The translations under genes were made by a program, and so were the position numbers. From contig JAJHRG010000001.1 of NCBI GenBank assembly GCA_020832905.1, forward strand, positions 360,617 to 424,616: DNA of 64,000 nucleotides. The letters run 5' to 3'. This document shows, one piece after another, positions 1-64,000 of this stretch; the first letter of the stretch is position 1; the number at the start of each line of letters is the position of its first letter. Origin of the DNA: Thermoproteota archaeon. Lineage in GTDB: Archaea; Thermoproteota; Methanomethylicia; Methanomethylicales; Methanomethylicaceae. The notes beneath the pieces were generated by a model, which saw nothing but the letters and a program-made list of their open reading frames with translations, had not been told where the DNA came from and searched no databases.

Positions 1-66
1 GTAACAGAAGAAAATCGTTCCTTTATTGCAAGCAAAATAGTAGATTACTTCTTAAGGTGATATGAA

Positions 67-1245
67 TTGAATATTATACAGATAAAAGAAGGAAGAACTA
101 TTTTATTTGTACCAAATTTTAAGGAATATGAAAGAAAGGGAACATATGTTCCTTCTCAAGCTAAAGTTTTTTATAATCCAAAAATGGAATTTTGTAGAGA
201 CATAGGTGTATTATTTTTAAGAGAATTTTCAAAAATAATTAATCAGGAAATTATTATTTGTGATCCTCTTGCAGGTGTTGGAAGTAGAGGAATAAGATAT
301 GCAAATGAAGTAAAAGGAGTTAAGAAGAGTATAGTGAATGATATAAATAAAGATGCTATTCCAATTATAATTCAAAATATAAAGATTAATAATTTAGAAG
401 GTATTGTTGAAGTAGAATGTAAAGATGCTAATTTACTTTTAATTGAATATGCAAAAACAAAATCAAGATTTAACTTTATTGATCTTGATCCATTTGGTAG
501 TCCAATACCCTTTATTACTTCTGCTATTAAGGCTTTAAAAAATCATGGGGTTATAGCAATTACTGCTACTGATACTCCTGCACTTTGTGGTATATATCCA
601 AAAGCCTGTTTAAGAAAGTATGGTGCTTTAAGTATTAAGACTGATTTTTGTCATGAAGTTGGATTAAGAGTATTACTTAGTAGTTTAGTATATGCAGCTA
701 TAAAAGAAGATTTTGGTATTGAAGTATTATTATCATATAGTACAGATTATTACTTTAGAGCTTATGTACAATTTCATCTTGGTGCTAAAAAAGCAGATAA
801 TTCAGTTTCTATGTTAGGTTATATTTCATATTGTAAGAATTGTTTATGGAGAGAAGTATTTTCACTTTATGATAAACTTAAATATACATGTCCATTTTGC
901 TCAAAGGATACTTACATAATAGGTCCAATATGGTGTGGTCCTATAATTAAAAAGGAATTAGTATTATCACTTATAAAAGAAGATCTTTCTGATTTTAATA
1001 CTAGGAAAAGAATTGAGAAATTATTAAATTTATTACTTGATGAATATGATATGCCAATTTACTATTACTTAGTAGATGATATTGCTAGTAAATTAAAAGT
1101 TTCAACACCTTCAGTTCAAATAATAATTGAAAAATTAAAAGAACTAGGTTATAAAGCATCAAGAACTCATTTTAATCCAAAGGGCATAAAAAGTAATGCA
1201 CCATATGATATAATTACTAATGTAATTAAAAAGCTTGGAAAATAA
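67..1245 (+). CDS. trm1: tRNA (guanine26-N2)-dimethyltransferase Trm1
   Basis: 392 aa. Trm1-family motifs DPLAGVGSRGIRYA and IDLDPFGSP are present, and the C-terminal region is Cys-rich. Probable TTG start preceded by an aggtga SD-like sequence. Confidence 0.8.
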   Translation: MNIIQIKEGRTILFVPNFKEYERKGTYVPSQAKVFYNPKMEFCRDIGVLFLREFSKIINQEIIICDPLAGVGSRGIRYANEVKGVKKSIVNDINKDAIPIIIQNIKINNLEGIVEVECKDANLLLIEYAKTKSRFNFIDLDPFGSPIPFITSAIKALKNHGVIAITATDTPALCGIYPKACLRKYGALSIKTDFCHEVGLRVLLSSLVYAAIKEDFGIEVLLSYSTDYYFRAYVQFHLGAKKADNSVSMLGYISYCKNCLWREVFSLYDKLKYTCPFCSKDTYIIGPIWCGPIIKKELVLSLIKEDLSDFNTRKRIEKLLNLLLDEYDMPIYYYLVDDIASKLKVSTPSVQIIIEKLKELGYKASRTHFNPKGIKSNAPYDIITNVIKKLGK

Positions 1246-1292
1246 CAAAAATTTTTTATTTTCGAATTTTTTAAACCAAATTGTGAATAGTT

Positions 1293-1451
1293 ATGCCATC
1301 ACATGGTTCTCTTACTAAAGCAGGAAAGGTTAGATCACAAACACCAAAAATACCAGCAAAGGAGAAAAAAGGATTAAGACCAATTCATAGAAATAGAAGA
1401 AATTACATTAGAAGAATTCTCTATGCAAAAAAAGAAGTACAATCCCAATAA
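1293..1451 (+). CDS. rps30e: ribosomal protein S30e, a short ORF absent from the supplied ORF track
   Basis: Manual translation gives [52 protein letters not shown] (52 aa). This matches the conserved S30e N-terminus (HGSLxKAGKVRxQTPKV) and is highly basic. Confidence 0.7.
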
Positions 1452-1526
1452 ACCAATAGTTAAGTTTATATACTTCTTTCTTTTCCTCAATTGTAGAATA
1501 TCTGATAGGAGGATCTTGAAGTAAAA

Positions 1527-1892
1527 GTGGTAGCTACATCTCAAATAGTTGGAAAGCATGTATATGGTAATTTATACGACTGTGATCCAGCAATTCTTGA
1601 TGACGAAAACTTCATGAAAAATATTGTCATAGATGCTGCAAAAATTGCAAAAATGAATATTTGGGATATAAAAGTATGGAGATTTGGTGGTGAAAAAGGC
1701 GGTATTTCTGTAATTGCACTTATCTTAGAAAGTCATATAGCAATTCATACTTGGAAGGAATTTAATTATGTAACAGTAGACATTTTCACATGTGGAGAAA
1801 AAAGTGATCCAGAATTAGCTTTTGATTATATAGTTTCAAAGATAAATCCAAAGCGTATTACTAAAGGCTTCATTAATCGTTCTAATATCTAA
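1527..1892 (+). CDS. pyruvoyl-dependent decarboxylase proenzyme of the SpeH family, either S-adenosylmethionine decarboxylase or the crenarchaeal arginine decarboxylase paralog
   Basis: 121 aa. Carries the class-1b AdoMetDC self-cleavage site context LILESHIAIHTWKE (Glu-Ser cleavage). A ggagg SD-like sequence lies upstream. Confidence 0.7.
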   Translation: MVATSQIVGKHVYGNLYDCDPAILDDENFMKNIVIDAAKIAKMNIWDIKVWRFGGEKGGISVIALILESHIAIHTWKEFNYVTVDIFTCGEKSDPELAFDYIVSKINPKRITKGFINRSNI

Positions 1893-1909
1893 TTTTTTCT
1901 ATTTATTTT

Positions 1910-3352
1910 TTAGTATGATCTTGCTACTCTTATCCAATTATTTGCAGGAAGATTGCAATTAGCACATGAACCAGATGGTTTTTCATTTAGCTCATAAGGT
2001 ACACCAAGTACTCTTACATCTACTTTATTTTCAATATCTTGACCACATGTATCTCTTCCACACCATGGAATCTCAATTATTCCTCCTTTTTCACTTAGAA
2101 TTTCCTTCACTTTTTCAAGTTTATATTCTCTCAAAATATGTTCATTAAGCCATTTTTTTGCTCTTTCCTTTAAGCTCATATCAACTTCTTCTAATAATTT
2201 TCTTATTTCTTCAATAATTTTATCTCTACTTATTGTAATCTTCTGTAAGTTATCTCTTCTTACTAAAACTACTGTTTTATTTTCAATATCTCTTGGTCCT
2301 ATTTCTATTCTTATAGGAACTCCTCTTAGCTCCCACTTAAAATACTTACTTCCAGGAGTTTCTTCTTTTTCATCATCTAAGTATACTCTTAAACTAGATT
2401 TTTCTAATATTTCCTTAATTTCTTTACAAATATTTAATACATCTTCTTTGCCTTTATAAATTATTGGTATTATAACTACTTGAATAGGAGCAATCATACT
2501 TGGTAATATAAGGCCATGATCATCTCCATGTATAGAAATTAATGCTGCAATTACTCTTTCAGAAATTCCATAACAAGTTTGCCATACATATTCATACTTT
2601 CCATCAGCTCTCATATACTTTATATCAAATGCTTTTGCAAAATTTTGTCCAAGAAAATGAACAGTTCCAATTTGTAATGTTCTTCCATCTGGCATTATTG
2701 TATCAAATGCTATAGAATATTCTGCACCAGGGAATTTATCCCAAGAAGGTCTTATTGATATTACATATGGAATTCCTAATTTTTCAAAAAATGCTTTATA
2801 AATTTCTATTCCTTCTTTTACTTGTTTTTCTGCATCTTCTTTTGTAGCATGTGCTGTATGAGCTTCTTTAAATGTTGAAATCTCTCTTACTCTTATCATT
2901 GGTTTTGTTGCTTTTGTTTCATATCTAAATACATTAACAATTTGAAAAATTTTTAATGGAAGATCAGAATAACTTTTTATCCATAATTGAAACATTGGAT
3001 AAATTGAAGTTTCACTAGTAGGTCTAAGAGCAAGCTTAACATCAAGTAAAGAATCACCAGCATGAGTTATCCAAAATACTTGATCTTCAAAACTTCTTAT
3101 ATGTTCACTTTCTTTTCTTATCATATAATCTGGTATAAGTGTTGGAAATAATACTTCCTCATGTCCTCTTTTTACTAATTCCTCTCTTATAATTTCAATT
3201 ACTTTTTGCCTAATCTTAAATCCATATGGCATCCAAATACCAGTTCCTTTTACAGGATATCTAGTATCATAAATTGGAACTTCAAAAATAACTCTATGAA
3301 ACCATTCACTAAAGTTTTTTGACCACTGATTTCTTTCAGGCAATTTCATCAC
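1910..3352 (-). CDS. proS: prolyl-tRNA synthetase, archaeal/eukaryotic type
   Basis: 480 aa. Class II aaRS core with ProRS-like anticodon-binding domain and a C-terminal Cys-containing Zn-binding domain typical of archaeal ProRS. Confidence 0.9.
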
Positions 3353-4594
3353 CTATTTAATGTAATCTTCTAAAGTTCTTTTTCTTCTTTTTATTAAAAA
3401 ATCTACTTCAATTTCTCCATATTTTCCATCATATCCTGGAATAATTTTTATACTATTTCTTCTATTCATCATTATTAATTCTGTTAATTCTTCTCCACAT
3501 ACTTTTTTTAAATTTTCTTCAGGTTCTTCTAGAAGTACTTTTAATTCATTACCAAATTCATTAACTATTTCCCAATATTTCTTTTGTACTTCATTTGAAA
3601 AACTCTCCTTTCTAAGTACAACAGAAATTAAGTCAATAAGAGGAAGTATTTTCAAAAAATTTTGTCTATCACTAGGTCCTTCTCCTTCTTCTCTATCTGC
3701 TAACTCTTCAACTCTTTCTGCAACACCTTTTGTCATTTTTTTCCCACATACTGGACAAATTCCTTTAAGTTTTTTTGCTTCTTTTGGTGGAAACGATACT
3801 CCACATTTCCTATGACCAGTCCAATGATATTTTCCATATGCTGGATCAACTTCTATTGTTTCTACTTTACATTTATTAAACATTATTGTCTTAATGATTT
3901 CATTATAGCTTAATTCTTTTACTTCTATTATGTTTGCTTCTCTTCCAATTTTTAATAAACTATGACTATCACTATTTGATACTAAGGTATATGAATCTAA
4001 AGCACTTACTCTCCAATTCATTGGAGGATCTGATGAAAGTCCTGTTTCTATTGCATAAATATGTGATGTTTGATCTTCATAACATTCCTCAATACTATCA
4101 ACTCCTCCTCTATCTCCAAAAAGAGAAAACCAAGGAGTCCATATATGAGCAGGAATTATCATACAATCTTCTCCAAATTCCATAACTTCTTCTACTAATT
4201 GAGCTCCAGTCATTAATAAATTTGGTCTTCCATCAGATTTAAGATCACCATAAATTGATAATCTATTTGAAAGTTCTTCAGCTACTTCAATAGAAGGTAG
4301 TATAATTAAATGATGAATTCTTCTTGTCTTTCCTTTATATTTAAAAGTTGTACAAACTTCTCCACTAATTATAAATCTTGTCTTTCCTTTCTCTAATCTA
4401 TAAAGTCCATTTTCTTCAATAAGCTTTTTTATTTCTTCTCTCCATTTTGGATGTGTAAAATCTCCTGTTCCAACAACATCTATTCCTTTTACTGAGGCTA
4501 TTCTATCTATATTTTCAATTTTCATTTCTTCACTACTTGCTCTACTATAACAGCTATGTATATGTAAATCAACTACTATTTTCATATAATTCAA
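3353..4594 (-). CDS. PHP-family metal-dependent phosphoesterase with a C-terminal Zn ribbon
   Basis: 413 aa. N-terminal PHP motif VVDLHIHSCYSRAS and a downstream CPVCGKKMTKG Zn ribbon. Its stop abuts the proS start, suggesting a shared operon. Confidence 0.65.
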   Translation of the reverse strand: MNYMKIVVDLHIHSCYSRASSEEMKIENIDRIASVKGIDVVGTGDFTHPKWREEIKKLIEENGLYRLEKGKTRFIISGEVCTTFKYKGKTRRIHHLIILPSIEVAEELSNRLSIYGDLKSDGRPNLLMTGAQLVEEVMEFGEDCMIIPAHIWTPWFSLFGDRGGVDSIEECYEDQTSHIYAIETGLSSDPPMNWRVSALDSYTLVSNSDSHSLLKIGREANIIEVKELSYNEIIKTIMFNKCKVETIEVDPAYGKYHWTGHRKCGVSFPPKEAKKLKGICPVCGKKMTKGVAERVEELADREEGEGPSDRQNFLKILPLIDLISVVLRKESFSNEVQKKYWEIVNEFGNELKVLLEEPEENLKKVCGEELTELIMMNRRNSIKIIPGYDGKYGEIEVDFLIKRRKRTLEDYIK

Positions 4595-4648
4595 AAATTA
4601 TTAATACTACCTGGAAATATATATGTTAATAATACGAGTTGAACAGCC

Positions 4649-4933
4649 ATGGCCCCTCCTTTATTTACACGACTTTACATTAATGGTCAAGTACTTTATG
4701 AAAAAGTAAAAGAAATTGCAAAAAATCAAAATTATGAAATTACTTATGAAGATTCTATAAATAAAATTCTTCATATTCATAAAAAAGCTCATGGTAGAAC
4801 AATTCATTTAATTATCTATATTGGTGATGGAAAAGATAGAAGTTTAGCTATAGATGTAAAACCTGGCTATGAAGGATTATCTATGGATTATGGAAGAAGA
4901 TTTCTTGAAGAAATTAAAAAAGTAGCTAGGTGA
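4649..4933 (+). CDS. hypothetical protein, with weak resemblance to half of a GNAT fold
   Basis: 94 aa, non-low-complexity ORF immediately upstream of the Mrp/hydrogenase string. No confident motif. Confidence 0.35.
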   Translation: MAPPLFTRLYINGQVLYEKVKEIAKNQNYEITYEDSINKILHIHKKAHGRTIHLIIYIGDGKDRSLAIDVKPGYEGLSMDYGRRFLEEIKKVAR

Positions 4934-4937
4934 TATT

Positions 4938-5243
4938 ATGAGTTTCTTTTGGGGAATTCGTTTTTGGTTAAGACTAATAAGAGAAATATTAGCATGTATA
5001 ATAGATGTAAGTAAAAGATGTTTAAATGGTGATATTGATCCAGTAATTCAATCAGTAGATTCAATATTAGCTAAACCAATTTCTCAAACAATGTTAGCTA
5101 ATAGTATAACATATACACCTGGTACTGTTACTATAGATGTAAATGTATCAGAAAAGCGTATATTTGTAGGTGCTATTAATCCAAGAAAAAGAGAAGAAAT
5201 AATTCCATTAGAACCATATGTAGAAAGGTGGCTTGGAAAATGA
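4938..5243 (+). CDS. Mrp/Mbh-type antiporter-module subunit, MrpE/MbhA-like
   Basis: 101 aa with an ITYTPGTVTIDV motif resembling the MrpE TPGT signature. First gene of a translationally coupled membrane-subunit string. Confidence 0.55.
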   Translation: MSFFWGIRFWLRLIREILACIIDVSKRCLNGDIDPVIQSVDSILAKPISQTMLANSITYTPGTVTIDVNVSEKRIFVGAINPRKREEIIPLEPYVERWLGK

Positions 5244-5542
5244 TTGATGCATTAGTATTAGAAAAAATTGCAGATTTAACTTTCTTCTTTGGAGCATTTA
5301 TATTCATGATAGCAACAGCTTTTGCTGGACTAGGTGCTTTAAGACTTGCTCTTAAAGGTGAAACTGTTACATCACTTATGGGAGTAAGTGCTCTAACTAC
5401 AGCTGCTGGTGTAAGCTTATATATAATACAAATTATATTTGAAGTGGAATTTGCTAGAGATACAGCAATAGCTTTATTAATTCTTGGATCAGTTGGTACT
5501 ATAATATTTGCAAGATTATTTAGAATGGAGGAAGGAGAATGA
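5228..5542 (+). CDS. Mrp/Mbh-type small membrane subunit, MrpF/MbhB-like
   Basis: 104 aa, three predicted TM helices, overlapping start-stop coupling with its neighbours. Confidence 0.5.
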   Translation: MAWKMIDALVLEKIADLTFFFGAFIFMIATAFAGLGALRLALKGETVTSLMGVSALTTAAGVSLYIIQIIFEVEFARDTAIALLILGSVGTIIFARLFRMEEGE

Positions 5543-6018
5543 TATCTGAACTTTTTGTAGTAATATATGCAATTATTATAATTGGATTTGTGGCATGGAA
5601 TATAAAAAAAGGATCATTTGTCATAGAGCCTAGTAAGTTAGTAATTGCTATTATAATATTATCAATAATTGCTACAATTATATTAAGTCGTAATATTGAT
5701 ATTTATGTTACTATTCGTTCTATTGCAAAAATTTTAGCTGGTGGTATAATGTTTGCTGGAGTTTTACCTATGATTTCTGCAGGAATTGGTTTATTTAGAT
5801 TTGGTGATGAATATGGTCCAAATATTTTCTATGCTAGAAATCATATTACTGGTGTTATTGATACTACAGCTTCTCTTGTTATGATTTTTGCTGGTTTATT
5901 AATATTTAGATTAGATTTAGTTGCTGTAGGATTTTTCTTCTTTATATTAATACCATATGTTGGTAATGCTTTAGCTAATGCTTATTATTATTCATATCAA
6001 AGGAGGTTAAAAGAATGA
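5539..6018 (+). CDS. Mrp/Mbh-type membrane subunit, MrpG/MbhC-like
   Basis: 159 aa hydrophobic protein with a 4-nt overlap with the flanking genes. Confidence 0.5.
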   Translation: MISELFVVIYAIIIIGFVAWNIKKGSFVIEPSKLVIAIIILSIIATIILSRNIDIYVTIRSIAKILAGGIMFAGVLPMISAGIGLFRFGDEYGPNIFYARNHITGVIDTTASLVMIFAGLLIFRLDLVAVGFFFFILIPYVGNALANAYYYSYQRRLKE

Positions 6019-6278
6019 TAGAATTATCTTCAAGTTTCATGATAACTGCATATGTTATGTTAATTGCAATAACTATTGGTGCTATTGCTGCTTTACTTCA
6101 AAAAGATCTATTAAGAGCTGCTTTTATTTCTGGAGCAGAAAGTATTGCTCTTGCTTTCTTTTTCCAAGCTTTACTTGCACCAGATTTAGGATTAACACAA
6201 GCAATTGTTGGTACAGTTCTTTTGCCAGGAATTATAATTCTTGGTATATTTAAAACAAGGAGGACTGAAGAAGAATGA
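6015..6278 (+). CDS. Mrp/Mbh-type small membrane subunit
   Basis: 87 aa, two to three TM helices, coupled starts. Confidence 0.45.
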   Translation: MIELSSSFMITAYVMLIAITIGAIAALLQKDLLRAAFISGAESIALAFFFQALLAPDLGLTQAIVGTVLLPGIIILGIFKTRRTEEE

Positions 6279-6649
6279 TTGAAGTTACTATACAATTACT
6301 AGGATTTATTGCAGCAGCAATACTTATTGTAGTAGGTATAGGAGGAATGTTATTCTTAGATAATTTAATTAAAAAAATAATTGCATTTACATTACTTTCA
6401 GATGGTGTTAATTTATTACTTGTTGCACTTGCATATAGAGAAGGAGGAATAGTTCCTATTTTACTACCTGGTATGTCTATATCTGATTTTACTTCAAGAG
6501 CAATTTTAGTTTTTCCTGCAGGAATAGTTTTAACCAATATAGTAATAGGTGTAAGTACTACAGCTATACTTGTAGCTTTAGTTATAATGCTTTATAGAAG
6601 ATATGGAACTTTAAAAGCTTCTGTTATATTAAAAGGTGAAAGAAGATGA
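6275..6649 (+). CDS. MrpC/NuoK-like membrane subunit
   Basis: 124 aa. The three-TM pattern and sequence IAFTLLSDGVNLLLVALAY resemble NuoK/MrpC. Confidence 0.6.
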   Translation: MIEVTIQLLGFIAAAILIVVGIGGMLFLDNLIKKIIAFTLLSDGVNLLLVALAYREGGIVPILLPGMSISDFTSRAILVFPAGIVLTNIVIGVSTTAILVALVIMLYRRYGTLKASVILKGERR

Positions 6650-8142
6650 TAGAAAGTATTTCAAATCTTTGGTCAATTCCATTATTAGTAATAATTCCTA
6701 TGTTAACAGCTATAATAGTAAACTTCCTTTATGATAAAGCTATAAAACCTATTGCTATTTCTTCTGCTATAGTAATATTAATAATCTCTATAATTTCACC
6801 TTATGGTTATCATTGGTTCTGTGGACATCCTGCTTTAAATCCAGAGACTTTAACATTTACATTTAATCCTAATATTTTTGGATATAAGCTTTCATTAGAA
6901 TTTATTTTTGGTCCTTTACAGCATATAATGATCTTTATATCATCTTTAATATTACTTTTCTGTGTTATATTATCAACAATAGGATTAACAAAACATCAAG
7001 GTCCATATATAGCTTTATTATTCCTTCTTTTCATGTCTTCTGCTATAGTAATAATGGTAAATGATCTTTATCATTTATGGATTGCTGTAGAAATAGGTAG
7101 TCTTATAGTAGTTGGTGTAGCTGCAGCTTCTGGTACAAGTATTAGTCATAAGGCTGCTTTAAAATATGGTTTATTTTCTGCTATAAGTGGAGCTGGATTA
7201 GCTGTCTCATTGGCATTAATACTTGGATTAACAGGATTTGCAAATATTTCAGATGCTATAATGTATTTAAAGCAATTTAATATTGGAGAAATGTCTACTG
7301 TTTTGTATATAGCATTTGGATTTTTTGTACTTTCTTGGATGTATGCAGGAGGATTAGCTCCTATTCATCCACTAAAATCTGAAGTTTATGGAGCTTCATA
7401 TCCTCATGCTACTACATTATTACAAGCTCAATCAAAACTTATGCTTGTAGCTATAGGTATTATAATGCTTCGTTTATTTGGTATGCTTCCTTTTGTAAAA
7501 GAAGTTATGATTTTTCTTAGTGTTATAACAATGATGATTGGTGTAATAATGGCTTTGATACAAATAGATTTCAGATGGATTATTGCTTATTTAATAATAA
7601 GTCATAGTGGTTTTGTAACTTTAGGTATAGGACTTGGTACTTATGAAGGATTAATTGGAGGAATATTTCAAGCAGTAAATGATATAATATATATGACTAT
7701 ATTACTACTTTGTTGTGAAGCATTATTTTACTTTGGAGGAAAAACTTCAACAAAAGAAGCTTATGGTATTGCAAAGAAATCACCTTTTATTGCTACAGCA
7801 ACAATATTAGGTGCTATTGCAGCTTCAGGTATACCACCATTTAATGGTTTTCAAAGTGAAATAATATTAATTCAAGCATGCTTAAAAGAAGGTTTTCCAG
7901 AAATTGCTGTTTTAATACTTATGGTATCAGTAACTACATTTATTGCTTTATTAAGAGGAATTTATAGGATATTCTTAAAGCCACCTGAATTACAAAGTTA
8001 TGATGATTCTAATGTTGATTTACCAAAAGTTCTTATTATTGGTATTATTATATTTATTGTTCTCTCAATTATAATAGGTATATATCCTGATATTGTATTG
8101 AGATTCATTATTCCAGTAGTAAAGGAGGTTCTTTCAATATGA
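6646..8142 (+). CDS. MrpD/NuoL/NuoN-like proton- or sodium-translocating antiporter subunit, MbhH-like
   Basis: 498 aa polytopic membrane protein with the length and conserved mid-region typical of the MrpD/complex-I antiporter-like family. Confidence 0.75.
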   Translation: MIESISNLWSIPLLVIIPMLTAIIVNFLYDKAIKPIAISSAIVILIISIISPYGYHWFCGHPALNPETLTFTFNPNIFGYKLSLEFIFGPLQHIMIFISSLILLFCVILSTIGLTKHQGPYIALLFLLFMSSAIVIMVNDLYHLWIAVEIGSLIVVGVAAASGTSISHKAALKYGLFSAISGAGLAVSLALILGLTGFANISDAIMYLKQFNIGEMSTVLYIAFGFFVLSWMYAGGLAPIHPLKSEVYGASYPHATTLLQAQSKLMLVAIGIIMLRLFGMLPFVKEVMIFLSVITMMIGVIMALIQIDFRWIIAYLIISHSGFVTLGIGLGTYEGLIGGIFQAVNDIIYMTILLLCCEALFYFGGKTSTKEAYGIAKKSPFIATATILGAIAASGIPPFNGFQSEIILIQACLKEGFPEIAVLILMVSVTTFIALLRGIYRIFLKPPELQSYDDSNVDLPKVLIIGIIIFIVLSIIIGIYPDIVLRFIIPVVKEVLSI

Positions 8143-8465
8143 CATCAACTGAAACCTTTTATGAAAAATTAAAAAAATGGTTAGATAGTTTTATAACTGG
8201 AAGTGGTTATACAAGCATAACAACTGGATACATAACAGGAGAATTACAATTTTTACTATTCATAATAGTATTATCAGTATTCTTCAGATTATTTTCAATT
8301 CCATTAGCAATTATATTACTTATTTTTACTACAGTTTTTGCATTATATTTTTCACCAGTAATAAAAGATGTAGAAAAGGAAAATATGAATGATTTAAATA
8401 GAGTATTGTATTGGATGGTCATATACTTTGCAATTATAATCGCTATAACTCTATGGGGTGGATAA
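8139..8465 (+). CDS. small membrane subunit of the hydrogenase/Mrp module
   Basis: 108 aa, hydrophobic, coupled start. Confidence 0.4.
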   Translation: MTSTETFYEKLKKWLDSFITGSGYTSITTGYITGELQFLLFIIVLSVFFRLFSIPLAIILLIFTTVFALYFSPVIKDVEKENMNDLNRVLYWMVIYFAIIIAITLWGG

Positions 8466-9291
8466 TATGGAGGAATTAAAAGGAAAAAGAGGAATAATTG
8501 CATTAATAGCATTAATAATTATAACCATAGGATTTCTTTCTTCACTTATAAAATTAACAGGAAGAGTAAATCCTGGTATTAGTGAAGTATATAATGCACT
8601 TGCATATTTAGTTGCTCCAAATAATTTAGCTACATGGGTTTATGATTGGCGTGGTTTTGATACATTACTTGAAACTGCAGTAATATATGTTGGTGGATTA
8701 GTTTCTGCTCTTGCTATAGGAAGAGGAGTAGTACAAATGAAAAAATGTAAGCAAGAATCACCAGTTACCTCCAAACCCTTAGAATTCAGAACAGAATCTC
8801 TTACAGTAATATTAAAATATCTTGGAATTCCTGCATCAATTCTTCTCCTTTCATATGGTATAATGGTAGTAACTGGTTCTTCTACTTCTGGTGGTGGAGG
8901 ATTCCAATGTGGTGTAATAATGACATCTGGATACTTATTAGCTGCAATACTTTATGGAAAAGATACTCCAATAAAATTTGGAAAAAGATTCATAATAGGA
9001 ATTGGTGCAATCGGACTTGGTGGTTATGCATTATTAGGTCTTCCAGGTTATTTAGTAACAGGATATTGGCAATATAATATTGGTGCAGATGTATGGGGAT
9101 TAGCTCCTAGTATATTACATATAATATTTGGAGATCCATTTAGATTATCATTAATTTTAAAAGAAGGAGTATTTTATTCAACTCCTGGCATTATTCCATT
9201 AATAAATATTGCTGAAGCTTTTAATGTAATTGGTGCTATTGGTTTAATATATTTTGCATTCTTATATGGTTGGTCTGATGAAGGTGAATAA
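8458..9291 (+). CDS. membrane subunit of the hydrogenase/Mrp module, MrpB/MbhG-like
   Basis: 277 aa, multiple TM helices, Gly-rich loop SSTSGGGGF. Confidence 0.45.
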   Translation: MDNMEELKGKRGIIALIALIIITIGFLSSLIKLTGRVNPGISEVYNALAYLVAPNNLATWVYDWRGFDTLLETAVIYVGGLVSALAIGRGVVQMKKCKQESPVTSKPLEFRTESLTVILKYLGIPASILLLSYGIMVVTGSSTSGGGGFQCGVIMTSGYLLAAILYGKDTPIKFGKRFIIGIGAIGLGGYALLGLPGYLVTGYWQYNIGADVWGLAPSILHIIFGDPFRLSLILKEGVFYSTPGIIPLINIAEAFNVIGAIGLIYFAFLYGWSDEGE

Positions 9292-9550
9292 AATGATGCT
9301 TGGAGAAATTACTCCTTCTTTAATTGCTCTTATATTAGGTATAATCTTTGGTACACAATTAGATTATAAACTTACAAAAGGAATGATAATATTATTGATT
9401 AGTTTTAGTATAGTAGCTAGTTTACTATTTGGAGTTTTTACATTTACATATTCTATCTATGGAGGATATATTGCACCTGGTATAGGATTTTCTATGCCTT
9501 TAATTACTGCTACTATTGGTATTATTATAGGAAAATTATTAAAAGGGTGA
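9254..9550 (+). CDS. small membrane subunit of the hydrogenase/Mrp module
   Basis: 98 aa, three TM helices. Confidence 0.4.
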   Translation: MHSYMVGLMKVNKMMLGEITPSLIALILGIIFGTQLDYKLTKGMIILLISFSIVASLLFGVFTFTYSIYGGYIAPGIGFSMPLITATIGIIIGKLLKG

Positions 9551-9554
9551 TATT

Positions 9555-9992
9555 ATGTATCTTACAACTACTGATTGTGATAAATGTGGAAAATGCTGGG
9601 AAGTATGTCCTACTGATTGTATAATACATCCTGATGGCTATCCTTTTAGTTGTACTACTTGTGGTGAATGTTTAAAAGCATGTCCAGTTCATGCTATTAA
9701 ACGAAATAGATTTGGTGGATTATATGTAGATAGAAGAAGATGTACTCTTTGTGGTGAATGTGTTAAACATTGTCCATTTGGATTTGCTAAAATTGTATTT
9801 GATGAAAATTTAGGAAGAGAAGTTGTAAAAGGAATATGTGTAAGATGTGGAAAATGTGTAAAAGTATGTCCAAAAAATGCAAGATTTGATATAGGAAGAT
9901 ATATTCCTCATCCAATAGATTATTCATTTGTTCTTGAAATTACTACACCTGAAAAATTAAAAGAAATTCTTAAAGGAGTTGTTAGTAAATGA
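9555..9992 (+). CDS. polyferredoxin with four CxxCxxCxxxCP [4Fe-4S] motifs
   Basis: 145 aa containing CDKCGKCWEVCP, CTTCGECLKACP, CTLCGECVKHCP and CVRCGKCVKVCP. Confidence 0.8.
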   Translation: MYLTTTDCDKCGKCWEVCPTDCIIHPDGYPFSCTTCGECLKACPVHAIKRNRFGGLYVDRRRCTLCGECVKHCPFGFAKIVFDENLGREVVKGICVRCGKCVKVCPKNARFDIGRYIPHPIDYSFVLEITTPEKLKEILKGVVSK

Positions 9993-11011
9993 AAATCTCA
10001 AAAAGAAAGATCTATAGAGATTTCTCAAAATGCATATTATGTGGAAGATGTAGAAATGTATGTCCTACAAATGCTATTAAATATGAAGTTAAATATAATG
10101 GATTATGTACACATTGTAATTTATGTGCAGAAATATGTCCTGTAAAAGCTATAGATTCTTATGAAGGAAAAATAAGTCAAGAAGAATATGGTAAATTATA
10201 TGTAAATTTGAAGAGTTATAATGAAAGAAAAATAAAATTAAATTGTGTTATGTGTATGAAATGTTATGAAGAATGTCCAGTTAATGCTATAAAGATAATT
10301 GATGGAAAATTAGAAATTAATAAAGGAAATGCTTTTCCATCTATTATAAATTGTAACTTATGTTCTTTATGTACTATGGTATGTCCAAATAATGCATTAA
10401 AATTTGAAATGAATAGAATTAAATTAAATCCTGAATTATGTACTCTTTGTGGTGAATGTATTAAGCATTGTCCAGCAAATACTATGTATCTTAAAGATAA
10501 ATATCCTGCAGGATATTGTGTTATGTGTGGTCGTTGTATAAAATCTTGTCCTGTTTCTGCATTATCTATAAAAACTATTACTTGGGATGGTGAAATAAAT
10601 ACATGTATAAAATGTGGTACATGTGTAAAAATATGTCCAGTTAATGCTATAAGTCTTAATCCAATAACTGATGATAAACCATTAGTTAATACAAATAAAT
10701 GTATTCTTTGTGAATTATGTGCTGCTTATTGTCCTGTTGATGGTATTCCTATATTATATACACTTAAAAAGAAAAAATTAGAACAATGGTCAATATCAAT
10801 AGATAGAAATCTCTGTATTGGATGTGGACTTTGTGTAGATGCTTGTAAGATATCACTTAAAGGAGATAATGCAATATATATTAATAAGGGATTAGCTTAT
10901 GTAAATAAAGATAAATGTATTGGATGTGGTGCATGTGCTATGACATGTCCAACTGATTGTATTAAATTAACTAAAATTTATGAAACAAAGGAGGTTGTTG
11001 CAATACCATGA
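9989..11011 (+). CDS. polyferredoxin with ten CxxCxxCxxxCP [4Fe-4S] motifs
   Basis: 340 aa carrying ten consecutive Cys4 ferredoxin motifs (CILCGRCRNVCP through CIGCGACAMTCP), an Eha/Ehb-like polyferredoxin architecture. Confidence 0.85.
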   Translation: MKISKRKIYRDFSKCILCGRCRNVCPTNAIKYEVKYNGLCTHCNLCAEICPVKAIDSYEGKISQEEYGKLYVNLKSYNERKIKLNCVMCMKCYEECPVNAIKIIDGKLEINKGNAFPSIINCNLCSLCTMVCPNNALKFEMNRIKLNPELCTLCGECIKHCPANTMYLKDKYPAGYCVMCGRCIKSCPVSALSIKTITWDGEINTCIKCGTCVKICPVNAISLNPITDDKPLVNTNKCILCELCAAYCPVDGIPILYTLKKKKLEQWSISIDRNLCIGCGLCVDACKISLKGDNAIYINKGLAYVNKDKCIGCGACAMTCPTDCIKLTKIYETKEVVAIP

Positions 11012-11493
11012 TTACTTTATTAAGACTTATGCTTCAAGGAGCTTATAGAAATATTGCAAGAATATTAGCAAAAGCTGATAGAGCTACAAGTATTGAAATA
11101 AGAAATAAAGTTTTAAATCTATCTGTACCAGCTTGGGAAACTGTACTTGATGAAATGTGTATTGGATGTGGTGCATGTGAAAAAGTTTGTCCAACTAAGG
11201 CTATAACTATGATAAAATTAGATAAACCTGTAGAAATAATTGAAGGTTATAAAAGAGAAAAAGTTCCTAGAATAGATTTAATGAAATGTATTTTCTGTTT
11301 AAATTGTCATGATTTTTGTCCTATTTTTGCATTATTTGGAGAAGCAGCACCAATTCATGCAAGAGATGTAGGTAGTCCTAAATTAACTCTTCGTGAAATA
11401 CTTAAAAAGCCAATAAAAGCACCACCAGAAAAAATTGAAGAACTTAAAAAATTAATTCCATCTGAATTTTTTAGGAGTATAATAAGGAGGTAA
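11008..11493 (+). CDS. 2x[4Fe-4S] ferredoxin subunit, NuoI/MbhN/EhbL-like
   Basis: 161 aa with two Cys4 motifs, [12 protein letters not shown] and [12 protein letters not shown]. Confidence 0.7.
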
Positions 11494-11497
11494 GATA

Positions 11498-11947
11498 ATG
11501 GGATTAAAAGCTATTGCAAGAAAAAATGCAATTCATGCTATGTTGATTTATACTGGAGGATGTAATGGTTGTGATATTGAAGTTGTTAATGCTGTTTATT
11601 CTCCAAGATATGATATAGAACAATATAGAGTTCTCTTAACATGGAATCCAAGAGAAGCAGATGTACTTATTGTTACAGGATGTGTTACTTGGCAAATGGT
11701 TGAACCATTAAAAAAGATATATTCCTTAATACCTGAGCCTAAAGCAGTTGTTGCTGTTGGTGCATGTGCTATAAATGGTAATGTTTATAAAAATATGGTA
11801 GGAGAGATTGGAGTAAATGAAGAAATATTTGCACCAGTAGATAATATAATTCCTGTAGATGCTAAAGTACCTGGATGTGCTCCAAGACCTGAAGATATAT
11901 TAATGGGAGTTGTAAAAGTTATACCAAAATTAATGGAGGCACCATAA
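11498..11947 (+). CDS. group-4 [NiFe] hydrogenase small subunit, NuoB-like
   Basis: 149 aa. Carries the NuoB-fold proximal-cluster cysteines ([21 protein letters not shown]). Confidence 0.85.
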
Positions 11948-13117
11948 ATGTCTAAGAAGATAATAGAAAAAGAAATTTCCATAGGCCCAGTTCATCCTGC
12001 TTTAATTGAACCATATAGAATTAGATTTTTTGTAAATGATGAAATAGTTGAAGATTGTGAAATAAATATAAATATGGCATATAGAGGTATAGAAAGATTA
12101 TTAGAAGGTCTTCCTGTAGAAAAAGCATTATTAATTACAGAAAGAATTTGTGGAATTTGTTCAAATGTTCATGCATGGAATTCTGTTCGTGTTGTAGAAT
12201 CAGGTCTTAAAATAGAAGTTCCTGAAAGAGCTAATTATATAAGAGTTTTAATTAATGAAATTCAACGTATAGCAAGTCATTTAATATTCTTTGGACATGC
12301 TTTTGAGGTTATAGGACATGAAACTTTTGCCTATAGATCTTTTCTACTTAGAGAAGTATTTATGGATCTAATGGCTTATATTGGTGGTAATAGAGTAATG
12401 CCTTCTGTTCCTGTAATTGGAGGAATAAGACCAAGAGCAGATTTAACTGATACATTAAAAAGAGTAATATTAGAAAGAGTAAATGATTTTGAAAAGAAAT
12501 ATAAAGAATATGTTGATAGAATTCTTGCAGATCCCATGGTAATGTCAAGATTAACTGGTGTAGGATATTTATCAAAAGAAGATGCTATAAGATATCATGC
12601 AGTAGGACCAACATGTAGAGCTTCTGGAGTAAATTATGATGTAAGAACACTTATGCATGAATATAAACCATTTGATTTTGAAGTAATTGTACTTACAGAA
12701 GGTGATAATAGAGCAAGAATTGTTCAAAGAGCTCTTGAAATATTTGAATGCTTAAAAATAATTAGACAAGTAATAAAGAATTTACCAGAAGGACCTGTTG
12801 TAAATAGAAATTGGACTATAAGAGAAATGCCATTTACTACTGCATATTTTGAAGCCTTTAGAGGAGAATTAATGCATTCATATGCATTAGATTCTCAAGG
12901 ATTAATACGTAATTATAAAGTTAGAACACCAACACCTACTAATCTTGCAGCTATGGAAAAAGCATGTATTGGTGATCATATAACAGATGCTGTTGTAACT
13001 ATAGCAAGTTGTGATCCTTGTCTTACTTGTTGTACAAGAATTGAAGTAGTAGAATCCGGAAAAACTAAAGTTATGAGTGATATTGAAATTGTAAGAAAAT
13101 ATGGATGGAGGAGATAA
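11948..13117 (+). CDS. group-4 [NiFe] hydrogenase large subunit, NuoD-like with intact Ni-binding cysteines
   Basis: 389 aa. N-terminal L1 motif RICGICSNVH and C-terminal L2 motif DPCLTCCTR, followed by a 25-aa cleavable extension. Starts directly with the GPVHP segment, so no fused NuoC-like part. Confidence 0.85.
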   Translation: MSKKIIEKEISIGPVHPALIEPYRIRFFVNDEIVEDCEININMAYRGIERLLEGLPVEKALLITERICGICSNVHAWNSVRVVESGLKIEVPERANYIRVLINEIQRIASHLIFFGHAFEVIGHETFAYRSFLLREVFMDLMAYIGGNRVMPSVPVIGGIRPRADLTDTLKRVILERVNDFEKKYKEYVDRILADPMVMSRLTGVGYLSKEDAIRYHAVGPTCRASGVNYDVRTLMHEYKPFDFEVIVLTEGDNRARIVQRALEIFECLKIIRQVIKNLPEGPVVNRNWTIREMPFTTAYFEAFRGELMHSYALDSQGLIRNYKVRTPTPTNLAAMEKACIGDHITDAVVTIASCDPCLTCCTRIEVVESGKTKVMSDIEIVRKYGWRR

Positions 13118-14151
13118 ATATGGAAGTATTTTTGAAAATATTAATAGCTTCTATATTAGCTATAATTATTTCAGTTCCATACTCTTTAATACTTCCAGGA
13201 ATTGAAAGAAAAATTCAAGCAAGAATACAGCAAAGAATTGGACCACCTATACTTACTCCAGGATTATGGGCAGTATTAAAATTCTGGTATAAAAAGGATG
13301 TAGAACCTGTTGCTTATTTACCTAAATTCTATAAATCATTAATAATATTTGGTATTATCATATGTATCTTCCTATTTCTATTTTCTACACCATATTGGTG
13401 GCAAATATTAAGCTGGGGTAGTGTACTTGGTCTAATTGGAATGTTAAAATTAGAAGAATTTCTATATGTATTAATGGGTTCTCAATCTCAATCCTTTTTA
13501 TCTACAACAATGCCTGTACCAGATCTTGCTAAAGGTGCTAAAGGTATTGGTATATTTAGAGAGTTTGTAGAACAGCATTCTGCTGAAAGAGCAATAAAAA
13601 TGATGGCAGTAGGCTCACTTCCACTATATATTGCTCTTATAGTTCCTTTTGCTATAGCAAAAAGTGGAATGATTTCAGATGTAATAAAAATTCAAAATCC
13701 ATTATACTTTAATTCTTCATGGTTCTCTTTACCAATTCCATCTAGTCCAATAATATTTACAGTTCCAGGCTTTTTATCAGCTATTGTGTACTTTATAGGA
13801 TATGTCATATTACTAAATGAAAGACCTTTTAATATATTAAAAGCTAAAGTTGATGTAATTGAAGGAGGAATTCTTGAATATGCTGCAAAGTTAAGAGCAG
13901 GATATTACATAATTAGAAATCTTATGTTATTTATACTTTCAAGTATTTTTGTTACATTATTTATTGGAATTCCATTTGATCCATTCATACCTTTATGTAT
14001 GATTATAAACATAGTATTAAGCTTAATAATGCCAATAGCTCTTTCTGTATTTGTAGCATTTTCTCCAATATTTACTTTCCGTCAAATTTATCCAACTGCT
14101 ATTGGATTTTCTGCAATAGGAGCATTTGCTTTAATAATTTCTATGATATGA
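13105..14151 (+). CDS. NuoH-like membrane subunit of the hydrogenase, MbhM/EhbO-like
   Basis: 348 aa polytopic membrane protein. Its start overlaps the large-subunit gene by 13 nt. Confidence 0.7.
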   Translation: MEEINMEVFLKILIASILAIIISVPYSLILPGIERKIQARIQQRIGPPILTPGLWAVLKFWYKKDVEPVAYLPKFYKSLIIFGIIICIFLFLFSTPYWWQILSWGSVLGLIGMLKLEEFLYVLMGSQSQSFLSTTMPVPDLAKGAKGIGIFREFVEQHSAERAIKMMAVGSLPLYIALIVPFAIAKSGMISDVIKIQNPLYFNSSWFSLPIPSSPIIFTVPGFLSAIVYFIGYVILLNERPFNILKAKVDVIEGGILEYAAKLRAGYYIIRNLMLFILSSIFVTLFIGIPFDPFIPLCMIINIVLSLIMPIALSVFVAFSPIFTFRQIYPTAIGFSAIGAFALIISMI

Positions 14152-14160
14152 GGTGATAAT

Positions 14161-14412
14161 ATGCCAAAAATTGTTCTAAGAGGAAAACATGTAATAAATC
14201 TTGGTGGATGGATTGTAGAGAATGTAGCAAATCTACCATATAGAGATTATATTGTTGGAAATCCATTTGATGAACCTGTTAAAATTGAAGCACCTATATA
14301 TTCTATTGAGGATATAAATGCACTTAAAAAACTTGGTCTAATTGTTGAGCCTTTATTACCACATGAAAATCTTGTAGAAAAAATTAATAAAATAAAGTCT
14401 TTAATTAAGTGA
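14161..14412 (+). CDS. hypothetical soluble protein between the hydrogenase and ATP synthase genes
   Basis: 83 aa, no TM helix, with an SD-like aggtga sequence upstream. No recognisable motif. Confidence 0.4.
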   Translation: MPKIVLRGKHVINLGGWIVENVANLPYRDYIVGNPFDEPVKIEAPIYSIEDINALKKLGLIVEPLLPHENLVEKINKIKSLIK

Positions 14413-14417
14413 TAAAA

Positions 14418-14699
14418 ATGAAAATTGTTTTTATTGGTAATCCAGGGCTATCATATGGATATAAATTATTTGGTATAGAATGTATTTCTGTAACTTCAAA
14501 AGAAGAATTCTTAAAAGCAATTGAAAAAGTATTAAAAATGAATGATATTAGTATTGTACTATTAGATAGTGATTTCTCATCATTAGTAAAGGATTATATT
14601 CGTAAATTAAGAATGAAAGTATCAATCCCATTTATAATTGAAGTTCCTGGTTTGAAGACTATTCCAGAAGTAGATATTAAACCTATTTCAATAAGATAG
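14418..14699 (+). CDS. atpF: A-type ATP synthase subunit F
   Basis: MKIVFIGNPGLSYGYKLFGIE...IPFIIEVPG matches the archaeal AtpF pattern MKIAVIGD..GFRLAGV...PIIVEIPS. Start moved from the track GTG at 14409 to the ATG at 14418. Confidence 0.75.
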   Translation: MKIVFIGNPGLSYGYKLFGIECISVTSKEEFLKAIEKVLKMNDISIVLLDSDFSSLVKDYIRKLRMKVSIPFIIEVPGLKTIPEVDIKPISIR

Positions 14700-14711
14700 T
14701 AGGGATTAAAA

Positions 14712-15305
14712 ATGAGTAGTAATGTAGAAGCTTTTAAGATAATGGTTGATAAATTACTAAATGATACTAAAAATAAAGTAACTACAATCTTTAATAATGC
14801 ATTTGAAAATATTTTGAAAATACTTAGTGAATCTGAAAAATATGCTATTTCTAATTATAAGGAAATCTTATCTTCATATAAAGAAAGAGCAGAAATTGAG
14901 TCTAAAAAAGAAATTTCAAAAACAGAAATGGAATCTCGATTATATTTACTAACTCTAAAAGACTCATGTATTAATAAAGTTATTGAAAATGTAAAATCTA
15001 AATTAATTGAATATTGTAAAAGTGATGAATACATAGAAATTATTCTAGAAAAATTAAAGAAAATATCAAAAGAAATTCCTATAGAAATACTTCTTATGAA
15101 AGAAGATGATATTAAACGTATAGGTATTGATAAGCTTGAGAAAATTTTAGAATCTTCAGAAATAAAATCTTATCCTATTGAAATAGGTGGATTTATTATT
15201 ATATCTAGAAATGGAAAATTAACAATAAATAGAACACTTGATTACTTATTAGAAGCAGAAAAACAAGTTCTAAGATCAAAAATAGCATCAATTCTATTTA
15301 GGTGA
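14712..15305 (+). CDS. atpE: A-type ATP synthase subunit E
   Basis: 197 aa with a coiled-coil N-terminus and the C-terminal [24 protein letters not shown] segment typical of AtpE. Confidence 0.65.
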
Positions 15306-17071
15306 TAATAGTGAGAATTGGTAAAATTATAAGAATAAGTGGTCCTGTTGTACAAGCAGAAGGTGCTTTAGGTTTTGAAATGCATGAACTAGTAATGGTT
15401 GGAAATGAGGAATTAATAGGTGAAGTTGTTAGAATAGAAGGAGATATTATAACAGTACAAGTATATGAAGATACTGTTGGCTTAAAAGTAGGAGAACCTG
15501 TTAAAGGTTCTGGAATGCCTTTATCTGTAGAACTAGGTCCTGGATTAATACAAAATATATTTGATGGAATTCAACGTCCACTTACTATCATAAGAGAAGT
15601 AACTGGAGATTTTGTAAGAAGAGGAGTAAAAACAACAGCATTACCAAGAGATAAAAAATGGCATTTTATCCCACTAAAGAAAGTAGGAGATTATGTAAAA
15701 CCTGGTGAAATTATTGGAAAAGTTCAAGAAACACCATTAGTAGAACATAGAATTCTTGTTCCTCCAAATAGAGAAGGTAAAATAGAATATATAGTAGAAG
15801 AAGGTGATTATACAATAGAAGAAACTATTGCAAAACTTTCACTAAATAATACAAAATATGAATTAAAGATGTATCATAAATGGCCTGTAAGAAAGCCAAG
15901 ACCATATTTAGAACGTCTTGAACCAACAGAACCTCTTATAACAGGTCAAAGAATAATTGATACATTATTTCCAGTTGCTAAAGGAGGAGCAGTTTGTATT
16001 CCTGGAGGATTTGGTACTGGTAAAACTGTAACATCTCATCAACTTGCTGCATGGTCAGATGCTCATATAATTATATACATTGGTTGTGGAGAAAGAGGAA
16101 ATGAAATGACTGAAGTTTTAATAAACTTTCCAGAATGGAAAGATCCAAGAACTGGAAGACCATTAATGGAAAGAACAATATTAATTGCAAATACAAGTAA
16201 TATGCCTGTAGCTGCAAGAGAAGCTTGTATATATACTGGTGTAACAATAGCTGAATACTTTAGAGATATGGGATATGATGTTGCAGTAATGGCAGATTCT
16301 ACAAGTAGATGGGCTGAAGCATTAAGAGAAATTGCTGGAAGACTTGAAGAAATGCCAGCTGAAGAAGGTTATCCTCCATATCTTGCATCTAGACTTGGAG
16401 AATTTTATGAACGTGCTGGAAGAGTTAAAACATTAAGTGGATTATATGGATCTGTAACATTAATAGGTGCGGTTTCTCCACCTGGAGGAGATTTTTCAGA
16501 ACCTGTTACTGTTCATACAAAAAGATTTGTAAGAGCTTTTTGGGCATTAGATACTGCATTAGCAAGTATGCGTCATTATCCTGCAATAAATTGGTTAATA
16601 TCTTATTCTGAATATGTTGATTATGTTGAAAAATGGTGGAATGAAAAAACTCATGGAAATTGGAAGAACTTAAGATTAAAAGCTCTTGAAATTTTAAAAA
16701 GAGAAGATGAATTAAAAGAAATTATAAGATTAGTTGGTATAGAATCTCTTCCTGAAACTGAAAAATTAGTTCTTGAAACTGCAAGACTTTTAAGAGAAGG
16801 TTTTCTCCAACAAAATGCATATGATCCAATAGATACATATTCCTCACCAGAAAAACAATATAAGCTTCTTTATGCAATTCTTGAATTTCATAATATAGCA
16901 CTTAAAGCAATTTCAAAAGGTATACCTGTTTCAAAAATTATTTCATTAAAATCTATTTCTGAATTAGCAAGAGCAAGAATGAATATACCAAATGAAAAAG
17001 CTTATGAAATTGATAATATTTTAAAACGAATAGAAAATGAAATTAATAGTATTATGGAGGAATCATCATGA
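15302..17071 (+). CDS. atpA: A-type ATP synthase catalytic subunit A
   Basis: 589 aa. P-loop GGFGTGKT, the A-subunit-specific non-homologous region, and extensive conservation. Likely GTG start. Confidence 0.95.
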
Positions 17072-18441
17072 GCATAGAGTATAGAACTATACAGAAAATA
17101 AGTGGTCCTTTAATATTTGTAGAAGGAGTATCTGGAGTAGGATATAATGAACTTGTAGAAATAAGAGATCCAGAAGGAAATTTAAGAAGAGGAAGAGTTC
17201 TTGAAATTAATAGAAATATTGCAGTAGTTGAAGTTTTTGAAGGAACAACTGGTCTATCTATTACATCATCAACTGTAAGATTTCTTGGTAAGCCTTTAAC
17301 AATACCCCTATCAACTGAAATGCTTGGTAGAGTTTTCAATGGACTTGGAGAACCAATAGATGGTGGTCCTCCTCCATTTACAGAGGAATATAGAGATGTA
17401 AATGGATTACCAATGAATCCATATGCAAGAGATTATCCTACAAAGTTTATACAAACAGGTATATCTGCTATTGATGGAATGAATACATTAGTAAGAGGAC
17501 AGAAATTACCAATTTTTTCAGGATCTGGTTTACCTCATAATTTACTTGCAACACAAATAGCAAGACAAGCTACAATAGTTGGTGAAGAAGAAGGATTTGC
17601 TGTTATATTTGTAGCTATGGGTATAAAACATGATGAAGCTGAATTCTTTAAGAAAAGCTTTGAAGAATCTGGTGTATTAAAGAATTCAGCTTTATTTTTA
17701 AATTTAGCAGACGATCCTCCTGTAGAAAGATTAGTAGCACCAAGATGTGCTTTAACTTTAGCAGAATATTTAGCATTTGAACAAGATATGCATATATTAG
17801 TAATATTAACTGATATGACAAATTATGCTGAAGCATTACGTGAAATTAGTGCAGCAAGAGAAGAAGTTCCAAGTAGAAAGGGATATCCAGGTTATATGTA
17901 TAGTGATTTTGCATCTATTTATGAGCGTGCTGGAAGAATAAAGGGAAGAAAAGGAAGTATAACTCAAATGCCTATACTCACTATGCCAAATGATGATATA
18001 ACTCATCCAATTCCTGATCTTACTGGATATATAACAGAAGGGCAAATTGTACTTGATAGAGATTTACATAGACGTGGTATATATCCACCAATAAATGTTC
18101 TTCCAAGTCTTTCTAGATTAATGAAGGATGGAATAGGAAAAGGAAAAACAAGAGAAGATCATGGTCCAGTATCTAATCAGCTTTATGCTGCATATGCAAG
18201 AGCTCAAGAGTTAAGAATGTTAAGTACTATAATTGGAGAAGAAGGATTAACTGATAGAGATAGATTATATTTAAAATTTGGAGAATTATTTGAAAGAAGA
18301 TTTATAAATCAAGGTGTAAATGAGAATAGAAGTTTAGAGACTACACTAGATATTGCATGGGATTTACTTTCAATATTTCCAGAAAGTGAACTTACAAGAA
18401 TTCCAGATTACATAATAAGAAAGTACTATAAGAGGAAGTAA
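17068..18441 (+). CDS. atpB: A-type ATP synthase subunit B
   Basis: 457 aa. Strongly conserved AtpB sequence, for example [26 protein letters not shown]. Confidence 0.95.
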
Positions 18442-18444
18442 GCC

Positions 18445-19074
18445 TTGTCCTTAAAAGTTATACCATCTAAGATAAACTTAATTCGTTTTAGAAGAACTCT
18501 TAATTTTTTGATTAGAGTCCATGATCTTCTTGAAGATAAAAAAGAAATTTTACTTTTAGAAATAAGTAGAAGATATAATGAAACAATAAGATTAAGAAAA
18601 GAAGTTAATGAAATGCTGAAAAATGCATATGAATTTTTAAATAAAGCTAATGTAATAATGGGTAATAAAAAAATAGAAATGATTGAACCAATAAGTGAAT
18701 ATAAAATTGAAATTAAAAAAAGAAAAATTATGGGGATTTCCATACCTGCTATTTCTTTTTCTAAAGAGAAAAAGCCTATTTCCTATGGAATTTCTCAACC
18801 TACTGTACTACTAGATAATTTCATTGAAATTTTTGATAAATGTATTCCAATGTTATTAAGATTAGCAGAAATGGAAATGATTTTAATAAAGCTATTAGAA
18901 GAAGTTAAAAATACTCAAAAAAGAATAAATGCATTAGAATATGTTTTAATTCCTCGATATAAAAGCTTAATAGCATTTATATCATCTGTTTTAGAGGAAA
19001 GTGAAAGAGAAGAATTTGTAAGAATTAAAAAACTTAAAAGTATTTGGATGAAAAGGAGGGTAGTACATGAGTGA
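18445..19074 (+). CDS. atpD: A-type ATP synthase subunit D (central stalk)
   Basis: 209 aa, TTG start. Coiled-coil N and C termini and a conserved ALEYVLIPRY-type motif. Confidence 0.8.
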   Translation: MSLKVIPSKINLIRFRRTLNFLIRVHDLLEDKKEILLLEISRRYNETIRLRKEVNEMLKNAYEFLNKANVIMGNKKIEMIEPISEYKIEIKKRKIMGISIPAISFSKEKKPISYGISQPTVLLDNFIEIFDKCIPMLLRLAEMEMILIKLLEEVKNTQKRINALEYVLIPRYKSLIAFISSVLEESEREEFVRIKKLKSIWMKRRVVHE

Positions 19075-19207
19075 AGAGGAATTAAAAATAAAAGAAATTT
19101 ATGAAATGAAGAAAATTGAAATAAAAAAGCAAATTGAAGATGTTATTGATAAAATATCAAAAGAAATTGAAATGAAAAAAGAAGAAATATATAAAAGGGT
19201 TTTATAA
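19067..19207 (+). CDS. possible small, highly charged coiled-coil protein (46 aa), a stalk-like ORF not in the track
   Basis: Manual translation MSEEELKIKEIYEMKKIEIKKQIEDVIDKISKEIEMKKEEIYKRVL. Its start overlaps the atpD stop. Could be an AT-rich artefact. Confidence 0.2.
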   Translation: MSEEELKIKEIYEMKKIEIKKQIEDVIDKISKEIEMKKEEIYKRVL

Positions 19208-19227
19208 GTAAATTTTAATAAAAATAA

Positions 19228-19602
<375 letters not shown>

Positions 19603-19609
19603 TGATTAG

Positions 19610-21502
19610 GTGTACTTAATGTTCCGTCCAGAAAGAATATCAAAAACTTCTCTAATTTTTTTTAAATCTGATGTAGAAGAAGTTCTTAAAATATTAAGTA
19701 AACATGAAGCTTTTCATATAATTATAAAAGAAAATAATATAGAATCTAGAGATATAAATAAATTAAAATTATTAATTGAAAAAATAGATGATATAATAAA
19801 AAGAATAAAAAATATTTCTGGCGAAGTAGAAATAGAATCTCATTATCAAATTCTAGAATCAAAAGATATAACATCTTTAATTTCTAGTATAGAAAATGAA
19901 GTAATTAATTATGAGAATAAGGTAAAGGAACTTGAACAAATACTAAACTTAGAAAATTCACTTAGCTTTATTATTTCACTTTGGAGACCTATTGCTATTA
20001 AATTAAAGGAAATATTTCCAATTAAATTTTACTCAAAGTATTTCTCATTTATTGTTTTATATCAAAAAGAATATCGTCCTATAATACCTAATATTCCTCT
20101 TCCAAATATCATTATTAATATATCACAAAATCCTAACATAATATTATCGATTTGTTTTAAAAATGATGAATATAATATTAAAAAATATCTTGAAGAAGCA
20201 GGTTATGTAGAAATACCTAAGTTTAACAATATGCCAAAAGATATATTTGAAGTAAATGAAGTAATCAAACTTCTAGAAGATAAAATTAATGAAGTAACTA
20301 AAATAAAAAATGAGCTAATTTCTGATATTCCTAAAGTATTATCAAAATTATTCTACTTCAAATTAATTTTATCTGATATTCTTTCCATTGTTAATATTAA
20401 GGAAAGTTATTCTTTTGGAAGAAATTTAGTTATGATGGAAGGTTATGTTCCAACAAGAAATATTGATTTATTACTTAAAGATTTAAGAGAAAAATTAAAT
20501 GGTAGAATAATTGTAAATTATGTAGAAGAACATTCATCAAAAGATGTTCCTGTTATATTTAGATATCCTAAATTTATTTCATTATTTGAAAAAATAACAT
20601 GTTTATATGGTACTCCTTCATATAATGAAATAAATCCAACACCAATTTTAGCCATGACATTTCCCTTATTTTTTGGACTTATGTTTGGAGATATTGGACA
20701 TGGTATTATGTTATCACTTTTAGGATTATTTTTATATAAATATACAAAATCATTATCAAGAATTGGAATTTATCTTTCTATATGTGGTATATTTTCTGCT
20801 ATTATTGGTGGTTTTCTATATGGTGAAGCATTTGGTAAGCATATTTTCCATGGAATATTTTCACCTACTGAAGATTTTATGTCATTACTTAAATTTTCAT
20901 TATATATAGGTGTAGCTCATATTTCAATTGGTATATCAGTACAAATAATTAATAATTTAATACAGAATAAGAAGGTTGATGCATTTTTATTAAATTTACC
21001 AAGACTTATATTGTATATTTGTTTTATATACTTAGTATTTGGTTTTGGTTTAAATATAATGAGGTGGTTAGAAGGACCTATTTTAATAATGATTATACCT
21101 ATGGTATTTATGATGATTGGAAAGCCTATATGGGCTCTTATATCTCATGGGAAAAAAGAATTTCTTTCAGTTTTTGGAGAAGTAGGATTTGAAACTATTG
21201 ATACAGTAATTCGTTTTATTTCAAATACTGTATCATACTTAAGAATATTTGCAATGGTAATGGCACATATTTATCTTACAAATGTATTCTATAGCTTATC
21301 ATATATTGCTGGAGAAGGAATAATTGGAAGTATATTCTCATGGTCAATGGCAATAATAGGAAATATATTTGTTGTACTTTTAGAATCAATTGTGGCAATA
21401 GCTCAAGATCTTAGGCTTCATTTCTATGAGTGGTTTAGTAAATTCTTTGAAAATAATGGAGTAAAATTCTCTCCATTTAAATTAACAATATTAGCTAAAT
21501 AA
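19610..21502 (+). CDS. atpI: A-type ATP synthase subunit I (a)
   Basis: 630 aa with a soluble N-terminal half and a polytopic C-terminal half that includes a conserved Arg-containing helix. Confidence 0.8.
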   Translation: MYLMFRPERISKTSLIFFKSDVEEVLKILSKHEAFHIIIKENNIESRDINKLKLLIEKIDDIIKRIKNISGEVEIESHYQILESKDITSLISSIENEVINYENKVKELEQILNLENSLSFIISLWRPIAIKLKEIFPIKFYSKYFSFIVLYQKEYRPIIPNIPLPNIIINISQNPNIILSICFKNDEYNIKKYLEEAGYVEIPKFNNMPKDIFEVNEVIKLLEDKINEVTKIKNELISDIPKVLSKLFYFKLILSDILSIVNIKESYSFGRNLVMMEGYVPTRNIDLLLKDLREKLNGRIIVNYVEEHSSKDVPVIFRYPKFISLFEKITCLYGTPSYNEINPTPILAMTFPLFFGLMFGDIGHGIMLSLLGLFLYKYTKSLSRIGIYLSICGIFSAIIGGFLYGEAFGKHIFHGIFSPTEDFMSLLKFSLYIGVAHISIGISVQIINNLIQNKKVDAFLLNLPRLILYICFIYLVFGFGLNIMRWLEGPILIMIIPMVFMMIGKPIWALISHGKKEFLSVFGEVGFETIDTVIRFISNTVSYLRIFAMVMAHIYLTNVFYSLSYIAGEGIIGSIFSWSMAIIGNIFVVLLESIVAIAQDLRLHFYEWFSKFFENNGVKFSPFKLTILAK

Positions 21503-22370
21503 TAAACTCTTGAACTATTGTACTTGGCGTAATTCCTCTTTCTATACTAATTGCAATTCTTATTATGTTCTTTATTTCAATTTTCTTCATTTCAATATAT
21601 GCAATAATCTCTCCTAATCCTACATAATCTTCATAATATATTTTTTTCAATATTGGTATTAGTTTTTTTTCAAAATCTCTTTCTATTGCTCTTTGATTAT
21701 CTTTATATTTCTCCATACCTAATATTGATAAAGCTTTATCAATATTTTCTTCTTTTAATGCCTCAAAAAGTATTTTTCTATCAATTTTTCCTCCTTCTAG
21801 TATTATTAAACTTGTTAAAATATCCTTTCTTATGTTATTCTTTATTCCTCTTATTATTGTTAATATGTTATATTCATCTATTTTTAATGAGATGTAATCT
21901 TTTATTTTATTATAAATATCATATTTTTTTGCTAATTTTATGAACTTCAAAATTCTATTTTTAGCTATAAATGATATAGTAACTCCTGGTACTTCATATT
22001 CAATAATTTTCTTAAATTCTTCATTAGGCTTTAATTCAATTATCTCACTTAATAAACCTTTTTTATATTTCTCTATAACTGTTTTAGCAATTTCTTCTTC
22101 TAATTCTTGCTTTAATAATTCTAATAAATCTTTATAATATGGTACAATTTTTATAAACTCATTTATTTCATTATAGAATAATTCTAATAGCTTTTCTTCT
22201 ATAATTTTTGAATCAGGTTTTACTTCAGTTAATTCTGGATATATACCTCTCAATTTACTTATTAATTCATTTAAATCTCTCGAAGAAGTAAGTTCAATTA
22301 ATTGTCTTTCACTAAGCATTCTACTTCTTTTTGCAGAAGCTTTAATAGCTGTATATACTACATCACTCAA
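21495..22370 (-). CDS. atpC: A-type ATP synthase subunit C (V-type d homolog)
   Basis: 291 aa. The N-terminal YTAIKASAKRSRMLSERQL pattern resembles AtpC. Lies next to atpH. Confidence 0.65.
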   Translation of the reverse strand: MSDVVYTAIKASAKRSRMLSERQLIELTSSRDLNELISKLRGIYPELTEVKPDSKIIEEKLLELFYNEINEFIKIVPYYKDLLELLKQELEEEIAKTVIEKYKKGLLSEIIELKPNEEFKKIIEYEVPGVTISFIAKNRILKFIKLAKKYDIYNKIKDYISLKIDEYNILTIIRGIKNNIRKDILTSLIILEGGKIDRKILFEALKEENIDKALSILGMEKYKDNQRAIERDFEKKLIPILKKIYYEDYVGLGEIIAYIEMKKIEIKNIIRIAISIERGITPSTIVQEFII

Positions 22371-22373
22371 ATT

Positions 22374-22697
22374 CTACAACTCCTTAAATTTATTAATAAT
22401 ATATTGAAAAATCTCATTTACAGCTTTATCCATATTTTCCTTACTTTTCTTTTCAATTTCTTCTCCTTCTTTTTTTACTTTCTCTTTTATTTCTTCTATT
22501 TTCAATTTTGTATCTTTTTGTATTTTAAAAAATAAATTCTCTCCTTCTTTTTTTGCCTTTTCTTCAATTTCTTTTTCTATTTTTCTTGCTTCTTCTTCGG
22601 CATTTCTTATCATTTCTTCAGCTTTATTTTTTGCTTCTTCTTCTATAGAAATTGCTAAATCTTCTGCTTTTTTAAGACCTTCTAATATTTCTTTCAA
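22374..22697 (-). CDS. atpH: A-type ATP synthase subunit H (peripheral stalk)
   Basis: 107 aa, very high Glu/Lys content, coiled-coil, located beside atpC. Confidence 0.55.
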   Translation of the reverse strand: MKEILEGLKKAEDLAISIEEEAKNKAEEMIRNAEEEARKIEKEIEEKAKKEGENLFFKIQKDTKLKIEEIKEKVKKEGEEIEKKSKENMDKAVNEIFQYIINKFKEL

Positions 22698-23458
22698 CTT
22701 GCTTTCCTCCCTGATGTTATATATCCAGTATGACCAATCATTATTGTTTCAGGTCTTGTCTCATTTACTTTTACTTTATACCTTCTAATAATTAATTCAA
22801 TAGTTTTTATATTTATAAATCCTGCTAATTTCATTGCCTCAACAGTTTTCTCAACTTGATTTATTGTAGGACTAAAACTTACAAATCTCCCTCCTATTCT
22901 TAAGGCTTTTTTTGCTTCTTCTACTACAAGCCATGGAGTTGCCATATCTAGTATAACTGCATCAACATCTTTCTCATCAATTCCTTTAGTAATATCTTTT
23001 AATTTAAATTCTACATATTTACTTAATCCTAATCTTTCAATATTTTTTTTAGCAATTTTTTGAAATTCTTCTCTAATTTCATATGTATATACCTTTCCAT
23101 CAGGTCTTACTAAATTTGCAATATAAGATGTTAATACTCCACTCCCAGTTCCAGCTTCAACAACTATTGAACCAGGATGTATATTAGCTTGAAAACATAT
23201 ATAACATAAATCTTTTGGATAAATTATTTGAGTTTTTCTTGTTAATCTCTCAATATAATCTATATAATCTACTGGTAGAACTTTTAGTGATACTGCCATG
23301 TTTGTTTGAACTTCACATCCATATGGTTTTCCTATTATTTCATCTAATTTTACTACTCCCTTATGAGTATGAAAAGTTTTTCCTTTTTCTATTTTTACAA
23401 TCCAACTATTTTTATCATTTAAATATAAAAGAACTTCATCTCCTTCTTTTATTTCCAT
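22694..23458 (-). CDS. trmI: tRNA (adenine57/58-N1)-methyltransferase TrmI (GCD14 family)
   Basis: 254 aa with an N-terminal beta-barrel region and the SAM motif VVEAGTGSGVLTSYIA. Upstream of and overlapping atpH. Confidence 0.8.
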   Translation of the reverse strand: MEIKEGDEVLLYLNDKNSWIVKIEKGKTFHTHKGVVKLDEIIGKPYGCEVQTNMAVSLKVLPVDYIDYIERLTRKTQIIYPKDLCYICFQANIHPGSIVVEAGTGSGVLTSYIANLVRPDGKVYTYEIREEFQKIAKKNIERLGLSKYVEFKLKDITKGIDEKDVDAVILDMATPWLVVEEAKKALRIGGRFVSFSPTINQVEKTVEAMKLAGFINIKTIELIIRRYKVKVNETRPETIMIGHTGYITSGRKAS

Positions 23459-23516
23459 TTTTCTTCCCTATATGCTATTTCTATAAAATTTTTATATTTG
23501 TTGTCTTTTTCTTTAA

Positions 23517-24731
23517 TTGGTGAAGAAAATGAAGAGACCACTTGAAGGAATTCGTGTATTAAGTGTTACACAAGCATTATTTGGACCTTATTGTGCTATG
23601 ATTTTATCAGATCTTGGTGCAGAAGTAATAAAAATCGAAAAACCTGGAACTGGTGATATGAATAGAGAATGGGGGCCATTCTTTCCTAATGTTCAAGGAC
23701 CAGATAAAAGTGGATATTATGTAAGCTTACATAGAGGACAAAAAAGCATGACATTAAACTTAAAAACAGAAAAAGGAAGACAAATACTTAAAGAATTAGT
23801 TAAAATAAGTGATGTATTAATTGAAAACTTTAAGCCAGGAACATTAGATAGTTGGGGAATTGGATATGAGGAATTAAGAAAGATAAATCCAAGACTTATA
23901 TATGCATGTGGTTCAGGTTTTGGACATTATGGTCCATATAGAGATTGGCCAAGTTATGATATTATAGGACAAGCTATGGGTGGATTTATGGATTTAAATG
24001 GATGGCCAGATAAACCTCCATGCAGAGCAGGTTCTTCTATAGGTGATATAGTAGCAGGAATGTTCCTTTGTATAGGTATACTTGCTGCACTTAGATATAG
24101 AGATATAACTGGAAAAGGACAGAAAGTAGATGTTGCTCAAATGGATTCAATGATTGCAATATTAGAAAATGCTGTTATACGTTATAGTATAGAAGGAAAA
24201 CCTCCAACAAGAATAGGTTCAAAACATCCAACAATTACTCCATTTGATGTATTTAAAGCAAAAGATGGATATGTAGTAATAGCTGCAGGTAATGATGCTA
24301 TATGGAGAAGATTATGTATTGCTATGGGAAAACCTGAATTAGCAGATGATCCAAGATTTCGTACAAATCCATTGAGATGTGAACATGAGCCAGAACTTAA
24401 ACCAATAATAGAGGAATGGACAAAAGATAAAACAAGATGGGAAATAGTTAATTTATTACTAAAACATGATGTTCCTGCTGCTCCAGTTTACAATGTAGCA
24501 GAAGCTGTTGAAGATCCTCATACAAAAGCAAGAGAAATGGTTGTTGAAATTTATCAACCTCAATATGGAAAAGTAAGAATAGCTGGTTGTCCAATTAAAT
24601 TCTCAGAAACTCCAATAAAAATAGATAAACCAGCACCACTATTAGGTCAACATACTGAAGAAATATTAACACAACTTTTAGGATATACTAAAGAACAAAT
24701 AGAAGAACTTAGAAGAGAAAATGTTATATGA
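23517..24731 (+). CDS. family III CoA-transferase (CaiB/BaiF/formyl-CoA transferase-like)
   Basis: 404 aa. N-terminal LEGIRVLSVTQALFGPYCAMILSDLGAEVIKIE is characteristic of family III CoA-transferases. Confidence 0.8.
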   Translation: MVKKMKRPLEGIRVLSVTQALFGPYCAMILSDLGAEVIKIEKPGTGDMNREWGPFFPNVQGPDKSGYYVSLHRGQKSMTLNLKTEKGRQILKELVKISDVLIENFKPGTLDSWGIGYEELRKINPRLIYACGSGFGHYGPYRDWPSYDIIGQAMGGFMDLNGWPDKPPCRAGSSIGDIVAGMFLCIGILAALRYRDITGKGQKVDVAQMDSMIAILENAVIRYSIEGKPPTRIGSKHPTITPFDVFKAKDGYVVIAAGNDAIWRRLCIAMGKPELADDPRFRTNPLRCEHEPELKPIIEEWTKDKTRWEIVNLLLKHDVPAAPVYNVAEAVEDPHTKAREMVVEIYQPQYGKVRIAGCPIKFSETPIKIDKPAPLLGQHTEEILTQLLGYTKEQIEELRRENVI

Positions 24732-25665
24732 TTTTCTTCTTTCTTCTGATTTTATTTCAGGAGAAGAAATAGCAAAAAGATTGAATATAAGTAGAGTAGC
24801 TGTTCATAAGAAAATTCAAAATCTTAGAAAACAAGGTTATATTATAGAGGGTATTCGTGGGAAAGGCTATAGAGTTATACCAAGATTTGATGGTCTTCTT
24901 CCATTAGAATTAAAATTAAGATTAAAGACTAAAATTTTTGGAAAAGAAATTATAACATTAGAAAGTATAGATTCTACACAAAGATTAATAAAAGAATTAG
25001 CAGAAAAAGGTTTTCCAGAAGGAACTTTAGTAATCGCATTAGAACAAACAAATGGAAAAGGAAGAATGAATAGAAAGTGGTATTCTCCTAGAGGAGGACT
25101 TTGGTTTAGTTTATTATTACGTCCATTAATATCTCCAAAAGATATCTATAAGTTATCATTATTATTTGGAGTAGCAATTACTACTTCTCTAGAATATTAT
25201 GGTATAAAAGCATCACTAAAATGGCCTAATGATATTATAATTAATAACAGAAAATTATGTGGAATATTATTAGAAGGTGATATTGAATTAGATAAAGTAA
25301 ATTTTGTAACTGTAGGAATAGGAATTAATGCTAATTTTCCCTCTAGTATTCTTCCTGATGACTTAAAAATTTCAGCAATATCTCTTTATGATATTTTGGG
25401 AAAAAATATAGATAGAGCAGAATTATTATGTAAAATTCTAGAAAATTCTGAAAATTTATATATTCAAGCAATTAATAATGGCTTTTCTAATATTATATCA
25501 TTATGGCGTTCAAAATCATCTATATTTGGAAAATCTATTGAAGTTAAATTACTAGATAGAAGTATTAAAGGTATAGCTATAGATATTGATGATGATGGAT
25601 CATTAATTTTAAATCAGAATGGAAAAATAGTAAAAATTTATTCTGGAGATGTCATACTCTTATAG
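24721..25665 (+). CDS. birA: biotin-[acetyl-CoA-carboxylase] ligase with N-terminal HTH (bifunctional BirA type)
   Basis: 314 aa with an N-terminal HTH (ISGEEIAKRLNISRVAVHKKIQNL) and the ligase motif GKGRMNRKWYSPRGGLWFSLLLRP. Confidence 0.85.
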   Translation: MLYDFLLSSDFISGEEIAKRLNISRVAVHKKIQNLRKQGYIIEGIRGKGYRVIPRFDGLLPLELKLRLKTKIFGKEIITLESIDSTQRLIKELAEKGFPEGTLVIALEQTNGKGRMNRKWYSPRGGLWFSLLLRPLISPKDIYKLSLLFGVAITTSLEYYGIKASLKWPNDIIINNRKLCGILLEGDIELDKVNFVTVGIGINANFPSSILPDDLKISAISLYDILGKNIDRAELLCKILENSENLYIQAINNGFSNIISLWRSKSSIFGKSIEVKLLDRSIKGIAIDIDDDGSLILNQNGKIVKIYSGDVILL

Positions 25666-26857
25666 TAGTAAGAATTTTTCTCCTTATTTCAGATTGTAAG
25701 ATCTCAGGAATACCTGGTAATCCTGGGTCTAAAAAGCCTTTTACAAGTATTCCTATAGCATCATCAGGAGGTATTCCTCTTGCCATTAAGTAATTTAATT
25801 GTTCTTCTTGTAATTTTCCAATAGCAGCTTCATGTGATAATTCTGTTTCAGAATGTTCTGCTACTAATTCAGGAATAGCAACTATTGAAGCTGTAGGACA
25901 TAATATCATTCCTCTACATTCAAGATGACCTTTAGTATTTCTATTTTGTCCTATGATTTGACCTCTATTATAGACTTTTGCATTACCAGTGGCAACAACC
26001 TTAAAAATTGACTCTCCAGAACAACCTTCATTCATTAAAATAATTCTACTTCCTAAATCTATAATAGAATCTTGACTTCCATATATTATGGAATTAAATT
26101 TTGCTTTTGCATTTTTTCCTATTAAATAAGCAGTAGGATATGCTTGTAAATCTCTTACAGGTTTAAGTAATATGTAGTTTGAGACAAATACTCCATCATC
26201 TTCTATAATTACTCCTGTTCTAGGTCTAACATACATCCCTTCATTCCAACTATGTATCATAGTAAATATTACTTTTGCATTTTTCTTTACATAAAATTCA
26301 CTAATACCAATATGAAGACCATAATTGACTTTACTACCTATTGTACAACCTGTTATTATATTAACTTCAGAACCTTCTTCTGCTATTATTATATTATGTG
26401 GTGCTTGTAATAATCCTTGAGAATGTATATATAAGCAAGCCTGAATTGGTTGTGTAATTCTTACGTAAGGAGCAACTCTTATGAAATAACCTTTAGTTGA
26501 TTTTAATTCAGCTATTGCTGTATATTTATCTTGATCAACAGATATTGCTTTCCAATAATATGATCTTAACCAATCATATTTTAATAGAGCCTCATCTGTA
26601 GGCAGGATTTCTAATCCTTTTATGTTAGAAGCTACTTTAGATAATATTACTGAGTGATCAATTTGTAGATAAGTACCACTTTTTTCCTGAGATAATTCAA
26701 TACCAACTTCTAATGCTCTACTTTTTATTTCCTCATTAATTTCAACTTCTTCTTCTTTTTTATCAATAAATTTATTTATATCAATATCACTTCCATATAT
26801 TGATTTTTTTGTTAATGCTTGAAGAGCAAGTTCTCTATACTTTTCTCTCCAATTCAT
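25652..26857 (-). CDS. Fe-S cluster assembly protein of the SufB/SufD family
   Basis: 401 aa with a beta-helix-type C-terminal region, adjacent to and overlapping sufC. Confidence 0.8.
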   Translation of the reverse strand: MNWREKYRELALQALTKKSIYGSDIDINKFIDKKEEEVEINEEIKSRALEVGIELSQEKSGTYLQIDHSVILSKVASNIKGLEILPTDEALLKYDWLRSYYWKAISVDQDKYTAIAELKSTKGYFIRVAPYVRITQPIQACLYIHSQGLLQAPHNIIIAEEGSEVNIITGCTIGSKVNYGLHIGISEFYVKKNAKVIFTMIHSWNEGMYVRPRTGVIIEDDGVFVSNYILLKPVRDLQAYPTAYLIGKNAKAKFNSIIYGSQDSIIDLGSRIILMNEGCSGESIFKVVATGNAKVYNRGQIIGQNRNTKGHLECRGMILCPTASIVAIPELVAEHSETELSHEAAIGKLQEEQLNYLMARGIPPDDAIGILVKGFLDPGLPGIPEILQSEIRRKILTTIRV

Positions 26858-27629
26858 TTTTTAATACCTCTTTTATTAAAGCATCATATCCTAAAGTTTC
26901 TATTTTAGGAATTAGCTCTTCGTAACTTCCAGTTAGAACAATCCTACCTTTTGACATTATATAAACCTTACTTGGTTTTACATATTGAAGTATATGTCTA
27001 TGATGTGTAATTATCATTACTGTACAATTATTTTCTTCAATATACTCTTTTAAGCTATTTCCAAGTATTTTTAGAGAATCTATATCTACACCACTATCTA
27101 TTTCATCAAGAATCATAAGCTTTGGCTTCATTGCAAATAATTGTGCAAGTTCACTTCTTTTTCTTTCACCACCAGAAAAGCCAACATTAAGCTCTCTATT
27201 CATATAAAGACTTGGCTCAAGATTTACTTTTCTTAAAATTTCTTCTACAAAATTATAATCTCTTAATATCCAAGGATTTTTACCAGCAGCAAAAGCAATC
27301 ATATCTTTTAATTTTAAGCCATGTATTGCAGGTGGTGATTGAAATGCAATTCCAATTCCTAATCTTGCTCTTTCATAAATTGAAAGATTAGTAATATCTC
27401 TTCCATCAAATATTATTTTTCCTTTACTTACTACATATTGAGGAAAACCAGCTATCGTAAGTGCAAGTGAAGTCTTTCCTGAAGCATTATGTCCCATTAT
27501 GGCAATTATCTCTCCTTTCTCTATGGATAAATTTATCTCCTTTAATATTTCTCTTCCTTCAACTAATACATGTAAATTATTAATTTCTAATAACAATTTA
27601 AATCCCTTTAATAGCTTTATATAACTCAT
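26835..27629 (-). CDS. sufC: Fe-S cluster assembly ATPase SufC
   Basis: 264 aa. Walker A GHNASGKTS, ABC signature FSGGERKR, Walker B LMILDEIDSG. Confidence 0.9.
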   Translation of the reverse strand: MSYIKLLKGFKLLLEINNLHVLVEGREILKEINLSIEKGEIIAIMGHNASGKTSLALTIAGFPQYVVSKGKIIFDGRDITNLSIYERARLGIGIAFQSPPAIHGLKLKDMIAFAAGKNPWILRDYNFVEEILRKVNLEPSLYMNRELNVGFSGGERKRSELAQLFAMKPKLMILDEIDSGVDIDSLKILGNSLKEYIEENNCTVMIITHHRHILQYVKPSKVYIMSKGRIVLTGSYEELIPKIETLGYDALIKEVLKNELERKV

Positions 27630-27645
27630 TTATATTTATTCTTTT

Positions 27646-28320
27646 ATGAAATTAATTTTATTATATTCTGGTGGTAAAGATAGTAACTTAGCATTATATA
27701 AATTAATAAATAAAGGATATAAAGTTAATCTTCTTACAGTTATTCCTAAAACTTTTGACTCATGGATGTTTCATAGACCAAATGTTGAATTTACAAAAAT
27801 ACAAGCTGAATGTATGGGACTAAATTGGCAATTTATTAATGTTTCTGGAGAAAAAGATAAAGAAGTTCAAGAGATTATTGATTTTTTAAAAAATAAAGAA
27901 TTTGATGGTATTGCTGTAGGTGTTATTAAGAGTAAATATCAAAAGGAAAAAATAGAATACATTTGTGATAAACTAAATGTTAAAGCTATATTTCCATTAT
28001 GGAATCTTCCTGAAATAGATATTTTAAATGAAATAATTAACTTAGGTTTTGAAGTATATTTTTCTTGTGTTGCTGCAGAAGGTTTTGGAAAAGAATGGTT
28101 AGGTAGAAGATTAGATTTAGATACTATAAAAGAGCTAATTAAACTAAGAGAAAAATATGGAATTAATATAACAGGTGAAGGAGGTGAATATGAAACTTTT
28201 GTTTGTGATTCTCCATTATTCAGAAAAAGAATAAAAATAACTAAAAGTGAAATTTTATGGTATAGAAATTATGGTTATTGGCTTATAAGAGATTATGAAT
28301 TAATTTCAAAGACCAAATAA
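27646..28320 (+). CDS. diphthine-ammonia ligase-like PP-loop ATP pyrophosphatase (Dph6/MJ0570 family)
   Basis: 224 aa with the PP-loop YSGGKDS and the family-typical EGGEYETFV motif. Confidence 0.7.
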   Translation: MKLILLYSGGKDSNLALYKLINKGYKVNLLTVIPKTFDSWMFHRPNVEFTKIQAECMGLNWQFINVSGEKDKEVQEIIDFLKNKEFDGIAVGVIKSKYQKEKIEYICDKLNVKAIFPLWNLPEIDILNEIINLGFEVYFSCVAAEGFGKEWLGRRLDLDTIKELIKLREKYGINITGEGGEYETFVCDSPLFRKRIKITKSEILWYRNYGYWLIRDYELISKTK

Positions 28321-28427
28321 TTAAAATCATTAACTTTTTATGAAATTAAATAAACATAAGGAATCAATAAATACTCTAGAAAATTTATTTAGAGTGAAAA
28401 ATGATCAATAAAAAATAAGTGAGTATC

Positions 28428-30047
28428 ATGAGTAAGTTCATATTTGTAACTGGTGGTGTCTTAAGTAGTGTAGGAAAAGGTATTCTTACAGCCTCAATAG
28501 GTAAGATGTTACAAGTAAGAGGATATTCTGTTTCTGTAGTAAAAATAGATCCTTATGTAAATGTAGATGCAGGAACAATGAATCCATATGTACATGGTGA
28601 AGTATTTGTAACTGAAGATGGAGGAGAAACAGATTTAGATCTTGGACATTATGAAAGATTTTTAGATATAAACTTATCAAAACTAAATAATATTACTACA
28701 GGACAAATCTATTTATCAGTTATTGAAAGAGAAAGAAGAGGAGAATATCTTGGGAGTTGTGTTCAAATAATACCACATATAACAGATGAAATTAAAAGAC
28801 GTTTAAGAGAAGTTGCTAATAAATCAAAAGTTGATGTACTTCTTGTGGAAATTGGTGGAACTGTTGGAGATATAGAAAGCTTGCCCTTTTTTGAAGCTGC
28901 AAGACAAATGCGACTTGAAGAAGGCTACTATAATACTTTATTTGTTCATATAGCTTTAGTACCAATACTAGATGTTACTCATGAACAAAAAAGTAAACCT
29001 TTTCAACATAGTATACAAGAATTAAGAAGAATAGGTATACAACCAGATATATTAGTAGCAAGATGTCGTACACAAATAAATGAAGAAGTTAGAAGAAAAA
29101 TTTCATTATTTGGTAATGTTACTCCTGATGCAGTATTTACATCATATGATGTTGATAATATATATGCACTTCCATTAGAATTAGATAAGCAAGGCATGGG
29201 GGATTATATTGTAAAAAGACTAATGTTAGGTAATAATACACCTAATTGGAGTAAATGGAAGGCAATTATTGATTCATTTAGAGATGCAAAAGAAAAAGTA
29301 AGAATTGCAATGTGTGGTAAATATACTAAGCTTACTGATTCGTATATAAGTATTGTAGAAGCTTTAAAACATGCTGCAGCAGAACTTAAAGTTTTTCCAG
29401 AATTTGGATGGTTTGAAACTACAGAATTTGAAGATAATCCCTCATCTATATCAAAGCTTAGTAATTATCATGGAATTATAGTTTTACCTGGATTTGGTGC
29501 AAGAGGTTCTGAAGGAAAAATAATGGCAATAAAATATGCAAGAGAAAATAAAATTCCTTTTCTTGGAATATGTTTTGGTTTTCAATTAGCAATTGTAGAA
29601 TTTGTAAGAAATGTAATTGGTTATAAGGAAGCACATTCTACTGAAATAGATCCTAATACAAAATATCCTGTAATTGATTTACTACCAGGACAAAAAAATA
29701 TAACAAAATTAGGTGGTACAATGCGATTAGGCTCATATAAAATAATTGTAAAGGAAGGAACATTAGCTCATAGAATTTATGGTTCTACTGAAGTCTTTGA
29801 AAGACATCGCCATAGATATGGAGTTAATCCAGAATATATACCCATATTAGAAAAAAATGGTTTAATAATAAGTGGTATTTCTTATGATGATAAAAGTGTA
29901 GAATTTATAGAAATTAAAGATCATCCATTCTTCTTTGCTTGTCAAGCACATCCTGAATTTAAATCTAGACCAGGTAAACCATCTCCACCTTTTCTAGGAT
30001 TTATTAAATCATGTATAGAAAGAAAAAGCCTTATTATTCAAAAATAA
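28428..30047 (+). CDS. pyrG: CTP synthase
   Basis: Canonical N-terminus [18 protein letters not shown] and a glutamine amidotransferase C-terminal domain (GICFGFQ, HPEF). Start placed at the ATG at 28428 rather than the track GTG at 28419. Confidence 0.95.
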
Positions 30048-30354
30048 ATCTTACTTCTTTTAAGTTAGTTGTACAAATTTTCTTTACTCCTCTTACACCT
30101 GGCTTATATAGTGTTTTAATAAGTCCTGCTTTTTCTAAAATTTTCATTTGTGCACTTGCATTTGCTTTACTTTGTTTTATAAATTCTGCTACTTGTTGCA
30201 TATCTACTTCTCTTCCTCTTACATAATTTAATATTTGAATTCTTGTAGGAGAAGATAATGCCATTGCTACATTTACAATATTGCTTTCTCCTTTTATTAT
30301 CATTACTCCATTTTCATACTTAATTTCTTCTTTTTCTTCCTTCACTTTATTCAC
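30034..30354 (-). CDS. ArsR/SmtB-family HTH transcriptional regulator
   Basis: 106 aa with a winged-helix segment [13 protein letters not shown]...[30 protein letters not shown]. Confidence 0.7.
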
Positions 30355-30540
30355 CTTTTTTATAATCTTTTCTCTTAATTTAGGAGAGAGTTTACTTTTA
30401 AACTTTTTGTTTTTATAATAAAAGAGAAATAATTAGTTTTTTATTTCTTAATAATTTTATTTCTTTTATTTTTTCGAAACAATATTAATAACAAAAAATA
30501 TAATATATAGCTAAAAGCAATAAAAAATAGCAGAATATAA
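30355..30540. promoter_or_regulatory. AT-rich divergent intergenic region between the ArsR-family regulator and the DUF460-like gene, a probable divergent promoter and operator region
   Basis: 186 nt of very AT-rich sequence with TATA-like runs (for example aaaaatataatatatag about 40 nt upstream of the 30541 ATG). No transcription start site was determined. Confidence 0.3.
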
Positions 30541-32457
30541 ATGCAGTATAAGATCGTATTAGGTATAGATAAACTTCCATCTTATGATAGATATTCAGTT
30601 GTAGTAGTAGATCCTTCTGGTATTATCTTAAAAAAAGAGGATTTATCAAAAGCTGAAACAATAGAAATTGCTCAGCAATATAAAGTTGATGCAATTGCAA
30701 TTGATAATATATATGAACTTGGATCAGAACAGGAAATTAAAAGCTTTATGAGTTGTATTCCTAGAGCTGATTTAATTCAAATTTGTGGTTCTCCTACTCA
30801 TGGCTTTAAGTCTCTTTCATTAATTGCAAAAGAATTAAGACTATCAAAGGGAGGAAAATTATCTCCTATAAAGTCTGCAGAAATTTGTGCAAAAGCAGTT
30901 TTGTTAGGTTATGGATATTTAGTAAAATTCTATGATCCTGAAACTAAGATAATAATTTCTCGAAGAAGAAGTTTTGGTTCTGGGGGTATGAGTGCAAATA
31001 GATATAGAAGAAGTGTTGAAGGAGCAATATTAAATTTAACAAAGATAATTCAGAATCGTTTAAAATCAAAAGGAATAGATTATGATCTTATATTTAAAAA
31101 GAGTTCTCATGGTATAGAAGGTGCTGTATTTGTTGTTTATTCACCTAGAAATCAGTTAATTGGAATTATTCGTCCTATACGTACTTCAAGTATAAGTGTA
31201 AGAATTATTCCAATTTTATCAAAATCATTTGAATATATTCCAATATCTCATATTGAGGAAAAGCAAAAGAAGAAATATCTTATTATTGGAATAGATCCAG
31301 GGACAGTTTGTGGAATTGCTGTACTTGATTTAAATGGAAGAGTACTATATTTATCAAGTGGTAGGAATATTACAAGAGGAGATATTACAAGAATTATAGT
31401 ATCATTAGGTAGAGCATTAATATTTGCATCAGATGTTAATCCTCCACCACCAATAATTTCAAAATTAGCTGCTTCTCATAATGCAATTGTATTTTCTCCA
31501 GAATCTTCATTAAAAATAGATGAAAAAATTTCTCTTATCAATAAGATTACTTCTGAGCAAAATATTATAGTTAAAGATACTCATCAAAGAGATGCACTTA
31601 TAGCAGCTTTTAAAGCTTTTATGTATTATAGAAATAAGCTAGAGCAATGTGTAGCACATATAAGAGAATCTGGTGTAAAAGTTGATATAGAGGAGGTTAA
31701 AGCATTAGTAATTAGGGGTGTAAGCATTAAGGATGCAATTTCTTTATCACAATTACCACAAGTAGAAAGAAAACCAGTAAGTATTAAGAAACGTAAATCT
31801 GAAAAAGAGAAGATATTATTACTTAAAAATAAATTAAATACTATTAAGTTAGAACGTGATGCTTTACTTCTTAAGATAAAAGATCTAGAAAATAAAGTAA
31901 AGGAATTAGAAGAAAAATTACTTTTAGTTAAAAAGGATACTAAACAAATTCTCAATGATTATGAAATAGATCGTCGTATAAAATCTTTAACAGATGAAAT
32001 AAATAAATTGAGATTTGAACTTGAAAAAGAAAGAAATGAAAAGAAAAGTATAATAGATGATATGATTTCATTAGCAAATGGAAATACTATAATAATTAAA
32101 AAGTTTCCTACATTAAAAGAAGCTATAGAATCTAAAACTAATAAATTTGTAATTAAAAAAATAGGAGAAATTAATGAAGAAATTAGAAATAAATTATTAA
32201 GATTTCCTCCAGAATTTATAATAACTCAAGAAGTTTCTGATATGTTATTTGATTTTAATATACCAATTATTTACTTAAATGAACTTAATTTTAAAGATTA
32301 TAATGAGTTTATTTTAATTGAAAGAAACATAATTGAAGAAGCACTTAAAAATTCTAAGAAAAAATTAGAAGAAAAATCTAAAGAGAAAACTAAAAAGTTA
32401 ATTTCATTATTTGAAGAGTATAGACAAGAAAGAATTAAAGAATTTAAAAGAGTATAA
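30541..32457 (+). CDS. DUF460/COG2433-like protein with two tandem RNase-H-fold (YqgF/RuvC-like) modules and a long coiled-coil
   Basis: 638 aa. The GIDKLPS...AIDNIYEL and IIGIDPGTVCGIAVLDLNGR segments resemble Holliday-junction-resolvase-like folds. Residues about 400-500 are heptad-rich K/E/L coiled-coil. Confidence 0.55.
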   Translation: MQYKIVLGIDKLPSYDRYSVVVVDPSGIILKKEDLSKAETIEIAQQYKVDAIAIDNIYELGSEQEIKSFMSCIPRADLIQICGSPTHGFKSLSLIAKELRLSKGGKLSPIKSAEICAKAVLLGYGYLVKFYDPETKIIISRRRSFGSGGMSANRYRRSVEGAILNLTKIIQNRLKSKGIDYDLIFKKSSHGIEGAVFVVYSPRNQLIGIIRPIRTSSISVRIIPILSKSFEYIPISHIEEKQKKKYLIIGIDPGTVCGIAVLDLNGRVLYLSSGRNITRGDITRIIVSLGRALIFASDVNPPPPIISKLAASHNAIVFSPESSLKIDEKISLINKITSEQNIIVKDTHQRDALIAAFKAFMYYRNKLEQCVAHIRESGVKVDIEEVKALVIRGVSIKDAISLSQLPQVERKPVSIKKRKSEKEKILLLKNKLNTIKLERDALLLKIKDLENKVKELEEKLLLVKKDTKQILNDYEIDRRIKSLTDEINKLRFELEKERNEKKSIIDDMISLANGNTIIIKKFPTLKEAIESKTNKFVIKKIGEINEEIRNKLLRFPPEFIITQEVSDMLFDFNIPIIYLNELNFKDYNEFILIERNIIEEALKNSKKKLEEKSKEKTKKLISLFEEYRQERIKEFKRV

Positions 32458-33661
32458 ATTTTCTTTCTAATAATCCTTCGATTATCTTCTCAATTTGATT
32501 AAATTCTTCATTTACAATACTTTCTATTTCATATTTCATACTATTATTTAAGCAATATGATTTTTCTAGTATTAGTTGTATATTTGTTAAGTAAGGATCA
32601 TCAATAGGTTTACCTATTTGACTTACAATTTTTACATAAACTTCTTCTATACCTTTCATTTCTGCAATTTTATTTGCAATTTTGTTTGCAATTACATTGT
32701 ATATTTTACCTACATGACTCATTGGATTTTTACCTGCAGTAGCTTCAAGTGACATTGGTCTTGATGGTGTTATAAGACCATTAACTCTATTACCTCTTCC
32801 AGTTTCACCATCATCTCCCATTTCTGCAGAAGTTCCTGTTACTGTTAAATAGATACTATTTATTTCAGGTTTATCTGCAGTATTTATTTCTACTTCTACT
32901 GGTACTTCATATTTTTTAACTAAATAATCTTGTATTTTATTTTTAAGCTCCTCCTTAATAGATAAATAATGACTTAAATCATATATAAATCTAGAAATCA
33001 TTGCTACTGCAATTATTAATTTAATTTCATTACCTATACGTAATCCCATGACTTTTACATCTTCTCCAACTTCAGGCATCTCCTTTTTTAGCTGAGTTGA
33101 GTTTATGAATCTTTCAGTATCATAAACTATTTTTTCTAATGTAGTAAGTGGTGCAAAAGCAACACCAAATGATGTATCATTTGCACATTTTATTTTATTT
33201 TTATACTCATAAATAGAAACAAGATCTACAGAACCTCTTCCTATTCTATAATCTACTATTACATGATGCTCAGGATCTAAAAATCTTATGTTATTTTTTA
33301 TCCAATTTTTTGCAGCTTCAATTGCAATTCTTCCAACTGGTATATATTCTCTTACATTATTATTAATTACTTCTGAAGTTACTCTTCCAGACATTAATAT
33401 GTATATTGGTGCTACTACTTCTCCTCCACCAAATCTTACATTAGTTTGTCCTCCTACTATAAGTACTTTATCTACATTATGATGAAATATTTGTCCAAAT
33501 TTTTCCATGTAGTATTTACAAAGAGAAAGACTAAATTCTTCTGATAAACTATCTGCCATAAAATCAGGATGACCTGTACCTTTTCTTTCTACAAATTCTA
33601 CTAATTGATTTTTAACAGCTTGAGAGTGAAGTTCCTCAACTACTATTTTTCTATTCATCAA
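32444..33661 (-). CDS. archaeal-type S-adenosylmethionine synthetase
   Basis: 405 aa. The N-terminus ...[14 protein letters not shown]... matches the archaeal MAT family rather than bacterial MetK. Confidence 0.85.
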
Positions 33662-33684
33662 TTATAGTTCACCATATAAAAGTA

Positions 33685-33936
33685 TTATGTACGCTTTATA
33701 ATATCTTTTGATGGAGATGTAACAATATATAATATATTACTTCCTCTTACCAATATTTTACCATATTTTGCTAGTGGACTACCATCATCTACTGTTTCTA
33801 TAGCATCAGTTAATACTAAGTTCATTGTTTGATCATATTTTACAAGATTTCCTATATATTCATGTCCATCTTTTAATTTTACTAATATCTGGTTATTTAG
33901 TGCCTTATTAAGTAGTTTAAATGTTTCATTTGGCAT
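33685..33936 (-). CDS. Sm-like archaeal protein (SmAP/LSm)
   Basis: 83 aa. Sm1/Sm2 motifs VKLKDGHEYIGNL...NLVLTDA...ILVRGSNILYI. Confidence 0.8.
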   Translation of the reverse strand: MPNETFKLLNKALNNQILVKLKDGHEYIGNLVKYDQTMNLVLTDAIETVDDGSPLAKYGKILVRGSNILYIVTSPSKDIIKRT

Positions 33937-33995
33937 TAATTAACACCACTTTATTCTACTATAAGTTTTGTTATCTGTATTTATTAAGCTTATTA

Positions 33996-34496
33996 TTATT
34001 TTCTACCAATTAGAAAAATACTTCTCATAGTATCAGACTCATAAATTTCAGTATTTTCTGGTATGTTTTTTGGAATACTTGAATGTTTTAAAATACTAAT
34101 TCCAAATCTACCATTTCTTTTTAAGCATCTCATTATTTCTGAGAAAAACTTCTCTTTATTTTCTACAAGATCAATAACAGTAATACTCATTACTATATCA
34201 GCAACTTCATCTCTTAATGGTAAAAATTCTCCATCTGCTAAAATTAATTCAGCTTTTCCAATTTTCTTAGCTTCTCTTATCATATTTATAGATATATCAA
34301 TACCAATAATTTCCTTACATTTTATCATCTTAAAAAGAAGACCTGTACCACATCCTATATCTACTAGTACTTCATTTTCTTTTGGTTTTATTCTTCCTAA
34401 CAAAAAACTTATTTTTAATTCTTGCTCATATTTATACCTCATATTGTATAAATATGCAGTAGCATTATACTTATTCATTATATCTCGCTTACTCAC
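33996..34496 (-). CDS. class I SAM-dependent methyltransferase
   Basis: 166 aa with motif I VLVDIGCGTGL and an acidic motif II ILADGEFLP. Confidence 0.7.
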   Translation of the reverse strand: MSKRDIMNKYNATAYLYNMRYKYEQELKISFLLGRIKPKENEVLVDIGCGTGLLFKMIKCKEIIGIDISINMIREAKKIGKAELILADGEFLPLRDEVADIVMSITVIDLVENKEKFFSEIMRCLKRNGRFGISILKHSSIPKNIPENTEIYESDTMRSIFLIGRK

Positions 34497-34568
34497 GAGA
34501 TAAAGATTTATTTAAGAGCTGTATTTTTATTTAAGCTTAGTTTAAACTACTTAGAGTGAGGTGAAAAT

Positions 34569-34886
34569 ATGGCTGAAGCAAAAAAACCAGAAGCACAAAA
34601 ACCTAAAGAAGTTCTTAAAGATGTAGTTTTAGTTGGTAAAAAACCACTTATGAGTTATGTTATGGCAGCATTACTACAATTAACTCAAAGCGATAGTATT
34701 ACAATAAAGGCAAGAGGAAGAGCAATATCTCGTGCAGTAGATGTTGCTCAAATACTTGCAAATAGATTCATTGGAGATTCTTCAGCAATAAAGTCAATTA
34801 AAATTGATACTGAAACTCTTGGAGATCCGCCTAGGAACGTATCAGTAATAGAAATAGTAGTTTCTGGTAAACCATTAAAGAAATAA
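34569..34886 (+). CDS. albA: DNA/RNA-binding protein Alba
   Basis: 105 aa. Alba core ...VLVGKKPLMSYVMAALLQL...ITIKARGRAISRAVDVAQIL.... Confidence 0.85.
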   Translation: MAEAKKPEAQKPKEVLKDVVLVGKKPLMSYVMAALLQLTQSDSITIKARGRAISRAVDVAQILANRFIGDSSAIKSIKIDTETLGDPPRNVSVIEIVVSGKPLKK

Positions 34887-34930
34887 TTTTTTGTATTTTT
34901 CCTTGTGTAAAATTTTTATTATTTTTTATG

Positions 34931-35209
34931 TTATCCTCCTGCTACTGGAGGAAATATTGAAATACAATCTCCATCTTTTAGTTCTGTATTAAGTCCATTT
35001 AGTCCTCTTATATCTTTTCCATTTAACAAAATTTTTACCATATCTTTTAATCTTCCCCCTTCAAAAATTACATTTTCTAATACTGAACCAAATCTTTCTA
35101 ATAATAAATTTAGAATATCCTCTATAGTTGTTCCTTCACACTCTACCTCCATACTTGACATACCTAGTATTTCTCTTAGTATTGCAAAAAACTCTATTTT
35201 TATCTTCAA
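34931..35209 (-). CDS. MoaD/ThiS-like beta-grasp protein ending in Gly-Gly (SAMP or MoaD)
   Basis: 92 aa. The C-terminus ...ISIFPPVAGG is the diagnostic di-Gly tail of sulfur-carrier and ubiquitin-like modifiers. Confidence 0.7.
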   Translation of the reverse strand: MKIKIEFFAILREILGMSSMEVECEGTTIEDILNLLLERFGSVLENVIFEGGRLKDMVKILLNGKDIRGLNGLNTELKDGDCISIFPPVAGG

Positions 35210-35274
35210 TTCTTATCAATTAAATTTAAATAACACCATTATTAAATTCTTTTCGATTAAGAGATGATAAATAT

Positions 35275-37782
35275 ATGGGCGGTTACATGGGAAAAATACT
35301 AAGAGTTGATTTATCTTCAAAAGAAATTTCAATTGAAGAACTAAATATGGATATAGCATATCAATTTATTGGTGGAAGAGGATATGGTGCAAAAATATTA
35401 TTTGATGAACTTCCTGTAGGTATAGATCCTTTAGGTCCAAAAAATAAGTTAATATTTATGACAGGTCCTCTTACAGGTACACCTGCTCCTACTTCTGGTA
35501 GATATTCTGTATCTACAAAATCTCCTCTTACAGGTACAATATTTGATGCTAATAGTGGTGGATACTTTGGAGTTGAATTAAAAAGAGCTGGATTTGATGG
35601 AATTATAATAGAAGGTGTAAGTGATACTCCTGTATTTCTTTCTGTAATAAATGGAAAAGCAGAACTTCATGATGCATCTAATATTTGGGGCTTAGATGTA
35701 TTTGAAACAGAAGCTCGTCTTAAACAGATTATAGGTGAGCCATATGCTAGAGTTGCTTGTATTGGTCCTGCTGGAGAAAGACTTGTTAAAATAGCTGCTA
35801 TAATGAATGATAAACATAGAGCTGCAGCTAGAGGTGGTGTAGGTGCTGTTATGGGATCAAAAAAACTAAAAGCAATAATAGTTAAAGGATCAGCAGAAAT
35901 TCCTATTGCAAATCGTTATGCATTTATGAAAGAAGTAAAACGTTGTATGGATGTAATTAAAGGTCATCCAATTACTGGTGATGGCTTAGGAAGATATGGT
36001 ACTGCTATTTTAATTCATATAATTAATAAGGCTGGAATACTTCCAGTAAGAAATTATACATCAGGTTTTTTTGAAGAAGCTGAAAAAGTAAGTGGAGAAT
36101 ATATGGCAAAAACAATTTTAAAAGGGAAAAAAGGTTGTTTTGCATGTCCAATAATGTGTGGAAGAATTACAAATGTGAAATTACCTAATGGTAATATATT
36201 AGAAACAGAAGGACCAGAATATGAAACAATATGGGCTTTTGGTCCAAATTGTGGTATAAGTGATATTGAAGCTATAGCTATAGCTAATGATATGTGTAAT
36301 AGGTATGGAATAGATACAATATCAATGGGTCAAATAATTGCTTTTCTTATGGCATGTTATGAAAATGGTAAAATTGATGCTAGAAGTATAGGTTTTGAAC
36401 CAAAATTTGGTAGTATAGAGAGTTTATATAAATTAATAAAAATGACTGCTTTTAGAGAAGGTATTGGAAATATATTAGCTGAAGGTGTTAAAAGAGCTTC
36501 TGAAATACTTAATGCTGAAGATTATGCTTTTCATGTTAAAGGACTTGAACTTCCTGCATATGATCCAAGAGGAGCAAAAGGAATGGCTCTTGCTTATGCA
36601 ACTTCAAATAGAGGAGGATGTCACTTGAGAGCTTTTATGATTGCTCCTGAAATTTTAAGTATTCCAAGATATTTAAATCCAAATTCTTATGAAAATAAGG
36701 CATTACTTACAAAAATTATGCAAGATGTATTTGCAGTTATAGACTCTCTTATATTATGTAAGTATTCTACACTTGCATTATTTTCTACACTAAATTTTGA
36801 ACCTGATTTTTATGCAAGATTACTTACAACTGCTACAGGATTTTATGTTGATAGAGAAGAATTCTACAAAATTGGAGAAAGAATATACAATTTAGAAAGA
36901 CTTTTTAATGTTAGAGAAGGTTTTTCAAGAAAAGATGATACTTTACCTAAGAGATTATTAACTGAACCATTACCAGATGGTCCTGCAAAAGGAGAAACAA
37001 TTAATTTAGATAGACTACTAAATGAATATTATGCTATAAGAGGTTGGGATTATAATGGAATACCAACAGATAAGAAGGTGTTGGAATTGGGTCTAACCCC
37101 ACTTTATGATGGTCCAAAAGTTCAAGTAGCTATTGATGAAAGATATATGAAGGATGCATTACCTATTGCTGAAGCAGCATATCGTGGAGGAGCTGATATA
37201 ATAGAAGCAGGAACACCTTTAATTAAATCAGAAGGTCTAAGAGTAGTAAAAGAGTTTAGAAAATTATGTCCAAATGCTACAATTGTAGCAGATCTTAAAA
37301 CATTTGATACTGGATGGTTAGAAACAGAATTAGCTGCTGAAAATGGTGCAGATATAGTAACAGTAATGGGAGCAACAGATGATTATACAATAAAAGATGC
37401 AGTAGGTGCAGCTAGAAAGTATGGTCTTAAGGTAATGGTAGACTTAATGAATCTTAAAGATCCAATATCAAGAGCTATAGAAGTTGAAAAATTAGGTGTT
37501 GATATTGTTTGCTTACATGTTGGTATAAGTGCACAAATAAGAGAAAGAGAAGTAGATCAAAAAATTGCTATAGTAGAAAATCTTGTTAAATCAGTAAATA
37601 TACCAGTTGCAGTAGCTGGTGGAATAAAACTAGAAGTTGTACCATTATTAGTAAAAGCAGGTGCTAAAATAATTATAGTTGGTGGTGCTATTACAAAATC
37701 TGCAAATCCAGAAGAAGCTACAAGAAGATTTGTTACTACAGTAAGAAAATTATGGAGTGAATATAAGCAAAAAAGTAAATAA
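35275..37782 (+). CDS. fusion protein: tungsten-type aldehyde:ferredoxin oxidoreductase (AOR family) joined to 3-hexulose-6-phosphate synthase (HPS/HxlA, OMP-decarboxylase-like)
   Basis: 835 aa in one frame. Residues 1 to about 610 carry an AOR N-terminus (GKILRVDLSS), the Cys cluster CFACPIMC and a later GGCH. Residues about 615-835 align along their whole length with HPS (VQVAIDE..., EAGTPLIKSEGLRVVKEF, VADLKTFDTG, ADIVTVMGATDDYTIKDAV, VMVDLMNLKD, LGVDIVCLHVG, VAGGIKLEVVP, IVGGAITKS). Confidence 0.85.
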   Translation: MGGYMGKILRVDLSSKEISIEELNMDIAYQFIGGRGYGAKILFDELPVGIDPLGPKNKLIFMTGPLTGTPAPTSGRYSVSTKSPLTGTIFDANSGGYFGVELKRAGFDGIIIEGVSDTPVFLSVINGKAELHDASNIWGLDVFETEARLKQIIGEPYARVACIGPAGERLVKIAAIMNDKHRAAARGGVGAVMGSKKLKAIIVKGSAEIPIANRYAFMKEVKRCMDVIKGHPITGDGLGRYGTAILIHIINKAGILPVRNYTSGFFEEAEKVSGEYMAKTILKGKKGCFACPIMCGRITNVKLPNGNILETEGPEYETIWAFGPNCGISDIEAIAIANDMCNRYGIDTISMGQIIAFLMACYENGKIDARSIGFEPKFGSIESLYKLIKMTAFREGIGNILAEGVKRASEILNAEDYAFHVKGLELPAYDPRGAKGMALAYATSNRGGCHLRAFMIAPEILSIPRYLNPNSYENKALLTKIMQDVFAVIDSLILCKYSTLALFSTLNFEPDFYARLLTTATGFYVDREEFYKIGERIYNLERLFNVREGFSRKDDTLPKRLLTEPLPDGPAKGETINLDRLLNEYYAIRGWDYNGIPTDKKVLELGLTPLYDGPKVQVAIDERYMKDALPIAEAAYRGGADIIEAGTPLIKSEGLRVVKEFRKLCPNATIVADLKTFDTGWLETELAAENGADIVTVMGATDDYTIKDAVGAARKYGLKVMVDLMNLKDPISRAIEVEKLGVDIVCLHVGISAQIREREVDQKIAIVENLVKSVNIPVAVAGGIKLEVVPLLVKAGAKIIIVGGAITKSANPEEATRRFVTTVRKLWSEYKQKSK

Positions 37783-38310
37783 TTATCTTAATCTATTTCC
37801 TTTTGAATCCATAGTAATAAAACATGGCCCAAAATCTTCTACTTCTAAAACCCATACTGCTTCAGGATCTCCTAGATCTTTCCAATATACTTCCTTTATA
37901 CTTTTAATTCGTTTTGCTGCTAAAGCACCTGCTCCTCCTGGAAATTCCATATATACACAGTGATACTTTTTTAAAGCATTAAGTGTTTTCTCACCCATTC
38001 CTCCTTTTCCTATTATACCCTTTAATCCTGTAAATTTTATTAATTCCTCCTCTAATTCTTCCATTCTCATACTTGTTGTTGGACCAGCAGAAACAACTTT
38101 TAATCCTTTAAGCAAAGGACCACAATGATATATTATTTTATTTCTTAAATCAAATGGAAGTTCTTCACCTCTTCTTAAGAGTTCTACTGCTCTTAGATGT
38201 GCCATATCTCTCATAGTAAATAAAATACCAGAAAAATATACAATATCTCCTATATTTAATTTCTCAATTACTTCATCATTTAATATAGTACTTAACTTCC
38301 ATATCTTCAT
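37783..38310 (-). CDS. class I fumarate hydratase (or L-tartrate dehydratase) beta subunit
   Basis: 175 aa. C-terminal-domain pattern ...HCGPLLKG...KGGMGEKT... of two-subunit Fe-S hydro-lyases. The alpha subunit lies upstream. Confidence 0.85.
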   Translation of the reverse strand: MKIWKLSTILNDEVIEKLNIGDIVYFSGILFTMRDMAHLRAVELLRRGEELPFDLRNKIIYHCGPLLKGLKVVSAGPTTSMRMEELEEELIKFTGLKGIIGKGGMGEKTLNALKKYHCVYMEFPGGAGALAAKRIKSIKEVYWKDLGDPEAVWVLEVEDFGPCFITMDSKGNRLR

Positions 38311-38314
38311 ATTT

Positions 38315-39163
38315 TCACCTAGTTATCTTTACTTCTTTTCCATCATATATAATAGAGATTCTTCTTAATGCCCAACATTGAATATTTATACATAATGGAA
38401 GACTTGCTGTATGACAATGTGCCCATTCTATTGCTACATTAATTACTGTAGTTTTTCCACCAAAACCCATAGGTCCTATTCCTAAACTATTTATTTCTTC
38501 TTCTAATTCTTCTTCTAATTTTCTTACAAACTCATAAGGACTTCTTTGATTAATAGGTCTTAAAAGAGCATATTTTGATAAATGTACAGCTAATTCCATA
38601 TTTCCTCCTACTCCAATACCTACAATTATTGGTGGACATGGCTTACCATTTGCTTTTCTTATAGTATCAATTACAGCTTCTTTTATTCCTTTAATTCCTT
38701 TTACTGGATCTAACATGTAAATACAACTAACATTTTCTGAACCAGCACCTTTTGCTAAGATATCAATTCTCATAAAGTCATTATCTTCATATTCAAAATG
38801 AATTATTGGATGAAATCTTCCTAAGTTTTCTCCTTGATTTTCTCTTGTAAAAGGATTTACTGTATTTGCTCTTATAGGTACTTCTTTTACTGCTCTTTTT
38901 ATAGCTTCTTCTATTATCTTCTTAATCTCTTTAAATCCTTTTGAACCTTTTACAAAAAATTCAATAATTCCTGTATCTTGGCATATTGGTACTTTTTCTT
39001 CTCTAGCATATCTTATATTCTCTATTATAGAATCAATAACAATTCTACTTAAACCTTCTTCTTTTTCTCTTATTTCTAGTAACTTTTTTTCTACATCTTC
39101 TGGTAAATCACATTCTAATTTTCTTATTGCCTCAACAATAATATCAGCATTTATATTACTCAT
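38315..39163 (-). CDS. class I fumarate hydratase (or L-tartrate dehydratase) alpha subunit
   Basis: Fe-S hydro-lyase alpha domain with the cluster cysteines (CQDTG, CHT..). Start moved to the internal Met (MSNINADIIVEAI). The track's 24-aa N-terminal extension is low-complexity and would overlap the neighbouring gene. Confidence 0.75.
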   Translation of the reverse strand: MSNINADIIVEAIRKLECDLPEDVEKKLLEIREKEEGLSRIVIDSIIENIRYAREEKVPICQDTGIIEFFVKGSKGFKEIKKIIEEAIKRAVKEVPIRANTVNPFTRENQGENLGRFHPIIHFEYEDNDFMRIDILAKGAGSENVSCIYMLDPVKGIKGIKEAVIDTIRKANGKPCPPIIVGIGVGGNMELAVHLSKYALLRPINQRSPYEFVRKLEEELEEEINSLGIGPMGFGGKTTVINVAIEWAHCHTASLPLCINIQCWALRRISIIYDGKEVKITR

Positions 39164-39214
39164 AAAAGAAAAAAATCCAAAAAGTATTAATAAATCACAC
39201 TTTCTTTCTTTATT

Positions 39215-39628
39215 ATGCATAATAATTATGATCAATTAATAAAATTCTCTTATGAAATATCACAATTAGTTAAATATATTTATTTTAATAATCTAGCAAG
39301 AGCTGAAGAAGAATTAATACAATTAAAAAACAAACTAGAGAAATTTGGAGAAATGGGAAATGGCTTCTTTAATGCTATAAAGGGTATATATATTGCTATG
39401 AAGGAAAAAGACAAAATTGCTTTTTTTACAAGAATTTATCAATATGAAACTCCAGAGAAAATTAGAGAAATTGCTAATAATTTTAAAAATGAAATGTTTA
39501 GACCAACTATTGATGATTATGAAAGAGGTTTTCTTTTATGTTGGGAAATTATTTTAAGAACTTTATCTGAGCTCAAAGAGAAATATCCAGAATATGTAAA
39601 AGGAAATACAGAACTTACATCCAAATAA
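39215..39628 (+). CDS. hypothetical protein
   Basis: 137 aa, non-repetitive composition, no recognised motif. Confidence 0.4.
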   Translation: MHNNYDQLIKFSYEISQLVKYIYFNNLARAEEELIQLKNKLEKFGEMGNGFFNAIKGIYIAMKEKDKIAFFTRIYQYETPEKIREIANNFKNEMFRPTIDDYERGFLLCWEIILRTLSELKEKYPEYVKGNTELTSK

Positions 39629-39920
39629 TATTATAAGTAATAACCCAAATTACATACCAAATTAGAAAATATGAAAAAATTCCTGTTGTATATAGTTTTC
39701 TATAATCTTTTACACGAGAATATATCCCTTTAATTACATATCTAAATAGAATATAACTCAAAAGAAAGAATGATACTCCTACTATCAAGCCAATTCCTTC
39801 TTTTAAATTTAATATTCCACATAATAATCCAGCAATTATTGCAAATATTATTCTTATATAGTAAATTTTTCTGTAAATAGAATAATGTGTAGGTGTTGAA
39901 TTTGAAGTCTTGTTTATCAT
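39615..39920 (-). CDS. small hydrophobic membrane protein (about 3 TM helices)
   Basis: 101 aa with three hydrophobic helices. Its start overlaps the TTG start of the divergent NFACT gene by 28 nt, so one of the two starts may be wrong. Confidence 0.3.
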   Translation of the reverse strand: MINKTSNSTPTHYSIYRKIYYIRIIFAIIAGLLCGILNLKEGIGLIVGVSFFLLSYILFRYVIKGIYSRVKDYRKLYTTGIFSYFLIWYVIWVITYNIIWM

Positions 39921-41866
39921 CCATAGATCTCCTCGCTATTGTTAAAGAGCTGAATTCTGTACTTATAAATACTCGAATAGAAAATATATATAACTTAAAT
40001 GATTTTGCTTTTATTTTTCGTCTTCATAAAGCTAATGGAATTAATTTTAATTTAATATTTGAATTAGGAAAAAGAATTAACATAACTAATTTTAAATATC
40101 CATTACCTTCTTCTCCTTCTTATCCTGTATCTAGAATGAGATCATTGTTATTAAATGCTCAAATAATTGAGATTACTCAAATAGATTTAGAAAGAATTAT
40201 TTGCATAACATTAAAAACTAATGAAAATAAAGTATTAAAGTTATATTTAGAATTATTTGAAAAAGGTAATATAATAATAACTGATGAATTTGAAAAAATT
40301 ATTTTTGCATTATATCAGAGAAAAATGAAAGATAGATGTATTAAAATAGGAGAAACTTATAAGCTTCCTCCTCCTAGAGGTAAAAGCATTTATGATGATA
40401 TTAACTATAATGACATTATTAGTAATGAAAATCTAAAGAATTTAAGTGTATTAAGAGCTTTAAGTAAATATTACAACTTACCTCCAGAATTTATAGAAGA
40501 AGTTTTAGCAAGATGTAATATAAATTCTAATACATTATTCTCAGAAATTAATAATGAAGCTTTTCAAAAATTTATAAAAACTGCTAGATTACTAATAGAA
40601 GAAATTAAATCTTCAGTATTAAAGCCAAATATTATAATAAAGAATGGAGAAAGAATCTCAGTTCAACCTATTGAGTTTACCTCATTACCTTATGAAAAAG
40701 TATATTTTGACTCATTTAATAATGCAATAGATGAGTACTTTTCATCATTTATTATACAAAAAATATCAGAAAAACAAAGAAAACCAATAGATGAAAAAAT
40801 TAAAGAACTTGAAGGTATAATTGAGAGACAAAAAAAGTACTTAAAAGAATTAGAAGAAAAACAAATCAAGTATAAAAGAATTGGGGAAATTATTTTAACT
40901 AACTTAGATAAAATTCAAGCTCTAATAGATTATGTAGTTAATATGAGGAAGAAAAACATAGATTGGGAAGAAATAAAGAAATTTTCTCCTATTAAAATAT
41001 TAGAAATAAATCCTTCAAAAGGAACTCTTAAAACTATTATAGATAATCAAGAATTAGAAATTGACTTTAAAATTTCAGCTTCAGAGAATATGAATAAATT
41101 CTTTTCAGAATATAAAGAAATTTCAAGGAAAATTAATGGTCTTATTAATGCTATAAATGAAACTGAGAGAAAAATTAATGAATTAAAAAAAGGTTTGGAA
41201 GAAGTAAGTAAAGTAATTATTGTAAAGGAAATGAAAAAAGAGTGGTATGAAAGATTTAGATGGACTTTTTCATCTCAAGGATTTCTAATAATTGGAGGAA
41301 AAGATGCTAAGCAGAATGAAATTCTTGTAAAAAGATATATGGATGAGAAGGATATTTTTGTTCATGCAGATGTACCTGGTGGCTCAGTTGTTATAGTAAA
41401 ATCTAATGGTAAGGAAATTCCTGAAGAAACAAAAAAAGAAGCAGTATCTTTTGCTATTGTATATTCAAAAGCATGGAAAGCTGGATTAAGTAGTGCAGAT
41501 GGATATTGGGTTATGGCTAATCAAGTAAGTAAGAAACCACCTTCAGGTGAATTTCTTAAAAAAGGTGCATTTATGATATATGGTGAAAGAAATTATATTC
41601 GTAACGTACCATTGGAATTATTTTTAGGTGTAAAAATAGTAGATAGAGAGTTTAAGATAATTGTAGGTAGTGAAAATTTTGTAAAGAACAATTCTATTGC
41701 TTTTGTTAAATTAGTACCTGGATATTTAAAAGGAGAAGCTTTAGTTAAAAAAATAAAAGAATTATTAATAAAAAGAGCAAGTAATGAATATAAAGAAATT
41801 ATAAATGCAATACCTAATAATGAAATTCTATCTAAATTACCTTCAGGTGGTGCTATACCTTTATAA
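39893..41866 (+). CDS. NFACT-family protein (Rqc2/FbpA homolog, ribosome quality control)
   Basis: 657 aa. NFACT-N start (LSSIDLLAIVKELN), a central coiled-coil, and the NFACT-R motif DIFVHADVPGGSVVIV. Confidence 0.8.
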   Translation: MLNLKSCLSSIDLLAIVKELNSVLINTRIENIYNLNDFAFIFRLHKANGINFNLIFELGKRINITNFKYPLPSSPSYPVSRMRSLLLNAQIIEITQIDLERIICITLKTNENKVLKLYLELFEKGNIIITDEFEKIIFALYQRKMKDRCIKIGETYKLPPPRGKSIYDDINYNDIISNENLKNLSVLRALSKYYNLPPEFIEEVLARCNINSNTLFSEINNEAFQKFIKTARLLIEEIKSSVLKPNIIIKNGERISVQPIEFTSLPYEKVYFDSFNNAIDEYFSSFIIQKISEKQRKPIDEKIKELEGIIERQKKYLKELEEKQIKYKRIGEIILTNLDKIQALIDYVVNMRKKNIDWEEIKKFSPIKILEINPSKGTLKTIIDNQELEIDFKISASENMNKFFSEYKEISRKINGLINAINETERKINELKKGLEEVSKVIIVKEMKKEWYERFRWTFSSQGFLIIGGKDAKQNEILVKRYMDEKDIFVHADVPGGSVVIVKSNGKEIPEETKKEAVSFAIVYSKAWKAGLSSADGYWVMANQVSKKPPSGEFLKKGAFMIYGERNYIRNVPLELFLGVKIVDREFKIIVGSENFVKNNSIAFVKLVPGYLKGEALVKKIKELLIKRASNEYKEIINAIPNNEILSKLPSGGAIPL

Positions 41867-41927
41867 TACTATTAAATTATTAATTTAAGTTTAAATAAAT
41901 TTAGCTGTATATATAATACAGATAATT

Positions 41928-42476
41928 ATGACAAAAATAAGAAATCTACTTGTAGAAGATGTAATGCGTAGAGATGTAGTAACATTACCTGAAGATGTTA
42001 ATATAAGAAAAGTTGCTATGGAAATGAGTGAAAAAGGTGTAGGATCTGTAGTTATAACACATAATAATAATCCAGTTGGTATAATAACTGAAAGAGATTT
42101 AGTTACTAGGGTAATTGCAAAAGGTCTAGATCCTGAAAAAACATTAGCAAAAGAGATAATGTCATCACCATTATTTGTTATAAGTCCAAAAGCTGAAATT
42201 ATGGAAGCAGCAAAAAAGATGTCTTCTTTAAATATTCGTAGATTAATTGTTATTAAAGATGGAAAAATGATTGGAATTATAACATCAAGAGATATACTAA
42301 ACGTAGCACCAGAACTTATTGAAATACTAATAGAAGCAACAAAAAATAGATTACTTGTAAGTTCAGAAGAAGAAATGGTAGGATATTGTGATAATTGTGA
42401 AGAATGGTCAGATTCACTTAAGGAAGTTAATGGTCAGTTTTTATGTGAAGATTGTCGTTTAGAATTTAGTCATTAA
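41928..42476 (+). CDS. CBS-domain pair protein with a C-terminal Cys4 Zn ribbon
   Basis: 182 aa. Two CBS motifs (VVTLPED...GVGSVVI, ...IRRLIVI..GKMIGIIT) and CDNCEEW...CEDC. Confidence 0.75.
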   Translation: MTKIRNLLVEDVMRRDVVTLPEDVNIRKVAMEMSEKGVGSVVITHNNNPVGIITERDLVTRVIAKGLDPEKTLAKEIMSSPLFVISPKAEIMEAAKKMSSLNIRRLIVIKDGKMIGIITSRDILNVAPELIEILIEATKNRLLVSSEEEMVGYCDNCEEWSDSLKEVNGQFLCEDCRLEFSH

Positions 42477-42483
42477 CAATTAG

Positions 42484-43326
42484 GTGGAAAAAATGAGTGT
42501 AAGTGATTTTATGTCATCACCTGTTATTGTTGTAAATCCAAATGATAACTTAGCTTATGTAAGAAATTTAATGCTAAAAAAAGGAGTGAGTAGATTAGTT
42601 GTTATTGAGAAAAATCATCCAGTAGGTATAATAACAAGAAGAGATATTATTAGAAAGCTTAGAAGTTATGATTTTCAGCAAAGAGATTTTGATTCAATAT
42701 TAGTATCAGAAATAATGCGTAGTCCTGTAGTAACAATAAATGAGAACTCATCAATTATTGAAGCTGCTAAAAAAATGATTAATGAAAATATTAGAGGTAT
42801 ACCTGTAGTAAATGATAAGGGAGAACTGGTTGGTATAATTACAAAAACTGATATAACAAGATATTTTGCTAAAAATTTTGAATCTAAATATGATGTAAAA
42901 TCAGTTTGTCAAACTAATAATATTCCTATAGTAGGTAGACATCATAGTGTATATAGAGTAATTGATATACTAGAAAAATATAATAATGATAGAGTTATAG
43001 TTGTTGATGGTGGAAAACCAGTAGGAATAATTACTGAAACAGATTTATCATTTGTTACACTTCCAAAGAAAGTTGAAAGTTTTATTAAAAGAATTAGAAA
43101 AGAGTATGGTGAAGTTTCTTATGAACGTATTTACTTAATACCTGTTGCTGAAGATATTATGACACCAGATCCAATAACAATAAAAGAAAGTGAAGATGCT
43201 AGTTTAGCAGCAAGAATGTTAATTGAGTATAATATTGGTGGAATGCCAGTAGTAAATAATGATGATAAATTAACTGGTCTAATTACAAAAGTCGATTTTA
43301 TTAAAATATTAGCAAAAGGTACGTAG
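42484..43326 (+). CDS. CBS-domain protein (four CBS motifs)
   Basis: 280 aa with repeated h-h-V-x(n)-G-h-h-T/S-x-x-D CBS signatures. Confidence 0.75.
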   Translation: MEKMSVSDFMSSPVIVVNPNDNLAYVRNLMLKKGVSRLVVIEKNHPVGIITRRDIIRKLRSYDFQQRDFDSILVSEIMRSPVVTINENSSIIEAAKKMINENIRGIPVVNDKGELVGIITKTDITRYFAKNFESKYDVKSVCQTNNIPIVGRHHSVYRVIDILEKYNNDRVIVVDGGKPVGIITETDLSFVTLPKKVESFIKRIRKEYGEVSYERIYLIPVAEDIMTPDPITIKESEDASLAARMLIEYNIGGMPVVNNDDKLTGLITKVDFIKILAKGT

Positions 43327-43327
43327 T

Positions 43328-44134
43328 ATGAAAATAACAGATATTTTAGTAAAGAATCCTCCTATGCTAAGTAAGAATAGACCTATAACTGATACGTTAG
43401 AAATTTTAAGAAAAGAACCAGTAGATAGTGTATGTATTTATGATGAAAATGAAAAACTCATTGGTACAATTAGCTATAGAGATATTTTAAGTAGAATTGG
43501 TATAGAAAAAGTAAGAAGAATATCTCCAGAATCTCTTTACAATTCAGGATTTGTTAGAGAGTTTCCTACTCATATATCATATGAGTGTTCTATTAGAAAA
43601 TGTGCAGAATTAATGTTAGAATTTAATGTAAATTCTTTTCCTCTTTTCTATGGTGAAACTTTTCTTGGTATGATTTATAGAAGAGATATGATAAAATTTC
43701 TTGAGAATTCTTCTACTACTATAGATTTAATAATGAATAAAAATCCACTAGTGATATATCCACATAATAGAGTAATACATGCAAGAAGAATAATGCTAGA
43801 TTATAATCTTTCTTTTTTACCAGTTTTAAATGATGAAGGTAGAATTTTAGGTGTAATAACTGAAGGAGAAGTTGTTAATACTTTAATAGAATTTTATAGA
43901 AAAACATCAGAAAAACATCAAAAAGCTAAAATAAAAGAAATATTAGTAACAACATCAATGATTGTAGACATTCCTATTGTAGAAAAGAATATCTCTATTT
44001 CTGATATTGCAATAGACATCAGAAGAAAAGGTTTACCAGGAGTTATTGTAACTGAAAATAAAAAGATTATAGGAATTGTTACTCATAATGAAATAATAAA
44101 ATATATAGCTCATAGCTTTCCAGAGGGAATATAA
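43328..44134 (+). CDS. CBS-domain protein
   Basis: 268 aa with multiple CBS-like repeats, contiguous with the two upstream CBS genes. Confidence 0.65.
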   Translation: MKITDILVKNPPMLSKNRPITDTLEILRKEPVDSVCIYDENEKLIGTISYRDILSRIGIEKVRRISPESLYNSGFVREFPTHISYECSIRKCAELMLEFNVNSFPLFYGETFLGMIYRRDMIKFLENSSTTIDLIMNKNPLVIYPHNRVIHARRIMLDYNLSFLPVLNDEGRILGVITEGEVVNTLIEFYRKTSEKHQKAKIKEILVTTSMIVDIPIVEKNISISDIAIDIRRKGLPGVIVTENKKIIGIVTHNEIIKYIAHSFPEGI

Positions 44135-44139
44135 ATTTT

Positions 44140-44559
44140 ATGAAATTTATAGTAGATGCAATGTTAGGAAGACTTGCAAAATGGTTAAGACTACTTGGTT
44201 ATGATACTATATATAATAAAATGCTTAATGATGATGAATTAATAAATATTGCAAAAAATGAAAATAGAATATTATTAACAAGAGATGAATTTCTTTTTAA
44301 AAAAGCAATAAAAAGTAATGTAAGTGCAAAATTAATAAGTTCTACAGATTTTATGATTGCCTTAAAGGAACTTAACTTACCTTTAGATGAATCTATAATA
44401 GGTTCTAGATGTACAATATGTAATGCAATATTAGTAGAAGAAAAAACAAATATTTGGAAATGTCCAAATTGTGGAAAACTTTATTGGCAAGGAAAACATT
44501 GGAAGGATATAAATAGAAGAATAAAACTTTTGAAAGGTGATAATAATGTTAACTCTTGA
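44140..44559 (+). CDS. Mut7-C (PF01927-like) PIN-fold RNase domain protein with a Zn ribbon
   Basis: 139 aa. N-terminus MKFIVDAMLGRLAKWLRLLGYD and C-terminus CTICN...CPNCGKLYW. Confidence 0.65.
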   Translation: MKFIVDAMLGRLAKWLRLLGYDTIYNKMLNDDELINIAKNENRILLTRDEFLFKKAIKSNVSAKLISSTDFMIALKELNLPLDESIIGSRCTICNAILVEEKTNIWKCPNCGKLYWQGKHWKDINRRIKLLKGDNNVNS

Positions 44560-45157
44560 AGAAGGAGAATTTTTAGTTAAGCTTGCTAGAGAAGCTGTAA
44601 CAAGATATATTAGTAAAGGAGAAAAAATTACTCCTCCTAAATATCCAAGTACAAAAATTTATGAAAAAAGTGGAGTCTTTGTAACTATAGAGAAATTATT
44701 TCATGGAGAAAAAATACTAAGAGGATGTATTGGTTTTCCATATCCATATTTCCCACTAATTGAAGCTGTAATTGAAGCTGCAATAAGTGCTGCTACAGAA
44801 GATCCACGTTTTCCTCCTTTAAGAAAAGAAGAACTTTCTGAAGTTGTATTTGAAGTTAGTGTATTAACACCTCCAAAATTATTAACTGTTGAAAATCCAA
44901 GAGATTATGTTAAGAAAATAAAAGTAGGAAGAGATGGCTTAATTGTAGAATTTGGTCCATATTCTGGAATTTTATTACCTCAAGTCCCAGTTGAATATAA
45001 GTGGGATGAAGAGACTTTTCTTTCAGAATGTTGTATGAAAGCTGGTCTTCCACCAGATTGTTGGCTTTCAAAAAAAGTTAAGATTTACACCTTTACAGCA
45101 GAAATATTTTCTGAATTATCTCCATGTGGTAAAATTATAAAGAGAGAACTTGGATGA
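44537..45157 (+). CDS. AMMECR1-domain protein
   Basis: 206 aa with the hallmark LRGCIGFPYP motif. Confidence 0.85.
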   Translation: MIIMLTLEEGEFLVKLAREAVTRYISKGEKITPPKYPSTKIYEKSGVFVTIEKLFHGEKILRGCIGFPYPYFPLIEAVIEAAISAATEDPRFPPLRKEELSEVVFEVSVLTPPKLLTVENPRDYVKKIKVGRDGLIVEFGPYSGILLPQVPVEYKWDEETFLSECCMKAGLPPDCWLSKKVKIYTFTAEIFSELSPCGKIIKRELG

Positions 45158-46358
45158 TAAAATGCGTCTATACTTTGCTCCATGTGGTATAGGATTAGGT
45201 CATGCAGGAAGATGTATTGCAATAGCTAATATGTTTAAGAATAATGCTGAAATTCTATTTTCTTCATATAATGAAGCTGTAAGCTACATTAAGAAAGAAA
45301 ATTATAAAGTAGAAAAAGTACCTGAGATTTATTTTTATGAAAAAATTGATGGTACTTTTGATCTTAAAAGAACATTAGCTTCAGGACCTAAAGTTATTAT
45401 TAATTTCCTTAGACAAATAGGTGCAGAAATAAACCTTATGGAACATTTTAAACCTGATGTTGTAATTTCAGATAGTCGCTTATCATCAATTATTGCTGCT
45501 GGAATAATGGGATTTAAATCTATTCTAATTTTACATCAATTAAGAATAATGATTCCTCATATTAAACCTATTGATAAGAAATTAAAACAAAAAATAAAAG
45601 ATCATACTGAAAGATTTATCTTAGAAACACTTGGTAGTTTTTGGAATTTAAGTAATATAATTTTAGTACCTGATTTTCCTCCTCCTTACACTATAGCTAA
45701 ATATAATGTTGTTCCATCTCATAAATATTTAAATAAACTCAAATTAATTGGTCCAATTGTATCAAAATATCCTTGGGAATTACCTCCAAAAGATGAAATA
45801 AGAAAAGAATTAAGAAAAAAACTAGGAATTGATGATAGTCCACTCATATTTATTGCTATGAGTGGTACATTAGCTGAAAAAAAGTACATTACTGAAAAGT
45901 TAATTAAAATACTTCAGGATTTCCCTCAAACATACAATGTGGTACTAAGTAGAGGAATTGCAGATAACAATAATGTTAATAGAATAAGTAAAATAAATGA
46001 GAAAATAGTAATATGTGATTGGGTAGATGATAGATATAAGTTATTAAAAGCATGTGATTTATTAATAACAAGAGGAGGTCATAATACTGTTTCTGAGGCA
46101 ATATACTATGGAAAACCAATGATAATAATTCCAACACCAGCTCATTCTGAACATCAGGGAATCGCAAAATCTGCAGTAGATATGAAAATTGCAAAATGTA
46201 TTCAACAATATCATCTTTCTAAAGAAGTTCTTTTAAGTAGTATAAATGAAATTTTGAATTCTTCTGAAATTCATTTAAAAGTAAAAGAATTAGAAAATTT
46301 TGCTTCTAAATTCAATGCTTTAAAAACAATTTACGAAATCATAAACAAAATAATATAA
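45150..46358 (+). CDS. GT-B glycosyltransferase (MurG/GT28/GT1-like)
   Basis: 402 aa. N-terminal Gly-rich loop PCGIGLGHAGRC and C-terminal ITRGGHNTVSEAIYYGKPMIIIPT. Confidence 0.6.
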   Translation: MDDKMRLYFAPCGIGLGHAGRCIAIANMFKNNAEILFSSYNEAVSYIKKENYKVEKVPEIYFYEKIDGTFDLKRTLASGPKVIINFLRQIGAEINLMEHFKPDVVISDSRLSSIIAAGIMGFKSILILHQLRIMIPHIKPIDKKLKQKIKDHTERFILETLGSFWNLSNIILVPDFPPPYTIAKYNVVPSHKYLNKLKLIGPIVSKYPWELPPKDEIRKELRKKLGIDDSPLIFIAMSGTLAEKKYITEKLIKILQDFPQTYNVVLSRGIADNNNVNRISKINEKIVICDWVDDRYKLLKACDLLITRGGHNTVSEAIYYGKPMIIIPTPAHSEHQGIAKSAVDMKIAKCIQQYHLSKEVLLSSINEILNSSEIHLKVKELENFASKFNALKTIYEIINKII

Positions 46359-46363
46359 AAAAA

Positions 46364-46609
46364 TTATTGCATTGTAATTAATGTAGTAGTTCTCAAAAGA
46401 CCATCTATCTTTCTAATCTCTTCAACACGTTTTGTAAGTTCCTTGATATCTTGTGTTTCTATTTTTAGTAAAATATCAAATTCACCAAATACTAAATATC
46501 CTTCAATTACTCCTTTTATTTTTAGACAATTTTCTAGTACTTCTCTTTCTCTTCCTATTTGTGTTACTCCTAATACAAAAGCTAATATTCCCATCTTAAG
46601 TACCCTCAT
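46364..46609 (-). CDS. stand-alone Lrp/AsnC-type RAM (ligand-binding) domain protein
   Basis: 81 aa with the pattern AFVLGVT...GVIEGYLVFGEFDILLKIETQD...DGLLRTTTLI, typical of the AsnC C-terminal domain. No HTH. Confidence 0.6.
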   Translation of the reverse strand: MRVLKMGILAFVLGVTQIGREREVLENCLKIKGVIEGYLVFGEFDILLKIETQDIKELTKRVEEIRKIDGLLRTTTLITMQ

Positions 46610-46679
46610 GTACAGTATGTATTATTTTTATCATAAATAGACATATATAAATAATTTTTCTTAATAATAATGGAAATAT

Positions 46680-47807
46680 ATGATAAACTTTATCCCCTTA
46701 TTATTATTAATAACTCCTATTGCTTATCAATATAATATTACAATAACATTAATTAATAAAGGAGAAACTCTTTTTCCTAATACAACAAATTCTCCATATT
46801 ATTATTTAATAAATCAAAATATATTTCCTAATACGACATATCAAGAAGTAATATTAGAAAAAGTCTTAGTAAACTCTTCACCAGCCTCATTTAAAATATA
46901 TTTAGATGCTGATGGAAATTCATGTATAAAAATTATTACAGATCAACCAATTAAAACAAATGAATCACTATCACTTTCACTATCTTTTTTAATTAAAATT
47001 AAAAATCGAGATTTTGATATTTCTGGAATAAGTAGTATAAATGATATACCAATGAATCTTTCTGAAAAATATCCATTAGTTGGTATATGGAATTTATCAA
47101 GTGAAAAATTAGAAGAAATTTCAAAACTTGTATATTCTATTAAAAATACTGAAGATAATGTACTAATAATAATAATGAAAATACTAAAATGGTTTGAAGA
47201 AAATATAAGATATAATTCTAGTCTTGTTTATCCTCAAAAAGTATTAGATACATATTACAATAGAAATGGAGATTGTGATGATCAAGCAAATTTATTTGTT
47301 CTTTTTTGTAGAATTTTAGGAATACCATCATATACTTCCATAGGTGCAATATATATTCCTGGAAGTAAAATTACAGATGAACATGATAATATGATTTTTA
47401 TTTTAAATAATGTAGTTTGGCATGGATGGGCAATGGTTTATTTACCAAAAGATTCTAAGGGTGAATGGTTTCCTGTAGATTTGACTTTTTTCAAAGGAGC
47501 ATATATTATTAATAATTATATTAGAAGTAGGAATTTGTTAGATCATATTACTGGATCTGCTTTTTCAAAACAAGCTACATTTGAATATATGAGAATTAAC
47601 TCTACAAATTATATTGATGATTATTTTAAAATGAAAAATATAATGAATAGCTATAATGTAACATGGATAGAAGAACATTATGTATATCCAGTTTATGAAA
47701 TTCCACTATGGTTTCTAATAGTGATAATTAGTATCATTTCTATTTTGATCATTTATAAGATTCGAAATGTATTACTGAGAAGATATCTTTTCTACCTCTT
47801 GGCATAG
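46680..47807 (+). CDS. transglutaminase-like (Cys-His-Asp) surface protein with an N-terminal signal or TM and a C-terminal TM anchor
   Basis: 375 aa. TGase core NGDCDDQANLFVLFCRILGIP with downstream H and D residues. Hydrophobic N-terminus and a C-terminal helix LWFLIVIISIISILIIY. Confidence 0.65.
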   Translation: MINFIPLLLLITPIAYQYNITITLINKGETLFPNTTNSPYYYLINQNIFPNTTYQEVILEKVLVNSSPASFKIYLDADGNSCIKIITDQPIKTNESLSLSLSFLIKIKNRDFDISGISSINDIPMNLSEKYPLVGIWNLSSEKLEEISKLVYSIKNTEDNVLIIIMKILKWFEENIRYNSSLVYPQKVLDTYYNRNGDCDDQANLFVLFCRILGIPSYTSIGAIYIPGSKITDEHDNMIFILNNVVWHGWAMVYLPKDSKGEWFPVDLTFFKGAYIINNYIRSRNLLDHITGSAFSKQATFEYMRINSTNYIDDYFKMKNIMNSYNVTWIEEHYVYPVYEIPLWFLIVIISIISILIIYKIRNVLLRRYLFYLLA

Positions 47808-48273
47808 GTCTTTCTGCTGGTACTCCAATTGGTATTAATGCTACTGGTCTTATTCCTTGTGGTATCTTTAATATTCTTCTTACTTCTTCTTCATCAAAAG
47901 CACCAACCCAACAAGAACCATAGCCTAATGCTGTTGCTGCTAATAACATATTTTCTATTGCAGCTGCAGTATCTTGTATACAATAGAGTGTTTTTCCTCT
48001 AATTCCATAAACAGATTCAGATTCATATTCCTTAGCACATACTACTATTATAACCCCTGCATGCATCATCCAATATTGACCTAGAGCTGCTTCGCATAAT
48101 TTTTCTTTTATATCATTATTTGTAACAATTATAAATTCCCAAGGTTGTAGATTTCCAGCTGATGGTGCAAGTATACCAGCTTTTAGAATTTTCATCAAAT
48201 CTTCTTCTTTTACAGGAACGTTTTTATATTTTCTTATACTTCTTCTTTTTTCTATACATTCAAATACATCCAT
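47749..48273 (-). CDS. nitroreductase-family flavoprotein
   Basis: 174 aa with RRSIRKY...APSAGNLQPWEFIIV. Confidence 0.8.
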   Translation of the reverse strand: MDVFECIEKRRSIRKYKNVPVKEEDLMKILKAGILAPSAGNLQPWEFIIVTNNDIKEKLCEAALGQYWMMHAGVIIVVCAKEYESESVYGIRGKTLYCIQDTAAAIENMLLAATALGYGSCWVGAFDEEEVRRILKIPQGIRPVALIPIGVPAERPMPRGRKDIFSVIHFESYK

Positions 48274-48328
48274 TTTCTCTCACTTACAAATATTTAATTT
48301 CATCTTACAAAAATATATTTTTAATATT

Positions 48329-48886
48329 TCATGTAGTTTTTGACATTTTTTCTAACATACGTTCAAAAGTCCATCGTACAACACTTCTAATTTCTCTTAT
48401 TCTTGTTTCATCTTTTACATTTCTAATGATTATTTCTTTTATTAAATCACCATCAGTTTCTATAGTATAATCAATAACTTCATCTGGACTCTTTTTCTTA
48501 CGTGCAACTTCTTCTTCATCTTTCTTTTTCATCTTTTCTAATACTCTTTCAATAAAAAAAGATTGAAAAGGTGAAGTCTTTATGCTTAATTTTAAATCTT
48601 CTCTTGGAACTATTTTAATTATATTTTTTCCTACATAAATATTTCCTAAATCCTCTCCAGATTTTGATTTTATTTGAAAGACTTCTTCATAAGTTTCTTC
48701 AAAAGTCTTTTTTTCAATTCCTTCTTCTACAATTTTACTTGCAGGTTTAAAACTAACTTTTGCTAATGCTTCATCAACAAGTTTAAGTGATGTTTTTAAT
48801 AGCATTAATTCTTTCTCCATTTTCATTATTTTTTCTTCTAAATCTTTTTTTAATTCAGCTAAAATTTTAACATCTTCTTCTGACAT
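48329..48886 (-). CDS. hypothetical coiled-coil protein
   Basis: 185 aa with a K/E-rich N-terminus. No motif recognised. Confidence 0.4.
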   Translation of the reverse strand: MSEEDVKILAELKKDLEEKIMKMEKELMLLKTSLKLVDEALAKVSFKPASKIVEEGIEKKTFEETYEEVFQIKSKSGEDLGNIYVGKNIIKIVPREDLKLSIKTSPFQSFFIERVLEKMKKKDEEEVARKKKSPDEVIDYTIETDGDLIKEIIIRNVKDETRIREIRSVVRWTFERMLEKMSKTT

Positions 48887-48973
48887 TTTTTCACCAATTA
48901 TCCTTTAAATATATCATTTGAGCTCATTATAATTTTATATAAGAAATTTCAAGTATATAATACTGGTGATAAA

Positions 48974-50779
48974 TTGAAATATAGTGAACTTGTTGATTTT
49001 TATGAGAGAATTAGTCAAACAACAAGAAGACTAGAAATTACTGATTTATTAGTAGGACTATTTAGTAAATGTCCTCCAGATTTAATTGATAAAATTGTAT
49101 ACTTAACTCAAGGAAGAATTTTTCCTGAGTTTATTCCTTTAGAATTAGGAATGGGCGATAAAATGATTATTAGAAGTATTGCTCAAGCTGCTACAGTTAA
49201 AGAATCTGAAGTTGAACAACTTTATAAAACTACAGGTGATTTAGGTAAAGTTGCTAATATTCTTCTTTCTAAAGGTAAAAAACAAGCAACTCTTGATTTA
49301 TTTTCTTTTTCTCAGAAAAAAGAACCAATTACAATAGAGCGAGTATATAAAGATTTAGAGAAAATTGCAAAAGCTCAAGGTCCTGGTTCTCAAGAAGAAA
49401 AAATTCGTATACTATCTGATCTCTTAAGAGATGCTTCTCCAAGAGAAGCAATGTATATAGTACGTACAGTAAATGGAACTCTTAGACTTGGAGTTGCTGA
49501 TATGACAATATTAGATGCTTTAACAATTACTTATGTTGGATCAAAAGATGCTAGACCTATTGTTGAAAGAGCTTATAATCTTAGAAGTGATTTAGGTTTT
49601 GTTGCTAGAATTCTAGCAACTCAAGGAATAAATGCACTTAAAGACATAAAGCCAATGCCAGGTATACCTGTAAGACCAATGCTAGCTGAACGATTATCTG
49701 ATCCTATTGAAATTTTAAAGAAAATGAATGGTAAGTGTGCAGCTGAATATAAATATGATGGAGAAAGAGTACAAATTCATAAAATTAATGATAAGAAAAT
49801 AATATTATTTTCTAGAAGACTTGAAAATATTACACATCATTATCCTGATGTAATAGAATTTATTTCAAATAGTATTTCCTTAAATTCTTATATTATAGAA
49901 GGAGAAATAATTGCCATTGATCCTGATACAGGTGAATTTTTACCTTTTCAAGAATTAATGCATAGACGAAGAAAGTATGATATTGAAGAAGCAATGAAAA
50001 AATATCCTGCATCAGTAAGATTATTTGATATAATTTATGCTGATGGAATAGATTTTACATTAACTCCATATCCTAAGCGTAGAGAATTTTTAGATAAAGT
50101 TGTTAAAGAAAATGATAGAGTAAAACTTGCTGAACAGAAAATAATTGAAAATGTAGAAGATTTAGAAATGTTCTTTCATGAAGCAATTTCAAATGGATGT
50201 GAAGGACTTGTTGTAAAATCTCTTTCTTCAGAATCAATATATAGAGCAGGAGCAAGAGGATGGCTTTGGATAAAATATAAACGTGATTATAAGAGTGAAA
50301 TGATAGATACTGTTGACTTAGTTATAGTTGGAGGATTTATGGGAACTGGTAGAAGAGCTGGTTGTATTGGTTCATTACTTCTTGCTACTTATAATGATAA
50401 AAATGATACATTTGAAACTGTATGTAAATGTGCAACAGGATTTAGTGATGAAGAAATAAAGAATATGCGAGATATTCTAGCTCCTTATATAATTCCACAT
50501 AAACATCCAAGAGTAGAATCTAGAATAACTCCTGATGTTTGGGTTTTACCAGCTATTGTTATTGAAGTTATTGGAGCTGAAATTACATTATCCCCAGTAC
50601 ATACTTGTGGATTAAATACAATAAAAAAAGGTGCAGGTTTAGCAATTCGTTTTCCAAGATTTACTGGTAAATGGAGATATGATAAGAAACCTGAAGATGC
50701 TACAACTACTGATGAAATAATTGAAATGTATAAGAGGCAATTAAAGAAATTATATGAAGAAGTAGAAGTTACTTCATAA
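48974..50779 (+). CDS. lig: ATP-dependent DNA ligase
   Basis: 601 aa. Adenylation motif I KYDGERVQIHK, with OB-fold and DNA-binding domains. Probable TTG start. Confidence 0.9.
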   Translation: MKYSELVDFYERISQTTRRLEITDLLVGLFSKCPPDLIDKIVYLTQGRIFPEFIPLELGMGDKMIIRSIAQAATVKESEVEQLYKTTGDLGKVANILLSKGKKQATLDLFSFSQKKEPITIERVYKDLEKIAKAQGPGSQEEKIRILSDLLRDASPREAMYIVRTVNGTLRLGVADMTILDALTITYVGSKDARPIVERAYNLRSDLGFVARILATQGINALKDIKPMPGIPVRPMLAERLSDPIEILKKMNGKCAAEYKYDGERVQIHKINDKKIILFSRRLENITHHYPDVIEFISNSISLNSYIIEGEIIAIDPDTGEFLPFQELMHRRRKYDIEEAMKKYPASVRLFDIIYADGIDFTLTPYPKRREFLDKVVKENDRVKLAEQKIIENVEDLEMFFHEAISNGCEGLVVKSLSSESIYRAGARGWLWIKYKRDYKSEMIDTVDLVIVGGFMGTGRRAGCIGSLLLATYNDKNDTFETVCKCATGFSDEEIKNMRDILAPYIIPHKHPRVESRITPDVWVLPAIVIEVIGAEITLSPVHTCGLNTIKKGAGLAIRFPRFTGKWRYDKKPEDATTTDEIIEMYKRQLKKLYEEVEVTS

Positions 50780-50814
50780 AATAGAAAGATTTATATTTTA
50801 AGTTTTTTATACAA

Positions 50815-50925
50815 AATTGCCGATCTAAATATCGGTGATGAGAGGAGTAGCCACCCCCTTGATTGCCCAAAAAAATTGGGAACCCACGCTCATTCTTGAG
50901 CGGGGAGGTAGGCATAAAAAACCTA
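50815..50925 (+). ncRNA. candidate structured small RNA or 5' leader: a GC-rich island with three perfect hairpins (strand uncertain)
   Basis: Stems read directly from the sequence: ccgat/atcgg (50820-50835), cccaa/ttggg (50866-50880) and cgctca/tgagcg (50887-50902). These lie in a stretch far more GC-rich than the flanks, within a 160-nt intergenic gap. A GTGATGA C-box-like heptamer is present but no D box, so this is not a canonical C/D sRNA. Confidence 0.3.
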
Positions 50926-50939
50926 AAGGAGGGAAAAAT

Positions 50940-51188
50940 GTGGGATATCGTAATAAAGGCCACAAGAAATTTGGACAGAAATACGAAAGAATAGATCTTA
51001 GACCAAAACCAGTAAAAGAAGGAGAAGAATACGAAGTTGATATAAAGGAATTAAGTAGACGTGGAGAAGGAATTGCTCGTATCGAGGGATTTGTAATATT
51101 TGTACCAAATACGAAAATTGGTGATCATATAAAGATTAAGGTAACTAAAGTGGCCAAGAGATACGCTATAGCTGAGGTTATTCAGTAA
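50940..51188 (+). CDS. TRAM-domain (OB-fold) RNA-binding protein
   Basis: C-terminal EGEEYEVDIKELSRRGEGIARIEGFVIFVPNTKIGDHIKIKVTKVAKRYAIAEV is a typical stand-alone TRAM domain. Start placed at the GTG at 50940, preceded by aaggaggg. The track's longer N-terminal extension is a read-through of the GC-rich island. Confidence 0.65.
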   Translation: MGYRNKGHKKFGQKYERIDLRPKPVKEGEEYEVDIKELSRRGEGIARIEGFVIFVPNTKIGDHIKIKVTKVAKRYAIAEVIQ

Positions 51189-51251
51189 AATTAAATTCAA
51201 TTTTAAAATTTAATATAATTTTATTTTTTCTTTTTTATTTTGTGATCCTAA

Positions 51252-51992
51252 ATGATATCTATATTCACAAGCTTTGGTACATTAAAAGTAAATAATGATT
51301 TATCATTATTTATTAATAATAAAAAATTAACACCACAATTTAGAACTCTAAATGATATTTTTCCAGTTCTTTACACTACAGAAGATATAGAAATTTCAAA
51401 GGATACACCATTATATGCAATGTATAGAGGAGTATATAATGAGAAAGATGAAAGAATTTTCTTACAAAGAAAAATAAGATTTGATATTACTATAATGTCA
51501 AATATAACTATAGGAAGAGAATGGAACAAAACATTAGGTCATTATCATCCTATTGCTGAAAATAATCTTTCATATCCAGAATTATATCAAGTACTATATG
51601 GAAAAGCTACTTTTCTTCTTCAAAAAAAGGTAAATGATGAAATTATAGATTTTGTAATTGCAGAAGTAAAAGAAGGTGAAGCTTTTCTTATCCCTCCTAA
51701 CTATGGTCATGTTACTATCAATTCTGGTAATAAAATACTTGTAATGGCAAATTTAGTATCTAGTAATTTTCAATCTTTATATGAAGAATATATAAGACAT
51801 AAGGGAGCTGCATATTATTTACTTGTAGATGGCTCTCTTATACCAAATCCAAATTATAAAAAAATAGTAAGACCAAGATTTTCAAATAAGAGATTTCCTA
51901 TATCAAAAGATATTTACTCAGATTTTCTATCATGTCCATCTTGTTTTAATTTTCTTAATAAACCTTCATTAATATCTGATTTCTCTTTATGA
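51252..51992 (+). CDS. cupin-type glucose-6-phosphate isomerase (cPGI)-like protein
   Basis: 246 aa. The segment TLGHYHPIAE...ELYQVLYGKATFLLQ...IPPNYGHVTINSG parallels the Pyrococcus cPGI metal site (TKGHFH...E...PPYWAHRTVN). Lies immediately upstream of pgk and gap. Confidence 0.65.
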   Translation: MISIFTSFGTLKVNNDLSLFINNKKLTPQFRTLNDIFPVLYTTEDIEISKDTPLYAMYRGVYNEKDERIFLQRKIRFDITIMSNITIGREWNKTLGHYHPIAENNLSYPELYQVLYGKATFLLQKKVNDEIIDFVIAEVKEGEAFLIPPNYGHVTINSGNKILVMANLVSSNFQSLYEEYIRHKGAAYYLLVDGSLIPNPNYKKIVRPRFSNKRFPISKDIYSDFLSCPSCFNFLNKPSLISDFSL

Positions 51993-52052
51993 TTTTTTAA
52001 ATTTTTATATACCTTCTACTATTTTCCTTATTGTACGTAAATAGGTGATTAA

Positions 52053-53291
52053 ATGAAGTTTGGATTTTATACTATGGACGACTTTGACTTTAATGGAAAG
52101 AGAGTTCTTCTAAGAATTGATATTAACTCACCAATTGATCCTAATACAAATGAAATACTTGATGATTTTCGTATAAGATATCATGTACCTACAATACTAG
52201 AACTATTAGATAGGGGAGCATCTGTAACTATTTTAGCTCATCAAGGTCGTCCTGGTGATAATGATTTTACAACTTTAAGTAATCATGCAAAACTTTTATC
52301 TCATTACTTAAATAGAGAAGTAAAATATATAGAAGATATCTTTGGTCCTACAGCAAGATCATCAATATTATCATCAAAACCAGGAGATGTAATATTATTA
52401 GAAAATGTTAGATTTTACTCTGAAGAAGTAATTGAAAAAATACCTGAAGCTCAATCAAAAACATTTCTTGTACGCTTTCTTGCACCACTTTTTTCAATCT
52501 ACATAAATGATGCTTTTGCTACTTCACATAGATCTCATCCATCTCTTACTGGCTTCCCTATGGTTTTACCATCATGTGGAGGTAGATTATTAGAAAAAGA
52601 AGTAGAATCATTAAACTTAATAATGGAAGATTCCTTAAGACCAAGTGTATTTATACTTGGAGGTGGAAAAGTCTCAGATTCTTTACAATTAATAGAAGCT
52701 CTTCTTCAAAGAAATATTGCTGATAAGGTACTTTTAACAGGCTTAGTTTCTCATTTATTTATGATTGCAAAGGGTTTAAATCTCAATAGAGAAACTTTAC
52801 GAGTACTTGAGGGAAAAGGAATATATTCTCTTTTGCCAAGAGCACAACGTTTAGTTCAATCTTTTCCAGATAGAATAGTAGTACCTATTGATTCTGCTTT
52901 ACTTAAAAATGGTAATCGAGTAGAAGTTAGTAATGAAAACATACCTAATTTCTCTCCAATATATGATATTGGAGAGAATACTATTAAATTATATTCTGAA
53001 ATTATAAAAGATGCAAAAATAATTGTAGTAAGAGGACCTGCTGGCTATATAGAAGATGAAAGATTTAGTAAAGGAAGTGAAAATCTCTTAAAATGTATTG
53101 TAAATAGTAAAGGAAAGAAAATATTGGGAGGAGGACACTTAAGAAGGATAGCAGAAAAACTAAAAGTTATTGATAAAATTGATTACTTTAGTACAGGTGG
53201 TGGAGCATTTATTGCATTTTTATCAGGTGAAAAATTACCTGCAATTGAGGCTCTTATTATTTCTGCTAAAAAATTTAAACCTAATAAATAA
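52053..53291 (+). CDS. pgk: phosphoglycerate kinase
   Basis: 412 aa. N-terminal FNGKRVLLRIDINSP, with conserved hinge and C-terminal nucleotide domain. Confidence 0.9.
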   Translation: MKFGFYTMDDFDFNGKRVLLRIDINSPIDPNTNEILDDFRIRYHVPTILELLDRGASVTILAHQGRPGDNDFTTLSNHAKLLSHYLNREVKYIEDIFGPTARSSILSSKPGDVILLENVRFYSEEVIEKIPEAQSKTFLVRFLAPLFSIYINDAFATSHRSHPSLTGFPMVLPSCGGRLLEKEVESLNLIMEDSLRPSVFILGGGKVSDSLQLIEALLQRNIADKVLLTGLVSHLFMIAKGLNLNRETLRVLEGKGIYSLLPRAQRLVQSFPDRIVVPIDSALLKNGNRVEVSNENIPNFSPIYDIGENTIKLYSEIIKDAKIIVVRGPAGYIEDERFSKGSENLLKCIVNSKGKKILGGGHLRRIAEKLKVIDKIDYFSTGGGAFIAFLSGEKLPAIEALIISAKKFKPNK

Positions 53292-53302
53292 GAATAAATA
53301 AG

Positions 53303-54343
53303 GTGAGAATATTGGTAGTTAGAGTTGGAATAAATGGATATGGAACTATTGGTAAAAGAGTTGCTGATGCTATATTAAAGCAAAAAGACATGGAATTAGT
53401 AGGAGTTACAAAAACAAAACCAAATTTTGAGTGTAAAATAGCTATAGAAAAAGGCATACCTATTTTTGCTTCTTCTCCTGATAGAATTAAATTATTTGAA
53501 GAAGCAGGTATAAAGGTTAATGGAACATTAGAAGATTTACTTAGAAACTGTGATGTAATTATAGATTGTACACCAGGAGGTATTGGTGCATCATATAAAC
53601 CAATTTATGAAAAATATAATGTAAAGGCAATATTTCAGGGAGGAGAAAAACATGATGTTGCAGGATTTTCTTTTAATGCATATTGTAATTATAAAGAAGC
53701 AATTGGAAGGAAATATGTTAGAGTAGTTTCATGTAATACAACTGCTCTTTGTAGATTATTATATGCAATAGATAATGCATTTGGAATTAAAAAAGCAAGA
53801 GTAGTTTTAATTAGAAGAGGAGCAGATCCTCATGAAGATTCAAAAGGTCCAATAAATAGCATTGTTCCTGATCCAGTTTCCATTCCTTCTCATCATGGAC
53901 CAGATTTAAACAAAGTTCTTCCACATATTAATATTACTACAATAGCATTTGCTGTACCAGAAACACTTATGCATGTTCATGTTGTAAATTTAGAACTAAA
54001 TAATTCAGTAACAGAATCTGATGTAATAAATGTGCTATCAAAATACTCAAGAATAAAAATAGTTTCTGCAAAATTAGGATTAGATTCTACTTCAGCTATA
54101 ATTGAATATGCTAGAGATTTAGGAAGAAAACGCTATGATATACCTGAATTAATAATTTGGAAAGAATCTATAAAGTCTTATGGAAATGAAATATATCTTT
54201 CTCAAGCTGTACATCAAGAATCCATAGTAGTACCTGAAAATATTGATGCAATAAGAGCAATGATGAAAATAACAGAAAATCCTGAAGAATCCATAAGATT
54301 AACTGATGAATCACTAGGTATAGGAGGTGATTTTAATATTTAA
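53303..54343 (+). CDS. gap: glyceraldehyde-3-phosphate dehydrogenase, archaeal type II
   Basis: 346 aa with VGINGYGTIGKRVADAI and the catalytic VVSCNTT. GTG start. Confidence 0.9.
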   Translation: MRILVVRVGINGYGTIGKRVADAILKQKDMELVGVTKTKPNFECKIAIEKGIPIFASSPDRIKLFEEAGIKVNGTLEDLLRNCDVIIDCTPGGIGASYKPIYEKYNVKAIFQGGEKHDVAGFSFNAYCNYKEAIGRKYVRVVSCNTTALCRLLYAIDNAFGIKKARVVLIRRGADPHEDSKGPINSIVPDPVSIPSHHGPDLNKVLPHINITTIAFAVPETLMHVHVVNLELNNSVTESDVINVLSKYSRIKIVSAKLGLDSTSAIIEYARDLGRKRYDIPELIIWKESIKSYGNEIYLSQAVHQESIVVPENIDAIRAMMKITENPEESIRLTDESLGIGGDFNI

Positions 54344-54755
54344 GAATATACTTGTACCAATAGATAGCTCACCTGCTTCTCTAAGAGCTTTAGATTTAGC
54401 AATAGAATTTGCCATGAGAGATGGTGCAAAAATAACCCTAATCTATGTTATTCTTTCATCTTCTAAATTAAATGCTCAAACAATTGATGAACTTAAAAAA
54501 TTAGGTGAAAATGTTCTTCATGAAGCAGAAGAAAAATGTAAAAAACATGGTATTATTCCTAAAAAAGTTCTTAGGATTGGAGAGTTAGATCAGTCTTCTA
54601 TAGCTTTAGAAATTTATGATGAAGTATTAAAAGGAAAGTATGATCTTGTTATTCTTGGTACTAAAGGATACTGTGGAGAGAAAGCTATACTTATGGGAAG
54701 TATTGCTATTGCTTTAGCAATTACTCTTCCATGTACTGTAATAATTGTTCGTTAA
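54327..54755 (+). CDS. universal stress protein (UspA family)
   Basis: 142 aa with ILVPIDSS...LVILGTKGY...G. Confidence 0.75.
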   Translation: MILIFKNILVPIDSSPASLRALDLAIEFAMRDGAKITLIYVILSSSKLNAQTIDELKKLGENVLHEAEEKCKKHGIIPKKVLRIGELDQSSIALEIYDEVLKGKYDLVILGTKGYCGEKAILMGSIAIALAITLPCTVIIVR

Positions 54756-54776
54756 TTTTTCATTTGGTGTTTTAAT

Positions 54777-56159
54777 ATGAATCATAAAACAAAAATTATC
54801 TTTGGTACAGATGGTTGGCGTGCTAGAATGGATAGTGATTTTAATATAGATAATGTAAGAAAAATTGCTCAAGCAATTGCATATTACTTAATAGACTCTG
54901 GCTATAGTAAGGGCATATTTATTGGATATGATGGAAGAAAAAATTCTCAAATTTTTGCTAAAGTATGTGCTGAAGTAATCTCATCTTTTAACATTTCTTC
55001 TTTTCTTCCACCAAGACCTATACCTACTCCATTAGCTGCTTTTGCTACAGTAAAGTATTCACTTAATGGCTCTATTATGATAACAGCTTCTCATAATCCT
55101 CCAATATATAATGGAATAAAGTTTATACCATACTATGGTGGACCTGCTACTTCTGATATTACAAGAAAAATAGAAGAGTATATTCATAAGATTAAGGAAG
55201 TTAAATATGAAGATTTTGAAAAATTAAAAGCAAAGGGATTGATTACAATCATAAATCCAATTGATGATTATATAGATCATCTATTAAGGATGCTCTCTAT
55301 AAGTAAATTAAATATGAATATTTGTATTGATGCTATGCATGGTGCAACTACAGGAATAATTGATTTGTTAATTTCTAGACTTAATGCAAATATTCATATG
55401 ATTAGAGGAAATATTGATCCAGAATTTGGTGGAATAACACCAGATCCTATTCCAAGTAATTTAGAATTATTACGTAATGAAGTAACTTCAAAAAAATTTG
55501 ATATAGGATTAGCTTTTGATGGTGATGGAGATAGATTAGCAGTAGTTACTAATGATGGTACATTCTTATTAGCAAATCAAATTTTACCATTACTTTATAT
55601 TCATTTACATGATCATAGAAATAAAATTGGAAATGCTGCTAGAACTGTTGCAACTTCTCATATGTTAGACTTTATTGTAAACGAAAGAGGACATAAAGTA
55701 ATTGAAACTCCTGTTGGTTTTAAGTATATTGCTCCTTTACTTTATGAAAGAAAAATAATAATTGGTGGAGAAGAAAGTGGAGGAATAGGTTTTATAGATC
55801 ATATACCAGAAAAAGATGGAATTGCTTCTGCAATTTTATTATTAGAATTCTTAAGTTTTAGTAACATTAAAGAGATCATTGAGAAACTTTACTCTAAGTA
55901 TGGAAGTTTTGAGTTTAAAAGAATTGATTTAAATAAAATATTAGAAATTCCATCAGATTTTCCTTATAATGAAATATTAAATAAAAAAGTATTAAAGATA
56001 ATTAAAATAGATGGATTAAAAGTAATACTAGAGGATGGATCTTGGTTCTTAGTAAGAAGATCTGGTACTGAAAATTTAATACGTATTTATATTGAATCAA
56101 AAACAAAAAATAATATTAAGAAACTAGAAGATTTTATAATAAATTTCCTAATAAAGTAA
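54777..56159 (+). CDS. phosphoglucomutase/phosphomannomutase-family phosphohexomutase
   Basis: 460 aa. Active-site TASHNPP, metal loop FDGDGDR, sugar loop GEESGG. Confidence 0.85.
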   Translation: MNHKTKIIFGTDGWRARMDSDFNIDNVRKIAQAIAYYLIDSGYSKGIFIGYDGRKNSQIFAKVCAEVISSFNISSFLPPRPIPTPLAAFATVKYSLNGSIMITASHNPPIYNGIKFIPYYGGPATSDITRKIEEYIHKIKEVKYEDFEKLKAKGLITIINPIDDYIDHLLRMLSISKLNMNICIDAMHGATTGIIDLLISRLNANIHMIRGNIDPEFGGITPDPIPSNLELLRNEVTSKKFDIGLAFDGDGDRLAVVTNDGTFLLANQILPLLYIHLHDHRNKIGNAARTVATSHMLDFIVNERGHKVIETPVGFKYIAPLLYERKIIIGGEESGGIGFIDHIPEKDGIASAILLLEFLSFSNIKEIIEKLYSKYGSFEFKRIDLNKILEIPSDFPYNEILNKKVLKIIKIDGLKVILEDGSWFLVRRSGTENLIRIYIESKTKNNIKKLEDFIINFLIK

Positions 56160-56205
56160 TATTAATTAACTTTTTAGTCAATATCTAATATTAAGGAGGT
56201 AGAAA

Positions 56206-56781
56206 TTGAAGCGAAAATTTGTTGCTGCAAGAGCTGACTTAGTAGAGAAAATAAGTGAATTAGCAAAGAAAAGTGGTAGAACTATGTTTAGTATATTAAA
56301 TGAAGCACTTGATGCTTTCATAAAAGCAAAAGAGAAAAATAAAGATCTTTATTCTGTTTTAGAAGAAGTAAGTATTATTGAAATAGCAAGAAGTGCAGGA
56401 ATGATATTTGTACCGGAAGTTGCTTATGATAGCATTATAGGGAATAATAATTTTGAAGATTATTGGAAAAATTCAGGTCAATTATTTGGAAAATATTTAG
56501 AAATTAATGGTTTTAAAGAATTAAAAGATATTGAAAAAGCAATAAAGGAAATTATTGGAGAAGATATTGATATTACTATTTCAAATAATAAGATTGTATG
56601 TATTTGTCCTAGACTAATGGAAAGTAGACTTAGAGATATTGCATCTTTTCTAGAAGGTGTTATTACAAATTTTGGTTTTAATGTATTAGGAAAAGAGATA
56701 TCAAAAGGTATAGTTGTAATGAGAATTAAAAAAGGTGGGAATATTGCCAGAGAAAATCGAAAAGAAACTTTTAGTAGTTAG
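56206..56781 (+). CDS. hypothetical protein, paralog A of a tandem pair
   Basis: 191 aa. Its N-terminal about 80 aa align with the downstream paralog (ADLVEKISELAKKSGRTMFSILNEALDAFIK versus SDILEKLYEIAKRENKTLFALTNEILQDAIK). Confidence 0.5.
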   Translation: MKRKFVAARADLVEKISELAKKSGRTMFSILNEALDAFIKAKEKNKDLYSVLEEVSIIEIARSAGMIFVPEVAYDSIIGNNNFEDYWKNSGQLFGKYLEINGFKELKDIEKAIKEIIGEDIDITISNNKIVCICPRLMESRLRDIASFLEGVITNFGFNVLGKEISKGIVVMRIKKGGNIARENRKETFSS

Positions 56782-57319
56782 ATCTGATATTTTGGAAAAA
56801 TTATATGAAATTGCAAAAAGAGAAAATAAAACTCTTTTTGCTCTTACAAATGAAATTCTTCAAGATGCTATTAAGGTTAGTGAAATGAATAAAACTATAG
56901 GAGAGTTATTAAATTTCCATAATCTAATTAAACTTCAAAAAGATTCTGGTGCAATAATTGTTCCTTCTGAGATATTATTAAAAGCATTAAAGAATTGGAA
57001 TAATAAGGAAGAAATGATAAAAGCATGGAGATTAGCAGGAGAATGGTATGGAAAATATTTAATAGCAAAACTTGAAAATCCACTTGAGATACTACCATCA
57101 TTATTTTCTACATCATTTTGGCATTTATCAGAAGTGAAAATGAATATGAAAAATAATGATAAGATAAATATAAGCTTAATAGCACCAAATACAGAACAAA
57201 TACTTATTGAAATTACTGTAGAATACATAGATGGTATAATGAGTGCTCTTGGTTTTCAAAATACTAAATGTGATATAATTCGTGGTGTTGCAATATTAGA
57301 ATTTTCTAAAAAAATATAA
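56735..57319 (+). CDS. hypothetical protein, paralog B of a tandem pair
   Basis: 194 aa. Shares an N-terminal helical region and a GKYL motif with paralog A. Its start overlaps the 3' end of A by about 47 nt, so the true start may be downstream. Confidence 0.5.
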   Translation: MGILPEKIEKKLLVVRSDILEKLYEIAKRENKTLFALTNEILQDAIKVSEMNKTIGELLNFHNLIKLQKDSGAIIVPSEILLKALKNWNNKEEMIKAWRLAGEWYGKYLIAKLENPLEILPSLFSTSFWHLSEVKMNMKNNDKINISLIAPNTEQILIEITVEYIDGIMSALGFQNTKCDIIRGVAILEFSKKI

Positions 57320-57343
57320 AGTTTCCAATTATAAAATATTCTT

Positions 57344-57832
57344 ATGAAATATATTCCTTGGAGTAAAGTTTCTGATTGGTATTGTAGAACTTGTGGTAAG
57401 TGTTGTAAAATATTTAAGGTACCATTATCATTTATTGAAGTTAATTTACTATCTAAAAAATTTGGTTTTTACTGTATAGAAGCATATGCAGGAAGTTTTT
57501 ACTTAAAAAGAATAAATGGAAAATGTATTTTTCAATTTAATAATTTATGTAGTATACATCCTTTTAAACCTATGGCATGTAAATTATGGCCTTTTTCAAT
57601 AAATGAAATACCAAAATATGGTGAAAAGGATAGTTCATATTTTGAATATAAAGGTGAAGTATTTTATGTATACTTAAATTCATATTGTGAAGGAATAGTA
57701 CCTGGTAAACCTTCTTTTAGATTAGTTAATAAAACAATACCAGAATTAATAGAATTAATTCGAAAACCCTCTAAGTTATATAGTAATTGGGAAAAACCTT
57801 CTCTTAAAGTTTTTAGTTTTCATATAAATTAA
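57344..57832 (+). CDS. YkgJ/UPF0153-family putative Zn- or Fe-S-binding protein
   Basis: 162 aa with the N-terminal CRTCGKCCK motif (CxxCGxCC). Confidence 0.6.
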   Translation: MKYIPWSKVSDWYCRTCGKCCKIFKVPLSFIEVNLLSKKFGFYCIEAYAGSFYLKRINGKCIFQFNNLCSIHPFKPMACKLWPFSINEIPKYGEKDSSYFEYKGEVFYVYLNSYCEGIVPGKPSFRLVNKTIPELIELIRKPSKLYSNWEKPSLKVFSFHIN

Positions 57833-57867
57833 ATATAAAAATTTAAAATAACATAAAAGGGATAAAA

Positions 57868-58881
57868 ATGAAAGCAATGATTCTTAAGTCTATATCTAAA
57901 ATAGAAAATAAACCACTTATACTTGAAGATATAGAAGTACCTGAACCTTCTAATAATCAAATTTTAGTAAGAATAAATGTATGTGGAATATGTAGAACAG
58001 AACTTGATGAAATTGAAGGTAGATTACCACCAAAATTACCTATTATTCCAGGTCATCAAATTGTAGGTAGAGTGTACGAGATAGGATCTTCTGTTAAAAA
58101 ATTTAAGAAAAATGATAGAGTAGGAATAGCATGGATATATTATGCTTGTGGTAGTTGTAAATTTTGTAAAAATGGACTTGAAAATTTATGTAATAGTTTT
58201 ATTGGTACAGGACATGGAGCAAATGGTGGATATGCAGAATATGTAATAGTAAATGAGGATTTTGCATATCATATTCCTAGTGTTTTCTCAGATATAGAAG
58301 CAGCACCATTATTATGTGCTGGAGCTATTGGATATAGAGCATTAAAACTTACAGGAATGAGAGATGGAGATGTTATTGGTCTTTATGGTTTTGGTGCTTC
58401 AGCACATATATTATTTCAAGTAATTAGATATCTTTTTCCAAATTCTAAAATCTTTGTTTTTACTAAAAGAAAAGGTGATTTACCAAGTGAGTTAGCATTA
58501 AAAATGGGAGCTGATTGGGTTGGAGAAACAGGAGAAACTCCACCTGAAAAACTTAATTGTGCAATAGATACTACTCCATCTTCATTTCCAGTAAGAGAAG
58601 CTTTAAGAAATTTAGAAAAAGGTGGAAGACTTGTAATGAATTTAATAAGAAAAGAAGAAATGATAAATGATTTAGATTATACTATACATTTATGGGAAGA
58701 AAAGGAAATTAAAAGTGTAGCAAATATAACAAGAAAAGATGTAAAAGAATTTCTTGATATAGCAGCTAAAATACCTATAAAACCTGAAGTTAAAACATTT
58801 AGTCTTGAAGAAGCTAATGAAGCACTTTTAATGCTAAAATATGGAAAATATAGAGGAAGTGGGGTTTTGATAATAAGATAA
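57868..58881 (+). CDS. zinc-dependent alcohol dehydrogenase (MDR family)
   Basis: 337 aa. Catalytic Zn ligands (GICRTE, GHQIVG), structural Zn CGSCKFCKNGLENLC, Rossmann GLYGFGASAH. Confidence 0.8.
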   Translation: MKAMILKSISKIENKPLILEDIEVPEPSNNQILVRINVCGICRTELDEIEGRLPPKLPIIPGHQIVGRVYEIGSSVKKFKKNDRVGIAWIYYACGSCKFCKNGLENLCNSFIGTGHGANGGYAEYVIVNEDFAYHIPSVFSDIEAAPLLCAGAIGYRALKLTGMRDGDVIGLYGFGASAHILFQVIRYLFPNSKIFVFTKRKGDLPSELALKMGADWVGETGETPPEKLNCAIDTTPSSFPVREALRNLEKGGRLVMNLIRKEEMINDLDYTIHLWEEKEIKSVANITRKDVKEFLDIAAKIPIKPEVKTFSLEEANEALLMLKYGKYRGSGVLIIR

Positions 58882-59751
58882 GAATTTTTTTAATTCATTA
58901 ATATTTGGAAGTCCACTTCTTGCTCCTTTCTTTTGAATTTTTAAAGCTGCAGTTGCTATACCCCAATACATACATTCTCTTAAACTTAGACCTTTTATTA
59001 ATCCAGTTATAAAGCCAGCATTAAAAGCATCTCCTGCACCTGTTGTATCTACAACATTTACTTTTATAGCAGGTATTTCTATTTCATTATTACCATCAAA
59101 TAAATAAGCTCCTCTTTCTCCCATTTTTACAACTACTATATTTACATATTTTGAGAGTAATTTTGCCCCTTCTTTATAGTTTACATTTGTAAGTTTTTTA
59201 CATTCTACTTCATTTAATAATAACAAATCAATTCCTTCTAAATCATTTAAAGAAAATTCAATAACTCTTCCTCCAGGATCTAATGATATTTTTGTTTTTT
59301 TAATTTTTTCTTTTACCTCCATGAATACTTTTTTATTAACATTACATAACTGTATGTACTTACAGTATGGAATTTTATCAATAACTTCACTAATAGTTTT
59401 TTCTAAATATTCATTTGCACCTCTATATGCTAACATTCTTCTATTTCCATTTTTTTCTACAATTACACAAACCATTCCTGTTAATTTTTCATTTACTACT
59501 TTGATAAAATTAGTAATAACACCTTCTTTTTCTAGTTCTTCTATAGCTTTTTTACCAAAATAATCATTACCAACACATCCTATAATTCCTACCTTAAGTC
59601 CAAGTCTAGAAGCTGCTACTGCAAAATTTGCAGCTCCTCCTCCATGAAATATTTCCAAATTAGCTAAAACCTCATAATCAATTTCAGGTATTTTATCAAC
59701 ATAAAATGAAAGATCTATATTTATGTTACCTATAGATATAACATCAAGCAT
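58834..59751 (-). CDS. PfkB-family carbohydrate/sugar-phosphate kinase
   Basis: 305 aa with the N-terminal GG motif and C-terminal DTTGAGDAF. Confidence 0.8.
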   Translation of the reverse strand: MLDVISIGNINIDLSFYVDKIPEIDYEVLANLEIFHGGGAANFAVAASRLGLKVGIIGCVGNDYFGKKAIEELEKEGVITNFIKVVNEKLTGMVCVIVEKNGNRRMLAYRGANEYLEKTISEVIDKIPYCKYIQLCNVNKKVFMEVKEKIKKTKISLDPGGRVIEFSLNDLEGIDLLLLNEVECKKLTNVNYKEGAKLLSKYVNIVVVKMGERGAYLFDGNNEIEIPAIKVNVVDTTGAGDAFNAGFITGLIKGLSLRECMYWGIATAALKIQKKGARSGLPNINELKKFLSYYQNPTSSIFSIF

Positions 59752-59760
59752 AACATCACC

Positions 59761-60414
59761 TTACGATAAGATTATTCTAGCATCTACAACTCTATATCCT
59801 TGTTTATATGCTATTACTGGATTAAGATCTATTTCTTTTATATTTGAAATATCCATCATAATTTTTGAAACTTTAAGTATCAAATCAGCTAAACTATCAA
59901 TATCACAACCTTCTCTTCCTCTTATTCCCTTTAGTATTGGATATGCTTTTATTTCTGAAATCATTTCTAAAGCTTCATTTTTATCTATTGGAACTATTCT
60001 TAATGATATATCATTAAATACTTCTACAAATATACCTCCAAGTCCAAACATTACAACAGGTCCAAATTGTTCATCTCTTTTTGCACCAACTATTACTTCA
60101 ATTCCTTGAGGTGCCATTTCTTCTATAAGAACTCCTTCAAGTCTTATTTTCCTCTCTCTAGCAATACTTATTATCCTATCATAAGAATTTATTACTTCTT
60201 CTTTATTCTTAATATTTAGTATAACACCACCTATATCTGATTTATGTAAAACATCATATGATACTATTTTCATTACAATTGGAAAATTAATTTCTTTTAG
60301 TACATTATCAATTTCTTCTTTTTCCTTTATAACTCTCCATTTTCCAGTTATTATTCCATAATCATTACATAACTTTTTTGCTTCTGGTTCTAAAAGCCAT
60401 TTTTTATTTATCAT
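59761..60414 (-). CDS. ATP-grasp domain protein resembling the beta subunit of ADP-forming acetyl-CoA synthetase
   Basis: 217 aa. ...FPIVMKIVSYDVLHKSDIGGV...GIEVIVGAKRDEQFGPVVMFGLGG... matches the ACD beta/ATP-grasp pattern. No alpha subunit is adjacent. Confidence 0.6.
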   Translation of the reverse strand: MINKKWLLEPEAKKLCNDYGIITGKWRVIKEKEEIDNVLKEINFPIVMKIVSYDVLHKSDIGGVILNIKNKEEVINSYDRIISIARERKIRLEGVLIEEMAPQGIEVIVGAKRDEQFGPVVMFGLGGIFVEVFNDISLRIVPIDKNEALEMISEIKAYPILKGIRGREGCDIDSLADLILKVSKIMMDISNIKEIDLNPVIAYKQGYRVVDARIILS

Positions 60415-61876
60415 TTATCTCACGTGATTTTAATTCCTTTATTTTACTTCTTATAATTTCATTTACAAGTTTTGGATCTCCTCTACCTCTTGTTTTCTTC
60501 ATTACTTGTCCTATAAGAAAGTTTATAGCATTTTCATTTACAAGTGCATCTTTTACAGCTTTTTCATTTTCTCTAAAAACTTCTTCTACTATTTTTCTTA
60601 TTAAATCTTCATCACTTATTCTAATCATATTTTTCTCCTTAACAATTTGTGAAGGCATTTTTCCTGTTTCTACTATTTCAGGCAAAATAATTTTTCCTAT
60701 TTTACCACTTATAATTCCATCTTTTATCATCTTTAGCATTTCAACCATTGCTATTGGTGTAATTTTACTTTCTTGAATTTCTAAACCTCTATTATTTAAA
60801 ACACCCAGAAGATCACTTATTATCCAATTACTTATAGTCTTTGGTTCATTAAATAATTTTACACATTCCTCAAAAAAATCAGCAAGAGCTTTTTGTGAAA
60901 CTAAAATATTTGCATCATATTGTGGAATACCATATACTTTTGTAAATCTTTCTGCTCTTTCATCAGGTAATTCAGGCATTTTTAATTTTATACTCTCTAT
61001 AAGTTCTTGTGTTATATGAATTGGTGGTATGTCTGGTTCTGGAAAATATCTATAATCATATTCTTCTTCTTTTTCTCTTAAGGAAATTGTTACTTTTCTT
61101 ATTTCATCCCAATGTCTTGTTTCTCTTAATACTTTCTCTCCTTTATTTATTAAGTTCATTTGTCTTAATATTTCATAATTAAGTGCTCTTTCTACTTCTT
61201 TGAATGATGATATATTCTTTATTTCAACTCTTGCTTCTCCCTTTATAGAGATATTTGCATCACATCTCATAGCTCCTTCAAGACTTCCATCAAATATTCC
61301 TATATGTTCAAATACTGATCTTAATTTTTGTAGAAAAATTCTAGCTTCTTTTGGTGTAGAAATATCAGGCTCTGTTACTACTTCTAATAAAGCAATTCCT
61401 GCTCTATTATAATCTACAAGAGTACATGGTGATACATCTATAGGTCCTATATGAACTAATCTTGCTGGATCTTCTTCTAATTGAATACGTCTTATTCTTA
61501 TTCTCTTTATTCTTCCTTCATAACTTATATCTAAATATCCACCACTACAAATAGGAGGAGAATTTTTTGTCTCATACATAGAAATTTGAAAATTCTTATT
61601 CATATCAACATAAAAATAATTTTTTCTAGAAAATAGAACTCTTTCATTAATTTTACTTTTTAATGCTAAACCTGCCATTATTGCAAATTCAATTGCTTTT
61701 TTATTTGGTTTTGGAAGCGTACCAGGATGTCCTAAGCATATTACACATACATTAGAGTTTGGTGGTTTATTCCTATAATCTGAACTACAACTACAAAATA
61801 ATTTTGTTTTAAGATTTGTTAATTGACAATGAACTTCTAATCCAATTTTTATATCATTCATCATAATCTCTCCCAT
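60404..61876 (-). CDS. gatB: Asp-tRNA(Asn)/Glu-tRNA(Gln) amidotransferase subunit B
   Basis: 490 aa with N-terminal IGLEVHCQLTNLKTKLFCSC and conserved GatB regions. Confidence 0.9.
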   Translation of the reverse strand: MGEIMMNDIKIGLEVHCQLTNLKTKLFCSCSSDYRNKPPNSNVCVICLGHPGTLPKPNKKAIEFAIMAGLALKSKINERVLFSRKNYFYVDMNKNFQISMYETKNSPPICSGGYLDISYEGRIKRIRIRRIQLEEDPARLVHIGPIDVSPCTLVDYNRAGIALLEVVTEPDISTPKEARIFLQKLRSVFEHIGIFDGSLEGAMRCDANISIKGEARVEIKNISSFKEVERALNYEILRQMNLINKGEKVLRETRHWDEIRKVTISLREKEEEYDYRYFPEPDIPPIHITQELIESIKLKMPELPDERAERFTKVYGIPQYDANILVSQKALADFFEECVKLFNEPKTISNWIISDLLGVLNNRGLEIQESKITPIAMVEMLKMIKDGIISGKIGKIILPEIVETGKMPSQIVKEKNMIRISDEDLIRKIVEEVFRENEKAVKDALVNENAINFLIGQVMKKTRGRGDPKLVNEIIRSKIKELKSREINDK

Positions 61877-63282
61877 GTGCGTAAATTAAGTTCTTCTTCT
61901 AATTTTTTAGCTATACTAAGTATTTTACCTTCCATTAATGGAGGACCAATTATTTGTAATCCTACTGGTAATCCATTTGAAAATCCACATGGAATTGAAA
62001 TAGCAGGAAGACCTGCAAGATTTACTGGAATTGTATCAATATCAATCATATACATAGCAAGAGGATCATGAATTTTCTCTCCTATTTTAAATGCAGTTAT
62101 AGGCATAGTTGGTGTAATTAATACATCAAATTCCTTAAATGCTTTTTCAAAATCTCTTCTTATAAGTGTTCTAACTTTAAGTGCTTTAACATAATATTCT
62201 TCATAAAAACCAGCAGAAAGAGCAAATGCTCCTAAAATTATTCTTCTTTTAACTTCTTTTCCAAAAAGTTTTCTATTATAAGAAAAAGCAGTTGACCAAT
62301 CCATTTCTTCATTATCTATTCTAACACCATATCTTATACCATCATATCTTGCAAGATTAGAACTAGCCTCAGACATTGCAATTAAATAATAAGCAGGAAG
62401 TGCATATTTTACCATAGGAAGACTTATTTCTTCATATTTTACACCTAAATTCTCTAGTATGTGAATACTTCTCCAAACTTCTTTTATTACATTTTCATCA
62501 GTTCCTTCACCAAAGAATTCTTTTGGAATACCAACTTTCATACCCTTTATTTCCTTATCTAAATATTTTAAATAGTCCTCATGAGGTTTATTTATAGAAG
62601 TACCATCCATTTCATCATATCCAGCAATTATATTCAAAAGAAGTGCACAATCTCTTACATCTCTTGTCATAGGTCCTATTTGTTCAAGACTATTAGCAAA
62701 AGCAATAAGTCCAAATCTACTTACAAGTCCATATGTTGGTTTTAGACCTACAATTCCACAAAAACTAGCAGGACATCTTATTGAACCTCCAGTATCTGAA
62801 CCTAATGCAGCAACAGCTTCTTTCATAACAACAGCTATTGCACTTCCACCAGAAGAACCTCCTGGTACTCTTGTTTTATCCCAAGGATTTTTAGAAATGA
62901 AAAATGCACTATTTTCTGTTGAAGAACCCATGGCAAATTCATCCATATTTGTTTTTCCTATTATTACTGCTCCAGCTTCTTTTAATTTCTTTATAACAGT
63001 AGCATCATATGGTGGAATATAATTTTCAAGAATTCTTGAACCACATGTTGTTCTTAAACCTTTTGTACATATATTATCTTTTACTGCTATAGGTGCACCC
63101 TTAAGTATTCCCTTATTTTGCTTTTCATTTCTAACTTTTTCATTTACTGTAATATATGCTCTTACTTCTTCATCATACTTCTTTATTCTTTCAAAATATG
63201 CATCAATAACATCTTCCCAAATTATATCACCATTTTCTATACTATTTATAAGTTCAAATAAAGTCAAATCAACAATTCTCAA
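61861..63282 (-). CDS. gatA: Asp-tRNA(Asn)/Glu-tRNA(Gln) amidotransferase subunit A (amidase)
   Basis: 473 aa with the amidase signature GGSSGGSAIAV...GSDTGGSIRCPA. Confidence 0.9.
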   Translation of the reverse strand: MRIVDLTLFELINSIENGDIIWEDVIDAYFERIKKYDEEVRAYITVNEKVRNEKQNKGILKGAPIAVKDNICTKGLRTTCGSRILENYIPPYDATVIKKLKEAGAVIIGKTNMDEFAMGSSTENSAFFISKNPWDKTRVPGGSSGGSAIAVVMKEAVAALGSDTGGSIRCPASFCGIVGLKPTYGLVSRFGLIAFANSLEQIGPMTRDVRDCALLLNIIAGYDEMDGTSINKPHEDYLKYLDKEIKGMKVGIPKEFFGEGTDENVIKEVWRSIHILENLGVKYEEISLPMVKYALPAYYLIAMSEASSNLARYDGIRYGVRIDNEEMDWSTAFSYNRKLFGKEVKRRIILGAFALSAGFYEEYYVKALKVRTLIRRDFEKAFKEFDVLITPTMPITAFKIGEKIHDPLAMYMIDIDTIPVNLAGLPAISIPCGFSNGLPVGLQIIGPPLMEGKILSIAKKLEEELNLRTWERL

Positions 63283-63291
63283 TTTTTCACC

Positions 63292-63597
63292 TCAAAAAAT
63301 TTTTGGTGCTACAAAATATCCATCTTTTACTTTTTTAGCCGTAAAAAGTGCTTCTTCTTGACTAAGAGAAGGTTTTACTTCATCTTCTCTAAATACATTT
63401 ACCATTTCAATAACATGATATGTTGGTTCTACATTTTCTAAAGGTAATTCATCAATTACTTTAAATGCTTCTAATATTTTATTTAACTGATTTAAAAACT
63501 CTTCTTTTTCATTTTCTTCTAATTCTATTTTAACAAGTTGAGCAAGTTTTTCTAATCTTTCTTTAGAAATAATCTTAGGTTTTTCCATAATACTCAC
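63292..63597 (-). CDS. gatC: Asp-tRNA(Asn)/Glu-tRNA(Gln) amidotransferase subunit C
   Basis: 101 aa, located immediately upstream of gatA, with GatC-like charge and helix pattern. Confidence 0.7.
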   Translation of the reverse strand: MSIMEKPKIISKERLEKLAQLVKIELEENEKEEFLNQLNKILEAFKVIDELPLENVEPTYHVIEMVNVFREDEVKPSLSQEEALFTAKKVKDGYFVAPKIF

Positions 63598-63652
63598 TTT
63601 GTAAACAATACTAAGCGAATATTATAAAAATAAGTCTTAATATTTTAATCTT

Positions 63653-64000
63653 ATGCAAGAAGAAACTTTAGTATTAAAAGTAGCAGAAGCAAGACCACAA
63701 GATGTTGGTAGAAGAATAGCTAGAATAAGCCGTCAAAATATGTTAAAACTTAATTTAAAACCTGGTGATTTTATTTCTATCACTGGACAACGTACTACAG
63801 TTGCTCGTGTTTGGCCTCTTCCTAGTGATGAGGATTCTGATATAATAAGAATAGATGGTATTATTCGTCATAATGCTGGAACAACAATAGGTGATGCTGT
63901 AAAAATAAAGGCTATTGAACTAAGTTCTGCTTCAAAATTAATTTTAGCCCCCATAGAGAAAATTTCATTTAGTTCAGATTTTAGTGAATATGTAAAATCT
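63653..64000 (+). CDS. Cdc48/VCP-like AAA+ ATPase, N-terminal domain (truncated by the window end)
   Basis: Manual translation from the ATG at 63653 gives MQEETLVLKVAEARPQDVGRRIARISRQNMLKLNLKPGDFISITGQRTTVARVWPLP...IRIDGIIRHNAGTTIGD, a typical CDC48 N-domain double-psi barrel. Confidence 0.75.
   Translation, partial: MQEETLVLKVAEARPQDVGRRIARISRQNMLKLNLKPGDFISITGQRTTVARVWPLPSDEDSDIIRIDGIIRHNAGTTIGDAVKIKAIELSSASKLILAPIEKISFSSDFSEYVKS

Follow-up and report, generated by a model that had tools for sequence, protein, structure and literature searches.

The window, as we term the whole 64-kb stretch of DNA analyzed, carries on its plus strand a string of 17 genes (4649-14412) that is colinear with ehbA-P, as seen by synteny with ehb loci from Methanobacteriales, Methanofastidiosa and Hadarchaeota. 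This string very probably encodes a complete Ehb, the energy-converting [NiFe] hydrogenase B, with ehbA-P in canonical order. The unit starts at 4649 or 4938 and ends at 14412, and every junction from its first gene, g01, to atpD of the ATP synthase genes that follow is 12 nt or less. A preliminary description of this DNA had listed the hydrogenase core correctly, but its interval of 9555-14151 covers ehbK-ehbO only, and the gene for EhbP at 14161-14412 was left out.

The first gene, g01 (4649-4933), encodes a 94-aa soluble protein without a Pfam or NCBIfam match; its stop lies 4 nt upstream of ehbA, and among the loci compared, a homolog directly upstream of ehbA is found only in Methanomethylicia. 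It is followed by the MnhE-like ehbA (4938-5243; PF01899, 1.3e-14; NF004922, 109 bits, cutoff 99), ehbB (5228-5542) for an MrpF-like membrane subunit with about three transmembrane (TM) segments (PF04066, 2e-4; NF009254, 1.6e-13), the MnhG-like ehbC (5539-6018; PF03334, 3.8e-7), ehbD of the MbhD family (6015-6278; PF13244, 2.3e-14) and the NuoK/MnhC-like ehbE (6275-6649; PF00420, 5e-16; NF005618, 131.5 bits, cutoff 107). The JGI annotation starts ehbB at 5240.

The ehbF gene (6646-8142) encodes an MrpD/NuoL-M-N-like antiporter subunit of 498 aa and about 14 TM segments (PF00361), with the TM5 glutamate (E149) that is invariant across EhbF. Among NCBIfam models it scores best with 'energy conserving hydrogenase EhbF' (NF004920, 2e-113), though at 380 bits it stays below the cutoff of 578; this is expected for a distant lineage, yet it is still a failed cutoff, and three Methanococcales-derived NCBIfam subunit models do exceed theirs. 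Between ehbF and ehbHI lies ehbG (8139-8465), with three TM segments and membership in the MJ1308 family (PF27305, precomputed for the identical gene in locus L001). The ehbH and ehbI genes are fused (8458-9291), as NF009229 (258 aa) spans aa 10-265 of the product and NF004924 (154 aa) only aa 117-268, with the C-terminal MnhB domain (PF04039) at aa 127-261. This fusion has been reported for Methanomethylicales, and is otherwise limited to Methanococci and Methanofastidiosales (Adam et al., 2022, PMC9635834). The three-TM ehbJ (9254-9550; start at 9254, 9266 or 9293) is assigned by position, as it has no family match in Pfam or NCBIfam and its homologs were detected only in Methanomethylicia loci. 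Its start is also called differently in loci L001 and L002.

Ferredoxin genes and class of the hydrogenase

A six-frame scan of the whole 64 kb found 16 CxxCxxCxxxC motifs, all within 9555-11493 on the plus strand, and since there are none elsewhere, their clustering in three genes is not due to chance. The preliminary description had counted 4, 10 and 2 such motifs in three consecutive genes, each followed by proline; the counts stand, while the proline is present in 15 of the 16. The exception, at aa 276 of the 340-aa polyferredoxin encoded at 9989-11011, is followed by lysine, and the other nine motifs of this protein are CxxCxxCxxxCP. The same account took the three genes for three ferredoxins, where we count two subunits. 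The 4-cluster gene (9555-9992, 145 aa, four CxxCxxCxxxCP motifs) is overlapped by the 10-cluster gene by 4 nt and aligns with the N-terminal third of the EhbK that Methanobacteriales and Hadarchaeota encode in one 14-cluster gene, and the alignment continues into the 10-cluster gene. EhbK is known as a 14[4Fe4S] polyferredoxin (PMC3087415); in Methanobacteriales, in Hadarchaeota and in one Methanofastidiosia locus it is a single gene product of about 450 aa that contains 55-57 cysteines. Judged by sequence, the 4- and 10-cluster genes are the two pieces of a split EhbK (4 + 10 = 14 clusters), and the 2-cluster gene (11008-11493, 161 aa), equivalent to NuoI/MbhN, is assigned as EhbL (NF004914, 187 bits, cutoff 163; NuoI family, 2e-15).

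The NuoB-like small subunit EhbM (11498-11947, 149 aa; PF01058, 2.9e-30) shares 59-69% identity with EhbM from other lineages, and 49-52% with genes in the position of EhaN. The large subunit EhbN (11948-13117, 389 aa; PF00346 and PF00374) keeps both Ni-binding cysteine pairs, in RICGICSNVH at aa 66-75 and in DPCLTCCTR at aa 356-364, the latter followed by a 25-aa C-terminal extension; its NuoD-like GPVHP segment begins at aa 13, and an N-terminal NuoC-like domain is absent. The NuoH-like EhbO (13105-14151, 348 aa, about eight TM segments; PF00146, 6.3e-18) shares 42-48% identity with its counterparts in other lineages, and ehbP (14161-14412; PF10622, 3.5e-17) encodes a small soluble subunit specific to Ehb. 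None of the 17 proteins of the string matches the NuoC/30-kDa family at E <= 0.01. All of this agrees with the preliminary description, which had reported NuoB-, NuoH- and MrpD-like subunits, a large subunit starting at GPVHP with both Ni-binding motifs, and no NuoC/MbhK-like gene.

That description had also judged the enzyme closer to Eha/Ehb than to Mbh and proposed a large-subunit phylogeny as a check. In a neighbor-joining tree of 40 sequences (377 columns, 200 bootstraps), EhbN of the window falls inside the Ehb clade (bootstrap 100) and within it in a Methanomethylicia subclade (100), five labelled EhaO group together (100), the Eha-type group branches as the sister of Ehb (96), and MbhL is placed outside both. 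Sequence identity of the window EhbN is 49-57% with EhbN from other lineages, but 36-37% with EhaO and 34% with Pyrococcus MbhL. In a 50%-identity library it has a single close representative (71% identity, 656 bits), and the next ones reach at most 39% and 246 bits, Methanobacterium formicicum EhaO among these with 241 bits. Together, ehbA-P synteny, the EhbP family, the EhbN clade and the identity scores narrow the assignment to Ehb, neither Eha nor Mbh, for this predicted hydrogenase. We take Ehb to be group 4i in the HydDB scheme.

The Eha (EhaA-T), also found in methanogens, is likewise rich in polyferredoxins (EhaP with 6 and EhaQ with 10 clusters; PMC3087415) and without NuoC, and the families MnhE, F, G, MbhD, MnhC, MrpD and MnhB of the membrane arm are common to Mbh. 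However, an Eha-type or Mbh-type enzyme (group 4h or 4d) that merely resembles Ehb in ferredoxin content has next to no probability and is refuted by synteny, library scores and the EhbN clade, as the genes here follow the ehb order K-L-M-N-O-P, loci L065 and L073, which contain EhaO, are arranged differently, EhbP and the Mrp-like EhbA-F set are absent from Eha loci, and no MbhK occurs in the string. The closest solved structure is the Pyrococcus furiosus Mbh (PDB 6CFW), whose MbhL is the best PDB match of EhbN (179 bits) and whose MbhH scores 79 bits. It shares the Mrp-derived membrane arm, the NuoB/D/H/I-like core and the ion-coupled ferredoxin-to-H2 chemistry, but differs in having the NuoC-like MbhK and lacking a polyferredoxin and EhbP.

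Related loci and the ATP synthase junction

The Ehb of Methanomethylicus and Methanosuratincola is of the same family and comes from the same class of organism as the window. Its loci have the identical order of g01, ehbA-P and atpF-E-A-B-D, with EhbHI fused and EhbK split as in the window, and subunit identities of 58-80% (EhbN, 73-76%). These Methanomethylicia loci differ in a GC content of 47-57%, compared to about 28% (GC3 7-10%) in the genome here, and in some of them EhbK is encoded in three genes (4+6+4 rather than 4+10).

The EhbA-Q of Methanothermobacter and Methanobacterium, reportedly described by Tersteegen and Hedderich in 1999, is colinear in ehbA-P, has 14 + 2 [4Fe-4S] clusters in EhbK and EhbL, is without a NuoC-like subunit, and carries a C-terminal extension after DPCxxCxxR, all as in the window, with EhbN 49-55% identical. 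Unlike the system here, it has EhbK in one gene, a lysine in TM12 of EhbF where the window has glutamate, an EhbQ, which was not found here, and no adjacent ATP synthase genes. Its role is anabolic, in a CO2-reducing methanogen (for EhbA-Q of these genera, see Kaster et al., 2011, PMC3087415).

In the window, ehbP is followed contiguously on the plus strand by A-type ATP synthase genes (14409-21502), identified by Pfam families, in the order atpF, E, A, B, D, a 46-aa ORF, K(c) and I. The first of these, atpF, starts with GTG and overlaps the end of ehbP by 4 nt. The adjacency of ehb and atp is kept in all seven other Methanomethylicia loci that have downstream DNA, where the tblastn matches of ehbP and atpF lie about 35 nt apart instead of overlapping, and in none of the other lineages examined. 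This gapless run of ehb into A-type ATP synthase genes is the one mildly new point.

Host lineage and direction of the enzyme

The window has a GC content of 27.8%. A protein identical to its EhbN is deposited as MCC6013195.1 under 'Ca. Verstraetearchaeota archaeon' and carries the name EhbN in IMG, and TDA40047.1, which is 95.8% identical, stems from Hua et al. (2019). In that study, one Verstraetearchaeota MAG, GMQP bin_44, has a GC content of 28.1% and carries mcrA/B/G/C, mtaA, mtsA, hdrD, fpo and ehbA-P (Hua et al., 2019). The host belongs in all likelihood to a low-GC lineage of hot-spring Methanomethylicia (formerly Verstraetearchaeota) for which mcr has been published and methyl-reducing methanogenesis predicted. 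For this exact genome, methanogenesis would follow from the near-identical relative, the GC content and the literature rather than from a direct link of mcr to the contig; a search of metagenome contigs for an AT-codon mcrA returned only Methanobacteriales- and Methanococcales-type genes.

EhbA-J form an Mrp-antiporter-derived membrane arm, in which EhbF is the MrpD-like subunit and EhbH and EhbI are fused. From what is established for Ehb, Mbh and complex I, the clusters of EhbK and EhbL, together with the proximal cluster of EhbM, would carry electrons between ferredoxin and the [NiFe] site. The reaction, 2 H+ + 2 Fd(red) <-> H2 + 2 Fd(ox), would be coupled to Na+/H+ movement via EhbO and the Mrp-like arm. 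In vivo, H2 uptake is predicted as somewhat the likelier direction, with an ion gradient driving ferredoxin reduction for the Fpo-like/HdrD system and biosynthesis, because the part of the GMQP bin_44 gene table that was covered has no Mvh (mvhA/G) and no hdrA, nor hdrC (Hua et al., 2019), and no other KO-annotated hydrogenase was noticed among those rows. With lower probability, Ehb could mainly evolve H2 and pump ions, turning reduced ferredoxin into a Na+ gradient that the ATP synthase encoded alongside would use, a role described for the methyl-reducing Methanosphaera stadtmanae (PMC7485788) and consistent with the tight ehb-atp string common to Methanomethylicia. However, the reduced ferredoxin of Methanosphaera comes from MvhADG/HdrABC, and given the rows of the table just cited, GMQP bin_44 would lack this source and still need an H2-uptake enzyme.

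It is quite improbable that the window holds a remnant Ehb of a non-methanogenic fermenter whose population has lost mcr, in which the enzyme would act like Pyrococcus Mbh, evolving H2 from ferredoxin reduced by AOR, POR and glycolysis and pumping ions for the adjacent ATP synthase. The window does contain AOR, cupin PGI, GAPDH, PGK, an ACS-like ATP-grasp protein and fumarase, and its ehb string is joined to the ATP synthase genes; in addition, Ehb can outlast the loss of Mcr in other lineages (Adam et al., 2022, PMC9635834), and our analysis found it in Hadarchaeota. As the preliminary description had observed, no methanogenesis family is present among the genes of the 64-kb window. The 6.6 kb to its left likewise contain neither mcr nor another methanogenesis gene. 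However, the absence of mcr from the window says little, since 64 kb amount to about 5% of a 1.2-Mb genome, and mcrABGC, mtaA and mtsA are present in the sole Verstraetearchaeota genome published with 28% GC. Moreover, fermentation was speculated from the same gene set for Methanosuratincola, but its isolate LWZ-6 showed no fermentation, and H2-dependent methyl reduction was its only mode of growth. A novel fermenter as host is thus not supported, nor is the surprise implied earlier, an Eha/Ehb-type enzyme in a fermentative non-methanogen.

The Ehb of Methanomethylicia was reportedly described by Vanwonterghem in 2016. It has since been described repeatedly (Berghuis et al., 2019; Hua et al., 2019; Adam et al., 2022), in ehbA-P order and including the EhbHI fusion (PMC9635834, PMC6421429). 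The preliminary description had allowed that in a methanogen the enzyme would be an ordinary Ehb, and this applies here through the methane-forming gene set of the published low-GC relative and its near-identity, rather than through mcr on the contig itself. As the Ehb operon has already been described in a lineage published with methane-forming genes, the flagged genes are the core of an ordinary, known Ehb system.

Assignment of the hydrogenase to the Ehb class

The enzyme encoded by the 17-gene string at 4649-14412 (+) is assigned here to Ehb, being neither Eha (the EhaO-type hydrogenase) nor Mbh (the Pyrococcus type). The preliminary description had called it similar to Eha or Ehb and unlike Mbh; that reading is upheld and narrowed to Ehb by a tree, by search scores, by gene order and by the presence of EhbP. 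In a neighbour-joining tree of 40 large subunits (377 columns, 200 bootstraps), EhbN (11948-13117, +) falls inside the Ehb clade and, within it, a Methanomethylicia subclade, both with a bootstrap of 100, and not with EhaO, MbhL, HycE or Ech-type sequences. The window protein also lies outside a clade (100) made up of the five labelled EhaO sequences, and the sister group of Ehb is the Eha-type group (96). MbhL, the large subunit of Mbh, is placed outside the clade of Eha and Ehb. In the HydDB scheme, the window enzyme would presumably be a group 4i hydrogenase, and we take Eha and Mbh to be groups 4h and 4d, respectively.

The same order of relatedness is seen in pairwise identities, from 73-76% with EhbN of Methanomethylicus and Methanosuratincola, through 49-57% with EhbN of Methanobacteriales, Methanofastidiosa, Hadarchaeota and Altiarchaeota, to 36-37% with EhaO and 34% with Pyrococcus MbhL. 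A library clustered at 50% identity holds one close EhbN representative (71% identity, 656 bits), and all further representatives reach at most 39% identity and 246 bits, the one at 241 bits being EhaO of Methanobacterium formicicum. Searched with the window EhbN, the PDB contains no structure of Eha or Ehb, and the closest solved structure is that of Mbh, with MbhL at 179 bits. Among the other subunits, EhbP matches PF10622 at 62.7 bits (cutoff 27; E = 3.5e-17). The MrpD-like subunit EhbF (498 aa; 6646-8142, +) has as its best NCBIfam model by far the "energy conserving hydrogenase EhbF" (NF004920, 2e-113), at 380 bits and below the curated equivalog cutoff of 578 of a model that appears to be built from euryarchaeal sequences. 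Three other NCBIfam models of Ehb subunits are matched above their cutoffs.

EhbN is 389 amino acids in length and keeps both Ni-binding motifs first read from it, RICGICSNVH at residues 66-75 and DPCLTCCTR at residues 356-364, the latter followed by a C-terminal extension of 25 residues. Its alignment begins at residue 9-10, opposite residue 9 in Pyrococcus MbhL and residue 194 in Escherichia coli HycE, which indicates that EhbN has no fused NuoC-like domain and agrees with the earlier statement that the protein opens directly with its NuoD-like segment. The reported absence of a separate NuoC/MbhK-like gene was likewise confirmed, as a search with all 17 proteins of the string gave no match to the NuoC/30-kDa family and no NuoC-, MbhK- or EchD-like subunit is found among them; other ehb clusters with the same gene order share this absence. 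The small subunit EhbM contains five cysteines, four of which are read from the translation as ligands of a NuoB-type cluster.

Of the two other classes, Eha is ruled out by the low identity to EhaO, by the position of EhbN outside the Eha clade and by a gene order unlike that of the EhaO-containing loci L065 and L073. Mbh is ruled out by the absence of a NuoC-like gene, by the distance and placement of MbhL and by the presence of sixteen ferredoxin clusters. Whereas Mbh includes the NuoC-like MbhK and no polyferredoxin, the window encodes a polyferredoxin and has neither a NuoC-like gene nor an Mbh-type large subunit.

Ferredoxin subunits and membrane arm

Three consecutive genes encode ferredoxins: a 145-aa protein with four CxxCxxCxxxC motifs (9555-9992, +), a 340-aa protein with ten (9989-11011, +) and a NuoI-like 161-aa protein with two (11008-11493, +), the last matching NF004914 above its cutoff. 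A six-frame scan of the 64-kb window found exactly 16 such motifs, all within these three genes, so the count, which repeats that of the preliminary description, is not a product of chance. The motif had been given throughout as CxxCxxCxxxCP; this holds for 15 of the 16, and the tenth motif of the 340-aa protein has Lys in place of the trailing Pro.

The genes for the 145-aa and 340-aa proteins overlap by 4 nt, and in tblastn searches against single-gene EhbK the first protein aligns with its N-terminal third and the second with the remaining, C-terminal two-thirds. Single-gene EhbK lies between ehbJ and ehbL in Methanobacteriales, Hadarchaeota and one Methanofastidiosia locus, with about 450 amino acids and 55-57 cysteines, and has been described as a 14[4Fe4S] polyferredoxin (Kaster et al., 2011; PMC3087415). 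On sequence grounds, the two proteins are a split EhbK with 4 + 10 = 14 clusters and the 161-aa protein is EhbL, so that the count of 4, 10 and 2 is explained by two known subunits. The three ferredoxin genes first described therefore stand as genes, and as subunits they are two. The 4+10 split recurs in L063, a locus whose EhbN is 94% identical, and in three further Methanomethylicia loci (L010-L012); three other Methanomethylicia loci have a 4+6+4 split, and Methanofastidiosum has a two-piece split too. The two-gene EhbK is thus a variant common to the window and its relatives.

The flagged interval (9555-14151) is the distal half of the 17-gene unit. The 5' part encodes six membrane proteins of the Mrp-antiporter type, belonging to the MnhE, MrpF, MnhG, MbhD, NuoK/MnhC and MrpD families. 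Three more genes come after the MrpD-like one: the first encodes a member of the MJ1308 family, the second a 277-aa protein that ends in an MnhB domain, and the third a small protein with three transmembrane segments. The 277-aa protein is a fusion of EhbH and EhbI, as reported for Methanomethylicales, Methanococci and Methanofastidiosales (Adam et al., 2022; PMC9635834). Searches by tblastn with all 17 proteins recovered the same order, from ehbA to ehbP, in loci of Methanobacteriales, Methanofastidiosa, Hadarchaeota and Methanomethylicia; for EhbG and EhbJ, no match was obtained outside the Methanomethylicia loci at 1e-4.

The string opens with g01 (4649-4933, +), which encodes a soluble protein of 94 amino acids and ends 4 nt 5' of ehbA. 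This protein belongs to no Pfam or NCBIfam family and is not detectably EhbQ. Homologues of 36-88% identity occupy this position exclusively in Methanomethylicia loci, and the protein may serve as an Ehb subunit particular to the lineage or as a regulator.

In EhbF, the Glu of transmembrane segment 5 (E149) is invariant across the proteins examined. None of them keeps the Lys that is canonical in segment 7 of MrpD and NuoL, NuoM and NuoN (KAGxFPxH); they have Ala, Gly or Glu there instead, and an invariant Lys (H-x-x-K) is found 11 residues downstream of that position. The residue of segment 12 is Glu in Methanomethylicia, Methanofastidiosa and Hadarchaeota, and Lys in Methanobacteriales.

The Ehb system as such is already known and annotated in public databases, and it carries little weight as a discovery. 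It has been part of metabolic models of the Verstraetearchaeota/Methanomethylicia since the class was described, and the original description of 2016 reportedly noted Ehb in this order already. The order was also noted by Berghuis et al. (2019; PMC6421429), and the evolution of Ehb, EhbHI fusion included, has been analysed by Adam et al. (2022; PMC9635834).

Junction with the A-type ATP synthase

The ehb genes continue directly into those of an A-type ATP synthase, in the order atpF-E-A-B-D, a 46-aa ORF, K and I, and ehbP together with these genes spans 14161-21502 (+). The stop codon of ehbP and the GTG start of atpF overlap by 4 nt, and in the unbroken string at 4649-21502 (+) consecutive genes as far as atpD either overlap or lie no more than 12 nt apart. 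The 24 genes g01, ehbA-P, atpFEABD, K and I thus make up one uninterrupted stretch of about 17 kb, which is probably co-transcribed. The window shares the order ehbP-atpF-E-A-B-D with each of the seven other Methanomethylicia loci that reach far enough downstream (L009-L012, L014, L015 and L063), and no adjacency of ehbP and atp was seen in the ehb loci of Methanofastidiosa, Hadarchaeota or Methanobacteriales examined. The ATP synthase is not mentioned in the paper with the most detailed synteny of Ehb. As an observation of synteny, such an arrangement would fit Ehb as a bioenergetically central enzyme of the Methanomethylicia.

The ATP synthase genes have features of their own. The c/K ORF (19243-19602, +) encodes 119 amino acids, with an additional N-terminal hydrophobic segment ahead of the usual hairpin, and its ion-binding carboxylate is a Glu followed by Ala and not by Thr or Ser. 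The genes for subunits C (AC39 family, 291 aa) and H (AhaH-like, 107 aa) lie directly after atpI on the opposite strand (21495-22697, -), convergent with the main atp string.

Host metabolism and the direction of Ehb

The preliminary description had placed an Eha/Ehb-like complex in a metabolism that looks fermentative, and the suggestion of such a complex in a fermenter found no support. The window EhbN is identical to MCC6013195.1 of "Candidatus Verstraetearchaeota archaeon", which is already annotated as EhbN by IMG, and the identical protein occurs on hot-spring-type metagenome contigs of 256-650 kb. Its 90% cluster includes TDA40047.1 / RZN56388.1, which are 95.8% identical and whose accession series probably belong to the MAGs published by Hua et al. 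(2019) and by Wang et al. (2019). The window has a GC content of 27.8%, with third-codon-position GC of 7-10% in six genes checked (ehbN, ehbF, atpA, atpB, AOR and PGK). Among the EhbN relatives whose DNA was examined, GC is about 28% at identities of at least 94% and 47-57% at identities of 81% or less, the latter being also the range of the sister genera, and the closest relative among the contig matches listed being L063 (94%).

Five Verstraetearchaeota MAGs with mcr have been described, four of which have a GC content of 46-47%; the fifth, GMQP bin_44 (1.17 Mb in 7 scaffolds), has one of 28.1% and came from a spring at 85-90 °C (Hua et al., PMC6783470). Given that a GC content of about 28% is confined to EhbN relatives of at least 94% identity, TDA40047.1 almost certainly derives from GMQP bin_44. 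The supplementary tables list for this MAG mcrA, mcrB, mcrG and mcrC in one copy each, on a scaffold of 29% GC, together with mtaA (two copies), mtsA, mtrH, hdrD and hdrB, an 11-subunit fpo set and ehbA-P, the latter entered with "ehbH/I"; mvhA, mvhG, hdrA and hdrC are absent (PMC6783470). For the relative Methanosuratincola petrocarbonis, which is in culture, H2-dependent methyl reduction is the sole mode of growth, and its genome-predicted fermentative abilities were not seen (PMC12244365). From this near-identity and the literature, the population represented by the window is very probably one of methanogens.

A family search of the window genes found neither mcr nor any other methanogenesis family, as first stated for these 64 kb, and the 6.6 kb to the left contain housekeeping genes only. 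The window covers about 5% of a genome of this kind, and mcr cannot be excluded from a stretch of this length; nor is an Eha/Ehb-type hydrogenase beside fermentation-looking genes evidence for a non-methanogen. A tblastn search of the window and 88 fetched loci with an approximate McrA of Methanothermobacter marburgensis gave no mcrA in the Methanomethylicia loci. Its sole match was a gene of a Methanobacteriaceae MAG (L023), where mcrA lies at 15976-17625, about 5 kb downstream of ehbN. As third-position GC is so low, metagenomes were scanned for the McrA motif GGVGFTQYA in AT-ending codons. The scan recovered 13 genes, every one a genuine mcrA whose identity of 67-83% to the protein of Methanothermobacter makes it Methanobacteriales- or Methanococcales-like; none of the 13 came from the window's own samples. 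A host among the Culexarchaeia, considered in view of an "anaerobic generalist" gene set, was rejected because the complexes described from genomes of that group are group 4g and Ehe, not Ehb, and because all close matches bear the names Methanomethylicia or Verstraetearchaeota.

Complete or partial ehb clusters with a single-gene, 14-cluster EhbK were also observed in Hadarchaeota MAGs (L018, L021 and L060), and EhbN homologues of 53-55% identity in Altiarchaeota MAGs (P0048, P0053 and P0062). To our knowledge, neither group is generally regarded as methanogenic. Their ehb genes agree with the view of Ehb as a "remnant" (Adam et al., 2022; PMC9635834). Elsewhere in the window, an 835-aa protein (35275-37782, +) combines the aldehyde:ferredoxin oxidoreductase domains AFOR_N and AFOR_C with a C-terminal domain resembling OMP decarboxylase and 3-hexulose-6-phosphate synthase. 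This fusion is uncommon; its cluster-mates are 831-841 amino acids in length, and one is named HPS by UniRef.

By its sequence, the string provides a [NiFe] site with all four Cys ligands and a small subunit of the NuoB type, to which it adds 16 clusters of the ferredoxin type, a NuoH-like subunit and an Mrp-derived membrane arm. By analogy with Ehb, Mbh and complex I, electrons would pass reversibly between ferredoxin and H+/H2, coupled to the translocation of Na+ or H+. Both directions have been proposed for Ehb: in Methanothermobacter and Methanococcus it draws on the ion gradient so that H2 can reduce ferredoxin for biosynthetic use (PMC3087415), and in the methyl-reducing Methanosphaera it is thought to run in reverse, harvesting ferredoxin reduced by Mvh/Hdr (PMC7485788). 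Operation in the H2-evolving direction, as suggested for Methanosphaera, is a serious though less favoured possibility here. GMQP bin_44 lacks Mvh and HdrA, and no other KO-annotated hydrogenase was noticed in the rows of its gene table that were covered (PMC6783470); this inclines the balance towards H2 uptake. It is thus marginally preferred that Ehb takes up H2 and feeds ferredoxin to an Fpo-like/HdrD system.

A further reading is that, in the Methanomethylicia, Ehb is the central catabolic hydrogenase and not an anaplerotic side-enzyme, as in Methanococcus and Methanothermobacter. Ehb would then be the sole entry point of H2, with ferredoxin passing to the Fpo-like/HdrD system, and the use of one coupling ion by both would link it functionally, perhaps even physically, to the ATP synthase. 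This proposal draws on the class-wide ehb-atp string and on the sister genome, which lacks Mvh and HdrA and in whose covered gene-table rows no other KO-annotated hydrogenase was noticed; it is put forward tentatively, as rather unlikely. The class-wide joining of ehb to the genes of the A-type ATP synthase bears on the question of whether Ehb is where coupling mainly takes place in the methyl-reducing methanogens of the Thermoproteota.

Follow-up and report, generated by a model that had tools for sequence, protein, structure and literature searches.

In the archaeal reverse ribulose-monophosphate (RuMP) route, one formaldehyde is freed per pentose made. Two fusion proteins of this route offer the closest described parallels to the gene reported here. 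[quoted passage not shown] In the HPS-PHI protein of Thermococcales (NF041755; PDB 9LJ9-type), which serves the same pathway from fructose-6-phosphate to ribulose-5-phosphate, HPS is N-terminal and joined to the preceding pathway enzyme, PHI, and formaldehyde is freed. Outside the Fae methanogens, the fate of this formaldehyde has so far only been guessed, with two genome papers proposing 'an AOR', namely separate aldehyde:ferredoxin oxidoreductase (AOR) enzymes that would take up the formaldehyde of the RuMP pathway, for Brockarchaeota and Culexarchaeia (PMC8065059, PMC9723716). AOR-clade enzymes do oxidise formaldehyde, which is among the many aldehydes used by Aromatoleum aromaticum AorABC (8C0Z), a multi-subunit, NAD-linked bacterial complex without an HPS domain (PMC6365974).

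We analysed a window of 64 kb (the whole stretch of archaeal DNA under study, 64,000 nucleotides) that holds an AOR and an HPS in one reading frame. All coordinates below refer to this window.

35275 to 37782, plus strand: complete AOR-HPS fusion gene, a single open reading frame (ORF) with an ATG start, 835 aa plus stop

The ORF listing of the window gives no internal stops in this frame, and a Pfam search of the protein places an OMPdecase/HUMPS match (aa 614-819, 2e-35) behind the AFOR_N and AFOR_C domains, so the uninterrupted 835-aa frame reported in the preliminary description stands. All the motifs quoted there are present in the translation (VQVAIDE, EAGTPLIKSEGLRVVKEF, VADLKTFDTG, ATDDYTIKDAV, LGVDIVCLHVG, AGGIKLE and IVGGAITKS), the CxxCxxxC corresponding to C288/C291/C295. 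The same product, 100% identical over 835 aa, occurs on contigs from JGI 3300045883, SRR10916987 and SRR25522540, that is, in at least three independent assemblies. The architecture recurs in more than 80 full-length homologues (more than 80 clusters at 90% identity) from several archaeal lineages, spanning 43-97% identity. The proposed check for a frameshift or assembly error thus revealed no artefact, the proposed search of other genomes found the fusion in many of them, and the gene is confirmed as a real, widely conserved archaeal AOR-HPS fusion. The family is nonetheless narrow: when clustered at 50% identity, it amounts to two full-length representatives and two fragments among ~3,900 HPS-like representatives. 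Full-text literature searches returned no description of an AOR-HPS fusion, in line with the earlier suggestion that the architecture is undescribed, and a look into a systematic archaeal fusion survey found HPS-PHI alone listed. We know of no other tungstoenzyme fused to a sugar-phosphate aldolase, and this one could become a useful structural example.

The N-terminal ~610 residues form the AOR half, which comprises the following features.

35290 to 35889, plus strand: AOR N-terminal domain, the pterin-binding base domain (aa 6-205; PF02730 AFOR_N, 2e-84), whose alignment with 1AOR and 9MQX starts at residue 1-2
35935 to 37095, plus strand: AOR domains 2 and 3 (aa 221-607; PF01314 AFOR_C, 1.7e-150)
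36136 to 36159, plus strand: CxxCxxxC iron-sulfur motif (aa 288-295), aligned to C288/C291/C295 of 1AOR and present in 75/75 fusions

Both AFOR domains are full length, with Pfam scores of 282.7 bits for PF02730 (profile positions 1-198 of 199) and 501.9 bits for PF01314 (positions 3-385 of 385). The [4Fe-4S] ligands C288, C291, C295 and C495 align with C288, C291, C295 and C494 of 1AOR, the catalytic E317 and H450 with E313 and H448, and the pterin-binding D347 and D490 with D343 and D489; none of these residues varies in the 75 fusions aligned. The AOR N-terminus and cluster cysteines noted earlier are genuine, and no cluster or catalytic residue is missing from the half; the catalytic Y316 is Phe in 9 of the 75. 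The position of 1AOR D338 is Asn in the fusion, as it is in the solved AOR 9MQX. The position of 1AOR E332, which we take to be a ligand of the inter-subunit iron site, is Ile in the structure-sequence alignment, so that this iron site would be unconserved in the fusion.

Subfamily scores place the half close to the solved AORs sensu stricto, with full-length alignments of 628 bits to 9MQX, 615 bits to the Pyrococcus furiosus enzyme 1AOR and 589 bits to 9G7J. These enzymes have the cluster cysteines, the Glu313/His448 equivalents and the pterin-binding Asp motifs in common with the fusion, which differs in its C-terminal HPS and in a private six-residue insertion after the fourth cysteine. Aromatoleum AorABC (8C0Z) scores 516 bits, and other subfamilies score lower (WOR5, 244; BamB, 201; GAPOR model, 52). 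P. furiosus formaldehyde:ferredoxin oxidoreductase (FOR, 1B25) shares family and fold with the half, but it belongs to a more distant subfamily and the fusion lies outside the FOR clade. At 387 bits, FOR falls ~230 bits below AOR sensu stricto (615-628 bits to 1AOR and 9MQX), which rules out the FOR-type identity put forward in the preliminary description. Judged by sequence similarity, the N-terminal half is an AOR sensu stricto, and it probably carries a tungsten (or molybdenum) bis-pyranopterin. Its placement in the broad-specificity AOR clade, not in a formaldehyde-specialised one, counts against the reading that we favour below.

The C-terminal half begins directly after a short linker.

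37114 to 37779, plus strand: HPS domain (aa 614-835; TIGR03128 and PDB HPS matches), with residues D621, E644, D673, K675, D678, H748 and D723/I751/A781

This half scores 201.6 bits against TIGR03128 (HxlA) within the full protein and 205.8 bits on its own, above the curated NCBIfam equivalog-domain cutoff of 200 bits. Its closest solved HPS relative is 9LJ9 (209 bits), followed by the Mycobacterium gastri enzyme 3AJX (133 bits), and it matches the HPS part of the Fae-HPS model NF009833 at 165-167 bits. The Mg2+/catalytic residues D11, E33, D62, K64, D67 and H136 of 3-keto-L-gulonate-6-phosphate decarboxylase (KGPDC) correspond to D621, E644, D673, K675, D678 and H748, and the HPS catalytic residues are unvaried in 74-75 of the 75 fusions. 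KGPDC positions E112, R139 and T169, whose replacement by D, V/I/L and A presumably tells HPS from KGPDC (as in the KGPDC-to-HPS engineering work), are occupied by D723, I751 and A781 in all 75; 3AJX and two KGPDC mutants with HPS-like character, 1XBX and 1XBY, align with the same pattern. A KGPDC (UlaD/SgbH) identity is ruled out by scores of 88-110 bits against NCBIfam cutoffs of 250-294, by PDB matches to KGPDC of only ~80 bits and by the difference at all three positions. Orotidine monophosphate decarboxylase (OMPDC) is likewise ruled out, its models scoring 45-51 bits versus 106-110 for KGPDC models and 201.6-205.8 for TIGR03128. The half thus groups with HPS and not with KGPDC or OMPDC, as first described. 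A tree of this half sets it firmly among HPS sequences and is poorly resolved, a point against the reading that we favour below; its 212 columns are too few to settle the monophyly of the fused HPS domains. To our knowledge, the HPS reaction is the only one in this branch of the suprafamily that releases an aldehyde.

The AOR-half tree gathers the fused proteins into one clade (99 of 100 neighbour-joining bootstraps) nested among unfused archaeal AORs, and the fusion has a single origin. Its sister, the closest unfused AOR, is encoded beside POR, ACS and a ferredoxin, with no HPS among its neighbours. Conversely, no closely related AOR lies beside an unfused HPS at any of the ~70 such loci. 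A conserved fusion of single origin is direct Rosetta-stone evidence for a link between HPS and AOR, located in one defined protein.

We favour, at a probability of roughly 60%, the reading that the protein is a bifunctional enzyme acting in the reverse RuMP route of archaea and oxidising its formaldehyde by-product to formate. A separately encoded PHI would make D-arabino-3-hexulose-6-phosphate from fructose-6-phosphate, and the C-terminal HPS module would split it into ribulose-5-phosphate and formaldehyde. The N-terminal AOR module, with its putative tungsto- or molybdo-bis-pyranopterin and [4Fe-4S] cluster, would then convert formaldehyde to formate and pass two electrons to ferredoxin. 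The fusion would hold free formaldehyde low and draw the otherwise unfavourable cleavage forward. Substrate identity, reaction direction, metal, the use of ferredoxin as acceptor and any physical channelling are inferred. The logic is that accepted for Fae-HPS, but the HPS partner here is a redox enzyme of ~610 aa (W/Mo-pterin and [4Fe-4S]) that would oxidise formaldehyde with ferredoxin instead of condensing it with H4MPT; the route would be independent of H4MPT and would gain reducing equivalents. In HPS-PHI, HPS is joined to the preceding enzyme, whereas here it is C-terminal, joined to an enzyme that would consume its by-product, and PHI is a separate gene where present. If true, the reading would provide a physiological substrate for one AOR clade, in a family with largely unclear roles in vivo. 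AOR-HPS could also serve synthetic C1 metabolism as a compact module for handling formaldehyde.

The gene immediately upstream is transcribed divergently from the fusion.

34931 to 35209, minus strand: MoaD/SAMP1-like small sulfur-carrier protein with a C-terminal GG (ThiS Pfam, 3.5e-18)

It also scores 92.4 bits against TIGR01687 moaD_arch (cutoff 49.5) and 79.9 bits against the SAMP1 model (cutoff 60), so the MoaD-like GG protein of the first account is upheld. A MoaD-like gene adjoins the fusion at other loci as well (L005, L006, L010-L013, L016 and L017), an adjacency that extends across phyla. MoaD-like genes are recorded companions of AOR operons, that of Aromatoleum AorABC with aorD/aorE included (PMC6365974), which supports the earlier proposal of a link to pterin-cofactor biosynthesis; the neighbour most likely serves pterin-cofactor maturation.

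PHI or PHI-like genes adjoin the fusion in two other lineages. At locus L008, a true PHI lies 2.5 kb downstream (TIGR03127, 184.6 bits; cutoff 160), and the Hodarchaeota locus L017 adds to the fusion and its MoaD neighbour a second HPS, an ATP-PFK and a PHI-like gene with two SIS domains. By tblastn and a 114-sequence HMM, the 64-kb window contains no PHI and neither do 12 of the ~14 fusion loci, which counts against our preferred reading; the best 120 matches of a PHI profile protein search include none labelled Methanomethylicia.

The junction between the two halves and an insertion specific to the fused clade bear on whether the modules work together.

36781 to 36798, plus strand: six-residue insertion FSTLNF (aa 503-508) directly after the fourth cluster cysteine, in 81/81 fused-clade sequences
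37096 to 37113, plus strand: short linker, constant in length (aa 608-613, part of TPLYDGPK), with a PLYxGPK or EPRWPK motif across the main clade

In the alignment, the linker is constant in length and conserved in motif across the main clade, and AlphaFold2 (AF2) gives it a pLDDT of ~90. The AF2 model of all 835 residues has a mean pLDDT of 92.5 and a pTM of 0.90 and predicts the fusion to be one rigid unit. The insertion is strongly conserved (F503 100%, T505 95% and L506 93% of the 81 fused-clade sequences) and is absent from 40 of 40 unfused relatives and from 1AOR. The whole-chain pTM of 0.90 suggests a defined interface between the domains, one maintained despite deep divergence (43-97% identity); with the fixed linker and the private insertion, it lends indirect support to possible substrate channelling. 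These features weigh against the view that the two activities are independent, the fusion giving co-expression and stoichiometry only. On that view, formaldehyde would be free to diffuse, and the AOR would retain a general task, either detoxifying aldehydes or interconverting acids and aldehydes. The nearest relatives of the AOR half are indeed broad-substrate enzymes, and many Rosetta-stone fusions have no channelling; yet a linker so constant in length and sequence, an insertion that adjoins the cluster and pterin region, and the whole-chain pTM make such independence unlikely.

The reaction might instead run in the assimilatory direction. Reduced low-potential ferredoxin would drive formate to formaldehyde at the AOR module, and the fused HPS would trap formaldehyde on ribulose-5-phosphate as hexulose-6-phosphate, so that formaldehyde would never leave the protein before condensation. 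No sequence feature fixes the direction. Enzymes of the AOR family can run in both directions and, given a strong reductant, reduce carboxylic acids. The HPS equilibrium lies on the condensation side, whereby the fusion would draw formate reduction, itself unfavourable, along. The window also contains a membrane-bound Mrp/Mbh-type [NiFe] hydrogenase cluster (large subunit at 11948-13117), which, being ferredoxin-linked, could supply reduced ferredoxin from H2. The preliminary description had connected this hydrogenase, ~20 kb upstream, to formaldehyde oxidation: its presence there is confirmed, but the ferredoxin link to the fusion is generic, because any reduced ferredoxin could feed the hydrogenase and the biosynthetic pentose flux is small. 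Against formate assimilation, the formate/formaldehyde couple is about as negative as ferredoxin or more so, archaeal HPS is well supported in pentose synthesis by cleavage (Fae-HPS being read likewise), and none of the fusion loci inspected shows a neighbouring gene for formate transport or for formate dehydrogenase. We consider this direction quite improbable. If true, it would represent a natural 'reductive formate to RuMP' carbon entry in anaerobic archaea and would imply that a tungstoenzyme has an internal tunnel for an aldehyde, of which we know no report.

Less probable still is a defence against exogenous formaldehyde, which would be fixed on ribulose-5-phosphate when pentose phosphate is available, the excess being oxidised to formate. 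Each module would then consume formaldehyde in its thermodynamically favoured direction, and detoxification is a recognised function of the RuMP pathway (PMC8065059). A rigid fusion, however, brings two competing sinks no obvious gain; the hosts are anaerobic archaea without evident formaldehyde-generating methylotrophy, and the fusion gene is set among housekeeping genes, not stress genes. We regard this reading as very unlikely next to cleavage coupled to formaldehyde oxidation.

An assembly, frameshift or gene-calling error merging two adjacent genes has a negligible probability: some GenBank MAG records show only a 231-234-aa 'DUF561' protein here (P0121, P0122), but in one of them (locus L005, 2207..4696) the DNA encodes the fusion as an unbroken ORF of 829 aa, a single 650,731-bp contig yields 831 aa in the JGI call versus 234 aa in the NCBI call, and the identical ORFs and divergent full-length fusions described above argue likewise. 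The natural split that these short proteins might suggest is ruled out by the intact ORF of L005, and the 'DUF561' records are annotation truncations. Public database names for the family are inconsistent and include AOR, HPS, OMP decarboxylase and truncated DUF561; both enzymes may therefore be miscounted when metabolism is reconstructed for Methanomethylicia, Nezhaarchaeales, Bathyarchaeia, Hadarchaeota, Thermoplasmata and Hodarchaeales.

The fusion occupies one uninterrupted ORF (35275-37782, + strand) that begins with ATG and encodes 835 aa, in a window whose G+C content stays near 28% throughout. [quoted passage not shown]

Residues 6-205, AFOR_N (E 2e-84)
Residues 221-607, AFOR_C (E 1.7e-150)
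Residues 614-819, OMPdecase/HUMPS (E 2e-35)

NCBIfam identifies the third domain as HPS. The HPS model TIGR03128 (curated cutoff 200) scores 201.6 bits within the fusion and 205.8 bits for the isolated half, versus 106-110 bits for 3-keto-L-gulonate-6-P decarboxylase (KGPDC) models and 45-51 bits for OMP decarboxylase (OMPDC), and the KGPDC and OMPDC identities were rejected. The closest structure to this half is a 426-aa HPS (9LJ9, 209 bits), followed by Mycobacterium gastri HPS (3AJX, 133 bits) and KGPDC (about 80 bits). The common Mg2+/catalytic set is complete (D621, E644, D673, K675, D678, H748). KGPDC residues E112/R139/T169, which from KGPDC engineering work we take to be the positions separating the two enzymes, are replaced in HPS fashion by Asp, Ile, and Ala, and the structure alignment shows the R139V change that separates 1XBX from 1XBY. 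In a tree of this half, all fused domains fall within genuine HPS, far from KGPDC, at a resolution too poor to test their monophyly. As had been proposed, the C-terminal half belongs by sequence to HPS; it is not a KGPDC.

The N-terminal half aligns end-to-end with AOR sensu stricto among the solved structures compared, scoring 628 bits against 9MQX (AOR), 615 against 1AOR (Pyrococcus furiosus AOR), 589 against 9G7J (AOR), and 516 against 8C0Z (Aromatoleum AOR), versus 387 bits for 1B25, the P. furiosus formaldehyde:ferredoxin oxidoreductase (FOR), and 244 bits for WOR5. On these scores, this half belongs to the AOR sensu stricto lineage of the AOR family and not to FOR; the FOR-type assignment made earlier was wrong. 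The cluster ligands C288/C291/C295/C494 of 1AOR correspond to C288/C291/C295/C495 of the fusion and Tyr312/Glu313/His448 to Y316/E317/H450, and the pterin-binding aspartates are kept. Across an alignment of 75 full-length fusions, every residue named above for either half is invariant or nearly so, which argues that both modules are under purifying selection as active enzymes.

To our knowledge, this branch of the OMPDC suprafamily has a single reaction that makes or uses an aldehyde, that of HPS, and the aldehyde is formaldehyde. The best-supported reading, with a probability of about 0.6, is that the fusion would combine cleavage of hexulose-6-P, fed by 6-phospho-3-hexuloisomerase (PHI), with formaldehyde oxidation to formate and reduction of ferredoxin. 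A separately encoded PHI would convert fructose-6-P to hexulose-6-P, which the HPS module would split into ribulose-5-P and formaldehyde; the AOR module would then oxidize formaldehyde to formate, with ferredoxin taking up the electrons in the final step. Formaldehyde oxidation lies at about -0.5 V and is favorable with ferredoxin. It would pull the cleavage reaction, as is thought for Fae in the Fae-HPS fusion of methanogens. Lineages without the tetrahydromethanopterin C1 branch include the methyl-reducing Methanomethylicia, and we infer that the AOR-HPS version suits such lineages; speculatively, the formate might serve formate-dependent purine synthesis (PurT/PurP). These predicted catalytic assignments draw on homology, conservation, and context. 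The pathway logic of the preliminary description, with HPS-derived formaldehyde going to a ferredoxin-linked oxidoreductase, holds up. Formaldehyde is among the aldehydes oxidized by AOR-clade enzymes, and the Aromatoleum enzyme reaches 4.1 U/mg (PMC6365974).

Other modes of action can be envisaged for the same pair of modules. Independent activities that are merely co-expressed seem unlikely. A reverse, assimilatory run, from formate through formaldehyde to hexulose-6-P, appears less probable again, and a dual formaldehyde sink is improbable.

That the fusion is an artefact is close to inconceivable. An identical 835-aa product is encoded, among the same neighbor genes, on contigs of three independent datasets (JGI 3300045883, 256 kb; SRR10916987; SRR25522540), and among 5.8 billion proteins searched, more than 80 clusters (90% identity; 807-859 aa) combine AFOR_N, AFOR_C, and OMPdecase domains and are 43-97% identical to the query; an assembly error or frameshift is thereby excluded. 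In favor of an artefact, several GenBank records of metagenome-assembled genomes (MAGs; P0121/P0122/P0258/P0268) annotate only the last 231-240 aa at this position, 231-234 aa in two of them, as a 'DUF561 domain-containing protein' beginning at an internal GTG (V602 in the window's fusion). However, the DNA of one such record (GCA_029887765.1, locus L005, 2207-4696) holds an intact 829-aa ORF, and a 650,731-bp contig carries a JGI call of 831 aa versus an NCBI call of 234 aa. The short proteins are annotation truncations. Family members are already public under single-function names, used inconsistently (aldehyde ferredoxin oxidoreductase, 3-hexulose-6-phosphate synthase, orotidine 5'-phosphate decarboxylase, DUF561), none of which states a bifunctional protein.

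The fusion is present in several archaeal lineages. Labeled MAG sources in the protein search comprise Methanomethylicaceae/Verstraetearchaeota, Nezhaarchaeales, Thermoprotei, Thermoplasmata, Hodarchaeales/Heimdallarchaeota, and Hadarchaeota. A junction-spanning profile run on one GTDB genome per species, whose counts are lower bounds, located it in at least Methanomethylicales, 'Nitrososphaerota'/Thermoprotei, Bathyarchaeia, Hodarchaeota, and an unclassified 'uncultured archaeon' bin. One Nezhaarchaeales representative (L082) has an unfused HPS (49% identity) with no AOR within 10 kb, while other Nezhaarchaeales have the fusion, so the HPS type differs inside the order.

Neighbor joining of the AOR half (121 sequences over 591 columns, 1AOR root) gathers all fused proteins, contig-truncated fragments included, in one clade (bootstrap 99/100) nested among unfused archaeal AORs, which points to a single origin. 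The clade carries a private six-residue insertion (aa 503-508, FSTLNF; F503 100%, T505 95%, L506 93%) starting eight residues past the fourth cluster cysteine and found in none of 40 unfused relatives or 1AOR. The linker from the AOR C-terminal 'LGL' to the HPS start 'P-K-[LIV]-Q-V-A-[LIV]-D' is constant in length at 6-8 residues, with conserved motifs (PLYxGPK in Methanomethylicia and Nezhaarchaeales, EPRWPK in others); the junction is longer in a divergent Hadarchaeota-like subclade (P0082-P0118). AlphaFold2, given an alignment of 48 sequences, modeled the whole chain with a mean pLDDT of 92.5 (~90 in the linker) and a pTM of 0.90, which argues for a fixed interdomain arrangement.

A recurrent AOR-HPS'-HPS variant (P0058, 1004 aa; P0269, 992 aa; loci L018 356-3325, L021 4393-7362, L032 443-3394) has a further, degenerate HPS-like half-domain inserted after AOR and ahead of the intact HPS; this additional copy lacks the Asp of 'QVALD', the catalytic His, and the AGG motif. 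Of these three loci, L018 (Aenigmatarchaeota) and L032 (Nanohalarchaeota) come from bins labeled as DPANN, possibly through mis-binning. In a 968-aa protein of the representative library (P0271), a SIS domain comes after three OMPdecase/HPS-like stretches, so that the architecture is HPSx3-PHI-like.

AOR-HPS joins Fae-HPS and HPS-PHI as a bifunctional fusion, extending a known design principle rather than adding a new kind of system. Fae-HPS, to which it is likened in function, has the same domain order, its C-terminal HPS likewise following the consumer; in AOR-HPS the partner is a redox enzyme. HPS-PHI, unlike AOR-HPS, joins HPS to the preceding pathway step. We know of no other fusion of an AOR-family protein to a non-redox metabolic enzyme. 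In the full-text literature searched, which takes in few of the subscription journals, no description of AOR-HPS was found, and HPS-PHI is the only such fusion that a systematic survey of fused archaeal proteins reports in its text and supplements. That a separate AOR oxidizes formaldehyde derived from the ribulose monophosphate pathway has been published as an idea for Brockarchaeota (PMC8065059) and Culexarchaeia (PMC9723716). As a Rosetta-stone link the fusion is clean, conserved, and apparently undescribed, and it makes an old question, the fate of formaldehyde from archaeal pentose synthesis, directly testable.

The genomic context of the fusion includes the following features:

4649-14412 (+), complete Mrp/Mbh-type membrane-bound energy-converting [NiFe] hydrogenase cluster (MnhE/G/MbhD, Oxidored_q2, Proton_antipo_M, MnhB, two polyferredoxins, small subunit, NADHdh, Ehbp)
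11948-13117, hydrogenase large subunit
14418-22370, A-type ATP synthase operon, directly after the hydrogenase
34931-35209 (-), MoaD-like gene
37783-38310 (-), class-I fumarate hydratase, beta
38315-39235 (-), class-I fumarate hydratase, alpha

The MoaD-like gene (archaeal MoaD model 92.4 bits, cutoff 49.5; SAMP1 model 79.9, cutoff 60) diverges from the fusion across an AT-rich 65-bp spacer. It lies upstream and divergent in L005, L006 (Nezhaarchaeales), and L010-L013, and downstream on the same strand in L016 and L017 (in L017 the ORFs overlap); the adjacency is conserved over deep divergence. The cofactor role first suggested for this gene holds up and gains support from the Aromatoleum aor operon, whose companions MoaD-like aorD and aorE have a presumed role in W-cofactor maturation (PMC6365974). 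The fumarase pair is convergent with the fusion, zero bases separating the fusion's TAA from the opposite-strand ORF, an arrangement kept in L005. The other neighbors have housekeeping functions (SAM synthetase, Sm, Alba).

Neither tblastn nor HMM searches recovered a PHI from the window, and most fusion loci likewise gave none. L008 encodes a true PHI (TIGR03127 184.6 bits, cutoff 160) 2.5 kb downstream of the fusion on the same strand. A Hodarchaeota MAG (DZ1M.117, L017 1178-6853) has a compact cluster in which a second HPS comes after the fusion and MoaD-like ORF; this HPS is of the Fae-HPS type but lacks Fae (PRK13307, 147 bits). Converging on these genes are an ATP-dependent phosphofructokinase and a PHI-like gene of 380 aa with two SIS domains in tandem, which TIGR03127 matches in two stretches at 143 bits, under its cutoff. 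The nearest unfused AOR (P0102) neighbors a second AOR, ferredoxin, POR, and acyl-CoA synthetase, a 2-oxoacid fermentation context, and none of the ~70 unfused HPS loci listed has a closely related AOR beside it. The hydrogenase mentioned in the preliminary description is present and is a plausible but wholly generic ferredoxin sink or source.

Further downstream, some 14 kb from the fusion, a sugar-phosphate cluster (51252-59751) comprises a cupin-type glucose-6-P isomerase (51252-51992), PGK, GAPDH, a universal stress protein, a phosphoglucomutase/phosphomannomutase, and a pfkB-family kinase, with no PHI in its Pfam annotation. A 101-aa protein (~39615-39920, -; 14341-14646 in L001, the same region) matches EMC6 (PF07019, ER membrane protein complex subunit 6 family), as does, weakly, a protein in L005. 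Downstream of an NFACT-family gene of the ribosome quality-control type, three successive genes (41928-44134, +; 182, 280, and 268 aa) have Pfam matches to CBS domains only.

Follow-up and report, generated by a model that had tools for sequence, protein, structure and literature searches.

A GC-rich island upstream of a TRAM chaperone gene in the Methanomethylicia as a probable structured mRNA leader with two competing predicted folds

The 5′ untranslated region (5′UTR) of the Escherichia coli cspA mRNA (Rfam cspA thermoregulator) is a structured leader of more than 100 nt in front of a small, abundant RNA-chaperone gene. Its Shine–Dalgarno sequence (SD) and start codon become more or less accessible through alternative folds, and a feedback by the chaperone itself has been proposed. 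The analogy to cspA was drawn in the TRAM literature itself (PMC6705878). TRAM0076 of Methanococcus maripaludis unfolds structured 5′UTRs and co-precipitates its own mRNA; the authors predict an autoregulation of this abundant stand-alone chaperone (PMC6705878). The target 5′UTRs of TRAM0076 are simple hairpins of 20–60 nt, described as transcription-attenuating, and no architecture of SD mimic and anti-SD was reported for them. For the TRAM genes of Methanolobus, no temperature-dependent alternative 5′UTR structures were predicted (PMC5572242). RNA thermometers (ROSE, fourU) and translational riboswitches with an anti-SD pair a pyrimidine strand with the SD and the start codon, and an alternative pairing frees the SD. 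In archaea, few cis-regulatory mRNA leaders are known to have experimental support.

The GC-rich island described here precedes the gene of a TRAM protein of the same family as TRAM0076 (PyTRAM equivalog); a relationship in sequence to the target 5′UTRs of TRAM0076 is not expected. It resembles the cspA leader in length, in position and in its predicted alternative folds. The two differ in that they share neither sequence nor structure, with no Rfam match to cspA at E ≤ 10; the host of the island is an archaeon, the TRAM fold is not a cold-shock domain and the predicted balance of the folds does not depend on temperature. The island also has the pyrimidine strand of the thermometers and anti-SD riboswitches. 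In contrast to these, it matches no family, its SD is predicted to open gradually with temperature and its two folds to stay isoenergetic. Most likely, the island is a new, narrowly distributed example of a familiar kind of element. The motif occurs in a single uncultured genus and all functional statements rest on prediction, which limits its practical weight.

The window (the whole 64-kb stretch of DNA that was analysed) has a GC content of 27.8%, the island at 50815–50925 one of 46.8% (z = 3.9). This value is matched by 0.05% of the 111-nt windows, all of which overlap the island; it is the richest 111 nt in 64 kb. The preliminary description had reported a conspicuous GC-rich run of about 110 nt with three perfect hairpins, in a gap of 160 nt between a DNA ligase gene and the SD and GTG start of a TRAM gene. 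All of this was borne out: the hairpins lie at 50820–50835, 50866–50880 and 50887–50902, the ligase stop codon ends at 50779, and an SD at 50926–50933 and an in-frame GTG at 50940 follow 3′ of the island. The features of the locus are as follows; ON and OFF denote the two competing folds.

50786..50798, plus strand: candidate archaeal promoter, a purine-rich BRE-like AAAGA followed by the TATA box TTTATAT(T) at 50791–50798.
50820..50835, plus strand: P0, the putative 5′-terminal hairpin (CCGAU-CUAAAU-AUCGG), read in the sequence as ccgat-N6-atcgg; extendable to 50816–50839 by G-U and A-U pairs.
50835–50841, plus strand: GTGATGA, a C-box-like heptamer read in the sequence.
50837..50849, plus strand: conserved purine-rich linker GAUGAGAGGAG(U/A)A, with an AUG whose frame is not conserved; GATGAGAGGAG is invariant in three alleles.
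50850..50860, plus strand: C-rich 'anti-SD' strand GCCACCCCCUU, predicted 5′ strand of helix P1 (ON) or partner of SD and start codon (OFF); invariant.
50866..50880, plus strand: P2, the hairpin CCCAA-AAAAA-UUGGG, read in the sequence as cccaa-N5-ttggg; the CCC/GGG pairs are kept and the loop is 4–5 nt shorter in L002 and L030.
50883..50905, plus strand: P3, the hairpin CCC-A-CGCUCA-UUCU-UGAGCG-GGG; its core at 50887–50902, read in the sequence as cgctca-N4-tgagcg, has a 3-bp extension with a bulged A.
50903..50913, plus strand: SD mimic GGG-A-GGU-A-GGC, the predicted 3′ strand of P1; GGAGGTAGGC is invariant.
50914..50925, plus strand: A-rich single-stranded linker, AUAAAAAACCUA, ACUAAAGACUUU and ACUAAAAACUUA in the three alleles.
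50926..50933, plus strand: Shine–Dalgarno sequence AAGGAGGG; AAGGAGGGAA is conserved 5′ of TRAM orthologues.
50940..51188, plus strand: TRAM-domain RNA-chaperone gene with GTG start, 82 aa, stop codon included in the coordinates.
51220..51241, plus strand: T-runs TTTATTTTTTCTTTTTTATTTT 3′ of the TRAM stop, likely an archaeal terminator.

The ORF 5′ of the island encodes an ATP-dependent DNA ligase, 94% identical to the ligase of the Methanomethylicota MAG WYZ-LMO11. WYZ-LMO11 is a genus of the family Methanomethyliaceae with a genome of 1.1 Mb (PMC9886072), and the window is assigned to this genus of the Methanomethylicia. The gene order ligase, TRAM, cupin-type glucose-6-phosphate isomerase (PGI) and phosphoglycerate kinase (PGK) is kept across Methanomethylicia contigs. 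The TRAM product matched the TRAM family of Pfam (E = 4.6e-17) and the PyTRAM equivalog of NCBIfam, a TRAM domain-containing RNA chaperone (NF053605, 95 bits against a cutoff of 85).

Three distinct alleles of the island were found, all in close relatives within the clade of the genus WYZ-LMO11. They are represented by the window, by L002 (identical in L039 and L040) and by L030 (identical in L031 and L032; also present in L029 and in the truncated L001). The TRAM proteins of the alleles are 84–87% identical. A genome scan based on the ligase recovered the linkage of ligase and TRAM together with the island in the nearest relatives only (L001 and L002); the other 26 loci had no adjacent TRAM gene. 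A covariance model of the island (R1) scored these type A alleles with 127–137 bits and the leaders that precede TRAM orthologues outside this clade (types B and C) with 14–20 bits, which came from the shared SD and start region. With R1, no second copy of the island was found in the 64-kb window, and the island was also single-copy in the fetched loci. A loose pattern, GCCACCCCC-N25-55-GGAGGTAGGC, had at least 120 matches in metagenomes. The matches listed were due to chance and lay in GC-rich contigs; among them was no homologue of the island and none with a nearby TRAM gene. Scans of viral contigs for the island and for an insertion carried by L029 found nothing.

The position of the island points to a leader of the TRAM mRNA. 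The promoter region AGATTTATAT is invariant in the window, L002 and L030. In loci of types B and C, a AAGTTAATA box occupies the corresponding position, directly behind the ligase stop or overlapping with it. Judged from spacing only, transcription probably starts near the T/G step at 50818/50819, about 25 nt 3′ of the TATA box. A start near 50819 would place P0 at the very 5′ end of the RNA. Archaea use oligo-T terminators. Neither a T-run nor a conserved TATA-like sequence was present at 50899–50939, a stretch that includes the A-rich linker and the SD, in the three alleles. The last helix ends at 50913 and is separated from the SD by 12 A-rich nt. The TRAM gene and the likely terminator behind it appear to form a monocistronic unit. 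Since neither a second promoter nor a terminator precedes the SD, the island is most simply the body of a 5′ leader of about 120 nt. It lies on the same strand as the TRAM gene, between the conserved TATA box and the SD, and in all carrying loci (L002, L029–32, L039 and L040) it is located directly 5′ of TRAM. Among the readings offered by the preliminary description, that of a regulatory 5′ leader of the TRAM gene is supported by this arrangement. P0 was also considered as a minus-strand terminator. This was rejected: no minus-strand gene lies upstream of P0 and the T-runs are not conserved.

The sequence 50815–50945 has a predicted folding energy of −40.8 kcal/mol, against −32.2 ± 3.5 kcal/mol in dinucleotide shuffles (z = −2.5); three of 200 shuffles fold as well as the real sequence. 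The opposite strand of the region folds about equally well (z = −2.5). Folding energy alone therefore carries no strand information, and the strand was taken from the context.

Two folds compete for the C-rich strand. Its sequence CCACCCCCUU is complementary to the internal SD mimic GGGGAGGUAGGC and to the real SD with the start codon. In the ON fold, GCCACCCCCUU pairs with 50903–50913 as helix P1. Together with P2 and P3, P1 makes up a closed three-way junction, and the SD remains single-stranded. The OFF fold consists of CCUU/AAGG, CCC/GGG and CCA/UGG pairs with the SD side at 50926–50933 and the start side at 50941–50943. The GGG at 50903–50905, freed from P1, pairs with CCC 50883–50885 and lengthens P3. 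Because both the SD mimic and the P3 extension need these three nucleotides, inner P1 cannot form together with extended P3. The minimum-energy fold of an RNA truncated before the SD is the ON junction, and that of an RNA including the SD is OFF, in all three alleles at 37 and 65°C. Constrained folding gave a gap of 1–4 kcal/mol between ON and OFF across the alleles. For the window allele, four explicit conformers lie within about 1.5 kcal/mol between 37 and 75°C, with a gap that stays about constant. Differences of 1–4 kcal/mol are within the error of the folding model. The SD of the alleles has a predicted unpaired probability of 0.16–0.32, the 3.5–8.5th percentile of leaders with a dinucleotide-shuffled upstream part, and the modelled SD sequestration exceeds chance only marginally. 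In silico, the SD of the window allele opens gradually, with an unpaired probability of 0.24 at 37°C, 0.35 at 70°C and 0.45 at 80°C. A gap that is constant with temperature and a gradual opening are not like a classical thermometer. As in an SD-sequestering switch, the SD-complementary strand has in prediction an alternative partner of comparable stability, either AAGG-A-GGG...UGG or GGG-A-GGU-A-GGC.

The best explanation is that the island forms the structured core of a 5′ untranslated leader of about 120 nt on the mRNA of the stand-alone TRAM chaperone, with two competing folds. As a whole, this explanation has an even chance of being right, and its parts differ. That the island is a structured cis leader of the TRAM mRNA is quite probable. 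A switching of the SD between a hidden and an exposed state is a tentative proposal from the folding models, and the TRAM protein as its effector is more tentative still. Transcription would begin about 25 nt past the TATA box, near 50819, and cross the island into the TRAM ORF at GTG 50940. The leader would start with P0, followed by the purine-rich linker and the three-way junction of P1, P2 and P3. During RNA synthesis, the C-rich strand would pair with the SD look-alike GGGGAGGUAGGC; the junction would be closed and the SD free. After transcription has passed the SD and the start codon, the strand could pair with AAGG-A-GGG and with the UGG of the GUG start in a fold of equal stability; P3 would be lengthened and the ribosome-binding site hidden. 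A trans-acting factor, not heat, may set the balance between ON and OFF, because the folds are almost isoenergetic at all temperatures tested in silico. The most economical effector would be the TRAM chaperone itself, as a feedback. P0 at the 5′ end may protect the mRNA. Composition, position, conservation, the compensated pairs of P3, the lack of coding potential and a bistability in prediction are shown by the sequences. We infer the start of transcription, both folds in vivo, the effect on translation and the identity of the effector. A C-rich strand that chooses between an SD decoy and the real SD is a concrete model, testable by mutation.

A more far-reaching version would make the leader a sensor of chaperones: a kinetically trapped, bistable RNA that forms the SD-open junction co-transcriptionally and is converted into the equally stable SD-closed fold only through unwinding by the TRAM protein that it encodes. 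TRAM synthesis would then be set by the free RNA-chaperone capacity and not by temperature or a metabolite. We consider this decidedly improbable, and we know of no described archaeal counterpart of such a translational feedback device.

The comparison of the alleles indicates constraint on the leader, visible but modest at the present divergence. Leader identity between the window and L030 is 0.87, in comparison to 0.67–0.81 for four-fold sites of the flanking genes and 0.80–0.82 for AT-rich spacers. Invariant in the three alleles are the TATA region AGATTTATAT, the linker GATGAGAGGAG, the strand GCCACCCCCTTGA, the segment GGAGGTAGGC and the SD. Differences concern hairpin loops, the length of P0 and two pairs of P3. 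The P3 loop is 1 nt longer in L002 and L030. P0 is a stem of 5 bp with N6 in the window and of 7 bp, CCGAUUC-N9-GAAUCGG, in L002 and L030. The change of loop and half-site spacing favours a nucleic-acid hairpin over the operator of a dimeric protein.

Wherever a stem position is substituted, its partner has changed as well, and the indels all lie in loops. Both substituted pairs belong to P3: a pair of the core changed from C-G to U-A in L002, and a pair of the extension from C-G to U-A in L002 and L030. In the model of P1, P2 and P3, all 51 of the 51 pair cells hold standard pairs, against 29–45% with partners slid by 1–3 columns. With three sequences, the shuffle control of the whole structure is weak: 54 of 500 shuffles reached the observed score. 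Covariation in related genomes had been suggested as a check on the hairpins. In the three alleles, P3 has compensatory changes; P1, P2 and the OFF helix are invariant and show no covariation. Among the competing helices, a compensatory change is found in the extended P3 alone. The covariation of CCC/GGG to CCU/AGG favours extended P3, which competes with inner P1. In the models, extended P3 would belong to the OFF fold or to a weaker variant of ON in which P1 is reduced to its outer six pairs.

Static structure is the rival that survives best. P0 and the P1/P2/P3 junction would always be closed, stabilise the mRNA against 5′–3′ exonucleases and insulate an open SD without any switching. The predicted location of P0 at the 5′ end is in agreement with this, as is the P1 junction, which is the minimum-energy fold of the nascent RNA and lies within about 1 kcal/mol of OFF. 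Further support comes from the TRAM leaders of other clades. The type B leader (L033, L034 and L042) is a single 15-bp hairpin, GRCAUAAGUARAGGG...CUCCUUUUACUUAUGUC. The type C leader, GGGY...[GAAGGA-variable-UCUUUU]...RCCY, was found in L035–38, L041, L043–45, L166, L167, L170 and L172, some of them unlinked to the ligase. In the type C alignment, 91% of the proposed-helix cells are paired, against 34–66% when slid. The automatic type C alignment had no double changes; inspection by eye showed C-G as the innermost pair of P1 in four sequences and U-A in L035 and L037.

Leaders of types B and C occupy the same place as the island before the same orthologous gene: promoter, folded domain, A-rich linker, AAGGAGGGAA and start codon. 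The AAGGAGGGAA SD is kept with all three leader types, with GAGGAGGGAG in L042. As in the island, an SD-like purine arm is paired with a pyrimidine arm. Sequences and folds differ from those of the island, and these self-contained hairpins are predicted to leave the SD open, with a probability of 0.85–0.99 in most, above 96–100% of the shuffles. As modelled, structured leaders are a general property of this group of TRAM orthologues, and the SD-sequestering alternative would be either specific for the island or an artefact of the energy model. The idea of one 'anti-SD switch' shared by every TRAM leader was rejected: types B and C keep the SD open. The switch is thus not family-wide and, by analogy, the real fold of the island could be the closed junction. 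Against a static leader, the full-length minimum-energy fold pairs the SD in all three alleles, and the CCC/GGG to CCU/AGG covariation speaks for extended P3 over inner P1. The exact complementarity of one strand to the SD mimic and to SD and start would be left unexplained. Static structure is unlikely on balance, and the leader with two competing folds is the preferred reading.

An RNA acting in trans, a folded domain of about 95 nt with its own transcript or cleaved from the TRAM 5′UTR, is clearly unlikely. GC islands are a classic signature of stable RNAs in AT-rich archaea, and the island in a genome with 28% GC fits this, as do its compact fold and the TATA box upstream. No oligo-T terminator is located between 50913 and the SD in any allele, and in the absence of a conserved second promoter, TRAM would be left without one. 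The free-standing small RNA offered by the preliminary description is therefore improbable as a separate gene, with the SD only 12 nt downstream of the island; an RNA processed out of the 5′UTR could still arise. The absence of a second copy in the window and the constant position directly 5′ of TRAM also argue against it.

The known RNA classes gave no support for an RNA acting in trans. The Rfam scan that the preliminary description had proposed returned no matches at the gathering thresholds (Rfam 15) in the window, L002, L029, L030, L034 and L043. At E ≤ 10, the island and the L029 allele had noise only; the best match reached 14.8 bits against a threshold of 98. ARAGORN detected no tRNA or tmRNA. 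Archaeal guide sRNAs of the box C/D and H/ACA classes are, like the island, short, GC-rich and intergenic, and the window allele has the heptamer GUGAUGA. In contrast to these sRNAs, the island has no D, D′ or C′ box, no ACA box and no partner for a K-turn, and the heptamer is not conserved: it is TTGATGA in L002 and CGGATGA in L030, with GAUGA common to all. The earlier judgement that this is not a canonical C/D sRNA thus stands, since CTGA is absent from 50815–50925 on the plus strand and no C/D family of Rfam appeared at E ≤ 10. The island was also agreed to be too short for SRP RNA or RNase P RNA. The suggested H/ACA-like guide fell away. The alleles share no ACA/ANA box behind the last helix, where the window has AUA and L002 and L030 have ACU, Rfam had no match and the fold is a three-way junction instead of a pocket hairpin with K-turn architecture. 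A K-turn was rejected by inspection: the GA that it requires is missing from the partner strand 5′ of P0.

The island may also be seen as the fossil or landing pad of a mobile element, foreign GC-rich DNA that entered a short ancestral leader and has no function in itself. It is restricted to one genus-level clade and absent from the leaders of types B and C, its composition is atypical for the genome, and the same spot is polymorphic for a 319-nt insertion in L029, where an independent contig also ends. This origin is very unlikely: stem substitutions are all compensated and indels occur in loops only, terminal repeats are missing, the island is single-copy in the window and the fetched loci, and its place between promoter and SD is precisely conserved in the three alleles.

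A ligand riboswitch, in which a small molecule bound by the junction decides whether the anti-SD pairs with the SD mimic or with the SD (or an SD pseudoknot), is highly improbable. The junction with its invariant joining strand and linker and the mutually exclusive SD pairing are reminiscent of translational riboswitches. No known class matched, the distribution is extremely narrow, and the gene downstream encodes an RNA chaperone instead of a metabolic or transport protein and has orthologues with unrelated leaders.

The weakest rival is that the island codes for protein, either for 35 residues at the N-terminus of a TRAM protein of 117 aa or for another small product. It can draw on a frame open from GTG 50835 into the TRAM ORF of the window and is refuted by the comparison of sequences, which leaves it practically no probability. 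The 233 homologues align with the C-terminal 82 residues alone of the 117-aa query, the best matches having 81–84 aa, and begin at the same residue as the product of GTG 50940. The 35-aa extension had no Pfam match. In-frame stops precede the GTG in L002, L030 and L029 (...GGRH*RL*GGKN|VGYR), and loop indels of 4–5 nt and 1 nt leave no frame intact on either strand among the three alleles. Homologue length, the stops of the sister alleles and the indels place the TRAM start at GTG 50940, 6 nt (AAAAAT) behind the conserved SD. The ORF at 50835–51188 is an artefact, as had been suspected of its N-terminal extension, and a likely mis-annotation is corrected from 117 aa to 82 aa. An upstream ORF from the conserved AUG in GAUGAGAGGAG was also rejected. 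The first nine or so codons are alike merely through identical nucleotides; then the frames diverge into 25 codons in L002, about 50 out-of-frame codons in L030 and the TRAM fusion in the window. No consistent SD was found 5′ of this AUG among the alleles.

The insertion in L029 deserves a separate description. It is 319 nt long, has no ORF and is located in the 5′ arm of P2 (L029 about 1115–1433). It is absent from L030–32, which are otherwise identical. QNVI01000016 (L001), an independent NCBI contig, stops exactly at the base of the insertion. No terminal inverted repeats and no target duplication were found for it. A reading as BHB intron was rejected by inspection: a 4-bp central helix with flanking 3-nt bulges could not be drawn at the junctions. 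A small non-autonomous element is one possibility. The insertion has a T7 run near the 5′ end, an internal TATA-like box and a GC-rich 3′ half. It carries GGGGTGGC, a perfect complement of GCCACCCC in the leader, followed by a near-copy of CCTTGAATGCC.

The TRAM gene for an RNA chaperone belongs to a conserved order of ATP-dependent DNA ligase, TRAM, cupin-type glucose-6-phosphate isomerase and phosphoglycerate kinase (window 48974-53291). This order is kept in Methanomethylicia contigs with a TRAM identity of only 67-70%, and is missing in the remaining ligase-bearing archaea sampled.

TRAM orthologues of other Methanomethylicia and related archaea have two further conserved structured leaders:

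Type B leader, located about 70 nt before the TRAM start: a 15-bp hairpin (L033, L034 and L042)
Type C leader, located about 80-90 nt before the TRAM start: GGGY...[GAAGGA...UCUUUU]...RCCY (L035-38, L041, L043-45, L166, L167, L170 and L172)

In both types, an A-rich linker and then AAGGAGGGAA follow downstream of the structured part. Structure prediction suggests an unusually open Shine-Dalgarno sequence (SD) in both. Some type C leaders are located at loci without ligase linkage. Rfam has no family for type B or type C leaders.

Within the GC-rich leader of the window, the purine block GAUGAGAGGAG (50837-50847) between the 5'-terminal hairpin P0 and the junction helix P1 is invariant. It has no assigned pairing partner in any of the predicted leader folds and represents a third SD-like tract of the leader. 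The block is a candidate protein-binding site or ribosome stand-by site. Further upstream, after the TATA box and before the predicted leader start, the window has a T6 run, GTTTTTTAT (50803-50812). It may serve to terminate the ligase gene, or it may be a second TATA-like box. Relatives have CTTTAATATC in place of this segment.

In L029, one of the loci with the island-type leader (ENA ERZ27249349 k141_27484), the leader is interrupted by an insertion without an ORF:

L029 1115-1433: 319-nt insertion, at window position ~50867 within the 5' arm of helix P2

The insertion is absent from the otherwise identical alleles L030-32. Its insertion point is exactly the base at which the contig NCBI QNVI01000016 ends (L001 4906). 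A T7 run lies close to the 5' end of the insertion, a TATA-like box lies inside it, and its 3' half is GC-rich. One segment of the insertion, GGGGTGGC, is the complement of the leader sequence GCCACCCC, and a near-copy of CCTTGAATGCC comes after this segment. Neither TIR nor TSD, nor a BHB intron motif, was found for the insertion, and it matched neither Rfam nor viral contigs.

At another locus with the island-type leader, L002, a GC-rich stretch 3' of TRAM, ccccaacggcccttgcgcgagtaaggtccgtcgctgc (4618-4655), closes the 4.6-kb contig. Other alleles have the GPI gene at this place. The GC-rich end could have arisen by rearrangement or as an assembly chimera, or it could belong to another structured RNA that the contig end truncates.
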